DNA of 63,876 nt, counting the filler, from Lophium mytilinum (lineage: Eukaryota): assembly GCA_010093605.1 (NCBI GenBank). It is 17 parts of 12 records of this genome, joined end to end, with 100 filler letters (N's around TTAATTAATTAA, not from the genome) between each part and the next. Parts side by side here need not be neighbours in the genome. Positions count along the whole stretch, not along the records: positions 5,049 to 24,178 come from MU004205.1; 16 more parts are not named here. The stretch is one strand, 5' to 3'. The notes under the pieces were generated by a model that saw only the letters and a program-made list of their open reading frames with translations, searched no databases and was not told the origin of the DNA. This document shows, piece by piece, positions 1 to 63,876 of this stretch; positions within the stretch are counted from its first letter, which is position 1, and every line of letters starts with the position of its first letter. A program made the translations under genes and the position numbers.

Positions 1-791
1 TTAAAGACTATAGCTTACTTTTTTAAACTATAACTCTAAAGCCTATATATAATTATTTCTATTATTTCTATATTTTTTATAGCTAGTATAAATCTTTATA
101 GTAGATATAGTTTTAAGCGCATACTAGTAGTTATATCTAGTTTTTCTAGTTTTAATAGTATAGTATATATTAAAAGTAAGTATTACCTCTTACTAATTTC
201 TAGTATCTAACTTTCTACCGCAGTTACTAGCTATAGTAAAGAACTCTTAACTCTAGGTAAGTACTATCTAGGTAATATAAAAGAAGATACTAAGTTTAAG
301 CGCGTTACTCTCTTCTATAAGGTAAGCGCTAGGCAGTAATATATTACTAGTCTAGTAGAATAGAGTTAATAGGCATCTATTAAGAGTACCGGCGTTATTA
401 AAAAGATAGCTACTAGAGTAAGTACTAGTTATAGAATAGCTATAAGATAGTAATATTAGATATATATTAAGTAGCCTAGGTTAAATTTTATATCTCTCTT
501 AGCTGGCGTAAAATTAGATAATAGCTAGAAGGCGCTAGTTAGGTAGGGAGTTTTATAATATTACTAATTTAGCCGCTTAAGCCTCTTATATATAGTAGAA
601 TTAGTAGCATATATATTAGTAATAACTATACTTAATAAGAATAAGGTAGATAGAGAGTAGATAACTTATAAGAACTAGTAAGTAGTAAGAGTAGAAAACT
701 ATCTTCTTATAGATTATAAGAGTACTTAAGCCTTTTTTTAATAGTTTATACCGCGCTATTAAAAGTAGATTAAGTTCTTTAGCTACTTTTA
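1..791. repeat. Intron-containing gene relic, inverted copy at 35020-35810
   Basis: Reverse-complement match over 791 bp with RIP-type differences. GTAAGT..CTAAC..CAG intron at ~177-224. Confidence 0.9.
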
Positions 792-885
792 TAATAATAC
801 CCTAGTAAAACTCTAGGCCCTATTCTATACCGGGTTAATAGAGAAGCTAAAGGATTATTAAGCCCTTATTAATAGTACTAGAAAT

Positions 886-972
886 TAGGCTAGTAGATAT
901 TTAGCCCTAGAAAGATATTAGCTTATAGGCTAGTAGATATTTAGCCCTAGAAAGATATTAGCTTATAGGCTA
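886..972. repeat. Exact 40-bp tandem duplication
   Basis: TAGGCTAGTAGATATTTAGCCCTAGAAAGATATTAGCTTA x2. Confidence 0.95.
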
Positions 973-1520
973 TATATATTACTATCTAGTATTTATATAT
1001 ATAACCTATAGTAAATATAATAATAACTTAGTATTTTAAATTAAGTATATAGGTATAGAAGACTTCTAGATTACTAATATCTCTAAATTAGTAGCGGGGA
1101 TACTACCTTCTATCTAAGTTGCCGGCGCCTATAACTAGTGCTAGTAGTAACTCTTATACTATAGTCTACCCGGGCTACCTATAGAATATCTAATTATTTT
1201 TAATTATTATTAATTATTTCTAATTATAGTAGCCCTCTACTACTTACTATATTTTAGCTAATGCTTTAGCTATATAGTTCTATATTCTCTAGCTAAGCTT
1301 ATCTTTATATAGATTCTATAGTCTATAATTATCTTACACGTTTAAGTTATTACTACTATTACTATCTCTATTAAGAAGCCTANNNNNNNNNNAGTATATA
1401 GGTACTATCTTAGTTAGTATTATTATCTTTACTAGTATTATACTTAGAGTAGAAGTTATTACTTCTATTATAGCTAAAAGTAGAGTAGTAATAGCTAACT
1501 GCTAGGTAGCTACTTACTTT

Positions 1521-2616
1521 ATAATAGTTAATAGTACTATTAGTAATTAGTTCTTAAATAAATATAGTAAAACCTCTAGCTATATAGTAGTCTATATAAA
1601 AGGTTAGACTATTAATATAGTAGACTTTAGCGGCGTTTTATTTATCCCCCTCCGCACTATTACTAGCCTTAGCCCGGCTAGCCTTAAACTTATCTAGTAC
1701 CTTAGTATAGTACCTAAGAATATTCTTAATATTATATTTACTATACCCTTTTAGTCTACTAGTTATCTTAAAGTTATAAACTTACTTAACTATAACCTAT
1801 ACTAACTTAAATAGGGATAGAAACTAGTTAAAGCAGCCTTAGTAGAAAATATTAATAGTATATAGTTTCTCTAGTAGTATATAATTCTCTATTATTAGAA
1901 CCCGGTACTAATTTAAATATATATAAAGGGGCTTAGTTGCGTCTATAAAGCCCTCTACTATATTATTTATTATATTTACTATATTTAGCGTTATAGGTAA
2001 TACTATAAGTATTTTAGTAGCTATATTATATAATACCTTATAAAACTTCTTATAAGTCTAGGCATTAACCTATTTCTATAATAAGTTAACTAGTATAGTA
2101 TACTAGGCGATATTTTTATATACTATCTAAGTAGTATACTAGCACTTATTATCTAGACTTTACTTCTCTATATTAGAAGTAGTAACCTTAAAATAGAGAA
2201 TATAATTTAGGTCTATATACTTACTTAAAGTATTAATAAAAAAGTAGGTATAGTAGTTATACTAGGGTACTAGTAGATTCTCTATAATTCTAATAAATAG
2301 TAGATTAGTTTAGGTAAAAAGTTTAGCCTTCTATAACTCTAGAAGCGGGGGTATAGTTTATAGTAGGTTTAGAGGCTACTTAAGGCTATAAAATTCTCTA
2401 GCTTATACTTCTATAGATACTAACTTCTCTAAAGTATCTAGTATAGATATAACTAGGTATATCTAGGTAAAACTATTTATTATTATAGCTTTAAACTTCT
2501 TATTAGTATAGATAGTTTTAAATAGAGAGTCTACTTAGCTATAGAATATAATCTAGTATAGCTTATTAGTATATAGTAATCTAAATACTAGAACTATAAA
2601 TATAAGCTATATTTAT
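1521..2616. repeat. Relic of long unknown ORF, inverted copy at 58876-59971
   Basis: Reverse-complement match at both ends and internally over 1096 bp. Confidence 0.9.
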
Positions 2617-3450
2617 NNNNNNNNNNNNNNNNNNNNNNNNNNNNNNNNNNNNNNNNNNNNNNNNNNNNNNNNNNNNNNNNNNNNNNNNNNNNNNNNNNNN
2701 NNNNNNNNNNNNNNNNNNNNNNNNNNNNNNNNNNNNNNNNNNNNNNNNNNNNNNNNNNNNNNNNNNNNNNNNNNNNNNNNNNNNNNNNNNNNNNNNNNNN
2801 NNNNNNNNNNNNNNNNNNNNNNNNNNNNNNNNNNNNNNNNNNNNNNNNNNNNNNNNNNNNNNNNNNNNNNNNNNNNNNNNNNNNNNNNNNNNNNNNNNNN
2901 NNNNNNNNNNNNNNNNNNNNNNNNNNNNNNNNNNNNNNNNNNNNNNNNNNNNNNNNNNNNNNNNNNNNNNNNNNNNNNNNNNNNNNNNNNNNNNNNNNNN
3001 NNNNNNNNNNNNNNNNNNNNNNNNNNNNNNNNNNNNNNNNNNNNNNNNNNNNNNNNNNNNNNNNNNNNNNNNNNNNNNNNNNNNNNNNNNNNNNNNNNNN
3101 NNNNNNNNNNNNNNNNNNNNNNNNNNNNNNNNNNNNNNNNNNNNNNNNNNNNNNNNNNNNNNNNNNNNNNNNNNNNNNNNNNNNNNNNNNNNNNNNNNNN
3201 NNNNNNNNNNNNNNNNNNNNNNNNNNNNNNNNNNNNNNNNNNNNNNNNNNNNNNNNNNNNNNNNNNNNNNNNNNNNNNNNNNNNNNNNNNNNNNNNNNNN
3301 NNNNNNNNNNNNNNNNNNNNNNNNNNNNNNNNNNNNNNNNNNNNNNNNNNNNNNNNNNNNNNNNNNNNNNNNNNNNNNNNNNNNNNNNNNNNNNNNNNNN
3401 NNNNNNNNNNNNNNNNNNNNNNNNNNNNNNNNNNNNNNNNNNNNNNNNNN

Positions 3451-4455
3451 NAATATTTAAACTTAAGACTAGATATATATTAATTATTATTAATTATTAA
3501 ATATTACTACTAACTAATATATAGCTAGGTCTATACTTTCTTAAGTTTCTACCCCCTAGTATCCGCCCGGCTAAGAAACACCCCCGCTATAGTAAGCCTA
3601 AGGCTACTATAGCTAAAGGTCTATCTAAATCTACTACTACTAACGCTCTAGATAAAATAATTATTAACTTAACTATAAGTCTAGATATATACGCGGCTAA
3701 TATAAATAAAGTTAATTCTACCGCGGAGTAGAATAAAGGGGAGAAGCGGAAATAGCTAGTAGATATAGTAAAAGAAGAGAAAGAAAAGAAGAAGAAAGAG
3801 CTAGTAGAAATAGTAAAAGTAGAAAGAGAAAAGAAAGAGAAAGAGAAGAAGAAGAAAGAGTTAGTAGAGAAAGAGCTAGTAGAGAAAGTACTAGTAGAGA
3901 AAGCGCTAGTAAAAATAGTAAAAGTAGAGAAAAAAAGAAAGAAAAAAAAGATAAAGAAGAAAGAGATAAAAAAGAGAGAGCTAGTAGATATAGTAATAGC
4001 GGAGAAGGCTAAAAAGTAAATAAAATAGAAGAAGAGAGAGCTAGCTAAAACTATAACTAAAGAGAAAGTAAAGAGGTAGAAATAGCTAGAAGAGATAGTA
4101 GAGTAAGAGAAATAAAGAAAGTAGAAACTACTAGTAGAAAAAAAGATATAGAAGCTATAAATAGAGAAGAAAGTATTACTAATTTAATAGATATTTAATA
4201 TTATCTAGCTATATACTAAGTTAATATGTAATTTTATTTAGCCTAGTATTATTTATAATAAGGTTATATAGTAGCTTAAAGCGCTTAGGCCTAGAACTAC
4301 TTAGTACCTAACTATTTAAAAATAACTCTATGCGCTTATAGTTACTATAGAGAGTAGCTAGACTATCTCTAGTAATACCTAAGTTATAGAAAATATAGTA
4401 ATTAGTAGTATTAATATTATAGCTACACTTAAATTTAATATATATAGTCTTAGTA
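3451..4455. repeat. K/E-rich coiled-coil gene relic, inverted copy at ~43160-44169
   Basis: Reverse-complement match. Includes CTAGTAGAGAAAG-type repeats encoding a charged helix. Confidence 0.9.
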
Positions 4456-5049
4456 AAACTAGACCCTTTATAGATATAAATAAGATAATTATAGCTAATA
4501 TAGAAAAGGTAGATACTATTAATATTACTACTATAATAGCCCTAATATTAAGCTCTATAAAGAATATCTTAGTAGTAGTATTTAAAAAGGTACTATAGTT
4601 TTTTAGTTTACCTCTAATATATAGGAATTTTTCTAGTAATATAACCTTTAAGTTACTAGAAATAACTACTAATCTAAAAATGTATATAGCCCTATACTAG
4701 ATAGCTAGAATATATAGTATTATTTAAGGTCTTACTAGTAGAGCGTGTAGGCTAATTCTTATAGACCCCCCTAGAATAGAAAAAACTCTATAAATATTAA
4801 TAGTATTTACTACTTATACTAGAGAGGCTAGTATTAATACTCTATATTCTAGCAGTATTAAAGGCTATATTATTTAGCTTACTAAGAAGAGTCTACTAAA
4901 TTAGACCTATAAGAAGGTAAAATACTAGCTAGATATTAAATATAAGAANNNNNNNNNNNNNNNNNNNNNNNNNNNNNNNNNNNNNNNNNNNNTTAATTAA
5001 TTAANNNNNNNNNNNNNNNNNNNNNNNNNNNNNNNNNNNNNNNNNNNNT

Positions 5050-6350
5050 ATAATATATACTTTAATACTAAGGCTTACTACTCTTTAAAGGTAATAATAA
5101 AAATAACCCTTTTAAATTTCTATTCTAGCTTAGTAATATATATTTCTACTCTATATAGCTTTATTATAAAGCTATTTAAGTTATATAAGATTCTATAAGA
5201 GAAATCCTATTAAAGTTCTATAATACCTACTTTTATACTTAGGCCTATTACTACCTAAAATAAGGAATTAGAATTAACCCTTAAAAATTTATTTATCCAC
5301 CTAAGACTAAAACCTTTAACTACTAATACTAAAAAATACTAGATGCCTAAATTTTAGAAGGGTATAATTAGTAGAAACTTTTATATACTATAAAGACTTT
5401 AACTTAAGCTATTCTTAGTAGTATCTTAAAACCTAGATAACTATATAACTAAAAATAATAATCTAGTACTTTTAAGTTTCTTTATTATTAACTAGACTCT
5501 ATCTAGATAGCTAAGGGCGTTTTAAAAGGTATCTATTAGTAGTTATAAAGAAGTATAAACCCATAATTTTTTTTTAATTTTATAGCTATACTATTAACTT
5601 CTTACTCCTTTTATAAATAACTAGCAAGCTAAATTACACTTAAACTAAGAATTTAGAATAATTAAGCGAGTTAAATTTAGCCTAATTAATACCCCCCCTA
5701 ATATCTTTATCTACCTATATATAGTTTCTATAGTAAAATATTAACTTTTAAAGCTTTCTAGTAAATATAAGTAATAGATATTAACTTACGGGTCTTAAAA
5801 CTAGTTAGAAGGGCCAGCATCTTTAGTAGAATAGAGAGTAGAAGAGTTGGAAGGGAAAAAAAAGCTAGAATAGCTATTTTTAATAGAAGCCTTCTCCTTT
5901 TCCTTAAGAGAAGTAAGGGGTTTTTTAGCAGTAGTAGTAGCAGTTAGAAGCTCTAATTAAAGTATAAATTAGCCTAATATAAAAGGTAAAAAAGGGTTAA
6001 AAAATAAGTACTTACTTACTTCTAAATTACAAATTTCTCTAGTATAGTATTTACCTAGAATTTGCAATTAAACTTCTAAATTTATAGAAATTCTTTCTAG
6101 CGTCTTAACCCTTCTAAAAAAGAAGATTAGTATACTAGAGAGTATATAAAAGGGTTTACATTAGAGGGAAAGTTAAAAAAGTTAATAGAAAATAGTAAAC
6201 TTACTTCTTTAACTTATACTCTCTAGGTTTAGTTTTACTCCCCTTAGGTCTTCCACCCTTTATAGTAGATTTCTGCACTTTAAAAGCGCAAGAAATTATT
6301 AGAATAATTACTTAAGGTAAAAGAGCTCTTATCTTTTATTATTAGAAGAA
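5050..6350 (-). pseudogene. Unidentified multi-intron gene relic with GRPKGS (AT-hook-like) motif
   Basis: Several minus-strand GTAAGT donors (~5785, ~6015, ~6200) and translation SCAFKVQKSTIKGGRPKGSKTK. Confidence 0.35.
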
Positions 6351-7944
6351 AGAGAAGAGAGTTAGATAAAAGAATAAAGAGTTATCTTAGTATTCTTTTA
6401 TATCTAATAATTCTACTAAGATAGAAAGCTCTAATTAGCAATAAAATTAGTATTAGGCGTTAGCTAAGAGTAAGTCTAAAGCTTAGAAATATAGATTAAT
6501 AATAGAGTAGATCTAGATACCTTAAAATTATAAATATTTAATAATCTATAAAGCTAACCTCTACTTCTAGAAAATCTAGCTCTTAAGCTAAGAAAGTTAA
6601 AACTTATCTACTACCTATTTAAGTATAAAGTGCGGATAAATTGGCATATAGTATAGAAACTCTTACTTAGTACTAATTAGGTATAGCTATTACTAGAAAG
6701 AGTAGATTTAGGGTTAATTCTAGAGTAAAGCTATTAAGATAAGGATTACACTAGAATAATACTCTAAACTAGCGCATTTTTCACGCCTTATAAAATTAGC
6801 ATCTATTCTAAGCCTAAAAAGGTAATATAGGTATTTTATATAGAGTAGATTATAAGTAGTCTTAAAGTATAACCCTTATATTTATAGCACCTTTAAATCT
6901 CTAGAAAAGTAAAATTATAGTAGATAATAGCTATTTTTTATTAATACTATTAGCTATATCTAACTCTATTAACTAAAAGACTTATATATATATAGACCTA
7001 TAATAGCTTTATATATTATATAAGTAGTAAGAGTTTATATCTAATAAGTAGGCTAATATAAATTTAATAAAAAAAAGATACTTACTTACTAAACCTAAGT
7101 ACCCTAGCTATTATAGTAATTAACTAATACTAGTTATTATTAATAAAAAAGTATATAGATACTCTAGTATACTATATATATACTTTATAGCTATAGGCCT
7201 ACTCTATAGACTAAGTAAANNNNNNNNNNNNNNNNNNNNNNNNNNNNNNNNNNNNNNNNNNNNNNNNNNNNNNNNNNNNNNNNNNNNNNNNNNNNNNNNN
7301 NNNNNNNNNNNNNNNNNNNNNNNNNNNNNNNNNNNNNNNNNNNNNNNNNNNNNNNNNNNNNNNNNNNNNNNNNNNNNNNNNNNNNNNNNNNNNNNNNNNN
7401 NNNNNNNNNNNNNNNNNNNNNNNNNNNNNNNNNNNNNNNNNNNNNNNNNNNNNNNNNNNNNNNNNNNNNNNNNNNNNNNNNNNNNNNNNNNNNNNNNNNN
7501 NNNNNNNNNNNNNNNNNNNNNNNNNNNNNNNNNNNNNNNNNNNNNNNNNNNNNNNNNNNNNNNNNNNNNNNNNNNNNNNNNNNNNNNNNNNNNNNNNNNN
7601 NNNNNNNNNNNNNNNNNNNNNNNNNNNNNNNNNNNNNNNNNNNNNNNNNNNNNNNNNNNNNNNNNNNNNNNNNNNNNNNNNNNNNNNNNNNNNNNNNNNN
7701 NNNNNNNNNNNNNNNNNNNNNNNNNNNNNNNNNNNNNNNNNNNNNNNNNNNNNNNNNNNNNNNNNNNNNNNNNNNNNNNNNNNNNNNNNNNNNNNNNNNN
7801 NNNNNNNNNNNNNNNNNNNNNNNNNNNNNNNNNNNNNNNNNNNNNNNNNAGTATTTAGAGTTACTATATATAGTACTACTTAGTATATACTATATATTTA
7901 TTAAAGAGTTCTATTCTAGTAATAATTAGATGGGGGTAATCTAC

Positions 7945-8675
7945 TATTATAAACTGCCCGTTTACCTAAAGATTATACTAAGGGACTTTAGGGGGAGAGT
8001 CTAGACGGTTAAGTTTCTACTTACCTGCTAGTTAACTGCGTTACGGGCTAATACGTAATACGAGGTTTAAGTATAAATAAGTAGAATATTAGAAGGGAGG
8101 TGGCTTTAATAGTATTAGAAGTATATAAAGATAGTTAAGATACTTAAGTTATAATTAATTGCCGTTAAGTTCTATATGCTAGATATAATAAGAAGTTAAG
8201 TATAAAGAATAAAAGATAATAGGGAATCCTCTAGACTCTTATAGTTATTTAACCTTTATATAATTTAGTCCTGCTCTCTCTATTCTCCCTAATCTCTATT
8301 CTTAATGCAAGATTACTAAGATTATAGAGATTACTCTCTACTCTCCTTAATCTTACCCTTAGCGTTTATACTAAGTAAGATCTGGAAGATTAGTTACGTA
8401 ACCTTATATTCTATAACTACTACCTTTTCTAGTTATCTTTCTACTATTCTTTAAATACCCTCCTATATATAGATATAGCTAGAACTGCATCTATCTTACT
8501 ATACTAGATCTCCTTAGGTTCTAGTACCTCTATTCTAGGACTATACTTATTCTAGGATATTTATTCTAGAATAGCCTATATTCTAGTATACTATTAGTCC
8601 TAGAATATCTATTTTAGAGCTGTCCTTCTTCTAGGACGCTTATTTTAGGATAGCTTGCGTTTTAGGTTTATAACA
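7945..8675 (-). repeat. 3' LTR of gypsy element
   Basis: Colinear with 14890-15620; the differences I saw are C/T and G/A transitions. Ends TAACA. Contains internal TATTCTAGGA-like repeats. Confidence 0.95.
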
Positions 8676-8690
8676 CTTACTCCCCCTATA
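8676..8690 (-). promoter_or_regulatory. Polypurine tract
   Basis: Minus strand reads AGGGGGAGTAAG immediately before the 3' LTR. Confidence 0.8.
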
Positions 8691-8795
8691 AGGCTTTTAG
8701 CCTAAAAGTTAATCTATACTATCTTAGTTCTATATAAGGCCGGGGATGCCCCTGCGCTTTTAAGGTAGTATTCTCTACTCTTTCTTCTTCTCGCC

Positions 8796-9377
8796 ATGCC
8801 TAAGGTTAAAACCTTAACTATCTATTGCAAATATCTAGCCTCTAAGATTTATAATTATAATTATAATATGCTAACCCCCTATAGAAACTATTAGCGCTTC
8901 TATTAGTACTATCTAGTAGATACTATATCTAGTTAGTGCTCTAAGTGCCTTAATTATAACCTAAAGTCCTGTAATCTAGTAGTAACTAAGGAATACTAGA
9001 CTTAAGTTAAAAAAGTAGAGGCTAAGCTCTAGGCTTAGCTAGTTACTATAGAGGCGGCTGTACTTACTTATAAAGAGGCAGAGTAAGTAGTACTTACGCG
9101 TAAGATTTATATTTAAAAGTAACTCTAGCTTCTTAAGTATTACTATAAGAAGATATTTAAGCGGAAGCTTACTTCTATTAAGAAGTTAGAGAATTTAGAA
9201 GAGGCGGAGAAGCTAGCCGCCGCCTAATTCTCTAGATAGCTATCGCCCGGGTCCTCTAACCTGCTGGCGAACGTTAATTAGGCTGCCCTAGGGTCTCCCT
9301 CTACCTAGAATCTAGCGCTGCTAGATTCCTTTAGTAAAACTGGTTTACTAATTATTAGCAGTTTCTTAGGTTCTTAA
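8796..9377 (+). pseudogene. Antisense accessory ORF in gypsy element (six-Cys cluster plus coiled coil), RIP-damaged
   Basis: TATATAA at ~8731 and GCCATG start. Translation PYRNY*RFY*YY...CSKCL..NLKSC gives a PCxxC..C..CxxC..C pattern if TAT codons are reverted to TGT. An E/K/A/L-rich helical tract follows. Confidence 0.6.
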
Positions 9378-12300
9378 TAGGTTTCTAGGTATTCTAGTCT
9401 ATTTTCTATTCTTTCTACCTAACTAAGTACTTCTACTAATTATTAATCTTCTATAGTTCTAAGATTTCTTTAACTTTATATTTATTCTTCTTCTTAAGTT
9501 GCATAGCAGTTTAGAGTTTAGCGTTTACTAGTGCTAGTTTAAGTAGTAATACGTGGAATACTAGGTAGATTTTTATATTCTTTAGTAGTTTTAGTTTATA
9601 GTTTATAGAACTAATAACTTTATTAACTTTAAATAGTCCTATTTAAATATAATTAAGTTTTTTGCTAGGTCTTCTAGTCTTAAGGTTTTTTTAGTGTAGG
9701 TAAACCTTATCCCCCTCCTTAAAGGTTAGTCTATTTAACTATTTCTTATCTATATATGCCCGAGTTATCTTATTTCTAGCCTAAATACTTTAGTTAAGGT
9801 ATGCATGTAAGTTTCTTAGTAATACCGCCTTTTCTATTACTATTTACGCGTTTATTATATCTTCCCTAGCTTTCTAATATGCCTCTAGCTTGTAGCCGTA
9901 GTTTGCATAGAATGGGGACTCGCTAGTTATAGCTAATTTAGCGCTGTTATAGGTAAACTATGCTATAGATAGCAGTTCTACCTAGTTATTCTACTAATAG
10001 TTAACGTAGTTTTATAGGTACTATTTAAGAGTCTAATTTATTTATTCTATCTATCTATCTATCTATAGGTAGAAACTTATTAAGAGCTTATAGTTTACCC
10101 CTAACCTCGCTATAAGAGTCTTCTAGAAGTGTAAAATAAAGAGTTTATCTCTATTAGTAATAAATTCCTTAGGTAGCTAGTAGCTGCTTAGTAGGATTTA
10201 TAGTACTATATAAGCTAGCTTAGCTGCGCTATATATTTTTTATACTAGCATAAAGTATAAGAATTTAGTAAGTTAATTAATAAGCACTAAAATTAAGTTG
10301 TAGCTTATATTAGTTTCTAGTTCTACTAATAGGGGTAACTTTATAATAAAGTCTATTATTACTAAATTCTATAGTTATTTAGGAACCCTTAGATTCTAAA
10401 GTAATCTATAGAGTGCGTATCTTACTATTCTATTTTTCCCGCAGTCTTTATAGTTCTTAATTACTTCTTTTACTATTACTCTTATCTAGGGAAACTAGTA
10501 GTTCCTTAAGAGTCTCTCTAAGGTTTTTTCTTATTCTTAGTATCTATGCATTAGCGCGCTATAGTATTTCTTAGTAAGTTTCTTATAGTATACTTTTAGT
10601 ACCTATAACATTCTCTTTATTAGGTGTATCTAGTTGCTGTCTTTATCTAAGATTATAGAAGCGTTATATTGGAAGGCCTCTACGTATCCATCTTCTTTCT
10701 AGAATTTATCTATCTAAGCGTTGCTTATCTTAAGTATTACTGCTAGTTTTAGATTATTATATTATAAGGTGCTGTCTATAGCCCTTGCAAGTACTATATT
10801 ATATACTAGTTTAGTACCAAGTATATAGTCTAATTAGCGGCTAAGCGTATCTATAGCTCTATTCTCTAATCCTTTCTAGTAATAGATTTTAAAGTTAAAT
10901 AAGGCTAGTATCTCTACCTATCTTACTTATTATCTATTTAACTACTTTATAGTAGTAAAGGCCGTAAGGTTTCTATAGTTAGAGTAGACTATTACCTAGT
11001 ATTTTAGTCCTTTAAGGTAGGGTCTCTATTACTTAAATGCTACTATAATTACTAATAACTCCTTATTATAGATATTATAGTTAAGTTCTTCTAGAGTAAG
11101 TTTTCTTAAATAGAATGCTATTAGTTAGCGTTTTCTATCTAGGTGCCTCTAACTTAAGTAAGCGCCTATAGCATAGTCTAAGGCGTCTGCCTTAACCGTT
11201 ATTTCTAGTTCCGGGTTAAACATTATTAGAATTAGGGCGGTGGTAAACTTCTCCTTAAGTTTATTAAACGTAGTCTACGTTTCTGCCGTCTATTAAAATT
11301 TCTTATCTTTCTTAGTTATCTCTATAAGGGGTGCGGTGGTTTTTAAATATCTCTAAATAAACTTCCTATAGAAGTTTATAAAACTAAGAAATAACTATAT
11401 ATTCTTTACATTTTATAGTATTAGCTATTCCAAGACCGCTGCAGTCTTCTTTAGGTCTATCTTAATTCTATTGCGGGAGATAATAAAGCTAAGGAAGTCT
11501 ATTATTATAATATAAAACTTACTTTTATCTAGGTATACTAGAAGTCTAAACTCTTACAGCTTTATAAGTACTTTTTATATATATTTCTTATATTCTTCTA
11601 AGGTTTTATTAGTGTATACTAATATATTATCTAGATATACAGTTATAAATACATTAAGATATTATTATAGCGCGTAGTTAATAAGCGCTTAGAATATTAC
11701 TAGGGCGTTAGTTAAGCTAAAGGGCATTACCCTATACTTATAGAGTCTAAACCTTATTCTAAAGGCTATCTTCTACTCTTTACCGGGCATTATTCTAACA
11801 CAGTAATATCCCTCTCGGATATTAAACTTAGTAAACTACTTAGCTCCTTATAAGTAGTCTTGCAACTCCTAGATAAGTAGTAATAGGTAGTAATTCTTAA
11901 TTATTATATTATTTAGTCTTTAATAGTCTATGCATAGTTATAGTTTCCCGTTCTTCTTAGGTATAAAGAGAATTAGTAAGGCTATTAGGCTCTTACTTTT
12001 CTTAATATAGCTCTTAGCTAGGTTTATCTTAATATATTCTTGCAGCGCCTTATACTAATCTTAAGATAATAAATAGATAGGTCCCGGGGTTAGCTTTACC
12101 CCTTTCTTAAGTAGTATTATATAGTTCTATAGTTAGTTCTAAGGTAGCGCGTTCTTAATATTCTTCTTAAAGAGTTCCTTAAACTCTAAGTAGTCCTTTT
12201 ATAGTATCTCTATAACTACTTCTTTAACAGTAGCCATTTATTATAGCTAGATAATTTCTATATCTACTAGTTATTTATTATAGATCCTCTTAATCTTATA

Positions 12301-14834
12301 TAGAGAGATTTATTCTATAAAGAGTCCTTTCTTCTAGTTTTCTAGTTATTACTAAACTAATTATCTAATTCTAGCCACCCGGGCTACTAGTCTTATTTCT
12401 CTCTTCTTCTAGTTAATTACTAGGTTGTTTTAGTAGAGCTAATTCTATCCTAGAATTATATCTAGCCCTCTAATATCTATAATATTTATATATAGCGTCT
12501 CTATATAGCTAGCTACTAATAATATTATAGATTAGGTTTTAAGGTTAATTACTCCTTCTCTATACTCCGGTAGTTAGTTATCCGCTAGTTAGACTTTCTT
12601 AGATTTCTATTTCTTTTAGTATAGAAGGCCTTTATTCTCTACCTATCTTAGTAATATAAAGCTCTAGAATACTCCGCTATCTACTAATACTTTCTCTTTA
12701 AGTCCCTTATTAATCTTAAAGTTAATATATAAGTATAACTAGGGCTATATACTATATATATTTCTTAGGAATATTATTACTATATTTTCTAGTAATTTCT
12801 TAGTCTAGTAGCCTACTAGTTTTTTAGATCTATTAGAACCCTAGGCTATAGGTCTACGCTATAGATATAGCATCCAGCACCCTTAAAGTATTCTACTAAG
12901 CGTAAGAGTAGATAGTACTAGTTCTTAGTATTCTATTCTATTATTCTCTTTCCTTCTTAGTAGTGCCTATATCTATTCTTGCACTATATCTAATAGAGTG
13001 CTTAGTATTTATTACTTCTATAGTTATTCTTATTACTAGACTTCTTATCTATAGGGGCGTCTATTAGTTCTACTATAGTCTCTTCTATCTAGTTAAGCTA
13101 GTTTCTAGCGCTAATATTTTTCCAGGCGTTGGGGTTATCTAACTCTTCTAAGCCCTGGTCTTCTAGGGCTTTATTATTAATTATAATAAAATCTTTATCT
13201 ATATTAAGGTTCTTTATTACTTTAGCTAACTCTTTATCTATAAAGATACTAGTAGGTTGTTTTAGCGTTATAGGTTTAACCTTAGTAGAGGGTCTTAGAG
13301 TATCCACCCTTATCTTCTATAATTCTACCTTCTAAGGGAAGTAATTACTTCCTTCCTTAGCCTGGCAATGTATTTAATAGTCGTTATTACAGCACGCTAT
13401 AAAACTTATATTTCTATAGGGTGTTAGTTTCTTTACTACTCTTTACCTATTAGCGTCTATTTATTATAAACTATAGATATTATATTTCTCTAGTTTATAT
13501 ATTATCTATAGTAGCATATTATACTATTATCTCTTCTTATAATAAGCTGCCTATTTCTCTTACGCGTTATATATCTATTCTTCTTCTTTAAGCTTTTACC
13601 TAGTGCAGTACTCTGCGTGCATTCTTTATACCTTAGTATAGGTATCCGTGTACTAGGCCCTAATTTCTCTAAGAAATAGTTTCTCTTTATTATGTCTATT
13701 ATAGTCTATATAGATTTTCTAATATCCTATCTTATACTCTAGTTCTTAGTAGGTTAGCATCCTGCAGATCTAGCACGCCTTGCGCCGGATGCGAGTATTA
13801 ATCTATACTTAGTTAAGTAGGATTTCTATATTTTTTAGTGGCCAGTTCTAGATTATAGTAACTCTAGTATTAGTGCTTATTTCTAGACTACCCTTAAACT
13901 CTCCCGCTAGATAGTCTTATTAGTAGTGGCCGGTCTTACCGCACTATAGGCACGCGTTATTATTATACTATTTCTTAAGCTAGTTCTTATTTAGCCTCTA
14001 AAAGTTAGGCTTAGAGTTTTTCTTCTTTATCTATTTCTTCTTCGGGGCCTATTTACTAACATGGTTTAAATCTATTAGGTCCCTATAGCAATTATTCTAA
14101 GAGTACTTCTATCTCTTCCCTATAGTTACTGCTAGTTTTTACTAGCTCTTCTTTTTTAATATTCTCTTAATGTAGCGGTTATTAATCTAGTTATAGAGTT
14201 TAACTATCTTACTAAGTTTAGTTAGTTAGTTAATACTTATAAACTTATTCTTAATCTTATCTATAAGACCCGCGTAATACTATTTAACTAGGGGGCTCTT
14301 GTCCTAGTTAAGTTGCGCTAAATACTATTAAAACTTAGCCGTGTATTCCGCTACTATTCTAGTCTATTTAAGGTACTAGAGTTTATATATAGCGGTTTAG
14401 GTTGCGTTAGAGTCTCTATAGATATTCCTAATATATTTCTTAAAAGTAGTATAGTTTCTAAAGACTCTTCTAGTATTATTATCTTATTTATCTATAGAAT
14501 TATTAAGGAAATTTTCTATTATTAGGTAGAACTATGCAAGGGCATTACCCTCTAGATGCATGCCTGCTGCTAGAACCTTATCGGGTTCCTTAGAGTATAT
14601 GGCCTAGTTATAGTAAAGGTAAAGTTATATTTCTATAAGAAAGCTATTAAGCTTCCCTTAGGTACTATTATACTTTCTTAGTAAAGGTACCTTAGTTAAC
14701 TAGGCCTAAGCCTGCTACTCCGCCCTTACCTAAAGCTATAATATCGCGGTGTATAGCTCTGCAAGCTATCTATCCTGCTCTACCATGCGCTATACTATAG
14801 TAGGCTAACTAGTTATTCCTAAAGTTATAGATAT
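9330..14834 (-). pseudogene. gag-pol pseudogene of gypsy element
   Basis: Manual translation: gag KYNST*GKLNSFL; knuckle CL*CGKTGH (~13930); protease LVDSG (~12680); RT MPFSLTNAL and VYLDNILVY (~11630); RNase H KADAL and NYNIYNKELL; integrase IDFIIKLP and ITNRDKLF; chromodomain KYLVR*K...NT*KP (~9400). ORF 13098-13307 is a surviving in-frame fragment. Ends approximate. Confidence 0.92.
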
Positions 14835-14889
14835 TACTAAAATAGCTTAACTTATTATACAGGTATTTAATACTTATAGGTACTTAAAG

Positions 14890-15620
14890 TGTTATAAACT
14901 ACCTATTTACCTAAAGATTATACTAAGAGACTTTAGAGGGAGAGTCTAGATAGTTAGGTTTCTACTTACCTGCTAGTTAACTGCGTTATAGGCTAACACG
15001 TAATATAAGGTTTAAGTATAAATAAGTAGAATATTAGAAGGGAGGTAGCTTTAATAGTATTAGAAGTATATAAAGATAGTTAAGATACTTAAGTTATAAT
15101 TAATTGCTATTAAGTTCTATATACTAGATATAATAAGAAGTTAAGTATAAAGAATAAAAGATAATAGAAAATTCTCTAGACTTTTATAGTTATTTAACCT
15201 TTATATAATTTAGTCCTGCTCTCTCTATTCTTTCTAATCTCTATTCTTAATGTAAGATTACTAAGATTATAGAGATTACCCTCTACTCTCCTTAATTTTA
15301 CCCTTAGTATTTATGCTAAGTAAGATCCGGAAGATTAGTTATATAACCTTATATTCTATAACTACTACCTTTTCTAGTTACCTTTCTACTATTCTCTAAA
15401 TACTCTTCTATATATAGATATAGCTAGAACTGCATCTATCTTACTATACTAGGTCTCCTTAGGTTCTAGTACTTTTATCCTAGAACTATACTTATTCTAG
15501 GATGTTTATTCTAGGATAGCCTATATTCTAGTATACTATTAGTCCTAGAATATCTATTCTAGGGCCGTTCTCCTTCTAGGACGCTTATCCTAGGATAGCT
15601 TATATTCTAGGTTTATAATA
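14890..15620 (-). repeat. 5' LTR of gypsy element
   Basis: Starts TGTTATAAAC, matches 7945-8675 and is followed by the TSD TCTAC. Confidence 0.95.
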
Positions 15621-17847
15621 TCTACCTCTACTGGATTAACTTAGTAGTACCCTATTAACCTAGCTATATAATATTAATATAGCTTTATCTTAACCTTATT
15701 TATATCTAAACTAGCTATTCTATTATATTCTAGAATCTAAACTATACTATTTAAGCTATAAAGATATATACTCTAATAGATAAACTATAATTAAACCTAA
15801 AGTAAACTAACTATTATTAGAGAGAAACCTAAACTATATACTAAAGATAGAACTATATTAACCTAGAAAAACCCTACTACTCTCTCTAATATCTCTACTA
15901 TAGTAGATACTATATATCTACTACTCTATATAGTCTAGTATATCTATATTCTCTTTTTTATCTACTATAAAAGTAGAAGGTTCTACCTCTTTAGAAGTAT
16001 AGTATTCTTCTTCTACTATATCTATATCCTCTTTAGAACTAGAACTTTTAGAATCTTCTTCTTTAATAGAAGAATTATAGGAATAGTAGTTTTATTCTCC
16101 TATATACTTTCTAAGAATAGTTAGTTAAACTCTAATTAAGTTATATATACTAAACTTACTTAGATAATCTAATAGTTAGATTCTTAAATCCTTAAAATTC
16201 CCTAGATAAATTCTTACTATCTCTTAGCTACTTCTTATAGTTAATACTTCCTTTATATACTTTAGTAAAAAAGAAAGTATTTCCCTTAGAATAGCTAATT
16301 ATAAGGTAGAAATCTTTAAGCTGGAACTTTCTACCTAGATTAATAAGGTAGCTAGTAAGACTATCTAGCTTATTCTTATTAACTAGAAACTCTAAGTAGC
16401 CTATAGTAATAGGGCTATCTTTTACTTTAATATTATAGACTTCTTTTTCTAGGCTAGTAGTAGTAGTAATAGTATAGTCTTTAAGTACCCTAGTTATAAA
16501 GAATCTAGCTCTAGAAAGGCTAGAAAACTTATAATCTAGATTCTTCTTATAGCCTTTAGTAGAAGATCTAGAAGAATAGCGTTAGGAGTTATAGTAAGGC
16601 ATAGCTATTTAGTATTATTAGTTAGAATTTATCTTTTTAGTAGATATAGCTTCTTACCTATAGATTCTACTTTCTATCTAGNNNNNNNNNNNNNNNNNNN
16701 NNNNNNNNNNNNNNNNNNNNNNNNNNNNNNNNNNNNNNNNNNNNNNNNNNNNNNNNNNNNNNNNNNNNNNNNNNNNNNNNNNNNNNNNNNNNNNNNNNNN
16801 NNNNNNNNNNNNNNNNNNNNNNNNNNNNNNNNNNNNNNNNNNNNNNNNNNNNNNNNNNNNNNNNNNNNNNNNNNNNNNNNNNNNNNNNNNNNNNNNNNNN
16901 NNNNNNNNNNNNNNNNNNNNNNNNNNNNNNNNNNNNNNNNNTAGTAGTATCTAATCTAGATAGTATATAGTAGATATAGTTTTTAACTATAAAATAGAGT
17001 TTTTAACTACTCTAGTATATAGTAGATATATTAGTTTAATAGTAGCTATAGTATTTAACTAGAGTATTATAGTTATAATAGTATTAAAAACTAGTTTATT
17101 AATAGTAGTATTAATATATTAATTAAGCTTTAATAGTTTACTATACTTTTTAATATTCTACTTAGGTTATTAACCTAGGTTTTTAACTACTAACTAGATA
17201 TACGCTAACTACTAGCTTACTTTAACTTAGGTATAAAATAACCTTCTATCTCCTTCTAATTCTCTTTTCTTTTCTTACCCTTTACTCTACTAGTATTACT
17301 TAGCTACTTATTTAAGCTTATACTATTATCTATCTACTATCCTAAGCTAACGCTAGCTTACTCTTTTATACTTTAACTACCTATCTATCTACTATCTACT
17401 ACTACTTAAACTTCTATTCCTTTTACTTTTAAAGTAAGTAAGTTACTATAATAGATTTTTATTTATACTAACTAGAATATAGCTTTAAAATCTAAACTCT
17501 AAAAAAAACCTTTTAGCTAAGTTCTTTTTATAACGCTTTTATTCTATCTAACGTTCTACTTTTATTCTAACTCTAGTAACTCTTTTTTCTTATCTAACTC
17601 TTTAGCTTAAACTCTCTATCTAGGTAATACCTCTTTTTTATCTAACTTTATAGGGTTTCTATAACGCTTCTATTCTATCTAACTATCTAGCTTTACTTTT
17701 TACCTTCTAACTCTATTTACTCTATCTATCTATCTAGCTACCTTCTTATACTTTAGTAATTTTTCTATAGTAAGTTATTTCTTTAGATTCTTTCTTATAC
17801 TCTTTAGTATTAAGCTAATATATATTTAGAATAGCTAAACCTTTAAA

Positions 17848-20800
17848 ATAGACGCATTACTATCTAATAGTAAAATTAATACTACAGAAGTTATAGACCT
17901 AGTCTATAATTTAGAATATAATCTAGAATATAAGATTATAATCTATAAAAGTTGTAATATAGTTCTAAATCCCTTAGCTAATATTAAAGAATATTTAAAC
18001 TATAAGTATAATATTACTTCTTCTACTACTTCTAATATAGATAATCTATATAAAGACTTAAAAGACTTAGAAATTTCTAATAAAGAGGATATTTCTATAC
18101 CTCCTAATTATAGTATTTACTTTACTAGCCTACCTATAGTAGAAGGATTTAAGTGTACTATTAAAAAGAATAGTAATTTACCCGAATGCGGCTTTCTTAC
18201 TAGTAGTGAGAAAGTACTACGTATACACTTTAATAAAACGCATAATCTTAATAATATCTATAAGAATATAGATTTTAATCTAATAGAAGAGTCTAATATA
18301 TTAATGCAAACATTCTTTACTAATAATAGAAATATTAGATACTTTATTAGTAGTCTATCTAGACCAGTTGCTATAGATCGGCTATTAGAAAGTAATAATA
18401 CTCTAGAAGACTCTTCTACTTCTAATAACTTAAATACTATAAGAGAGTATCTAGATAACTATAATAGAGAAGAAGAAGAAAGAAATAGAGATAGTATACT
18501 TAACTTTAATAATCTAGAAACTAGAGATCTTAATCCTATTTATAAAAAGCTACACTAGCATAAATATCTAGATGGCCTTAATATTCCTAGCTTAATAGAA
18601 ACAGTTACTAAGAATATTCCGCCTACTACTAAAGAAGAAGAAGATAAAGATATCTGCTATTTTATCTATAAAGAAGTAATAGAATTATGTAAATACTCTA
18701 GTACTTTAATAGATAGCTATAGTAGAGAGATTTTATTCCATATTAATACAGAAAATCTAGATCCTAATAGAAAGGCTATACAAGAGTTTAAACCTTTAGA
18801 AAAAAGTTCTGCTAGGCGGTATTATCCTATATTTACTAATTTAATTATCTATCTTATTAAGTTTATAGATAATAAACTAGTAGATAAATATAAATACCCT
18901 ATTATAGAAAAGGGTACTACTAAGCTATTAGTTACTATTAAGGATTACGCTAAATACTATAGAGAAGACCCAACTAATCTAACCCTAAAAAGTAACTTCT
19001 ATCTTCTAATACTATATCTACTTCCTAAGTTATTAAAACAATCTACTAAGCAAATTAGATTAGGAGAAGAGTCTATATTTAATAGCCCAGTTATTACTTA
19101 TCTAATTATTATTAGCCTAGACCCTAAAGATAATACTCTTAAGGGGTCTAGTTCTATACAGCAGTACTATAGCTATCTTATTTATAATTTTAGACTATTA
19201 AGCTTAGGATACTTCCACTTTAAAGGATTAAAAGAAGAAGCAGAAGAAAACTCCTTTAACTTAGACTTAGCTTTTAATTCTTACTATAGTACTTATTTAA
19301 CTAATAAGTCTAATAACTTCTTTAGCGAGCTTTGTACTAGTAGGGCTTTTACTAAAGCTATTACCCTAAGTATACCTGCTAAGAATAGAATAGTAGATAT
19401 TAATCCTAGTACTATTGCAGTAGATAATAAAGAAGTATCTATACCTATGCTAGCTAGTTCTTTTAATTCTATTTTAGATAATTTAGAAGATATACTATTT
19501 AGGCAGCTAATAGAAATAACCCCTAGTTTATTAATGTTAGATGTAAATCTAATTAAAGATAATATACATAATAAATCCAAAGGATTCTACTTTTATAAAC
19601 TAAGTTCTTCTAACTATAATATTAGTAGATTTAAGAATTACTTAGCTACAGTATTACTAGGACAGAATAATAACTTTTCTACTAAGTACTTAGCTAGTTT
19701 TAATAAACAAACTAAAGAAGTTAAATTTAAGAAAGAAATAGATAACTGGCTTAATTATAGATTAAACTTTATAGACTTATTAAGTTTAGCTATTTACTTA
19801 TTAGCTGGTAGCCCTATTAGGGGAACTGAAGTAGAACAGATTAAATACTATAATAGTAATAAATTAGGAGATAGAAATCTCTATATAGATAATACTTCAG
19901 GCCTATTTAGAGTAGAAACTACTTATTCTAAAGGCGGTAGTATTACTAGCTTAGATAATAGTACTATTAGATTTCTAAGTCCTAGGCTTTCTAATATTCT
20001 AAAGATATATCTACTAATAGTAATACCTTTTTATAAGTATATTAGTAATAAACATCTAGGTATACCTAGAATAAGCCCTTACTTATTAGAGCATAATAAT
20101 ATCCGCATTACTAGTAATAGAATAAGTACTCTTTTAGGTATTAGAACCTTTAAAGATATAGGGGTTTCTATTACTTTAAATCCTTATAGGCAGGTTATTA
20201 AGTATATTCTTAAAACTAGACTAGGAATAGATTCTAATAATATAGAAGAAGAGGAAGAGCAAATAGAAGATATTACTAGTAACCACCGAACTTTTACTAC
20301 AGCTATAAATTATGGCCGAGAGTATAATCTATTTATTAATAGAAATAGCTTAATAGAAAAGCAATCTATAGATTTTAATACTAAATTCTTTAAGTATTTT
20401 AAGCTAGATAACCCACACTTTAACTATAGTAAACTAAGTACTACTCTTATTATATCTCCTAAGAAAGGTAGAGCTAGGTCGACTAGTAGTATAGATATAG
20501 GTTATAAGAAAGTAAAACCTACTATATATAATATAGAAGAAGAAGAAGAAGAAGAATTAGAAGAATCTAATATACTATATAATAGCCCTACTCCTATTAA
20601 CTCTAGTAGTAATACTAAACCTTTAAACTTAAGCCAGCCTAGTAATAATAAGCAAGCTTATAACTTAAATAGATTAAGCCAATCTAATAGTAGTTTTAGC
20701 CTAGAATCTACTCCTCCTATTTTAAAAAGTAATTCTAGCTCTAGTACTATTCCTTTTAGTAGTTCTACTAAACTTTCTACTAGTAAAAAACTAAAGATAG

Positions 20801-22565
20801 TACAAGAGAATATTAAGTTAAGAAAGCTAGCTTTAAATACTAGCTTTACTAGTAGTAATTCTCTAGAAGTATAGATAACTAAGCTATTTAAAAACCCGAA
20901 TGCTAAATTTAGAAGTGCTAAGTAAAAGGAAGTTATAGAGAATATTATAAATAAGGTTCCTTTTATTACTTATATTAGTAGTATAGGATCTGGTAAAAGT
21001 CTACTATTTAATCTACCTAGCTATATTTATCCTAATAGAAAGTATATAGTAGTAGCTTCTAGAATTAGCTTAGTAGAAGATTTAAATAAGTACGCATTAG
21101 AATTAGGGCTTAATAGTACTATTTGGACTCCTACTACTAATATAGATGCTAATCTTATATTTATTAGTATAGAGAATATAGTATTAGAAGAATTTAAAGG
21201 CTATATCTATAATCTTAAAGCTAATAACTTTAGTACTACTCTATTTTTTAATGAAGCCCATCTATTAGTATACGAAGTAGATTTTAGGCAAAAACTAAAT
21301 AAAATAGATAATNNNNNNNNNNNNNNNNNNNNNNNNNNNNNNNNNNNNNNNNNNNNNNNNNNNNNNNNNNNNNNNNNNNNNNNNNNNNNNNNNNNNNNNN
21401 NNNNNNNNNNNNNNNNNNNNNNNNNNNNNNNNNNNNNNNNNNNNNNNNNNNNNNNNNNNNNNNNNNNNNNNNNNNNNNNNNNNNNNNNNNNNNNNNNNNN
21501 NNNNNNNNNNNNNNNNNNNNNNNNNNNNNNNNNNNNNNNNNNNNNNNNNNNNNNNNNNNNNNNNNNNNNNNNNNNNNNNNNNNNNNNNNNNNNNNNNNNN
21601 NNNNNNNNNNNNNNNNNNNNNNNNNNNNNNNNNNNNNNNNNNAAAAACCTTTAGAAGAAATTACTATAAATACTAATAGCTTTACTACTTTAGAAGAAGC
21701 TAAAAAAATAGACTAGTTTAAAGTACAACAGTTTCTATATAGTAAAAGCTGTTCCCGAATAGTATTAGAAGAATTTCTTAATAATAAAGTTATAGCAAGC
21801 TGTTCTACTCTAGGAATAGAAGATATAGTTAAATGCCAGCTTTATATAGATAAAGAAAATATATTAATTAAAACTAAAGAGAAATATATAGAACAGGTAA
21901 TAGTAAGTAAAAGTAGTACTAATAAACTACTAGAAAAGTTAGAATATCTTAAGAATAGAATATGCCTAAACTATATTATAAGTAAAGATTTAGATTCTAG
22001 GCCGGTATTTAACTATAGTTATACTACTTGCCCTTACTCTAAAACCGACTTAGATACTACAGTTAAAGGTACTGCATTAGTTATTAGAAGAGACCGCCTA
22101 ATGCCTAATAATATTAGCTATCTAGGGTGCTTTATTCCTAATAATATATGCTCTAATAAAGGAGATAGAAGAAAAGCCTGCGCATATAAAGATCTATTTT
22201 CTAGATTTATAGTATTAATACACTTTATTATTAGGCATGGCCTATATACTAAGTTTAGTTATAGCGCTAAATTATATAATACTAAAAAACTAAATAAATT
22301 TAGTAGTTATCTAGATTTATTAGATTCTATTACTGCTAAACTATGCAGTTTAGTTAAAGTAGATAGTAAAGATAGTATTATAGGATACTAGGTTCTATTA
22401 ACTATAGATTTCTAAGATCTAGAACGTATTCTTAAGTACGGCCCTAGTAGCCAAGATCCTCTAATAGCTAAATTAGATAGAGTAGATTTAATGTCTAGTT
22501 TAACTAATAAAGAAAAAGAAGAAGAAGAGATAGAAGAAGAAGAAGAATATAACTTAGCGGACTAA
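17848..22565 (+). pseudogene. Telomere-linked-helicase-like fusion gene: DUF3505-like Zn fingers + tyrosine-recombinase-like domain + RecQ helicase + Cys-rich tail
   Basis: One reading frame from 17848 to the gap at 21312 with only three stops (18556, 20872, 20923), all RIP-type. Motifs: EYKIIIYKSC, LPIVEGFKC..C..H..H, MQTFF..RYF; GSPIRGTE, TYSKG, PYRQ, SNH..AINYGR; FRSAK*KE, GSGKS, FNEAH. After the gap: CSR..C..C RecQ zinc region and further CxxC motifs. Includes listed ORFs 18304, 19447 and 22101. Confidence 0.85.
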
Positions 22566-23279
22566 ATTAAAGGTTAGGAGTTCTAGTTAAACTAATACTT
22601 ATTTCTTTCTATTAGATAGGCTAGTACTCTTTCTAATATTCTATTAAAAAAGCTAATATCTTTAGTAGTCTAAACCTATAAAAGTACTAACTATAAGTAT
22701 TTCTATTTAGCTATTCTAATAATCTATTTCTTTTCTCTAATTCTAATCTACCTAGTCTACTATAAAAAACTACTTTTTTCTAACTCTAATCTATAAAACC
22801 CTATAAAAAAGTATTTTTTTCTAAGTACTTCTTATTTCTTTTAGTAATTTCTATTAGTTAGATATATTCTTTTAGTTTTAGGGTAGTTAGAGTTTAGGGT
22901 TTATACTTTTCTAATAATTCTATATAGTTTCTAAAATATATTTTTAAACTAGAGCTTAAACTCTCTTAACTAATATACTACAACCTTTTTTTCTTTATTT
23001 TCTAATTCTAGATAATCTAAATAATCTTATATTAAATCCCCTTATAAGAATAGTAGTTTAATCCTTTATAAACTTTTAAAAAAATAGCTAGAGTTAAGTT
23101 TTCTATAGAAAATATTTATATAGTATAATTCTTTACTACTTTTAAGTTAGTACTTTTAATATTTTAGACTAATATAACTCTTTTTACTAACTTTCTAGTA
23201 TAATATATTCTATACTACTTATAAGTAGATAGTATATCTAAAAACTAATCTAATTATACTTAGGCTTTAAAAGGTAGAA

Positions 23280-24178
23280 ATAAGTTAAAGGTAATAAACC
23301 CTAAGTAGTAATAAACTAGAGATAATAAAGCCTAGGTATAAAAGGTTAAGTAGTAACTAAGTAGTAATAAACTCTAAGTAGTAAAGCCTAAGTAGTAGTA
23401 ACTAAGTAGTAAAGCCTAAGTAGTAGTAGCTAAGTAGTAATAAACTTAAAGTAATAAAGCCTAAAAACTAAGAGCTAAATAGTAATACTATAGTAGTAAT
23501 TAAAAAGTAGTAATATACTAGAAGTAATAAAGCTTCCTAAGTAATAAAGTTATAGAAATAGACTAGAGGTAACTAAGTTTAAATAGTATTAGCTAAGTAG
23601 TAATAAAGAAGTAGTAATATACTAGAAGTAATAAAGCTTAAATAGTAATAGAGTAGTAGAATTTTACTAGAAATAATATAGTCTAAGTAATAATAACTAA
23701 GTAGTAATAAGAAAGTAGTAGTAGAGTAGTAGTAATAAAGTAGAAGTAATAAAGAAGTAGTACTTAAAAGCTTAAAATAAAGAAGTAGTAATAAAGTAGA
23801 AGTAATAGGGTCTAATAGTACTAGAGAAAAAGTAATAAAGCCTAAATAGTAATAGAGATAAAGTAATAAACTAGAGATACTCTAGTCTAGATAGTAATAA
23901 AGAAGTAGTAATAGAGATATAGTAATAAACTAGAAGTAATAAAGTCTAAATAGTAATAAAGAAATAGTATTAAAGAAAAAGTAACTAACTAGAGGTAATA
24001 AAGTCTAAGTAGTAATAACTAAGTAGTAATAGCTAAGTAGTAATAGAGTAGTAGAAATAAACTAGAAGTAGTAACGCCTAAGTAGTAATAAACTAGAGGT
24101 AATAAAGCCTAAGTAGTAATAACTAAGTAGTAAAAGCTAAGGAGTAATAGAGTAGTAGAAATAAAATAGAAGTAGTAA
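23280..24178. repeat. Degenerate minisatellite built on AAGTAGTAA(T) units
   Basis: Dozens of variants such as AAGTAGTAATAAA, CTAAGTAGTAA and CTAGAAGTAAT, strongly purine-biased on the + strand. Confidence 0.85.
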
Positions 24179-24278
24179 NNNNNNNNNNNNNNNNNNNNNN
24201 NNNNNNNNNNNNNNNNNNNNNNTTAATTAATTAANNNNNNNNNNNNNNNNNNNNNNNNNNNNNNNNNNNNNNNNNNNN

Positions 24279-24455
24279 AGTAGTAAAGATTAATACTAGT
24301 AGTAAAGATTAATACTAGTAGTAAAGATTAATACTGCATTAATTAGTACCGTAGTAGTATAGATTAATACTAGTAGTAAAGATTAATACCGCATTAATTA
24401 ATACTAGTAGTAAAGAAATACCGCATTAATTAATACCGGTAGTAAAGATTAATTA
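24279..24455. repeat. Tandem ~19-bp repeat AGTAGTAAAGATTAATACT and variants
   Basis: Three near-perfect copies followed by degenerate copies interleaved with CCGCATTAATTA. Confidence 0.85.
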
Positions 24456-24487
24456 GTTAGTTTAGATTAGGTGGGTGGAATAACCCG

Positions 24488-24538
24488 TTAGTTAGGGTTA
24501 GTTTATTATAGGGGCTAGAGGGTTAGGGTTAGGTAGGG
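24488..24538 (+). repeat. Short telomere-like (TTAGGG) remnants
   Basis: GTTAGGGTTAG and GGGTTAGGGTTAGGTAGGG; only a few units. Confidence 0.4.
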
Positions 24539-27500
24539 AGAAGCGAGTTTAATATAGAGAAAATTAACCTTTAAGAATTACGTGCAGCATAACCTTACAC
24601 CGCCGCATTTAACTACTATAATATAAAATAGAGTATACATGCAAAGAATAATACTTAAAACGTAATATAATAGTGTTCTATTAACTTTAATTTAATTTAT
24701 AAGCCGTAGTAGTAGCTTAAGGTAGGTATAGAGAGGCTATAGGGTGCACAGGTATAGAATGGAAATTACTTAAAGGGTTTAGCGTAAGAATAGCCTCGCG
24801 CTTAAGAATTAGTGCAACTACTACTGCATGCAACTACTATAACGTAGTATAGAAGAAATATATAAAGGATTATATATAATATATAATATAATAGCGATCT
24901 ATTAACTTAGAATTAATATATAGGCTATAGTAGTAGTAGCAGTTATATATAGAGATAAGATTCTAAATAATAGAAGTTACTTAAAGAGTTTAGTGTAATA
25001 CTAGCCTTATACTTAATAAAGACCTTAACTAGCGCTATATAGAACTACTATAATATAAGGTTAAAGATATTTATAAGGAAAATTACTTATTATGCAATAT
25101 AATAGTATTCTAGCAATTTAGAAATATTTTACAGGCTATAGTTATAGCTCTAGGTAGGTGCAGAGGGTAAGAAAAGAGGGCGGCTAGTAGCGTAGAGTAT
25201 AGCTCTATAATTAAGCAGCCTTCTACTACTATATATAATAACTCCTAGATATTAAGATACTATAATAGAGCTATAATACTATATATAGTATGTATAATTA
25301 AATTTAAAGTATTATAGAAAAGGTAAAGTCCTAGTAGTAGGTGCCTATAGAGGGTAATAGATATAATAGAAAGGGTTTTGCGTTATAATAGCCTTGCCTT
25401 AGTATAGGTTGCTACTAGATAGTATTCTTATATAATAGAAATTTTAGCCGTATTAAATAAAATATATAAAGTAAAGGGCAGAATATAGTTTATANNNNNN
25501 NNNNNNNNNNNNNNNNNNNNNNNNNNNNNNNNNNNNNNNNNNNNNNNNNNNNNNNNNNNNNNNNNNNNNNNNNNNNNNNNNNNNNNNNNNNNNNNNNNNN
25601 NNNNNNNNNNNNNNNNNNNNNNNNNNNNNNNNNNNNNNNNNNNNNNNNNNNNNNNNNNNNNNNNNNNNNNNNNNNNNNNNNNNNNNNNNNNNNNNNNNNN
25701 NNNNNNNNNNNNNNNNNNNNNNNNNNNNNNNNNNNNNNNNNNNNNNNNNNNNNNNNNNNNNNNNNNNNNNNNNNNNNNNNNNNNNNNNNNNNNNNNNNNN
25801 NNNNNNNNNNNNNNNNNNNNNNNNNNNNNNNNNNNNNNNNNNNNNNNNNNNNNNNNNNNNNNNNNNNNNNNNNNNNNNNNNNNNNNNNNNNNNNNNNNNN
25901 NNNNNNNNNNNNNNNNNNNNNNNNNNNNNNNNNNNNNNNNNNNNNNNNNNNNNNNNNNNNNNNNNNNNNNNNNNNNNNNNNNNNNNNNNNNNNNNNNNNN
26001 NNNNNNNNNNNNNNNNNNNNNNNNNNNNNNNNNNNNNNNNNNNNNNNNNNNNNNNNNNNNNNNNNNNNNNNNNNNNNNNNNNNNNNNNNNNNNNNNNNNN
26101 NNNNNNNNNNNNNNNNNNNNNNNNNNNNNNNNNNNNNNNNNNNNNNNNNNNNNNNNNNNNNNNNNNNNNNNNNNNNNNNNNNNNNNNNNNNNNNNNNNNN
26201 NNNNNNNNNNNNNNNNNNNNNNNNNNNNNNNNNNNNNNNNNNNNNNNNNNNNNNNNNNNNNNNNNNNNNNNNNNNNNNNNNNNNNNNNNNNNNNNNNNNN
26301 NNNNNNNNNNNNNNNNNNNNNNNNNNNNNNNNNNNNNNNNNNNNNNNNNNNNNNNNNNNNNNNNNNNNNNNNNNNNNNNNNNNNNNNNNNNNNNNNNTAT
26401 ACCTAAAATTTAAAGTAATATAGAATTAATAGAAGCTATAGAGTAAAATTAAAGTAATAGTAGTAAGTATACTATTATATAGACTATTAAGGAAGCAGTA
26501 GTTAAAGAAGAAGAAGAAGCGGCTAAAGAAAGTAAAGTAAATAAAGAAGTAGCCTAAGTAGATAAAGAAGTAGAAGAGGCAGTATTAAAGTTACTATTAT
26601 CTATATCTTCTACGTTGTTTCCTTATATACCTGCGTTACTACCGCCTCTAGATACTAGAGAGGTGTTGCCCTCTCTATTACTACCTTCTAGCGTAGGGAC
26701 ACCTTAGTAAGCTATAAATAATAATAATAGAGCTCCGGGCTAGGTTCTACCCGCTATACGCTATCTCTATAAAGCGTTTCTTAAACCTATAGCTATACTA
26801 TATATATATACAGGCGTATATACTATTCTTACCCTCTAGAATACTTTATAGATAGCTATAATACTACGCGTAAGTTTACACGCTTAATAAACTATAGCAG
26901 CTCCTACTCCTATATAACTAGAACTAATAATATAATACTAAATACTAGCCCTTATTACTATATTACTACTCTATATACTTACGTAAATAACTAATAAAGA
27001 GATTATAGCGGAATTATTCTTAGCGTAATAAAATAAGGCTGTAGAAGTGCTCTCTAGAATAGACGCTGCGGAATAAATAAATAAGAAGAAAATGCTAGCT
27101 AATATAAGTTAGTTTATGCAACTAGCGTATAATAATAGTTAGGTTTAGATAGAGTAGTACGCTGCCTTATTATCTCTCTGCCTAACGCTAGTGACCGAGG
27201 TCGTAGAAGAGGAATTTACCTAATTTAAGAATAAGGTAGAAGTAGGTATAGATATAGATAAGGTATTAAATAATAGAGTTAAAGAGGGTAGAGAAGGTAT
27301 ATATATATAAGGATAGCAAGATACTATAGATAAATTACCGGGTTTACTTAATAAAGTTATGCTAGAGAATTAAGGCAGTAGGGCAGATAATACAGCCTTA
27401 AATAGTAAAGGCAACAGCGAGATTATAGATAAAGTTATAGATAAGATAAACCCTAATAGGTAAGTATTATAAGCCCTATAGTTTATATAAAGCTAATATA

Positions 27501-29339
27501 TATAGGTATAATAATCTATTAGTAAATACTCTACATGCAGTAAGTATAATCTAATTAGCGTTAGAAGTCTAGTATACTTACTATATATCTTAACTCTTTC
27601 TATTTAGATAATATAGTAGCTAATATTATAATATAGCAAGTAACTATATAATAGTTCCTTAGAGTAGATCCCTTAGCTAAGTTACTAGCTTTCTTCTAGC
27701 TTAGAACCTTCCCTCCTAATAAGAGCCTATTACAGCTAATACAGCCTTCTATTTAATAAGCCAACTAGAGCTATTATAGAGAGAGGATAATCCTAATAAC
27801 TTTNNNNNNNNNNNNNNNNNNNNNNNNNNNNNNNNNNNNNNNNNNNNTTAATTAATTAANNNNNNNNNNNNNNNNNNNNNNNNNNNNNNNNNNNNNNNNN
27901 NNNACCCCTAGAATTCTATAACCTTATATAGCCTTAGATTATTAGACTCCCTTAAGAAGTATAGTATAGCTTAGCTAAAGTTAGAGTACTTAGATTAGAT
28001 AATAACGCCCCTATAACTTAGCCCTTAAGGCGTTAATTAACTGCAAGCCGGCCTTAGGAATTAATTCTAAGCTATATTTACTAAAGCTTAGATCTAGATA
28101 TCTCTTACTAGGGAGGATATAGAGATATAGTATCTATAGTATAGCATTATAGTATAGTATACACTAGCTATTTAACGCGAAAATAGGACTAAAGTATAAA
28201 AAGATTAGCGATTGGCACTACTATAGATAGGTAAGGCAGCTATACTTATTATTAAGGCATACTATACTAATATATATAAGCTTCTAAGTAGATAGTATAT
28301 AGAAGAAGACGGAAATACTAAAATATAATAGGAGAGTAAAGAACTACGCAACTAATTTCTTAAGAGTATTCTAAATAGATCTATAGTTATGCTTTATTTT
28401 AATATGCTTATAAAGCTATATAGAAAGTTAGAACTTATAGTAAGCTATACCTATATGCGGAATATAGCTAGAAATAGTAATATAAATTATCTAAGGTACT
28501 TAACTAGACGCTAAATTAATTAAGTCTAGCTGCTGTTTAATATTACGGATCTAGCTATAGAAACTTAAAAATAGAATAACAGTCCCTTCTATATAAAATT
28601 ATAAAGATTAAATATAATAATTAAAAATAAAGCGTTACTAAAAACAGTAGAATAATTCCTTAATAATCTATAAGCGAGAGCCGCCTTATTACTCTAGGTT
28701 CTTCTAAAATATAATAACAATAAAATTTTAACCACGCGTTAAGCTAAATAAAATAACTTTAAAGATATATAAGATAATATTAGGGGAAGAGATATAATTA
28801 TAAATATATAGTAGATCTATATATAACTACTAAATAGCTACTACTATAAGGTAGCCTAACTAAGCTAATATATTAAAGAACGGGCTTAAGGGGGGGTAGT
28901 TAATCTTAGCATAGACGTAGTTGTAAAGGAAGTATAGAATATAACCTAGGAAAGCCTAGGAAAGTTAAAGATAATAATAATAGAGGATAATATTATAGGC
29001 TCTAGGGGTTAAGTTAATCTAAAATATATCTAGCTTAGGTTTAAGCACTATATACTAAATAGCCTAAGGGCTTATTTAGGCAGGATTTTAATAATTAAAG
29101 AATTCTAGAATTATTTAGTAATATAGAAGGAGCAAGAGGGGGATATAAGTAGTTAGTTATTAGATAAAAAGTATAAGTATAAAGAGAGTTTAGGTAACTA
29201 TAGCTTAGAAATAGAGGACTTAGAGGACTTAGGGTAAGAGGCCTAGAAGAATAAGGCTTAAGTAGAAGAGTTCTAAGAAGTATATAGATTTAAGCGTTAA
29301 TAGATAGACTAGTAGGGGCGGCGTTATAAAGAAGAATTA

Positions 29340-32300
29340 TTAATAAGAAAAATAGTAAAGTAATTAGTATAAGATATAAAGGGCGTTAGTAGAAAGGCTT
29401 CTAGCTAGGCTCTTATATAGTACGTAAATACTTATTTAGTAGGTATATAGCGGTAATATATATAAGAAGAGAGGTAATAATAGGCGTGCTTAATATAAGT
29501 AGTAAAGGGCCCTAGTAGAAAGGCTTTCTAATAAGACCCTTATACTATAGGTAAATAGTTATATAATAACGCGCAATATTCTATTAACCTATCTTAGCGT
29601 AGTGCTATATTACTAGAACTAGGTAATATATAGTATAGTATTATAGATTAACCGCAAACGTTTATATATTAGTAAAATTAAGTAAAACGCTAATATATTT
29701 ATACCTATAATATTTTAACCTTATATAATATATAGCTATTATATTAACCTTAAGAGTTAACTTAAGTAGTTTACTATTAAAGGCTTAGCGTCTTAGCGGC
29801 CGGCGGCTATCGGCCCGGCCGCCTATAAACTTATCCGCTGCCTAGCAGCTTTAACTTCTTTATTTCTATACTAACCTCTCCTTCTATACTACTACACCCC
29901 TATTACTTCTACTTATCTAGCTACCTGCGGAACGGTTGCGCGCTAGTTTCTTACTTGCTAGATAATAGTTAGTAGCTTCCTAGCTATGTTGGAGCCGTAA
30001 TTAGCTTATTTTAGGCGTCTTTTTAGCTAGCGGTTAAGCCTTTTAGTAAGTTTACTATCTAGCAGGTAAAATTAAGTTACATTATAGCTAATTCTACTAA
30101 TAGATTTATTCTATTATAATTTCTCTAAGAGTAGAGTAAGGTAAGCGTATTATAAGAATTATTATAGGAAGGCTTTCTACTAGAGCCCTTTACTAGTCTT
30201 AGTAGATTAGTCTACCTTAATTTTAAAGATATAGCAGCAGGAAATATTAAGAAAATAATAATACTAAAAATACCCGGTATAGTATAAAGAGTTTTAGTAG
30301 AAAGCCTTTCTACTAGGGCTCTTTACCTGCCTCCTTTCTTCTATTATTTAAGATAAGCTAATACATTAATAGGCTAGCTATAAATATCTTAAGTAATAGG
30401 GACCCTAGCGAAGCAGTAGTAAAGGTTACATCCCTGCGCATATTACCTGCAACTAACCTAGTAGATAGCTATAAGAAATAATCTACTTCTTCTAAAGTGC
30501 TAGAAGATTTAAATCCTACCTCTCTACTAGTTACTAAATTAAGAGTTAATGCCTATATTAATTTAAAGCGCAATTAGCCGGCCACTATAATAGATCTAGA
30601 GACGCTTACATTAGTAAATAGTAAAGTAGTTTATCTAGATAGCAATAACTATAGTAATAACTCTAATATCCCTAAGAACTCTAATAAAGAGTAAGAAAAG
30701 CTTTAAGCGCTAGTTACTAGTAGTAGGAAAGATAAAGAGTTAAAGAAGTTATAGGCCTTAGTAAATACGCTGTATACTAGTAGAATAAAGTTAGCTAAGC
30801 TTTATAGTTAAATAAAAGCAGAACTTAAAGTAATTCTAGCTAAGCCTAATTTCTAAGTAATTTAGAATAAGTATAAGAATAGATATTTAGACCTAAAGCG
30901 CGCCATATATAGTTAGAATTAAGGGGCTAGTTTTACTACTATTCTAAACGCTTTTAAGACTAGTAAGTTGCATAATCTATAGTAATATACTACTTCTTAG
31001 CCTAAGACGGATAACTATAAACCTGTAGATTAGGTAGCTTAATTTATTAGTTAATGCTTTAATTACTACTAGAAGCGGTTTAGTGGGTTTTTATATAACC
31101 GCGCTAATATTACTAATAATAAAGCGCTTAGAATCTTCTTTAAATTAAAGAAAAATATAGAATTTAAGAGTGGCCTATCTTAAGCTAGTAGAACCGCCTA
31201 TACTAAGAACTAAATTAAGATATAGAACATTCTTTAAAAAATAAAGCTTAGTCTAGCACTAGCACCTAAGACCCTAGCTAAAACTATTACTTATAGTAGT
31301 AAGAATATTAATAGAAAGCCTTCCTGTTAAGGCCCTTCTAGGCCTCCCTATTAGTAGTCGCCCTCTTATTTTACTAAGGAGGAACTTGCGGCTATTAATA
31401 TAGAGGTTAATATAGATAACCCTATCTAGGGGTTATCTAAAGAGAAAATTGCTATAAACCTAGTTAATAAGAAGAAAGGCAATGTTAATATTACTAGCGC
31501 TAAGTATATTACCGGCACTATAAAATAGGAGCTTAGGTTAGTAATTACGCATGCTAAGCGCACTAGAGCGATAATTAACTAGAACTTATTAAAGTTTTAA
31601 TACAACGCATATTAAGTAATTAGATAGATAGTAGAAGATTTTATATATACTATTAAATAGTATCTAAACATGCGCGCTATAGATCTAAATAAGGATAAGT
31701 ATGCTAATTTAGACAGTATTAAATATGCCTAAGATATAGAGGCTAATATAAGGGCTACCGCTATTAATGTAAAGAATATTATCCCCTTTACTACACTAAC
31801 TATAGTAGATCTTATAACGCAGAGTATACTCCGCCTTCTAATAACTAATAAAGCCTATTAGCTAGATAACCTTAAAGAAGTAATAAAGGCCCTACGCATT
31901 TATAACTATTAGGAACCCCGCCTTATTATAATAAATAGTAATATTTACTTAAGGTAGTAGTAGATTACTGGGGCTTACTATATATACTATATTATATAGA
32001 AAGGCTTTCTTAGTAGGGCTTTAATTATAGATAAGGTTAGTATTAGAAAGATATTTTTAATAGCTACTCTTATTAGATATATAAGTAATTTCTCTTTAAA
32101 GAGTGTTAATAGAAAGCCTTTCTACTACCCCCCTAATAGTTTCTCTTAGTATCTACTAATTTAATTATAGCTTATTACTAAGCGCTAGTATAAAGTTGCG
32201 GATAAGAAAGACCCTAGGCTAGTAAAGCCCTTTCTTTTTCTTATACCTCCTGTTTTAGTATACTAAATAGCAAATAAACTTATAAAGTTTAGTTCTAAAC

Positions 32301-34919
32301 TTAAGCTCTATATCTATTTATTAAAGGGCTAAGTTACTTTCTATAGCGCTACATTTCTATATAATACCTTAACTAGGGACTATCCCTTATTTAATACTAA
32401 AAATAAGGCGAATACTAAGAGTATTATAATCGCCAGCTATTAGGTAATAGCCGGTTAGTATAGTCCCTAGCCTGCATTAAAGTAGTATAGTAATAATAAT
32501 CTTACTAAGCTAAAGAACTAGGTTAAATATTATCTAAGCTCTATCTAGCCTAGTCTCTTAAGTAGCTGTTTTAACGTCTAATTTATAGACGAGTGCTAGC
32601 TTATTAAAAGTAACTAAGTAAACCTCTATCTAACCGCGTTATAGCTTTACTTAGACTTTACTATACTCTATAGTAGGACCCCGCTATATATAGGTATTAC
32701 TAATATACCTACTTATATATCTTTTATAGAACTAAGAGATAAGTATCTATAATTCTGCACGTACCGCTTAAAACCCGGTAAAGCTAAGTTTATTCCAGGT
32801 ACTAATAATCCGTTTAAGCTTCCTAATAACTATTTAGGTATAATTTTCCAGTATATACGCAAGGCTTTTAAAAATTTTATTCTACCTTTATTTAACCCGT
32901 AAGTTATTATATAAAGGGCCCTAGTAGAAAGGCTTCTAGCTAGAGCCCTTATCTCTTCTCTTATTTACTTTAATTTTCTAATATTTCTCTAGGATTATAT
33001 AGGGGCTTTATTTACACTTAATTTTTAGTAAGTATATAATTGCTTGCTTATACCCTTCTATATGCCTAAATAATTCTACTAATCCTGCCACCTAAATTAG
33101 AGGATTACTTCCGCGGTTAGTTATGCAAGTAATTAAGCTATAGCCTATAAAACTAGGCTATATTATCTATACTAATAAATTACTAAGCTACCTTAAGTTA
33201 TTAATAGTTTCTACTAAGAACCGCGTAGGCTAGCGCACCTATATATTTAACACATGCTCTATGCGTGCTCTTAACCTTATAAGTACTACGCTATTTTTAG
33301 TCTACTTTAAGCGCGCTATAATAGTATATCTATAAGAGAAGGTCTTAGATTTAGAGGGTAATAAGATTAAGGACGGCCTAAAAATTATCCCTCTTAAGAA
33401 TAATAGCGGTTACTAGTTAAAGGAAATAGACATTTTACAAGGTATAATAAAGTAAATTACCCGGAATAAGGACGTCTAAACTAACTATAATTAGAAAGAC
33501 TTTAAAGTAAAGTCTATACCCTTTTATTATATTATTGCCCTTTTTATCTATAATGCCTCTAAAGTGGCTGCACTACTATACTATTTAGCTAATAACGTTA
33601 TTAAGCGTATAGAGAAGGTTATTATCTAGACTAACTACCTAGATAAGTAAATAATTCTTACTAAGATTATTAACTATTATAAAATAGATACTTATATACT
33701 AGCCTCTAATCTCTCTACTACTAACCGGGATAACCTTATCTTATTATTTAACGACCCTAACTCTAAAGTAAAGATCCTTATTACTAGTTACTAGGCTAAT
33801 AGAGCTAGGCTTAATCTGCAGTCTACTTATTATAATATATATCTTTTTAACCCTGCAGGCTCTATTTAGATTAAGAAGTAGGTAATAGCGCGTTTATATA
33901 GGATTAGCTAGAAGTTTACTATTATAGTAACCGCGTTCTTTATCTAGGACATATTTAATGCCTTTACTCTCTTACACTAGGTATAGATGGCGCTTCCCGG
34001 TCTTACTACTGCGTTAAATACTAACTAGATTAAGGTGGAGGGGACCTCTAAGGAAAAGCTAACCCTAAATAGCTAGTATACGTAGGTAACCTATAATAAT
34101 AAGAGTATTACACCCCGCCTTATTATAGGCGAAATAGATATTTTAAATATGCTAGTAGAATTATATATTAAGCGCTTTAACTCCCTATAAGATATTCTTG
34201 TATTTCTAATAACCCTTATGCAAGGTAATATAACTTTTTAGTCTAGTAGGTTTAGTAATAAGTTTTAAGAAGAATAAGCGTATAAATTTACTAAATTAAA
34301 ATTAGAAGAAGAGTAGGAGAAGGGTGTAAGTAGAGCGCCTAAGAAACCGCGTGTTAATAAGCTAGGTTTAAGGCTTAAGCGTTATTCTATAAGTAGTAAG
34401 TTCGCCCTTATAGGTTCTAGCGGGAAGGCTTTCTACTAGGGCTCTACTTACCTCTTTATACTTTGCTAATCCGTGTTTTATAGTAAAAGCTACGCTAAAG
34501 CTAAAGCTAAAGACGCTAGAGTAATAAAACGGTAAAGCTTTAAAGTAGAAGCGCAAAGCTAGTACTATACTAGCGGCTACTATTAAGAAGCGCAAGTCTA
34601 ACTCTAAGTCTACTATTATAGTTAAAGACTTAGATTCTACTAAATTTAATATGCCTACCCCTATAAAGAGCGCTACTAGAAATACTTATAGCCCTTTTAT
34701 CTATTAATATAGGCTGGAGCGTAACTCTTTATATTAAGTGCCCGCTGTTTTTAGTAATATAGACGGCGATAACCCTTTTAGTAGGCTAAATAGTAATAAC
34801 TCTAAAGGTAAAGAGTATAAGAATAATACTTTATTTCTTATAAAGTATATAGGTAAGAATTTATCCTAGGGTCTTTTTAAAAAGCCTTTCTACTAGGGCC
34901 CTTTAGTATTACCTATTAT
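29340..34919 (+). pseudogene. Multi-intron SNF2-family helicase pseudogene (core ~31950-33950)
   Basis: Motif I ALIIDKVSIRKI (RIP-reverted approx. GALIADEVGIGKT); Ia KPFLFLIPPVLVY*; II FIDEC*LIK; III SRTP; IV EKVII*TNY; V KILITSY*ANRARLNLQ; VI *VIARLYRIS*. GTAAG...CTAAT...TAG introns. Gene limits uncertain. Confidence 0.85.
29379..34903. repeat. Dispersed 37-bp palindromic motif AAGGGCCCTAGTAGAAAG-S-CTTTCTACTAGGGCCCTT (9 copies here, plus one at 53770-53806)
   Basis: Copies at 29379, 29505, 30154, 30287, 31301, 32099, 32914, 34410 and 34867. Confidence 0.88.
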
Positions 34920-36189
34920 NNNNNNNNNNNNNNNNNNNNNNNNNNNNNNNNNNNNNNNNNNNNTTAATTAATTAANNNNNNNNNNNNNNNNNNNNNNNNN
35001 NNNNNNNNNNNNNNNNNNNTAAAAGTAGCTAAAGAACTTAACCTACTTTTAATAGCGCGGTATAGACTATTAAAGAAAGGCTTAAGTACTCTTATAATCT
35101 ATAAAAAGATAGTTCTCTACCCTTACTACTTACTAGTTCTTATAAGTTATCTACTCTCTATCTACCTTATTCTTATTAAGTATAGTTATTACTAATATAT
35201 ATACTACTAATTCTACCGCATATAAGAGGCTTAAGCGGCCGAATTAGTAATATTATAAAACTTCCTACCTAACTAGCGCCTTCTAGCTATTATCTAATTT
35301 TACGCTAGCTAAGAGAAATATAGAATTTAACCTAGGCTACTTAATACGCATCTAATATTACTATCTTATAGCTATTCTATAACTAGTACTTACCCTAGTA
35401 GCTATCTTCTTAATAATACTAGCACTCTTAGTAGATATCTATTAACTCTATTCTACTAGACTAGTAATATATTACTACCTAGCGCTTACCTTATAGAAGG
35501 GAGTAATACGCTTAGACTTAGTATCTTCTTCTATATTACCTAGATAGTACTTACTTAGAGTTAAAAGTTCTTTACTATAGCTAGTAACTATAGTAGAAAG
35601 TTAGATACTAGAAATTAGTAAGAGGTAATACTTACTTTTAATATATACTATACTATTAGAACTAGAGAAACTAGATATAACTACTAGTATGCGCTTAAAA
35701 CTACGCCTACTATAAAGATTTATACTAGCTATAAAAAATATAGAAATAATAGAAATAATTATATATAGGCTTTAGAGTTATAGTTTAAAAAAGTAAGCTA
35801 TAGTCTTTAATATATAGATACGTTAAGGTTCTAGGCTAATAGAATAGCCTACCCCCTATTAGAATGCGTTGCGTGCTATTAAAGAATAATAAGTGCTATA
35901 TACTAGCCTATAATTTAATATAATCTATAATAATTACTTATAATCTATAAGTTTCTATATAGAGCTAACTAAATTTAACTAGAAATAGAGTATATACCTT
36001 TTACTAAATATAAATACTACTATAAGTTATTCTAAATACTTAGCGCTCTAAATAAATATATACTATACTATAAAAAGCTCCTTAAAATACTATAGCGGGT
36101 CCCGCTTACTAATACTAAAACTACTAGATCTATAATCTAGTCTTATATACTCTATATTATTTAGATAATAGATAGAATATTATTTAGAA

Positions 36190-36863
36190 GGATAAGCCTA
36201 ATTATTACCCCTCTTTTTACTACGTATTACCCCCCTTTTTACTCGATATCACCCCCCCTTAATTAGGCCTAGCTCCGGCCCGTATAAATATTATTCCTCC
36301 AATTAAACTCACTCGTTTGCCTTTTTAAGGCGGAGCTAGGGCTGCATAAAATAGCAAGTACCTATATATTATAAAACGGAAAGGCTGCACTACCTACGCT
36401 AATAGGACTCTATTTACTCTATCTATTATAGCTACTCTACCAGCGGAAGAAGTCTAGATAGCCGCCGTCTAATTGCTAGCTAAAAGAAATATTAACTACG
36501 CCTATAAACTATAGCTTTACACCTAAATACCTTCTAGTTCCTTTACTACGGGCAGTCTCTTTCTTAGGCGTGGACATAGGGGCATCCTTAGGGCCTAGTT
36601 AGCTATTAGGGACTAAGAAAATAAGGTTCTAAGTAGCTATTAGAGTGCCTGCTTATCCGGTATAGTAGTAAGGCTAGTAATATATTAAGAGAGAGTGCGG
36701 TAGTAATATAAATTTCTTATTAAGCACGAGCAGGCAAGTAAGTAAGTTAGATTAGTAGAATAATATTCTTACGGGCCGAAGCTAGCCTAATATAGGGGGG
36801 GTGATATGGAGTAAAAAGGGGGGTAATACGTAGTAAAAAGGGGGGTAATAATTAGGCTTATCT
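36190..36863. mobile_element. Non-autonomous TIR DNA transposon (MITE-like)
   Basis: ~100-bp terminal inverted repeats (GATAAGCCTAATTATTACCCC... / ...GGGGTAATAATTAGGCTTATC). Flanking direct repeat (T)ATTTAGAA of 8-9 bp. No ORF. Superfamily (Mutator or hAT) undetermined. Confidence 0.88.
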
Positions 36864-37206
36864 ATTTAGAATACCTAGATTACTACTAGTAAGTCTACTT
36901 CTACTAGCTAACCTCTATAATAAGATAGAGTATAAGATAAATAGAATAGAGCTATATATTTCTAGTAAACTAGAAGAGTACTAAAGTCTACCTTCTATNN
37001 NNNNNNNNNNNNNNNNNNNNNNNNNNNNNNNNNNNNNNNNNNTTAATTAATTAANNNNNNNNNNNNNNNNNNNNNNNNNNNNNNNNNNNNNNNNNNNNTA
37101 AATTTACTAGCTACTTAAACTTACTACCTCCTAATTACTTTCTTTTCTTAATACTTTATAGTAATTAACTTAAAATAGCGCCTATAGTAAGTATATTATC
37201 TATACT

Positions 37207-38896
37207 AGAGGTTCTAGGCTATAGTTAAATTATAAACTACTTTCTAGTAGGTTAATACTATAAGATAGAGGTATAAGGTATAGACCTTAATATACTTAAA
37301 CTATACTTATCTATTCTAGTCTAGTTAGACGTAGATAAACCTCTCTTTAAACCGGGTTAAAACTATAAAATACCCTCTACCTTTACTAGAGTATATATAT
37401 TTAAAGAGGGGGATATCTTCTACCTCTATAACTTTAAGTATATTAGTAATAATACTTTATATTTTAGCTCTATTAAACTAATACCTATAAGCTATATAAT
37501 GTTCTAGCTAATAATACTAAGCTAATAAAATAAGCGTTTTATTAATTAAAGCTGCACCTATCTATATATAGTTAGAATATAATTCTTTTATAGCCCTATA
37601 CTATAAGATATAATACTAAGATAAATTATCTAGAAGAGTTAGTAAGTATTAGCCTACTTAAAGAGGTAAGTAAGTACCCCCTCTTCTATAGATACCTACT
37701 AATATAATGTTTTTTTTCTAGCTATTTAGATAATACTATTAAGACTCTATTATCTATAATACTTATATATACGCGTTACTAGATAAAATGCTAATCTTTA
37801 CCCTTCTAAAATTCTTTTATATATATAGTCGCGTCTACTATATAGACCTAAATACTAATAAATACTTTAGCCTATAACTATTATCTTCTACTATAATATA
37901 TATAGATTGCGGATCTACTAGTCTTATAAATAAGTGCACTAGTCTAGACCTACTCTAACTAAATATAGTTAACTAGTTAATAATACTTTAAAACCTTTTA
38001 AGTAATATCTATATATAATATATTATTAATAATAAATAATAGTTAGACTATAACCTACTAAAGCCTTTTAATCTAGAGAACTTTTAGCACTTAGTTAATT
38101 TATATATAATAGAACTTACTAACTATAGAACTAATTTAGAGATAAGTAAAGTATTTAAGTTAAAATTTAAGCCTAATATAGATAATATAGAAAAGAAGAA
38201 TATAAAGATAGAGGTAGGTAAGATAGATAATACTAAAGTAGAGATAGAGGTAGATAATATAGAGATAGAGGATAGCAGGTAGAAGGCTTCTTTTAAGTAT
38301 ATTTAAGTTATATAGTAGGTAGTATATATAGTTAGTCTAGACTTCTAAATATAGTAGTTTATTCTATAATAGCGTCTATATTTAAGTATAAGATATAATA
38401 GGGTTTTAAAAATATTAATATATAAGTTAATTACTAGTAATTTAATTTTTCTTACTATCTATGCGCTTAATTCTTCTCTTTTATAGATTATTAATTATAA
38501 TTAAAGATTATATATATCTCCCTTTTATAATTAGAGTTAGCCCGCTACTTATATTATTTTACCTATCTTAATTCTATTACACCCCTTCTTATTAAGCAGG
38601 GCTACTACTTATTTAAATACCGCATAGGTATATATAAGTTAGTTATACTAGTTAAGATTTACGCCCTATAAACTATTTAAAGTAATACCTAGAGTAGCTA
38701 ATATTAGAGGCTGTATTTCTAATAATATTAAGAGGTATTCTATTAGTAGACCTACTACCCCGTTTAATAGATCTAAATTCTTTCTCTAATTCTAAAGTAG
38801 TATATATTATTCTTTACCTTTAGGCTCTAATACTAAAAGACCGCCCTTTATAGAGCCTAGTATTATCTGCAGCTTCTACTCTATTACCTTTAATAC
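37207..38896. repeat. Intron-containing gene relic, inverted copy at 62187-63876
   Basis: Reverse-complement match over 1690 bp. Intron GTAAGT..CTAAT..CTAG at ~37666-37720. Confidence 0.92.
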
Positions 38897-40413
38897 TTAA
38901 TATAATTAATTATAATTAGAGATTATNNNNNNNNNNNNNNNNNNNNNNNNNNNNNNNNNNNNNNNNNNNNTTAATTAATTAANNNNNNNNNNNNNNNNNN
39001 NNNNNNNNNNNNNNNNNNNNNNNNNNTAAGGGGGGCGGTAGTTAATACTAGTAGTAGTAACTTTATAAATTAGGTTTATGCGCTTCTAGCCTAAGGTATA
39101 TTTACTAATAGTATAGTAGAGGTAAGTATATATATATATAATAGTATTACTTAAAAGGGGGTTAAAAAACTCTTTTAAGTATCTTTATATCTCTAAGGTG
39201 TTTATAGACTATTCTATAAAGAGTAGGTCTATAACTACTACCTAGATAGCCTTAGCTATAAAGATTACTAGTAGCCCCTATAATCTATTAGAATACTATC
39301 TAATACTAGGTTAGTAACTAATCTTAGCTTAGTCTTTATCTACTCTAAAGAGATAGTTTTAATTCTTTATTAGTATTAATATAGTACTAGTAATATCTAG
39401 AGTTATAGAACTAAAACTATAGTATTCTTATATAATATTATAAGTAATCTTTATTATAGTATTATAGAAATAACTAAAAGTATTATAAATCTAGATTATA
39501 TATTATAATTAGCTATTATATAAGGTTATAGAAGTAGGGAGAGAGTAATATACCTTCTATACGTAAAAAGAGTCTAGAGTAGTAGAGATATTAGCTTAAG
39601 TATAGAATAGTTAGTTTTTATAGATATCTACCTATATTTATATTAGTACTTACTAAAATATATCTAGCCTAATACTTTTAGTCTAGGCTATAAGGTTATT
39701 ACTATATTCTCTAATTATATTAGTGCCTAATACTATACTTCTAAGTATCTAGTATCTTATTTATTCTTCTACTACTATATATTTTACCTTTATAGTTAGT
39801 ACTTTAGTATACCTATCTATACTATTCTATATCTAAATTATTTTACTATATTATTTTATACTAAGGGAGCTAATATAGTTATAGACGGGTATACCTCTAT
39901 CTATACCTAAGAAGTAGCTAGTAGAAGAGAAGAATAGTAGACCGCTTAATATAAAGGTATTAGACCTAGTTATTTAGTTAATAGCCCTATAGGCTTCTAT
40001 TCTAGCTACTATCTTATCTTAGACTATAGCGGCACCCTAATAGGTATTTATTAGTATATACTACTTAGTAGAGTAGCTATAATATATATATAAGCTAATC
40101 TTATACTTAAAGTCTATTTATATGCGGAAGTTAGTATTACTAGATTAGAAAATAGGTATATGCCTATTCTTATTCTTTATACTACATTTTCTCTTTCTAG
40201 TAAAAGATAAGGTGCGGCTAGATAGCTAAGATAATATAGTATTACTATCTTAGAATATTCTAGTAGTATATTCTCTTTTACTTATTAAGTTCTATATATT
40301 TATTATTAGTTAGNNNNNNNNNNNNNNNNNNNNNNNNNNNNNNNNNNNNNNNNNNNNTTAATTAATTAANNNNNNNNNNNNNNNNNNNNNNNNNNNNNNN
40401 NNNNNNNNNNNNN

Positions 40414-41494
40414 GCTTACTAAGATAGTAATAACTATAAGTATAGAATAAATATTACTATCTAAGAATAGAATACTACTAATACTAATATTAAGAAGCTA
40501 AATAAAAAGTATTTACTTACTAATAGTAAACTTACTAAGCTCTAGATATAGGTCTATACCCTTAACTATAAACTTAAGTCTAAGTAAATAGAGTTAGCCC
40601 GCGTACAACGCCTATATAATAAAAAGTATACTAACTTCTAGGCCTAAACCCTTTAGCTTAATAACCTAGAAGCTAAGTACTAAGAGGCCTTAACGCGGAT
40701 TACCTAGCTTAAAGCTTAAGTCTAATAGAATATATTAGTAGAATAACCTAATAATCTATATATAGATAAATACTCTAATTATAATTCTACTAATAATACC
40801 TCTCTACCGCTACTAGTAGAACTATATACCCTTAACCTAGATAAGTTCTAGTATAACTATATTCTAGAATAATACTTTACTACTACTAGAGGTAGAGGTA
40901 GAGGTAGAGATAATTTAAACCTAAGCTAACTAGGCGGTTTTACTTAGCTATAAGTCTATAGACCTATCTATTCTTAATTTAGATAATAAGGCTCTTAACC
41001 TAAGTATACCTACTTATAGAACTTTAAATTAGAAGCTTTAGTATATATAGCCTAGAAGAACTACCTAATCTACTTAGTCTAAGTAGACTAATAGATCTAT
41101 TCTATAGCTATAATCTAAATTTAACTTACTATAAGCTACTATAAAGGGCGTATATATAAGGTTATAGAAGACTATAGTCTTTTTATATCTACTAACCTAT
41201 ATTAATTACTTAAGGAACTTATTTAAGACCTAGATGCTATATTCTAGAAGAGTAACGCTGTTTATTATAACTGCCTTCTTAACTAGCTTAATAGTAAGAG
41301 TATAAAATAGTAATATAATAAAAAGATATTAGACTTTTTATAGCGTCTTAATATTATTCTTAATAGGTTAAAGTATAGTAAAATTAATAATAGCCTCGCA
41401 ACTTAATACTATTACCTTAAGAAAACGCTGCGCACTAACCTTACTAAATATATTAACTTTAGCTTATTAACCTAGTACTAGGTAAAAGATAATA
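40414..41494 (+). pseudogene. Possible retrotransposon gag relic
   Basis: Degenerate frame LDAIF..IK**YNKKILDFL*RLN resembling the Retrotrans_gag major-homology-like region. Confidence 0.35.
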
Positions 41495-44400
41495 NNNNNN
41501 NNNNNNNNNNNNNNNNNNNNNNNNNNNNNNNNNNNNNNTTAATTAATTAANNNNNNNNNNNNNNNNNNNNNNNNNNNNNNNNNNNNNNNNNNNNAGCTTA
41601 TATTACCTACTAAGCTTCTCTATCCCTTCTACTCTACTCTATAAGCTTTTTTATCTACTAGGTTTCTCTATTTCTCCCGCTCTACTCTATAGAATTTTTT
41701 TTCTACTAAGTTTCTCTATCTCTCCTACTCTACTCTATATAATAGCGCCTTAGTTCTAGTATAATCTTTTATATATATAGCTCTTAATCTTTCTAACTAC
41801 TATACGCAACTATATATCTATATTCTCTACTAGCTTTTAACTCTACTCTAACTACTACTTCTCTAGCCCTACTTTTCTTAGAAAATAAGCGGGCGGATAG
41901 AATATATACTCTATCGCCGGCGCTAGATATACTTTAATCTAGTATTATAGGGACAACCTAGCCCTTATATATACTAGTAATAGATAACTATCTACTATAT
42001 AATAACGCGGTAGAGAGAGGGAAAATAAAGCTACCCCTACTCTAATATCTCTAACTCTCCTTATAGTACTGCGTAAAATTATCTAGAATTATATAAGATT
42101 ATCTATAATTATTATAGCGTGCCCCCTATATTCTTATATTCTAAAAGAGACTCTAGCCTATTTCTTTAAGTATATTTTAGGTCCTGTAACTGCCCTACTA
42201 GATAGAGAGTATATATTTTTATTGCCTTTTAGCGCATAAGTATACTATAGGCTAGGTTATAAAATAATAGTATTCTAACTTCTAAGGTTAGAAGTATAAT
42301 AGAAGAGACTATAAATAGAGGAGCAGCAACCTAAAATATAGATAGAAGAAGTAAAGCGTACTAATATAGAGGGAAATAAGAGATATAGAAGAAGTAAATA
42401 GAAAGAAGGGGCTATAGAGGCGGTAGTATTATAGCTATAATACTAGAGGCTATTCTATAATATAGATATAAAAGACTACCGCCGGAGCTTATATTAGTAG
42501 TAGAATAGTTATATACTTTTTATTATTTATAGATAGTTATATACTGCGGCCTAACTCTTAAATAATAGGTCTTAGTAGTAATATAGTAAGAGTCTACCTA
42601 AGAATATATTAAGTATTCTAATTATAATTTATAAGCTAGACCTAGCGCTAAATTATAGAATAGATAGATTATATCTTTTCTACCTATCCTCTATATATCT
42701 ATTAAATCTACTTTTTAACTACTATAGCTCTAACTTTACCGTACTAACTATTTATAGGATAAAGATTAGACGTTCTAGCCTAAGTACTTACTATCCCTAC
42801 TTACTTCCACCCCCGCCTTGCACTACTATAGAGAGGGAAGAGCGGTAAATAGAATTATTTTATAGTAGAATGTAGGCGGCATTATATATAGGGTATATAT
42901 ATATTAGCTCTAGCACTACTAAAGCTAATTAGGTAAAAGATACTATAGAACTAAATTATTAATAGTTTAAAATAATAGATAATAATTAAGTGTTATTAGG
43001 CTATATAGTATATAGGTAAACTACTACTAGTCTATATAGTAATATTACCTGCGCTAGTAGTTTATATAGATGTTGCGTAATTTACGCGGTTTACTAGAAG
43101 TTTACGCTGTTCGCTGCTAAGTACTAATAGCTCTAACTTTTGCAGTTTTAGGTTTTTCTAATATTACTAAAACTATATATATTAAATTTAAGTATAGCTA
43201 TAATATTAATACTACTAATTACTATATCCCCCGCAACTTAGATATTACTAGAAATAGTTTAGCTACTCTCTATAGTAACTATAAGTATATAGAGTTATTT
43301 TTAGATAGTTAGATACTAAGTAGTTCTAGGCTTAAGCGTCCTAAGCTACTATATAACCTTATTATAGATAATACTAGGCTAAATAGAATTATATATTAAC
43401 TTAGTATATAGCTAGATAATATTAAGTATCTATTAAATTAGTTATACTTTCTTTTTTATTTATAGCTTTTATACCTTCTTCTCTACTAGTAGTTTCTACT
43501 TTCTTTATTTCTTTTACTCTACTATCTCTTCTAGCTATTTCTATCTTTTTACTTTCTCTTTAGTTATAGTCTTAGCTAGCTTTCTCTTCTTCTATTCTAT
43601 CTACTTCTTAGCCTTTTCCGCTATTACTATATCTACTAGCTCTCTCTTCTTTATCTTTTTTTTCTTTATCTCTTTCTTCTTTTTTTCTTTCTCTACTTTT
43701 ACTATTTCTACTAGCGCTTTCTCTACTAGCGCTTTCTCCGCTAGCTCTTTTTCTACTAACTCTTTCTTCTTCTTCTCTTTTTCTTTCTTTTCTCTCTCTG
43801 CTTTTACTATTTCTACTAGCTCTTTCTTTTTTTTTTCTTTCTCTTCTTTTACTATATCTACTAGCTATTTCTACTTCTTCTCTTTATTCTAGTCTATAGT
43901 AGAATTAACCTTATCTATATTAGCTATATATATATCTAGACTTATAATTAAGTTAATAATTATTTTATTTAGAGTATTAGCGGCGGTAGATTTAGGTAGA
44001 CTCTTAGCCGCGGTAGCCTTAGGCTTACTACGGCGGGGGCGTTTCTTAGCCGGGCAGATACTAGAGGGCGGGGACTTAAGAAAGTATAGACCTAGCTATA
44101 TATTAGTTAGTAGTAATATTTAATAATTAATAATAATTAATATATATCTAGTCTTAAGTTTAAATATTATCTTTCTAATATTAAGGCCCTTTACTATAAA
44201 ACTAAGTACTATCTCTTTAGATATACTTTTTATTTCCTCTAATAGTATAGTTAAATAGAAGTTATTCTCTATTAACTTCTAGGTTCTATTAACTATAATA
44301 ACGTGCTCTAGAGGGTTAAAGTCTATAAAAGTTCTATTAATAGCTTCTAGAAACTTTATAAAGCTATAGTCTTCTAGCTTTAGGCCTTTACTACTAGACC

Positions 44401-47400
44401 TTATAAAATAGAGAGTAAAAAGGCGTCTAGTACTTTTCTACTATAGTAGCTAGTATATTATAGTAAGAACTATATATAATAGCTAGGGCTTAAATAGAGT
44501 ATTTTAGGTAGTAATATCTAGAAATTTTATTAAAGAGCTAAGGCCTACTAATATAACTAACTTTATAGATAAAGCTAACTTAAACTGCTTCTACTTCTTA
44601 TTACTTTTAATAATACTACTCTATATTTTATATTTCTTATAGACTTTATACTAGATTAATATTTAATATACTTACTTCTACTTAGCTAATATAGAAGACT
44701 TCTTAAATATATAACTCTATATATCTATAAAAAGCGTATATATTTTAAACTAAGTATCTAAGTAGATATTATTCTTACTATAGTTATTTTAGCCTAGTTA
44801 TAAGAGATATTTTACCTATAGATATACTTTAAAGTTCTCTATTAGTATAAATAAGTTAGCTTTTATCTAGTACTATACTTTAGAAGCTAGACCTAAGCTA
44901 GCTATAATATTTATTTAACTTAAGTAGCCTTTAGAGTTCTTAGTAAAATTAGATACTATCTTACTTTATATAGATATATTGCGTAGTAGGTCTACTAGAG
45001 GTATTATAGCCTTTCCCTAAGTAGGTCTAGAGTATTAGTAGCTACTATAGAGAGGCTAGCAGCTATAGTAGTTATCTAGCTTATCTAGCTTTAAATTACT
45101 ATTATAGTCTACTTAACTAGAGTCTATACTTAATAACTATTTATCTAGGTTAAACTTCTTATTATTTTAATTATTAGGGAGGCGTTATTAGTAACTAGTG
45201 CGTTAACCTAATTCTTTAGCTATATTAGGTAAATAAGATAAAAAGTTAGAATATAAGAAAGGTAGATAGAAGGGGGTAGAGTTAGTAGATAGAATAGCGT
45301 TATATAGTAATGCAGGTAAGAGCGGGCGGAAGGCTAATAATATTAGATAAATAGTAATAGTAAGTAATAAGTAAGATAGTTACTTACCTATAAAGTTATA
45401 ATAGTAGATACTACTTATAGTATAATTAACCTTAGAATTACGCGTATTAAAAAATAAGATAACTATAGTAGAAGATATATAAATCCGCGCGCGCTAGTAA
45501 TAGAAGTAGCTACTTTTAGTTATACTTTTAAATAGGTATAATATCTATTAAAGAAGTACTTATAGAGTAGTACTAGAAATATAGTAAGCGCAGGTAAGTT
45601 TAAGGTATAGAGAAGAAAGTTAGCATATAAAAGAGGAAGAAGAAGAAGAAGAAAAAGAGAAAAGAGAGAGATAGAGGAGGAGGAGAATAAGGGAGGAAAG
45701 ATAGATAAGAATAGTAGATAAGAATTAGAATTAAAAGGCTAGATAGAAGATAAAGTTTAAAGTAGTATATAATTAAGTATATAATTAGTAAATAGGCTAT
45801 ATTATAATATAATAGAAGTAAAGAGTTATATAGCTTAAAAAACTCTACTACTTAATAATTAGTAATAATTAGCCTCTACCTTAATATTTATCTATACCTA
45901 TTAGCTTTTAGTAACACTTAATAGATTAGTAATAACTTCTACCTAATATTACCTTCTACTTGCCTAGGTTAGTTAATATAGGGAGAAAGGCTAATTTCTA
46001 TATATAGGTGCCCCCCCCTATTATTTAAGTTAGTATTATAAGCTCTACTAAATTAGCGGCTAATAGATTAAGGTTCTTAAAATAGAAAGAGAAGTTAGCT
46101 ATAGCTATCTAAAAAGGTACTATACTGCTTATTATTATCTAAGCTACTACGCGCCTCTCTACCTCTAATAGTAGCTTATTATCTACTAAAGTTACACCCT
46201 ATAAGCTAGTAGGTAGTAGCACTAATTTATATATTTTCTTACTATCTACTCTTTTTATAAGTATTACTAATTTAGCTTATACTATAGAATAGCTTACTTA
46301 CCTACTTTCTCCCTTACTAAATAAGTACTCTTACCCTCTAGCCTTTTTACTAGCGCGCACACCGCCTCTATATAGAGAACGCCTACTTTAACCTACCTAG
46401 AAAGACTAGCATTACCTACCTATATATTTATTATACTCCTTATTTACTTACTTACCCCTACTAGCGCTAGGCTAACTATAGTCTATATTTAACTAGCCTA
46501 TATATCTCTCTCTCTTATAGCCCTCCGCTACTCTAGGCGGCGCTTTCTAGAGGCTCTACTTAGTAGTTTCTGCTCTCTCTCTATCTCTTATAGCTTGCGC
46601 TCTAATAACTAGGTTAGCGCGCTTTTTTTTGCGGATTTAGCCTTTCTAGAAGTAGTAGAATTATATAGTTATATCTTATAGGCCACGCCTCTAGAATATA
46701 TATAAATTAGTAATACTTAGGTTTACCTATTATAGTATGCTATAAGGCTAACCCTTAAGTATAGCTTAAAATTAGTAGAGGCAGGTTAAAAGTAGATAAG
46801 AAAGATAATAGGGCAATACTTAGATATTTAGGGGACTAATTAACTACTATATAGTACTTATATTCTACTAGATAATTTAGCCATTAAATGCGCATTTAGA
46901 TAAAAGCCTCTTAATATAACTAATATCTTACTAGACGCAATAGTACTTAGTTCTAATCTAATTATTAGCCTAATATTATACTAGCCTTAACTCTAACCCT
47001 CTAGAAGGTAGCTGCCGCTATAGTAACTTACGCCTTCTATAATAATAGCTAATATACTACCGGCGCATATTAGACTAAAGCCCTAAACTCTTTTAATAAT
47101 CTACTTACTATTAAATTACGGCCTTTTCTCTAACCCCGACTATTTTATTTAGAATATAAGCGTATCTACCTATACTAATACTAACTAACTATTTAAATAT
47201 ATTAGGCCTAATAGTAATATATAGTCTAGAATAGTAAAGGCTAATATACTTTAAATAGAGACTAAGTAGTAAGTCTAGCTTATNNNNNNNNNNNNNNNNN
47301 NNNNNNNNNNNNNNNNNNNNNNNNNNNTTAATTAATTAANNNNNNNNNNNNNNNNNNNNNNNNNNNNNNNNNNNNNNNNNNNNGGATTTTAAGATAGTTT

Positions 47401-48149
47401 ATATATATTTTTTTCTCTTTTTTTATATATTACTTTACTAATTCTTATCTTATAGATACTATATATAACTTTATTAATTCTCTATACTTTAAATTAGATA
47501 AGAAGTATATTTTTATCTATTATTAGCCTATAGATTAGATATATAATATATCTAGAGGTTCTAGAATCTTTCTCTAAAATAGTAAGAAATAATACTAAGG
47601 TTAAATAAAGAAAGAGAATTATATACCTATTAATATATATCTATAAGCTAGTAGGCGTATTATTAGATATATAATACGCCTAGACTAAGGCTATAAGTAT
47701 CTAGATAGCCGCCTTAGTATTAAGTAGAAGATAAAGTTTAGTATAATAGTAGTATATATTTTACTAAGTTTCTAAGTATAGATTTCTACCTCTATAATAA
47801 TTATATAGAGTTCTACTTTAAGTAGTAAATAGATTAGATAAATATAATTAATTTAGTCCTTATTTAAATAAAATTAATAGAAATTTAAATAAGTTATAAT
47901 TTTTTTTATAATAGACTATATAAAATAGAAAGTTTATAGAAGGGCTATATAGCCTTACTATAAATCTACTTAAGAGTAATAACTTAGTTAATTATTATAG
48001 AATAGTTACGCGCTTTTAATAGGTTAACGGCGTATATACAGGCTAATAGCGTACTTAATTATAGCTAGATTATATTAGTAAATTTAAGAGATTTGCGTAC
48101 TAAAGGAAGTATAATAGCTAGAGGCGCGGACTATTTTTATACTCTAGGC

Positions 48150-48589
48150 CTATATACCTTATTTAACCGTAAATCTCTTAAATCTACTAATATAATCTAG
48201 CTATAATTAAGCGCGCTATTAGTCTATATATATACTATTAACCTATTAAAAGCGCGTAAGAATTAATAAATATTTAAGTAAAAAGAAAGCGGTCTAGCTA
48301 GAAATTAAACTATAAAAAGAGTACTACTATCCCCCTACTTCCTATACTTCTATAGATTAAATTTCTATAATAAAAACTCCTTAAGCTTATTATATTAAGA
48401 ATTTAATCTATAGAAGCACTATACTAACTACTAAGCTATACTAGAACTAGATAAATTTACTTATAAAATATTCTATATATATACACCTTTAAACTATAAA
48501 TCTCTTAAATCTACTAATATAGTCTAGCTATAATTAAGCATGCTATTTACCTATATATATACTATTAACCTATAAAAAGTATATAAGAA
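48150..48589. repeat. ~100-bp direct repeat, spacing ~327 bp
   Basis: AAATCTCTTAAATCTACTAATAT...CTATTAACCTAT at ~48171 and ~48498. Confidence 0.8.
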
Positions 48590-48689
48590 NNNNNNNNNNN
48601 NNNNNNNNNNNNNNNNNNNNNNNNNNNNNNNNNTTAATTAATTAANNNNNNNNNNNNNNNNNNNNNNNNNNNNNNNNNNNNNNNNNNNN

Positions 48690-50294
48690 TAAATATATTA
48701 CTAATATAGTAGTATTTACTGCCTAGATAGATACTATTAATATAATAGTAGTAAACTATATTACTAAGCTTAAGGCCTATAGTAAAGCTTTAGCTAAGTA
48801 TATTACTAAGCTTAAAGCCTATATTAAGAATATTAAGAAAGCTCTTACTACTACTAAAGTCTATATTAATAGTCTCTAGAATACTACTATCTATAGCTCT
48901 ATAGCCTATACTAATAGCCCTTTCTTTAAGATTACTATATAGCTTACTACTACTATAAACTATTAATATAAGCTTATAGCCTATATTATAGCTAAAGAAG
49001 GCGCTAAGCTAGAATATTACCCTTCTATTCTACCTAGCTATAACTACTTACGCGGCTACTAGTAATATAAACTCTTACTACCCCGCCGCCCTAATAAGCC
49101 CCTTTATAGTTAATAGAACTATATATACTCTACTAGGGGCGGTAATAGACCCCCCTCTAATTCTTATAATAGTAATAATAATAAGAACTCCTATAACTAT
49201 AATTTAATTTACGCCTTTTAACCGCATATACTACCTTATATAGAACTAGATAGTACTCTATTACCTCTATATAATATTAACTATAGAAGCCGCGCTAATT
49301 AAAATAAAAATAAGACTATACTATACCCCCCTAAGTATAATAGTAATAAAGCTAAGTATATTATCTAGTATTACTAGGTTCTTAATAAGTTTATCTATAG
49401 TAGTTACCTATACTAATATAATAAAGGCTTCCACCTCTACTTTCTTAGTATATATTTTACTAGTATACCTCTTAGTAACTATATAGCGCGGATAATAGGC
49501 TATTAGCCCTTTTATACTCTTAATAAAGCTATTAAGCGCCTTAATATTAAGAATCTACTATATAACTCTAAAGCTATTACTTTCTAGTAACTTAACTAAC
49601 TAATATAGAGTAATAATAATCTTAATATATTCTATATAAAGTACTAAGCGCTTATAGTATAACTACTAAATTAAGAATACTATTAGAATATTACTGCGCT
49701 TAAAGTAAAGATCCGCCTAGGTATTACTAAGCCTATAGGCGTTCTAGGGAAATATTATAAGAAGAAATATAAAGTTATTAATATATACTATAACTAGCTT
49801 CTTAATTAGGCTAGTAGACTATATCTAGCTATACTAATAATATAGTAACTAGCCTAGATAATATAGCTAATAGCCTAATAACCTCTAAACTAGTAATAAT
49901 AGCTATTATAGAGGCTACCGCGGTAATAAGCTCTAGAACCCTTTTAACTAGACCCTAATAAATTAGTTCTAGGCTACTTAAAACTAGGTTACTTAGAACT
50001 AAGGCTACTAGAATAACTATAGCTAAGGATAAACCTAGACTATAATAAATATATCTAGCTAGAATTACTAAATATCTATACTATAGATATATAAAGTTAT
50101 AAACTTCCCTATTAATATTTCTACTAACTAGTAGCGCCTAGCCCTAGGCCGTCTTATAGATAACTAAAAGTATTAACTTATAAGTAAGAATTACTACTTC
50201 TACTATTAACTTATTAGTTATATATCTACTAACTAGTAGTACTCTATAGAGCGCTCTATACTTACCCTATATAGTATTAGTATATATTCTAATA
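48690..50294 (+). pseudogene. Probable retrotransposon gag relic
   Basis: Coiled-coil region, then PPKYNSNKAKY..* (P.xYDG...W-like) and L*LI*S..L..FY..Y..L patterns. Confidence 0.5.
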
Positions 50295-50394
50295 NNNNNN
50301 NNNNNNNNNNNNNNNNNNNNNNNNNNNNNNNNNNNNNNTTAATTAATTAANNNNNNNNNNNNNNNNNNNNNNNNNNNNNNNNNNNNNNNNNNNN

Positions 50395-53012
50395 CCCTAG
50401 ATAATAAAGAAGAAGAAGACCTAGATAACTTTATACGCATTCTCTACTAACTTATTAAAATTACTATTAACGCTATAGTACTAATAGTATAGCCCTTATA
50501 GTACGTATTACTATTCTAGACTAAGAAGTACTTAGAAAAGGTGCATAAGACTAGGTAGATATATAGAATATAGCGCTTATTACACTCTATAGAGGACTAG
50601 ATATTATACTAGGTCTAGTATAACTGTAAGAAAAGAGCTATATAGAAAGAGAGTACTAAGGTATAGCGCTATATAGTAGAGAAGGTAATAAATAACTCTA
50701 AAGGGGCATAGAAACTAGCTAAATAGGGCCGCACAGTTAGAAAGAAATTAAGGCCCCCTTCTTAATTTCCCCCCCTTTTCTAGCTAGGTAACCCCACCCT
50801 ATATATAGATAATAAGATAAAAGCATATATACTTACTAAATAGTTCTTTCTACTACTAGTAGAAGCTAATCTATCTAACCTAGAAGGGTTCTAATACCTA
50901 GAACTATATACTACCTCTATAGAAGTTACTATAGAAGATATACTCTTAGCACTAATAGAAATTACGCTAGATAAGGCCTCTAGAATTATAGGAATTATAA
51001 ATAGATTTCTAAAGAAGTATAAGATATAACTAGTACTAGTACTTACCTGCTTCTTTATAAAGTGCCTATATAGAGGATACTACCTCTACCCATTTAAAGA
51101 ATTAATTATAGTAGTTCTACGTAAACTCTAGAAAGCGTTCTATATAATAGTAAAAGCCTACAGGCCTATTATACTGCTAGAAATAATAGGTAAGCTATTT
51201 AAGCGCATTATAGCTAAGAGGCTCTCTAAGATAGTAGAGAAAAAGAGTATACTACTATCTAGCTAAATAGGGGTACGGCCGAAACGCTCTATATAGATAG
51301 CACTTAAACTCCTTATAGAATAAATCTATACTATATAGAAAGGAAACCTATAGCTTATAGTATTACTTCTTAGCCTAGATATATTAGAAGCGTTTAATTA
51401 AGTCTTATATAAATAAATAATATATAACCTACAGGTCTAGAGTATACTAGAGTAGATAATAAGGTTTACTAGGTCCTTTTTATAAGACTATATAACTAGG
51501 CTCTCTATAGAAAGCTATATAGTAGAACTAATTATAGTTACTATAGGCATTCTATAGGGCTCCTTTCTATTACCTATTCTCTTCCTCTTCTTTACTAGTA
51601 TACTACTACTAACCCTTTAGAATAGTAATATAACAGCCTACGGGTTTATAGATAATATAAATATTCTTATATATAGTAGAACTATAGAGGTAAACTATAG
51701 GGCTATTAAGAGAGCCTATAATAGATATATAGAATAGATAAGAAAGTATAGTATAGTATTTATACTAGATAAATATTACCTAATATACTTTATAAAAGCC
51801 TATAAAGAAGTTAATCTAAGAGCTATAGTTAATATATAAGGCTTTATAGAGGGCCCTATAATAAACCTAAGAGTACTAGAGGTATAGGTAGACTTAAAGC
51901 TTAAATAGGGCCCGCATATTAGTATTATAAAGAATAAAGCTATAACCTAGATAGGGGTACTTACGCGGCTTATAGCATCTACCTAGGGCGCTAGCTTTAG
52001 AAAAGTACACCTAATATACTTAGTAGTAGTCTAGCCTACTATTATATATAGATGCACTACCTAGTACACTATACTAGGCATGCTAGAGCAGCTTAGTAAG
52101 ATAAAAATTAAGTAGCTTAAAATAACCTAAAACTAATACCTCTAGAGAATCTTAGAGGCCTATAAAACTATAAGTACTATAGTACTAAAATATAAAATAT
52201 TATACCTACTACTCTAGCTAAAACTAGAGAAACTTATAGTGGCTTACGCGGACTACACGCGTAAAGGGCTAACACGCTAGTATATTAAAATAGTATGCAG
52301 TAATATATAATAGAAAATCTATACCCACTATAGGCTACTTATAAGGCTAAAGTATAGCTCTAGCCGCTATAATATACTCTATAATCTTGTAGTAAAGGCT
52401 ATAAAATTATATACTAGGTATAAAGATAAATTAGATAAAGCCTATAAGCGCTTAAGGCGATTTACAATTAAATATAAATATAAAGAAAGGTAGAAGAAGG
52501 TATAGAAGTTCTTTTATAAAATAGAATAGCGCAGGCTACTAACGCCGGCCTTTAATACTAAATAGAGTAAATAATAGAAGACTATATATAAAGGGCTTAT
52601 AAAGGTTAAAAGTACTATTCTTATAAACCTATAAATAGAGTATATAGGGCTTAATAGATACCTGCACTATATATAAATGCTAGGCTACCTAATACTAGCC
52701 TGCCCCTATAGGCACGGCCTCTAATTACTACACTATATAGTAATAAACTGCAAGAGGTATATAGAGAGTAGAGGTAAACTATTTAAGAAAGTAAAGACTT
52801 AGATATATAAGAAAATATATAAAAGTAAAAAGAGACCTAAGATAGTAGCTAAGTAGTTTCTATAGAAAATAGACCTACTACCCTACCTCTTAATAGTAAG
52901 AGAGATAGAAAGAGAGTAGACCTAGCCCTCCCGCTTAATACTATAGCCCTACTATTACCTATAACCTTACTATAACTAACAGCCTTACTATAACTAATAG
53001 CCTTACTATTAC
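50395..53012 (+). mobile_element. Tad1-like LINE, 3' part (ORF2 reverse transcriptase), RIP-inactivated
   Basis: LDKASRIIGIINRFL, VVLRKL*K..KAYRPIILLEIIGKLF, GIL*GSFLLPILF, GFIDN; C-terminal CPYRH..HYIVINC zinc motif; 3' tail of CCTTACTATAACTAA(C/T)AG repeats. Confidence 0.93.
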
Positions 53013-55624
53013 NNNNNNNNNNNNNNNNNNNNNNNNNNNNNNNNNNNNNNNNNNNNTTAATTAATTAANNNNNNNNNNNNNNNNNNNNNNNNNNNNNNNN
53101 NNNNNNNNNNNNTAGTTTTTTATTTACTACTAAAAGCTAATATTAATATAGATAATAACTAGACTAAGAGTAATAAGTAGAATAAGAAGAATATTAAAAC
53201 CCCTAACATTAATATAGAGAATATCCCGTCTAAGACTAATAAGTAAAATAGGGGGTATCTTAATAATTACCTAGATTTTACTACTATACTATCTAAAGTT
53301 GCCTTTAAGTGTAACAGTAACTATAGTAGTAACTTAGATAACCCGCTAGAATTTATAGAAGGAGCCTTATAGCTAACCTTAAAGACTATATCCTCTAGTA
53401 ATACTAATAAGAGTTAGAAGCGCTAAGGCGTAAAAAAGAAGCCTACTATAAAGAAGAATAAAGTAGCTAAGAAAGACTCTATATCTAAATTCCTTATATA
53501 TTATCTATATAAGTATATAATAGAGAAAGAGATTACTAAATAGCGCCCTTAGTATAAAAGAAAGGCTACTAAGAAGAAAGCTACTATATAGAAGTCTTTA
53601 AACTCTACTAGACTAAAAATAGACCTACGCAGGCGGAAGAATAATTCTAATATTAGCTAACTGCCCGCGGCATTAGGTGTAGATACTAACTCTAATAGTA
53701 AAGAAAATAGTAGTAAATTAGAGGGGACTAGTATAGCGCTAGAGAAGTCTAATAGTAAGGTATAACTAGTAGGGTTTTTATAGAAAGGCTTTCTATAGAG
53801 GCCCTTACTCTACTTTTTAGATTTAGTTTAGCATCTCTTAATATCTTTTTCTTTTTCTTTCTAATAGTTCTAATTAGGACTACTTTTCTTACTATTAGTT
53901 TACACCTACTTACTTAGTACTACTAACTTTTTACTATTCTAATTTCTTACTTGTGTTCTATTCTCTACTCTTTAATAGTTAGTACTACTCTATAGTAGTA
54001 GTATACTTTATACCCTTAAAATCTTCTAGTTTATATTTAGCCTCTAGATAGCGGCTTACTTAACTATAGAATATAGCGTAATATTTACTACTATAACTAT
54101 ACCTTATATATTTTATATATAATATAATATTTATTTTATTTATCTATATTATAGGGGGCGGTTTTATCTACTATAGTTTATATAGTTAGGGAGGGCAATT
54201 ATATTCTAATACTACTCTATTATATCTATACTATTAGTATATACTTTCTATCTTTTTTATAGTAAAGAATCTACTATTATATACTCTATAATTTAATTCT
54301 TCTTACTAATATTAGTTATATAGCTAGGCTAAGTCCTCTCTATAGACTCTATCTATTAATACGCTATATATAACTTTATTCTACCTATAATTTTCTAAAG
54401 CGTATATTATTATATAATGCCTAAACTAACTAGAAGGAGAGTTATTTATATATATTATTATTAAGTCTTTAGCGTGCTAGGCAGCGGAAGGCAATTTAGA
54501 TATTATAGTTATACTTTCTAGTTTATTAGCGATGTATTTAAACCTACTTATTATTAGTAAGAATAGTAATTCTTAAGGGGTTATAGTCTTACTATTTATT
54601 ACTTTTAATATAACTTTCCTTCTTCTTATAGTTATAAATAGTTTCTATATTATAAATAGTACTGCTCTTTTATTCTAGTATTTTTCTTTACTTCTATTCT
54701 TATAGCTATCTTAATAAGCGCTTTAGCTATATAAGCTTTCTTCTTGCAACTAAATCTAGAGTAGCATTTATAACCTTACGCCTAGATAGAGTATTAGGTA
54801 TAGTAAGAGGAGAAGCTAACCGCTCTATTAGAATATATATATTAGGTAGATGTAGATATATCTACCCCTACTAAATATTATTCTTAGTGTTTAGAGTTAC
54901 TATACTACTGCGTATTAACCTTAGTATGCTGGGCTATATTTTATATACTTTAGCCTAGTTTAAGGTTATAGCTATCTCTATATTAGATTAGGCCGCTTTT
55001 TATTTTATAAATATCTACTAGAATACTCTAGAAAGAATATATATAGTATACTAATTAAGACTTATATATAGTATTATGCGTAGGCTGCTGCTATACTATA
55101 AGGGGTAGGTAGTAGTTAGAAAAAGGTTTAATACACTAGTTTCTATTAATCTTAGTATATTATGTGCTAACCTCTTATATTATATCTATACTTATAATTA
55201 ATCTTTAGAGGTTAACTCTATATACTATATATAAATAGCAGCTCTAAGAGTTTTATTTTATTACTATACTATATATATATTTTACCTTAGGCAGGACTAG
55301 TAGGTCTCTATAATATATAGTTTATATAACTATACCCTGCATTACTTTAGCGCCCGCCTAATTTACTCTTTCTTTTTTTTCTTACTTTTTTAGCTTATTT
55401 CTCTCTATACTATAGCTATAGGTAAACTAATAGCTAGAACTAGTATAGAAGAGACTCTTAATTATATTTAAAGTACTTTAGAGAGATAGTTTAATAGTAT
55501 ATAAAGTTTTAAAGCNNNNNNNNNNNNNNNNNNNNNNNNNNNNNNNNNNNNNNNNNNNNTTAATTAATTAANNNNNNNNNNNNNNNNNNNNNNNNNNNNN
55601 NNNNNNNNNNNNNNNTAATTTTAA

Positions 55625-55810
55625 TATTTTAAGGCTTAAGTATTAGTATAGGGGAAATTTCCTCTATACTAATACTTAAGCCTTAAAATAAGATTCTTAC
55701 TACTAATACTTAAGCTATAAAATATTAAAATTAGATTCTTACTACTAATACTTAAGCTGTAAAATATTAAGATATATTTTTATATTTTACCTATACTAAT
55801 ACTTAAGCCC
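55625..55810. repeat. 66-bp near-perfect palindrome followed by direct repeats of TACTAATACTTAAGC
   Basis: 55625-55657 and 55658-55690 are reverse complements with one mismatch. The core motif recurs at ~55701, ~55743 and ~55794. Confidence 0.85.
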
Positions 55811-58800
55811 TATATTATAATAGCTCTAGTTTAAAATAGAAATACTAAAATAGAAAGGCTATATAGCCTATATATTAAATAGAAAGACTATATAATTATA
55901 TACTCTATATCTACTCTATATACTACTATTTTTTCTCTAGAATAAAGCCTTCTCTATATATATTTATATATATTTCTACTAGATCTACTAAATTCTTTAC
56001 TACTTATATAGTTCTATAGGGGTCTTTAAATCTATAAATCTTATCTATAAACTTTATAGCTATTCTATCTAGTATTTCTCTACTAGTAGCTATTTTATAT
56101 ACCTTAAAGAACCTATTCTCTATCTCTTAGAGAAACTTTAAGGTCTAGGCCTACTATAAGTAGATACTAGTAGCCTTAACCTATATTACTTACGCTATTT
56201 AGTTAATTATATTATCTATTTTCTACTAGAAGAAAGCCTTTATTAGTTTAGTATTATCTATATCTAGCGCTATAGAGCTTAAGCTTCTAGATTAAATAAT
56301 AGGCGCGTAAGAAAGAGGCGCTATAGAAAGCTATAAAGTAGAAGTAGATAGAGAAGAAGTATATCTAGCTATAGTATAGGGGTTTAGCGGCGTAGAAGCC
56401 CCCTAGTATAGTAGCGGCTAAGAATAAAATAGAAAAGAAGCCTATTATAGCTACTATAGAGGCTAGTTAAAGTCTATCTTAAATATTAATATAGCTATTT
56501 TTATCTATATTATCTTTATCTATATATCTATAAAGCTAGCTATAGTATTCTAGGTATTCTATACTATCTACTATACTAACTATACCTATATAGTTCTTAT
56601 AGGCCTCTAGTATTACTTATTAATTAGCCTATTTTCTATTAGCTCTTAGAGTAGCTTTATAAGAGGAGTATAAATTATAGTATTATTACTAAGTATAGTA
56701 TTTATCTATATCTTATAGTACTTTAAAAGAAAAATATAGTACTACTTACCTTTATTAATAAAGTAACTATTATTTTTATTTAAGTAATTACTACTTATAT
56801 ATATCTAGTTCTTTATAATCTTAAGCTTAAGATCTCCCCTATTAGTAAAGTAACCTAGTTAGATATACTACTATTCTAATAGCTTACTAGTATAGTACCT
56901 TCTACCTAATATAGGCGCGGGTAATAAGCTATTAAACTACTTAGATTTCTTTCTTTTAGCCGGCGGCGCCTAGGCGTTATATAAGACCTTATACTTAAAA
57001 ATAACTATAATTATTAAGTATAGATAGTCTCTCTATATTATATCTATTAGCGCGTATACCTAGGTAAACTCTATTATTAAGAAGTTCTCTAGATTATAAT
57101 AGCGCGTTCCTTCTCTTCTAGTAGATATTTTAATACTAGCTATACGCTTAATAACTCTATAAATAGTATTATAGTTACCCTCTTAAATAGCTCTCTCTAC
57201 TATCTTCTTAAGCTTTTTCTTAATAACTCTACTATTAAGCTAAATATGCGTGCTATTTAGCTATATAGTTTAGCTAATAGTTTTACTATTTATAAATAAC
57301 TTAAATAATATAAGTATAATAAAGTTATTAATAAGCTACTTTATAGGTATAAATATTACCTTAATATTAGATATAGTTAGGTCTATCTTAGTAAATAACT
57401 ACCTTCTTTTCTTTATATACACCTTTACCTTAATCTTATTTATCTAGTTTATAGAGAGGCGCCTACTAGTTTTATTAAGATACTCTACTATAAACTATTC
57501 TATAAAGCGCTTAAGCTTCTTATCTATCTTTTTACCTAGCTTAGATAATATTAGTAGATTATTCTTCTTTTTTTCTTTTTTTTTCTTATTTACTTTCTCT
57601 ATATCTACTATAATCTTATTAGTATAATACTTATAGTATCTATCTTATAGCTTCTAGCTAGATAGTATCTTACTATTACTATTTCTTAATAGATTAGAGT
57701 TTATTCTATTCTCTATATTCTAATACTTATACTTATTTAAAGTTTTAATATATATATATCTAGCCTTAAGTAAACTAGAGTACTAGTTATATAAAGTACT
57801 ACTAATACTCTAGCTCTAGGGTAGATTAATAGTAATATTAAAGCGCCNNNNNNNNNNNNNNNNNNNNNNNNNNNNNNNNNNNNNNNNNNNNTTAATTAAT
57901 TAANNNNNNNNNNNNNNNNNNNNNNNNNNNNNNNNNNNNNNNNNNNNTAGACTTAATAGACTAATCTATATATAGAGAGATTACTATTAAGCCCTTCTTC
58001 TAACTCTACTCTAAGGGCGCTAACTAATTCTTTAATCTTCTATATAGTATATATAAAATCTTAGTTATAAGAAATAAATTAAATAAACTATAGAAAGTAG
58101 AACTTAAGAAGATACTTACTACTTAAATAACTATAATATAGTCTACTAATAGGTCTAAGTCTATAGTAAAATTTAAAGAGAAATATAGTAATCTTTAAAA
58201 GCGCTAGAGATATACTAAATACTAACTTAATTCTATAGTAAATATTCTAATCTTAAAAGGCTAAATAGAGGTAATAGACGCCTACACCCTTACTATTATT
58301 CTAATAACTATGCCTAATACTACCTATATAGTAAAGCTTACTAAGGCGCTATAAGACTAAAAGCTACTAAAGTAAGTTATAATTAAGTACTAATTTAGAA
58401 TCTCTACTTAAATACGCCCTAGCCTACCTACTAATATACTAGGTGTATAATAGTATACTTACTTTTATTATTTTAATCTAGATATATATAAACTATAAAA
58501 GATAGCCTCTATAAATAAGCCTAAGTACTACTATAACCTTACTATTAAGGGTACTCTTAAGGTTCTTAAGATTCTAGAAGAATACCTACCGCCCTTATTT
58601 AGAGGCTGGATAATTAGGTATAATACTAACGCAACCGCTAGTAAAAAGCTAGCGGAGGTCCCTATCTTTCTCACTATTATTCTAACCTAACTAGCTACCC
58701 CTGCTAAGCTAGTAGAACCCTATAAGAGGTTAATATAAAATACTATTTACTATATAAAAGTCTAAGATAAGTATAAGTTTTATATTAGTCTACCTTAGAA

Positions 58801-61065
58801 TCTATATTTTAAATAGTATATACCTATTATCTTGCATATAATCTATAGAGAATTAGCTAATAGAAATCTAGCCTTATAAATATAGCTTATATTTATAGTT
58901 CTAGTATTTAGATTACTATATACTAATAAGCTATACTAGATTATATTCTATAGCTAAGTAGACTCTCTACTTAATACTATCTATACTAATAAGAAGTTTA
59001 AGGCTATAATAATAGATAGTTTTACCTAAATATATCTAGTTATATCTATACTAGATACTCTAGAGAAGTTAGCGTTTATAAAAGTATAAGCCGGAGAATT
59101 TTATAGCCTTAAGTAGCCTCTAAACCTACTATAAACTATACCCCTACTTTTAAAGTTATAGAAGGCTAAACTTTTTATCTAAACTAATCTACTATTTATT
59201 AGAATTATAGAAAACCTACTAGTGCCCTAGCGTAACTACTATATCTATTCTTCTATTAATACTCTAAGTAAGTATATAGACCTAGATTATATTCTCTATT
59301 TTAAGGTTACTACTCCTAATATAGAAAAGTAAAGTCTAGATAATAAGTACTAGTATACTACTTAGATATTATATAAAAATATTACCTAGTATACTATACT
59401 AGTTAACTTATTATAGAAATAGGTTAACGCCTAGACTTATAAGGAGTTTTATAAAGTATTATATAATATAGCTACTAAAATACTTATAGTATTACCTATA
59501 ATACTAAATATAGTAAATATAATAAATAATATAGTAGAGGGCTTTATAGATATAACTAAGCCCCTTTATATATATTTAGATTAGTACTAGGTTCTAATAA
59601 TAGAGAATTATATACTGCTAGAGAAACTATATACTATTAATATTTTCTACTAAGGCTGCTTTAACTAGTTTCTATCTCTATTTAAGTTAGTATAGGTTAT
59701 AGTTAAGTAAGTTTATAACTTTAAAATAACTAGTAGACTAGAAGGGCATAGTAAATATAATATTAAGAATATTCTTAGGTACTATACTAAGGTACTAGAT
59801 AAGTTTAAGGCTAGCTGGGCTAAGGCTAGTAATAGTATAGAGGGGGATAAATAGAATACTACTAAAGTCTACTATATTAATAGTCTAATCTTCTATATAG
59901 ACTACTATATAGCTAGAGGTTTTACTATATTTATCTAAGAACTAATTACTAATAGTACTATTAACTATTATNNNNNNNNNNNNNNNNNNNNNNNNNNNNN
60001 NNNNNNNNNNNNNNNTTAATTAATTAANNNNNNNNNNNNNNNNNNNNNNNNNNNNNNNNNNNNNNNNNNNNAGGCCTTAATATCTACCTTAAGAGAAGTA
60101 ATTATCTTCTTATAAGTATAGAGTTTATTTTTATATTCTTCTAGTTTAGTTTTAATATTAAGTAGGCGTTTAAGTTTCTTATATGCAGCTTTTAAGTTAT
60201 TATTCTTCTTATTATATTCTTTCTTAAGGACTCTAATCTTATTCTAGAGGTTATGCTATACTTTCTAGTTATTCTTATATATCTACTAAAGAATCTTAGT
60301 TATAGCTTAATAGCTTCTAAGAATATAGAAGAAATAAATAGGGTCTACTTAGACTTGCATAAGAAAGTCTTAAAAGTCTATAATCTTAATTAACCTATTA
60401 AACTATTTATTGCCGGGCAGGAGTAAATAATTTAGAAATTTAGTAATATTATTAATAGCGTTAAGAAACGTACCCTAGTTGCAACCCCAGCTAGAAGTAT
60501 AGTACTTAGTAATAGAAGTATAGATTATTAGGTCTAGGGTATATATAGAATTATTAATATTATTATTTTTAGTAATATCTTTATCTTAGGTAAGCTAGTT
60601 CTCTTAGGTAAGCTAATTCTCTTTCTTCTAAGTAGCCTACTAAGTATTATCTACGCGTATTATTTAGGTAGACTATTAGGTATTTTCTTTAGTTATCTTT
60701 TAAAGCGGCGCGCTCTTTAGAGTCTTATAAGAAGACTTAGAGGGCGCGCAGAACTATAAGTAAGATAGTAGAAAGTAGAAGGCTAGTTATAAGCCGCTGC
60801 GCCTAGAATATCTAGGTTCTATTCTAGCGTCTAGTAAAGGTAGTAGATCGCTTATTATAAAGAATATAGTAGTAGCACTTAGTAAGATAGAGTAGTATAG
60901 CTATATACTCTTTAGTATTATATATATAGTTATATAGGTATACTTATTAAGCTATTAGATAGCTTAAGCTATTAGATAGCTTAGTAAATAAGAATTAAGG
61001 TTTAAGAGTTAAAGTAGTAATAGTAAAAAAGAATTAGTGCTAGTTAGAGTATTAATATAATCTAA

Positions 61066-61557
61066 TATTATAGTTATAGTATAAAGAAGCTTAGTAGTAT
61101 AAGATAACTAGGTAGATTAATTTTAAGAGGTTATATAAGAAGTAGAAAGAGAGGCTTCTAGGTAGAAACTATATATATAGAGAAGAGAGAGGCGTATAGA
61201 TACTAGGCAGGCTAGCGTATAGGCGGCGCTAGGTAATATAATAGGTATAGAGGTAGAAGGCCGGTAATAGGTAAATATATAACTAGAGGGCGGAGTATAA
61301 TCTATTATACTAATATTATAGTTATAGTATAGAGAAGCTTAGTAGTATAAGGTAACTAGATAGGTTAATTTTAAGAGGTTATATAAGAAGTAGAAAGAGA
61401 GGCTTCTAGATAGAAACTATATATATAGAGAAGAGAGAGGCGCGTAGGCACTAGGCGGGCTAGCGCGTAGGCAGCGCTAGGTAATATAATAGATATAGAG
61501 GTAGAAGGCCGGTAATAGGTAAATATATAACTAGAGGGCAGAGTATAATCTATTATA
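61066..61557 (-). mobile_element. Two tandem ~244-bp LTRs of a second LTR retrotransposon family
   Basis: 248-bp period (61066-61309, 61314-61557) with a 4-bp spacer. PPT-like CCCCCC at 61561 on the right; coiled-coil relic ORF on the minus strand to the left (60072-~60600). Confidence 0.72.
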
Positions 61558-63876
61558 CTACCCCCCTATTTTAAGAACGCTAGAAGAAAATAAAAGAAAA
61601 AGAAAAAGAAAAAGAAAATAGTATTATAGGCTATATTAGGTTTAAATATAAAAGTGTAAATAGTTATCTAATTATATAGTATAGTTTAGCTAATTATTAG
61701 TTATATACTAGTATATAAGAAGCTAGCGTACTTAAGGCGTTACTTATAAGGGCTTTTCTATTATAATAGCTTAGCCCACTTTATATAACTAAGAATTCTA
61801 ATCTTATTATAGTTATTATATATAAAGTTGTAATAAACTATATAAGGCTATTATAGATTATAGTATAGAGGTGTAGCAAGGTAATTATATAAAGATAAGA
61901 ATGTAGTTTAGCGTAAAGTAATTATAATTATAAATAGTTAGCAGCGTAGAGTAATTATAATTATAAATAGTTAGTAGTAAGAATATTAGTAGTATTATTA
62001 TTATTAGTAAGGCGTGCGCGCTAATTATTATTAGGTTTAAAGTCTAGATAAGAACTATTAGCGTTAGGGTTAAGATTATAAAATTTNNNNNNNNNNNNNN
62101 NNNNNNNNNNNNNNNNNNNNNNNNNNNNNNTTAATTAATTAANNNNNNNNNNNNNNNNNNNNNNNNNNNNNNNNNNNNNNNNNNNNGTATTAGAGGTAAT
62201 AGAGTAGAAGCTGCAGGCAATACCGGGCTCTATAAAGGGCGGTCTTCTAGTATTAGAGCCTAAAGGTAAAGAATAATATATACTACTTTAGAATTAGAGG
62301 AAGAATTTAGGTCTATTAGACGGGGTAGTAGGTCTACTAATAGAATACCTCTTAATATTATTAGAAATGCAGCCCCTAATATTAGCTACTCTAGGTATTA
62401 CTTTAAATAGTTTATAGGGCGTAAATCTTAACTAGTGCAACTAACTTATATATACCTGCGCGGTATTTAAATAAGTAGTAGCCCTGCTTAATAAGAAGGG
62501 GTGTAATAGAATTAAAATAGGTAAGATAATATAAGTAGCGGGCTAACTCTAATTATAAAAGGGAGATATATATAATCTCTAATTATAATTAATAATCTAT
62601 AAAAGAGAAGGGTTAAGCGCATAGGTAGTAAGAAAAATTAAATTACTAGTAATTAACTTATGCATTAATATTTTTAAAACCCTATTATACCTTATACTTA
62701 AATATAAACGCTATTATAGAATAAACTACTATATTTAGGGGTCTAAACTAACTATATATACCGCCTACTATATAACTTAAGTATACTTAAGAGAAGCCTT
62801 CTACCCGCTATCCTCTATTTCTATATTATCTGCCTCTATCTCTACTTTAGTATTATCTACCTTACCTACCTCTATCTTTATATTCTCCTTCTCTATGTTA
62901 TCTATATTAGGCTTAAATTCTAACTTAAATACTTTACTTATCTCTAAATTAGTTCTATAGTTAGTAAGTTCTATTATATATAGATTAACTAAGTACTAAA
63001 AGTTCTCTAGATTAAAAGGCTTTAGTAGGTTATAGTCTAACTATTATTTATAGTTAATAATATATTATATATAAATATTGCTTAAAAGGTTTTAAAGTAT
63101 TATTAACTAGTTAGCTGCGTTTAGTTAGAGCGGGTCCGGACTAGTGCACTTATCTATAAGGCTAGCGGATCCGCAATCTATATATATTATAGCAGGAGAT
63201 AATAATTATAGGCTAAAGTATTTATTAGTATTTAGGTCTATATAGTAGACGCAACTATATATATAGAAGAATTTTAGAAGAGTAAAAGTTAGTATCTTAC
63301 CTAGTAATGCGTATATATAAGTATTATAGATAATAGAGTCTTAATAGTATTACCTAAATAGCTAGAAAAGGGATATTATATTAGCAGGTATCTATAGAAG
63401 AGGGGGTGCTTACTTACCTCTTTAAGTAGGCTAATACTTACTAACTCTTCTAGATAATTTATCTTAGTATTATATCTTATAGTATAGAGCTATAAGAGAA
63501 TTGCATTCTAACTATATATAGATAGGTATAGCTTTAATTAATAAAATGCTTATTCTATTAGCTTAGTATTATTAGCTAGAATGTTATATAGCTTACGGGT
63601 ATTAGTTTAATAGAGCTAAAATATAGAGTATTATTACTAATATACTTAAAGTTATAGAGGTAGAAGATATCTTCCTCTTTAGATATATATACTCTAGTAA
63701 AGGCGGAGGGTATTTTATAGTCCTAATCTAGTTTAGAGAGAGGTTTATCTATATTTAACTAGACTAGAATAGATAAGTATAGTTTAAGTATATTAAGGTC
63801 TATACCTTACACCTCTATCTTATAGTATTAACCTACTAGAAAGCGGTTTATAACTTAACTATAGCCTAGAACCTCT

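Follow-up and report, generated by a model that had tools for sequence, protein, structure and literature searches.

The gene at 17848..22565 (+ strand) in a 63,876-nt stretch of Lophium mytilinum DNA (assembly GCA_010093605.1), hereafter the window, raises the question of whether what looks like a damaged helicase gene also encodes, in its middle, an enzyme built to cut and rejoin DNA. The window strings small contigs together via artificial 100-nt linkers, and the gene lies on one of these contigs, MU004205.1 (positions 5,049 to 24,178), which is 19 kb long and unplaced; the window contains one copy. The first-pass annotation had read a single frame through zinc fingers, a recombinase-like domain, and a RecQ helicase, and this frame is real. 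From 17848 to 21311 it has 3 stops in 1,154 codons, against a mean of 103 and a minimum of 74 in 200 shuffles, and the remaining two forward frames have 142 and 266 stops over the same interval. Past an assembly gap of 330 N (21313..21642), the coding sequence resumes in another frame. The encoded protein opens with an OrsD/DUF3505 zinc finger, continues with a conserved region of 620 residues and then a RecQ-like helicase, and closes with a Cys-rich tail. Among the sequencing runs, the gene stretch was matched by only two DNA runs, X1 and X2, from one sample, and no RNA run was listed as matching it; a tRNA scan found no tRNA.

The outer parts of the protein could be assigned by domain searches. 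The N-terminal region (17848..18555, +) gave a Pfam match to OrsD (PF12013, formerly DUF3505; E value, 1.3e-10), which bears out the DUF3505-like zinc finger proposed earlier. The finger itself, of the C2H2 type, spans about 17908 to 18246, and an alignment to the relatives P0003 and P0004 places its two zinc motifs on theirs, with several ligands mutated in the Lophium copy. An in-frame TAG follows at 18556..18558 (+), where the aligned intact relative P0002 has Trp. Next come the helical N-terminal half of the conserved region (18559..19734, +), which is possibly a core-binding-like domain, and its C-terminal part (19735..20397, +), which is treated below. A Ser/Asn/Glu-rich low-complexity linker (20398..20886, +), read from the translation and aligning poorly among relatives, contains a further in-frame TAG at 20872.

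The helicase begins with an N-terminal SF2 lobe at 20887..21311 (+), recognized by a weak Pfam DEAD match (E value, 3e-3), by tblastn to P0002, P0003, and P0005, and by alignment. The assembly gap then covers about 200 codons, equivalent to residues 1038 to 1238 of P0002 and thus to the Helicase_C lobe. P0002 is an intact relative of 1534 aa with 68% identity and with both DEAD and Helicase_C matches. Its sequence matches in the PDB are RecQ-family helicases in 32 of 32 cases, the best being Escherichia coli RecQ (E value, 9.8e-10), and its alignments to RECQ1 and WRN extend through the zinc-binding region. These matches support the proposal, made at the level of sequence, that the helicase is RecQ-like. 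Motifs 0, I, Ia, and II and the zinc region, all claimed in the earlier reading, can be recognized in a damaged state, and the remaining helicase motifs fall in the gap. In motif 0 the Q has become TAA (20923), and motif II (21250 to 21261) reads NEAH where DEAH is expected; motif I, GSGKS, lies at 20986 to 21000 and motif Ia at 21049 to 21072. The C-terminal region (21645..22565, +; terminal stop at 22563) holds a RecQ-like Cys-rich stretch at 21750 to 21845 and 21960 to 22166, with a pattern resembling C-x-C-x2-C, and the last Cys of 21750 to 21845 is now Tyr. Pfam RecQ_Zn_bind, RQC, and HRDC gave no match in the intact relative or in the family members scanned. Compared with E. coli RecQ, RECQ1, WRN, and RECQ5, the likeness thus lies in the helicase core, for which only RecQ-family chains were matched, whereas the C-terminal part is a Cys-rich region specific to this family.

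Telomere-linked helicase (TLH) genes have for more than 20 years been known from the ends of fungal chromosomes. By its architecture the Lophium gene is one of them: it has the same order of parts as TLH1 of Magnaporthe, tlh1/tlh2 of Schizosaccharomyces pombe, and the TLH genes of Fusarium and Botrytis, as these are described in the portions of the published accounts available to us. In those portions, TLH proteins have about 1500 residues, two N-terminal C2H2-type motifs, and a TLH domain just upstream of RecQ-like helicase motifs, and the genes are multicopy, often mutated, and sometimes very AT-rich; a subtelomeric RecQ open reading frame of Zymoseptoria, for example, has 34.7% GC and 13 copies. 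The conserved region upstream of the helicase is common to 2147 cluster representatives, and its putative identity with the published TLH domain is judged by position and architecture. Of 27 long family members, most combine OrsD with helicase domains. In 34 further members, the only partner domains at an E value of ≤0.001 were OrsD and SF2-helicase models (DEAD, Helicase_C, ResIII, and Helicase_C_2). The arrangement of C2H2 motifs, TLH domain, and RecQ-like helicase is therefore not new as such. As far as the available text of these accounts goes, the TLH domain is assigned no fold or function, and the function of the protein is called undetermined.

What, then, is the central domain? Its structure was predicted by AF2 without templates, giving a pLDDT of 87.5 and a pTM of 0.88, with the lowest confidence (pLDDT, 58 to 80) in the segment bearing the candidate His and Tyr. 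Using Foldseek with this model, the best rows listed were all tyrosine recombinases, and the first other protein appeared at rank 31; the match to Cre had an E value of 9.5e-3 and a probability of 0.99, and none of the rows listed reached an E value of 0.001. For a second structure aligner, VIA, the 50 rows listed were homogeneous for the tyrosine-recombinase/topoisomerase-IB superfamily, including two solved noncatalytic proteins of the same fold, Ndc10 and QRICH1. The structural match to this fold, on which the first-pass annotation had staked its case, was thus obtained with two aligners, and the model supports a tyrosine-recombinase/topoisomerase-IB-like catalytic fold for 19735..20397.

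The motifs of the putative active site were all found where the earlier reading had placed them: GSPIRGTE at 19807 to 19830 (R658, codon at 19819), TYSKG at 19921 to 19935 (K695, at 19930), NPYRQ, which contains the named PYRQ, at 20179 to 20193 (R781, at 20188), SNH at 20278 to 20286 (H813, at 20284), and YGR with Y822 at 20311 and an Arg at 20317. The Lophium copy retains all five candidate residues (R, K, R, H, and Y). Across the family, Arg is kept at position 658 in 135 of 137 sequences, Lys at 695 in 136 of 138, Arg at 781 in 128 of 130, and Tyr at 822 in 107 of 109, while H813 is kept in 91 of 111 and replaced by Arg in 15. Only 17 positions of the 620-residue region are conserved at 85% or more, and 5 of these 17 are either the Box-I Glu or catalytic candidates. 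As modeled, the first Arg stands ahead of a helix, the Lys in a hairpin after strand 153-159, R781 within a helix, and the Tyr at a helix end. The series R..K..HxxR..H/W..Y cited in the earlier reading thus holds for these five, but the His that opens HxxR is not conserved, position 778 being occupied by S in 28, Q in 26, N in 24, and K in 13 of 130 sequences. To our knowledge, type IB topoisomerases likewise do not have this His.

No sequence-profile method reached significance against tyrosine recombinases. Pfam gave nothing on the 620-residue central region, and neither Phage_integrase nor DUF3435 was matched in the window protein or in the 64 relatives scanned. PDB profile searches with the central region yielded 0 matches with a 4-sequence profile and 2 weak, irrelevant ones with a 50-sequence profile. 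The family profile was also compared by hhalign with a XerD profile of 77 sequences (E. coli XerD and 76 of 80 loci, 4 having been dropped for an open frame of <250 aa or for X), with a nonsignificant result (probability, 0.23%; E value, 0.26); the global mode produced a nonsense alignment. The extended profile alignment, itself nonsignificant, is collinear and pairs the five residues with R148, K172, R247, H270, and Y279 of XerD. Together with the secondary-structure context in the model, this collinearity supports their probable equivalence to the superfamily active site. Compared with tyrosine recombinases of the Xer, Cre, and lambda-integrase type, then, the domain shows no significant sequence similarity and does not conserve the first His of HxxR; its R-to-Y distance is 164 residues, and it is embedded in a protein of 1500 residues with a zinc finger on one side and a helicase on the other, an arrangement of which we found no description. 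Fusion of a recombinase-fold domain to a RecQ-like helicase would be, as far as we found, a new architecture for the superfamily. A literature search found no paper joining TLH genes to tyrosine recombinases; it did not cover the original 2009 TLH-domain paper, and an earlier statement may exist.

The Lophium copy is a dead pseudogene. Its coding sequence holds six in-frame stops (18556, 20872, 20923, 21714, 22389, and 22413), not the three counted at first; the codon at the start place (17848) is ATA, zinc ligands have been lost, and DEAH has become NEAH. In the OrsD region, the ligand changes are C to Y and H to Y, and in the tail several Cys residues have changed to Tyr or Ser. The copy can no longer carry out any of the activities proposed below for its intact relatives, and the description of this locus as the engine of a mobile element does not apply to it: it is a relic whose only interest lies in its membership of the TLH-type family. 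The contigs of X1 and X2 (about 99% alike, from one DNA sample) have G at 17850, G at 18557, and C at 20872, giving ATG, TGG, and CAG; they represent a near-identical copy and bear on how recent the damage is. The surrounding DNA is AT-rich and strongly RIP-like (TpA/ApT, 1.7 to 1.95). Residue changes relative to the intact relative comprise 64 of the GC-to-AT type and 51 of the opposite type, and so the Lophium copy is not clearly more AT-shifted than that relative.

The combination of a recombinase fold with a conserved active site suggests a concrete hypothesis: the conserved Tyr would mediate the cutting and rejoining of strands. Our preferred reading, to which we give a probability of about 0.6, is that the locus is a dead TLH-type copy whose intact relatives cut and rejoin DNA with this domain and so move their own gene block. 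In such relatives, the zinc finger and the helical domain would choose the DNA, the recombinase-like module would cut one strand, with the conserved Tyr forming a covalent 3'-phosphotyrosine, and then rejoin it, and the fused helicase would unwind or branch-migrate the joint. By this putative route, from which we infer both strand cleavage and self-mobilization, the protein would move or copy its gene block between chromosome ends. It suggests a possible mechanism for the spread and rearrangement of subtelomeric blocks, a process tied to the turnover of accessory genes in fungi.

The same fold could instead have been kept as a DNA-binding module only, as in Ndc10 and QRICH1, with TLH proteins acting as host telomere-repair helicases that cut no strand. 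We consider this unlikely: noncatalytic derivatives usually lose the catalytic residues, whereas R, K, R, and Y are here conserved at ≥98% and H at 82%, and the catalytic candidates belong to the best-conserved positions in the 620-residue region. Quite improbable, in our estimate, is a swivel like that of type IB topoisomerases, which would nick and reseal DNA to relieve helicase torsion, for instance when chromosome ends undergo break-induced replication, and would not recombine partners. That the resemblance of folds is fortuitous, the TLH domain being an unrelated alpha/beta domain with a chemistry of its own, seems very improbable when two independent aligners list one superfamily homogeneously and the conserved residues match its active site in order, spacing, and secondary-structure context. 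We give still less credence to a telomere resolvase acting on hairpin ends, whether to form or to open them. TelA is among the Foldseek rows listed (rank 45; E value, 0.92), and the gene family is telomere linked in the literature as far as its available parts show. The TelA match is, however, far weaker than those to Xer and Cre, the 50 VIA rows include no protelomerase, and TLH-bearing fungi have ordinary TTAGGG telomeres according to the published descriptions available in part.

Beyond self-mobilization by intact relatives, TLH genes in general might be not host helicases but the recombinase genes of widespread eukaryotic mobile elements, in which a tyrosine recombinase is coupled to a RecQ-like helicase and chromosome ends serve as the target, with telomere repeats perhaps as the crossover site. 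This wider claim is tentative, and we would lean against it at present; it would explain arrays flanked by telomere repeats, variation in presence among strains, and RIP attack. The family resembles Cryptons and Starship captains (DUF3435) in being fungal, repeat associated, and often RIP-hit and in having a recombinase-fold domain. It differs from the captains in the Pfam models matched, as noted above, and the window contains a single degraded copy without definable element ends, empty sites, or target duplications. We know of no helicase carried by Cryptons or Starship captains.

The published TLH genes differ from the Lophium copy in that the latter is on an unplaced contig without terminal telomere repeats, and as this small contig is unplaced, telomere linkage cannot be shown for it; the subtelomeric position proposed in the first-pass annotation finds no support within the window. 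No (TTAGGG)3 array occurs within the 63,876-nt window. There is one telomere-like 14-nt match, at 24520 to 24533 in the adjoining contig of the window, and another match to the motif at 62058 is at chance level. Outside the gene, Pfam searches of six-frame read-through translations identified a Ty3/Gypsy retrotransposon in a degraded state, with gag, RT-RNaseH, integrase zinc domain, and Tf2-type SH3, at 9538..14558 on the - strand. Downstream, Tandem Repeats Finder located an AT-rich minisatellite with a period of 14 and multiples thereof, which runs up to the contig end (23291..24178). The single hint of a telomeric setting comes from one of the X1/X2 contigs, in which position 18385 is linked to a degenerate telomere-like tract.

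In the contig piece at 5049-24178, which carries three assembly gaps, frame 1 of the plus strand is nearly open from 17848 to 21311, with 3 stops in 1,154 codons. Mononucleotide shuffles of this interval gave a mean of 103 stops (minimum, 74), and the remaining two forward frames hold 142 and 266. All the motifs quoted by the first-pass annotation, which had proposed from sequence alone a tyrosine recombinase fused to a RecQ helicase, are present where it placed them. Pfam scans gave an OrsD match (PF12013, formerly DUF3505) in 17839-18555 (E value of 1.3e-10) and a weak DEAD match in 20926-21311, with no match in the 771-codon middle frame. The gene is interrupted by a 330-N gap at 21313-21642 and resumes beyond it in a different frame, with the terminal stop at 22563. 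Using intact relatives as tblastn queries, we found a single copy in the window and placed about 200 codons, the Helicase_C lobe, inside the gap.

The surrounding DNA has a G+C content of about 26% throughout, and every 4-kb block carries a strong repeat-induced point mutation (RIP)-type dinucleotide signature, with TpA/ApT of 1.74 to 1.96 and (CpA+TpG)/(ApC+GpT) of 0.05 to 0.27. With N runs set aside, just one frame in the 64 kb other than those of this gene reaches 150 codons; it has 151 (43437-43892). The frame at 17848-21311 retains 47 CpA dinucleotides, 30 of which occupy codon positions 1 and 2, in 12 His and 18 Gln codons; a RIP mutation at any of these would change or truncate the protein. 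A near-open frame amid such a composition looks like the product of selection during repeated RIP. The encoded protein is rich in Asn, Ile, and Lys, as are many intact relatives.

The copy in the window is dead, a relic. It has six in-frame stops (18556, 20872, 20923, 21714, 22389, and 22413), and ATA stands in the place of the start codon (17848). Compared with relatives, Tyr or Ser has taken the place of zinc ligands in both the OrsD finger and the C-terminal Cys region; the DEAH of Walker B has become NEAH, and the helicase has lost its motif 0 Gln to the TAA at 20923. In the middle domain, all five candidate active-site residues are undamaged. Contigs from two DNA sequencing runs of one sample (X1 and X2) are about 99% alike to the gene and have G at both 17850 and 18557 and C at 20872. 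The resulting codons are ATG, TGG, and CAG, in place of ATA, TAG, and TAG in the window, so no fewer than three lesions are recent RIP-type transitions. The X1/X2 version is either a second copy of the gene or a less damaged allele from a different isolate.

A word-indexed search returned three relatives, one of them an intact protein of 1,534 amino acids with 68% identity. Used as the query of an exhaustive profile search, the central region (617 positions) matched 2,147 cluster representatives at an E value of ≤0.001, 817 at 1e-10, and 78 at 1e-30; among the top matches, many are Asn/Ile/Lys rich like the window protein and many have an ordinary composition. Most of the 27 long members have an N-terminal OrsD domain, with DEAD and Helicase_C downstream of the central region, which itself matched no Pfam family at an E value of ≤0.01 in these 27. 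In 34 shorter members, OrsD and SF2 helicase models were the only partners at an E value of ≤0.001. All 32 PDB matches to the helicase of the intact relative were RecQ-family chains (E. coli RecQ, E value of 9.8e-10), and the alignments to RECQ1 and WRN extend into the zinc-binding part. On the basis of this architecture, the window gene appears to be a member of the fungal telomere-linked helicase (TLH) genes, a family that is already known.

We modeled residues 535 to 870 of the read-through protein (window 19450-20457) from a 50-sequence alignment without templates, obtaining a pLDDT of 87.5 and a pTM of 0.88. No match at an E value of ≤0.001 was found in a Foldseek search of this model against the PDB. 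The best of the matches listed were all tyrosine recombinases, the first of another kind appearing at rank 31; these best matches include Cre (E value of 9.5e-3, probability of 0.99), a staphylococcal integrase, XerA, XerH, and Tn1549 integrase. In hmmalign alignments of the profile matches listed, with denominators that vary by residue, R658 (window 19819) is conserved in 135/137, E661 in 128/136, K695 (19930) in 136/138, R781 (20188) in 128/130, and Y822 (20311) in 107/109. H813 (20284) is conserved in 91/111, with Arg in 15. Of 129 sequences, 72 have His directly after R781 and 34 have Gln. Conservation does not extend to the first His of HxxR. In the model, the first Arg directly precedes a helix, the Lys occupies the hairpin that follows the second strand, and the second Arg is part of a helix. 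The Tyr lies at a helix end, in the region modeled with the least confidence. The link to recombinases found no support from sequence methods (Pfam scans and PDB profile searches), and hhalign against a 77-sequence XerD profile was not significant (probability of 0.23%, E value of 0.26). The extended alignment, equally nonsignificant, is collinear and pairs the family residues given above with XerD R148, E151, K172, R247, H248, H270, and Y279. That the fold assignment is false seems to us very improbable.

Our analysis established the domain order of the protein, the fold predicted for its central domain, and the residues conserved in the family. We infer that intact family members may break and reseal DNA by way of a phosphotyrosine formed at the conserved Tyr, that the zinc finger and helical domain would guide this reaction, and that the fused RecQ-like helicase would process the joint. 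Alternatively, the central domain could be a remnant that binds DNA without catalysis, which we regard as unlikely, although it is the strongest of the competing explanations. A topoisomerase-like swivel serving the helicase is more doubtful still, and a hairpin resolvase is the least probable of all.

According to published descriptions, TLH blocks occur in several copies, their presence differs between Botrytis strains, Fusarium arrays have telomere repeats on both flanks, and Zymoseptoria blocks are very AT rich yet open. Such traits would fit a self-spreading chromosome-end element, and none proves it. Our literature search, which lay outside the 2009 paper defining the TLH domain, found no link of TLH genes or this domain to tyrosine recombinases, and a 2024 Fusarium preprint calls the function of TLH proteins undetermined.

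The window contains 17 occurrences of TTAATTAATTAA, a six-frame stop linker, each between two runs of 44 N (4949-5048, 24179-24278, 27804-27903, and 14 more). As this recurrence shows, the window consists of small unplaced contigs strung together, and adjacency across the artificial joints is therefore meaningless. Upstream of the gene lies a degraded Ty3/Gypsy retrotransposon (9538-14558, minus strand), with gag at about 14265-14558, RT-RNase H at about 11000-11290, an integrase zinc domain at about 10430-10580, and a Tf2-type SH3 domain at about 9538-9714. Downstream, an AT-rich minisatellite of period 14 (23291-24178) reaches the contig end; the next contig opens with a related 19-nt repeat (24279-24453), so the two may be genome neighbors. 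No terminal telomere array was found in the window. In the next contig, GGGTTAGGGTTAGG (24520-24533) forms part of a degenerate telomere-like tract. One X1/X2 contig tracks the gene as far as 18385, beyond which it runs into a nearly identical copy of 24505-24534, a weak hint of a truncated gene copy abutting a telomere-like tract. Summed X1/X2 contig word depth, a figure that is not copy number, is about twice as high over 16942-18400, which covers the upstream flank plus the gene's first 550 nt, as it is over 18400-21312; this hints at an extra partial copy.

Follow-up and report, generated by a model that had tools for sequence, protein, structure and literature searches.

A sharply bounded palindrome in intron-shaped gaps of a RIP-mutated SNF2-like helicase repeat of Lophium mytilinum

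Introner-like elements (ILEs) of Dothideomycetes were reportedly the subject of work by van der Burgt et al. in 2012. Collemare et al. (2013, PMC3609843) describe ILEs as fungal spliceosomal introns which are alike in sequence, longer than ordinary introns and equipped with a stable stem, and they recognise the duplication of introns within the same gene as a minor class; the same paper records repeats inserted in regular introns of Rhytidhysteron rufulum, Fusarium graminearum as well as Sclerotinia sclerotiorum. For the Hypoxylaceae, the part of Fekete et al. (2021, PMC8469720) drawn on here describes sister introns and stwintrons that are internally symmetrical, measure about 90 nt, contain a palindrome and are strongly self-complementary, with seamless positions and no short flanking duplications, and proposes the hairpin as the driver of their spread. 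Inverted repeats of 45-55 nt span these introns, draw donor and acceptor close to each other, and overlap at the 10-nt palindrome TTTCTAGAAA (PMC8469720). Transposon-type Introners of algae and other organisms are short, have inverted ends and are associated with introns; the whole intron is the element, many have target duplications, and ascomycetes appear as an outlier without signatures of DNA transposons in the portion of the paper used here (Gozashti et al. 2022, PMC9860276).

How introns of ascomycetes multiply is an unsettled question, and ILEs and Hypoxylon sister introns have hairpins and no target duplications without a demonstrated mechanism. In ILEs and same-gene duplicates the whole intron is alike, whereas the predicted introns of the helicase locus reported here have only a core of 37-39 nt in common.

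Host locus and palindrome copies

The window, i.e. the whole stretch of 63,876 nucleotides that was analysed, contains at 27904-34919 (plus strand) a 7-kb assembly contig, delimited on each side by N44-TTAATTAATTAA-N44 linkers, that holds a heavily RIP-degraded copy from a repeat family with many copies; this copy carries an SNF2-like helicase pseudogene. RIP was judged by TpA/ApT well above 1, (CpA+TpG)/(ApC+GpT) well below 1, and C-to-T and G-to-A differences between copies, and the locus displays all of these. Its two indices are 1.87 and 0.24; over all 23 contigs of the window they range from 1.54 to 2.12 and from 0.02 to 0.32. Two Logan runs of one sample contain 1761 and 1559 contigs, respectively, which match 27904-34919 at a likeness of at least 80% and are spread along all of it, with almost exclusively transitions as changes, mainly A>G and T>C. 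The repeat family probably amounts to tens of copies in its genome.

The host is SNF2-like and RIP-mutated, as the first-pass annotation had proposed, and is present in many copies. A phmmer search with its translation returned 111 relatives, the best with an E-value of 4.5e-36 for the exon at 32993-34395 (plus strand), which encodes the helicase C-terminal domain and carries many RIP-made stops; SNF2-rel_dom and Helicase_C were each found in six of the nine relatives scanned for Pfam domains. In the RIP-mutated translation itself, Helicase_C reaches E 0.0065 in this exon (17.2 bits, under the cut-off of 23.5 bits), and SNF2-rel_dom reaches E 0.098 (12.2 bits, under the cut-off of 24.9 bits) in the exon at 32171-32898 (plus strand), which represents part of the SNF2 N-terminal domain and is matched in tblastn by the homologues P0004, P0026, P0031 and P0037. 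Codons of the exon 32993-34395 are RIP-compatible with the homologue P0001 at 54% of the aligned positions, compared to 17% after shuffling.

A precedent for such a locus is X3X3R8 of Stagonospora nodorum, a RIP-affected multi-copy repeat with Rad5/SNF2-like helicase genes (Hane & Oliver 2010, PMC3017866). We liken the two by description only and claim no identity of the families; the main text of that paper nowhere uses the word "intron".

All nine copies of a 37-nt palindrome noticed earlier on the contig 27904-34919 were recovered, and a tenth was found on another contig (53113-55515). The repeat search yielded one family of nine 38-nt copies, with starts at 29380, 29506, 30155, 30288, 31302, 32100, 32915, 34411 and 34868. 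A RIP-tolerant 37-nt pattern with up to three mismatches gave six matches against 0.00 expected from 100 shuffles, which rules out a chance origin; the unmutated consensus matches the copy at 29505 alone, with three mismatches, because RIP has changed the others. A profile of the palindrome (nhmmer) detected ten loci with E-values of at most 7.1e-10, i.e. the nine known ones and the new one at 53758-53813. Next in rank comes a coding look-alike (31996-32023, E 0.0043), followed by matches that all have E-values of 0.15 or higher.

The centre base, G in some copies and C in others as previously described, is G in the six copies H (29379-29415), I (29505-29541), A (30154-30190), E (32914-32950), F (34410-34446) and J (53770-53806), and C in the four copies B (30287-30323), C (31301-31337), D (32099-32135) and G (34867-34903, 16 nt before the contig end); no strand is assigned to any of them. 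Copies A, B, C, E, G and I come from pattern matching and the repeat search, copies D, F and H from the repeat search, and J from nhmmer, which recovers the other nine as well. The entire unit is an inverted repeat, and TA is frequent at its edges. Compared to the consensus of the first-pass annotation there are 76 differences: 43 of RIP type, 11 transitions in the reverse direction, and another 22 made up of transversions or register shifts; copy B differs solely by RIP-type transitions. RIP prefers the dinucleotides CpA and TpG, and the palindrome is free of both. Copies H and E have in common a derived variant of the right arm together with 4-5 nt of flank, and copies B and I, the latter read as its reverse complement, are alike over 8 nt on one side.

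The two centre states had been taken as a sign of both orientations. The centre base is the sole ground for this: the flanks do not flip with the centre, and the same picture would result if a single G/C change had occurred in an ancestral copy and been passed on by copying. The motif had also been proposed as possibly confined to one element family, a view weakened by copy J, which is located on another contig beside an unrelated-looking reading frame.

Intron-shaped gaps and the limits of homology

Each of the ten copies lies 2-18 nt 3' of a donor-like GT, or of a RIP-type AT, in line with the earlier observation of donor-like sites. GTAA occurs within 23 nt upstream of the palindrome in nine of ten copies, compared to 14% of random 20-nt windows. 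The donors are of the types GTAAGT, GTAAGA, GTATAA and the RIP-type ATAAGT, the latter at 29495 and 32081. Downstream of the palindrome follow CTAAT-like branch motifs and AG ends, so that nine complete gaps of 80-121 nt with canonical donor, branch and acceptor can be delimited, all on the plus strand like the incomplete tenth. In all ten the palindrome occupies the 5' part, with 2-18 nt before and 35-71 nt after it in the nine complete ones. The gap length minus 37 nt is 43-66 nt, and 81 nt in gap J, a size in keeping with ordinary fungal introns.

Judged by their motifs, the gaps are predicted to be truly spliced, and the evidence differs between them. The best-supported intron of the set is E (32899-32992, 94 nt; donor GTAAGT, branch-like motif TCTAAT, CTAG end). 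The homologue P0009 aligns with its residues 93-199 as far as 32899 and resumes with residues 203-525 from 33003 in a different frame, so that only three residues remain unaligned in an otherwise continuous protein alignment, and the stop density also switches frame here. For the predicted intron F (34396-34483, 88 nt; GTAAGT, GCTAAT, ATAG end) the predicted frame change was found by stop density, and its donor pairs with ACTTAC directly 3' of the palindrome. The predicted intron D (32081-32170, 90 nt, in frame; ATAAGT, ACTAAT) sits 5' of the next helicase block and directly 3' of the stretch DKVSIRK. We take this stretch to be a RIP-altered helicase motif I (GLGKT). The predicted intron G (34853-34919, donor GTAAGA) is cut by the contig end. 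In gap C (31299-31378, 80 nt, alternative 3' ends at 31354 and 31357) the GT at 31299 and the first bases of the palindrome together make up the donor GTAAGA, and the length agrees with the frame change only for upstream frame "mod 0", the frame being ambiguous. The remaining gaps are A (30141-30234, 94 nt), B (30277-30372, 96 nt; branch-like GCTAAT, a 19-pair stem in the fold), J (53760-53877, 118 nt; donor GTATAA 10 nt before the palindrome, TCTAAT, TTAG end), and the candidates H (29367-29450, 84 nt, from sequence only, upstream of the part recognisable as coding) and I (29495-29597, 103 nt; ATAAGT, branch-like TTAAC, TAG end). The donor, branch and AG motifs, the frame changes and the P0009 alignment thus bear out the placement of the palindromes in intron-shaped gaps beside donors. 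That every intron has one is a rule which a possible palindrome-less intron at 30963-31083 (plus strand, 121 nt; GTAAGT, TTTAG end) would break; this candidate would reconcile the stop-poor frames to either side, and nhmmer gave no match to the palindrome profile within it.

Counted from the palindrome centre, the likeness between copies breaks off abruptly at about ±19 nt, and it does so as well in a purine/pyrimidine alphabet in which RIP is hidden. Agreement in this alphabet is 0.80-1.00 over -15 to +19 and 0.69 in the bin -20 to -16; further out it is mostly about 0.5, with 0.69-0.71 in pyrimidine-rich downstream bins, and the remainders of the introns differ as had been noticed before. 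Among 186 alignments of the flanks alone, eight attain the background's 95th percentile, where nine are expected. Whichever boundary was assumed, and whether letters were compared exactly or as purines and pyrimidines, there was no target-site duplication of 2-9 nt, the counts being those of chance. The copies exist with a sharp homology edge, without target duplication, and beside donors in intron-shaped gaps.

The nhmmer search of the window placed none of the ten copies outside such gaps, in a total of 59 kb of relic DNA, most of it non-coding, and one of the ten lies in the other approximately 52 kb of non-N sequence. Among the approximately 3,300 Logan contigs on the locus none was without a palindrome or intron, no joints between sites were seen, and there was one indel. 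In F, B and G the palindrome is followed by a donor in reverse complement, GGTAA (3 of 10, compared to 2.5% in the background). Folding z-scores of the gaps in their RIP-mutated state range from +0.29 to -2.24, most gaps being no stabler than shuffles, and tell little since RIP came later; the folds of gaps E and F take in the donor itself. Rfam gave no family matching the palindrome, and its lone match (mir-146, E 0.4) lies elsewhere on the contig.

Whole-intron copies, i.e. ILEs, same-gene duplications or Hypoxylon sister introns, were set aside, since the likeness stops too early (about ±19 nt). Among them, same-gene duplication, with near-identical introns and often duplicated exon flanks, does not fit a core which alone is alike between unrelated exon flanks.

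Origin of the palindrome and comparison with known systems

Our preferred but tentative explanation, to which we assign a probability of roughly 40%, is that copying at the DNA level, without target duplication, brought a small self-complementary module into ordinary short introns before amplification and RIP. The module, a sharply bounded unit of 37-39 bp with arms of 18-19 bp around a single G or C, would have entered the 5' part of short spliceosomal introns in an ancestral SNF2-like helicase gene, before this gene multiplied into a repeat with many copies and RIP destroyed it. It could fold back on itself while leaving donor, branch site and acceptor intact, and would be removed from the message along with its host intron, surviving only where splicing takes it out; copies would thus be harmless in introns and lost elsewhere. 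The copying may have run through repair or template switching that depends on the hairpin, and not through a transposase. That the same palindrome occurs in introns with unrelated remainders is an argument that the hairpin unit, and not whole introns, was copied. The homology edge with flank alignments at background, the ordinary intron size left after subtraction of 37 nt with branch motifs and AG ends downstream, the frame changes at introns E and F and the break of the P0009 alignment at E are consistent with this, as are the repeats recorded inside regular introns of three fungal species (PMC3609843). The same arms around either G or C are expected if a symmetric unit enters either way. 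As the Logan contigs offer no empty site, no joints and only one indel, the modules should be older than the amplification of the family.

Several points weigh against a module copied into existing introns. There is a single copy per intron in at most nine gaps of one gene, none doubled, and simple arithmetic gives p ~0.001 for nine random hits in nine different introns; only one of ten copies lies in the rest of the window. The 5' position in all ten gaps calls for more than tolerance by the spliceosome. The greater age of the introns is itself something we infer, and we know of no insertion mechanism free of target duplication for such a unit in fungal nuclei. With CpA and TpG lacking, the apparent conservation of the palindrome relative to its flanks could partly be differential RIP, against which the purine/pyrimidine test speaks.

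The introns might instead have arisen by copying of one hairpin-bearing intron within the gene, through reverse splicing or capture of a hairpin RNA, with the palindrome alone kept recognisable by structural selection or gene conversion while the rest drifted. The single palindrome per gap in constant place relative to the donor and the GGTAA after F, B and G would suit such an origin, and the variants and flanks shared by H and E and by B and I suggest that copies were made from copies. The gap lengths of 80-121 nt recall ILEs, which have stable structures and about twice the length of other introns (PMC3609843), and the Hypoxylon sister introns likewise have a palindrome without flanking duplications, as far as the cited part of that paper goes (PMC8469720). 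We nevertheless regard this origin as rather unlikely: the most similar pairs diverge fully within 5-8 nt of the core, the RIP-blind alphabet reveals no whole-intron homology, the spacing from donor to palindrome varies between 2 and 18 nt, and one-orientation RNA copying predicts a single centre base unless two sub-lineages spread. The earlier idea of an intron-generating element is weakened, since only the core of 37-39 nt is alike between unrelated intron bodies and the alignment to P0009 continues over intron E.

A selected cis-acting site, either for a dimeric DNA-binding protein or recombinase of the element, or as an RNA hairpin in 5'-splice-site control or small RNAs, appears improbable to us. 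Sequence and not just pairing is constant in ten places where neighbouring intron sequence varies, the stem is close to the donor and includes it in the folds of F and E, and 37 bp with two inverted 18-bp arms is within the size range of lox- and FRT-type sites. The suspected role in recombination, however, finds no inter-site rearrangement in the Logan contigs, Pfam on four exon translations found no recombinase or DNA-binding gene, and Rfam matched no family; that most hairpins in their post-RIP state are no stabler than shuffles carries little weight. Least likely is a classical miniature DNA transposon (MITE), consisting of two terminal inverted repeats, which a transposase would have scattered in the genome and which would be seen in introns only since the window holds few other tolerant sites. 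Its perfect inverted repeat with sharp ends, both centre states and the TA at the edges would be in keeping with a MITE, and the missing target-site duplication argues that it is not one, as does the absence of copies outside gaps. At 37-39 bp it is also far below fungal MITE sizes, and we know of none as short.

Bolder still, and doubtful in our view, is a new intron-resident mobile hairpin which homes without target duplication a few bases 3' of 5' splice sites, filling each intron once and then blocking entry, or alternatively an array of recombinase sites in the introns of a mobile helicase element. If the homing hairpin were true, it could show how hairpin-bearing introner-like introns spread in ascomycetes.

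The copied unit is here cut down to the hairpin, with sharp ends, once per intron and always beside the donor. Should intact copies, or further genes of this fungus, show the pattern too, it would separate the copied thing, a hairpin, from the spliced thing, an intron, and hairpin-dependent insertion would gain a small substrate on which it can be tested. If the palindrome is a common dispersed repeat of the genome, the finding reduces to an ordinary repeat tolerated in introns.

With ILEs the helicase gaps share canonical donor, branch and acceptor by sequence. ILEs are further marked by a folding energy lower than that of regular introns and by numbers from tens to hundreds in unrelated genes. 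Like the Hypoxylaceae sister introns as described in the cited part of that work, they lack short tandem duplications at the point of insertion (2-9 nt here); in contrast to these, the palindrome, placed in the 5' part, takes up 37 nt out of 80-121 nt, differs in sequence from the Hypoxylaceae palindrome and has unrelated remainders. It differs from Introners, in the portion of their description used here, in being only part of the intron and in having no duplication. There is a likeness in form to the repeats of R. rufulum, F. graminearum and S. sclerotiorum, where a repeated unit likewise sits inside otherwise ordinary, unrelated introns; these are covered by one sentence without sequence or size, and the pattern of one unit per intron of one gene is absent from that account (PMC3609843).

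Palindrome copies and their sequence

All nine copies of the 37-nt palindrome (18-nt arms, 1-nt centre) that were listed in the first-pass annotation are present at their sites, all of them on the contig 27904-34919: H at 29379, I at 29505, A at 30154, B at 30287, C at 31301, D at 32099, E at 32914, F at 34410 and G at 34867. A repeat-family search of the window grouped them as a single family (9 copies of 38 nt), and a profile built from the copies returned ten loci at E <= 7.1e-10, namely these nine and a new one on another contig (copy J, palindrome 53770-53806). If the consensus was made tolerant to RIP (C-to-T/G-to-A repeat mutation), 6 of the 9 copies were matched with at most 3 mismatches, compared to 0.00 expected; the unmutated consensus has its sole match at 29505, with 3 mismatches. 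RIP-type transitions account for 43 of 76 differences from the consensus. The dinucleotides CpA and TpG, the preferred targets of RIP, are absent from the palindrome, which is part of the reason that it can still be recognized.

Palindromes in general are common in purine/pyrimidine letters: we counted 21 with arms of at least 17, with approximately 16 expected by chance according to our own estimate; among these 21, recurrence is unique to the 37-nt sequence. Six copies have G at the centre and four have C. The flanks of the ten copies do not flip consistently with this base, which weakens the earlier suggestion of two orientations. Alignment of the twenty half-sites extends each arm only by T and one A, to TA(A)AGGGCCC... 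A GC-richer palindrome with CTAGCGGGAAG-type arms before RIP, hinted at by copies F, A and C, was set aside because six copies would require three identical changes in contexts that RIP does not favor.

The next profile match (31996-32023, nhmmer E 0.0043) is exonic and lies just before the stretch DKVSIRK, which we take to be the RIP-altered helicase motif I. Positions 31997-32023 resemble the palindrome centre and right arm, with 78% likeness to one family member. This look-alike is probably due to chance, helped by RIP, and its TAG TAG was probably made from TGG TGG codons.

Outside the window, the 23-nt palindrome core gave no hit in metagenome contigs, prokaryote genomes or viral contigs. 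A RIP-tolerant 27-nt pattern found 9 loci in metagenomes, all of them unrelated AT-rich hairpins without GGGCCC arms. The Rfam scan yielded only mir-146 (E 0.4), elsewhere on contig 27904-34919, and four palindrome strings of 11-12 nt led to unrelated papers only. Two other long palindromes were observed in the window. The one at 55625-55690 is near-perfect (~60-66 bp; arms of 30 nt with 1 mismatch, or of 33 in purine/pyrimidine letters). It lies close to the start of contig 55616-57847, at a distance of ~10 nt, and may represent either a genuine foldback or an artefact of assembly at the contig end. The other (60941-60990) is unrelated in sequence and has 25-nt arms in purine/pyrimidine letters around AAGCTATTAGATAGCTT.

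The helicase locus and its intron-shaped gaps

The window consists of 23 short contigs joined by 44 N, TTAATTAATTAA and 44 N (e.g. 34920-35019), also by some plain N runs, and contigs placed side by side need not be neighbors in the genome. G+C ranges from 0.16 to 0.32 across the contigs. We regard the window as an assemblage of RIP-degraded fungal repeats because the RIP indices are extreme in every one of the 23 contigs (TpA/ApT 1.54-2.12; (CpA+TpG)/(ApC+GpT) 0.02-0.32). At 7850-16681 a minus-strand translation contains the reverse-transcriptase-like motif YLDNILVY, similar text recurs on the plus strand close to both ends, and the contig has the appearance of an LTR retrotransposon mutated by RIP.

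The assignment of the locus to an SNF2 helicase is supported by its relatives. With stops translated as X, the exons match Pfam Helicase_C (E 0.0065) and SNF2-rel_dom (E 0.098) below threshold. The 467-aa exon retrieved 111 proteins by phmmer, the best being P0001 (E 4.5e-36), and of nine hits scanned for domains six contain SNF2-rel_dom and six Helicase_C. P0001 is a relative and not the same gene, because 54% of the aligned codons can be reached from its residues by C-to-T or G-to-A alone (shuffled 17%). A search with P0001 for longer proteins found none, and the homologous protein P0009 as query returned only itself. No Pfam family, and by word-based search no homologue, was found for the 569-aa N-terminal exon. 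Other SNF2 copies are not seen in the window: 74 out of 74 tblastn matches fall on contig 27904-34919, and for the contig of copy J (53113-55515) tblastn gave no match beyond that contig. The AT-rich sequence upstream of the helicase reading frame is interrupted by a short GC-rich island (GCGGCCGGCGGCTATCGGCCCGGCCGCC, 29786-29830), which lacks CpA and is in part complementary to itself.

The donor-like sites described in front of the palindromes were recovered for all ten copies, 2-18 nt before the palindrome start. Eight out of ten start with GT (GTAAGT, GTAAGA, GTAAGC, GTATAA or GTATAG), and the other two are ATAAGT, the sequence expected if RIP changed TG to TA. Gap A (each gap is named after its copy) has an exact tandem GTAAG GTAAG as its donor (30136-30145). 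A second donor-like motif lies 5-8 nt upstream in several other gaps, by a rough count about twofold over background and not significant. The nine complete gaps measure 80-121 nt (gap G is cut by the contig end), and most contain a CTAAT-like motif 15-25 nt before the AG end; CTAAT is what RIP of CTAAC yields.

The strongest case among the four gaps previously called clear intron shapes is E, where P0009 aligns in two blocks, residues 93-199 as far as 32899 and residues 203-525 starting at 33003 in a different frame, and where the stop-poor frame shifts as a 94-nt intron predicts. Gap F shows the frame shift predicted for an 88-nt intron, and gap D (90 nt) is in frame. The fourth, gap B, is supported by its shape alone. 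This also holds for gaps A, H and I, which like B lie upstream of all homologue-supported coding sequence; the bounds of these four gaps and of J were set knowing where the palindromes lie. Gap C fits only if the upstream frame is "mod 0", which is ambiguous.

The gene model is uncertain upstream of 31379. Near 30900-31080 the frame shifts without a palindrome, and a 121-nt gap (30963-31083) that has a perfect GTAAGT donor and ends in TTTAG would, as a candidate intron, reconcile the stop-poor frames on both sides. Because this candidate has no palindrome, the palindrome may occur in "nearly every" rather than in "every" intron.

The palindrome was studied in one RIP-mutated copy of the locus. 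On its 7 kb we found 1761 and 1559 Logan contigs of at least 80% likeness (two runs of one sample), covering all 30 bins and differing mainly by A>G and T>C. A further run, presumed to be RNA, gave no contig there, a result that has no bearing on expression. From the number of pieces and their listed lengths we infer a helicase repeat family of tens of copies, as a rough upper estimate. The contigs show no joints and an indel in just one, and thus no copy among them is missing an intron or palindrome or has undergone rearrangement from one palindrome to another, which speaks against the earlier idea of recombination sites. From 32214 onwards a Logan contig continues with a much GC-richer version of the sequence; less RIP-mutated copies therefore exist in the source genome.

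Extent of the likeness around the palindrome

The main new result is the limited extent of the likeness. To describe it we used the purine/pyrimidine alphabet, which RIP leaves unaltered, aligned the ten copies on their centre and averaged the agreement between pairs. Positions -15 to +19 agree at 0.80-1.00, the bin -20 to -16 at 0.69 and most bins further out at 0.46-0.58; two pyrimidine-rich downstream bins reach 0.69-0.71. Alignments of the flanks only, with a transition-neutral score, reached the 95th background percentile in 8 of 186 comparisons (9 expected). The statement that the rest of each intron differs is thereby borne out.

Two pairs have additional sequence in common: copies H and E a derived right arm with 4-5 nt of flank, and copy B with the reverse complement of copy I 8 nt on one side. 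Copies were thus derived from other copies, but the copied unit is ~39-49 nt long and not an intron. Direct repeats of 2-9 nt flanking the palindrome were not found at any assumed boundary, either exactly or in purine/pyrimidine letters.

Beyond the palindrome the reverse complement of the donor is enriched (GTAA in 6/10 copies compared to 14% background, GGTAA in 3/10 compared to 2.5%), an observation which is post hoc and owed in part to the GTA abutting several arms. In the fold of gap F the stem is extended by pairing of GTAAGT with ACTTAC. The present RIP-damaged gaps have fold z-scores of +0.29 to -2.24, and 18-19-pair stems are still formed in gaps B and J.

Possible origin of the copies

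Copying of whole introns fails as an explanation since there is no likeness outside the core. A classical MITE fails as well: target duplications are missing, and 0/10 copies occur outside intron-shaped gaps. The explanation left is that a small self-complementary module was copied into introns as a single unit. We rank first, with a probability of roughly 40%, that this happened at the DNA level and in pre-existing short introns. The module would have entered without target duplication, possibly by hairpin capture during repair or by template switching. This ranking is based on the sharply defined ends of the unit, the two centre states, the continuous protein alignment at E, and the size of the gaps, which minus 37 nt (43-66 nt; J 81 nt) is that of ordinary fungal introns.

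Three patterns are poorly explained if the module was inserted by chance and then selected: each intron has a single copy, the copies are always close to the donor, and few copies occur elsewhere in the window. All three leave room for an introner-like origin after which all but the stem decayed, which we consider possible though less probable than DNA-level copying. They also leave room for a palindrome maintained as a selected site, an explanation we hold to be rather improbable, and they support the bolder idea, to which we give just as little weight, of a unit that targets sequence immediately downstream of 5' splice sites.

A literature search on palindromes or MITEs in ascomycete introns brought up nothing closer than the papers cited here, and by term search the available text of PMC4457414 and PMC5647799 does not mention hairpins or palindromes. 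For the host locus, the available text of PMC3017866 describes a RIP-affected repeat with Rad5/SNF2-like helicase genes in Stagonospora nodorum, which serves as a precedent and not as an identification. Regarding the introns, introner-like elements, same-gene duplication and the sister introns of Hypoxylon all represent copying of whole introns, whereas the palindrome copies are alike in their core only.
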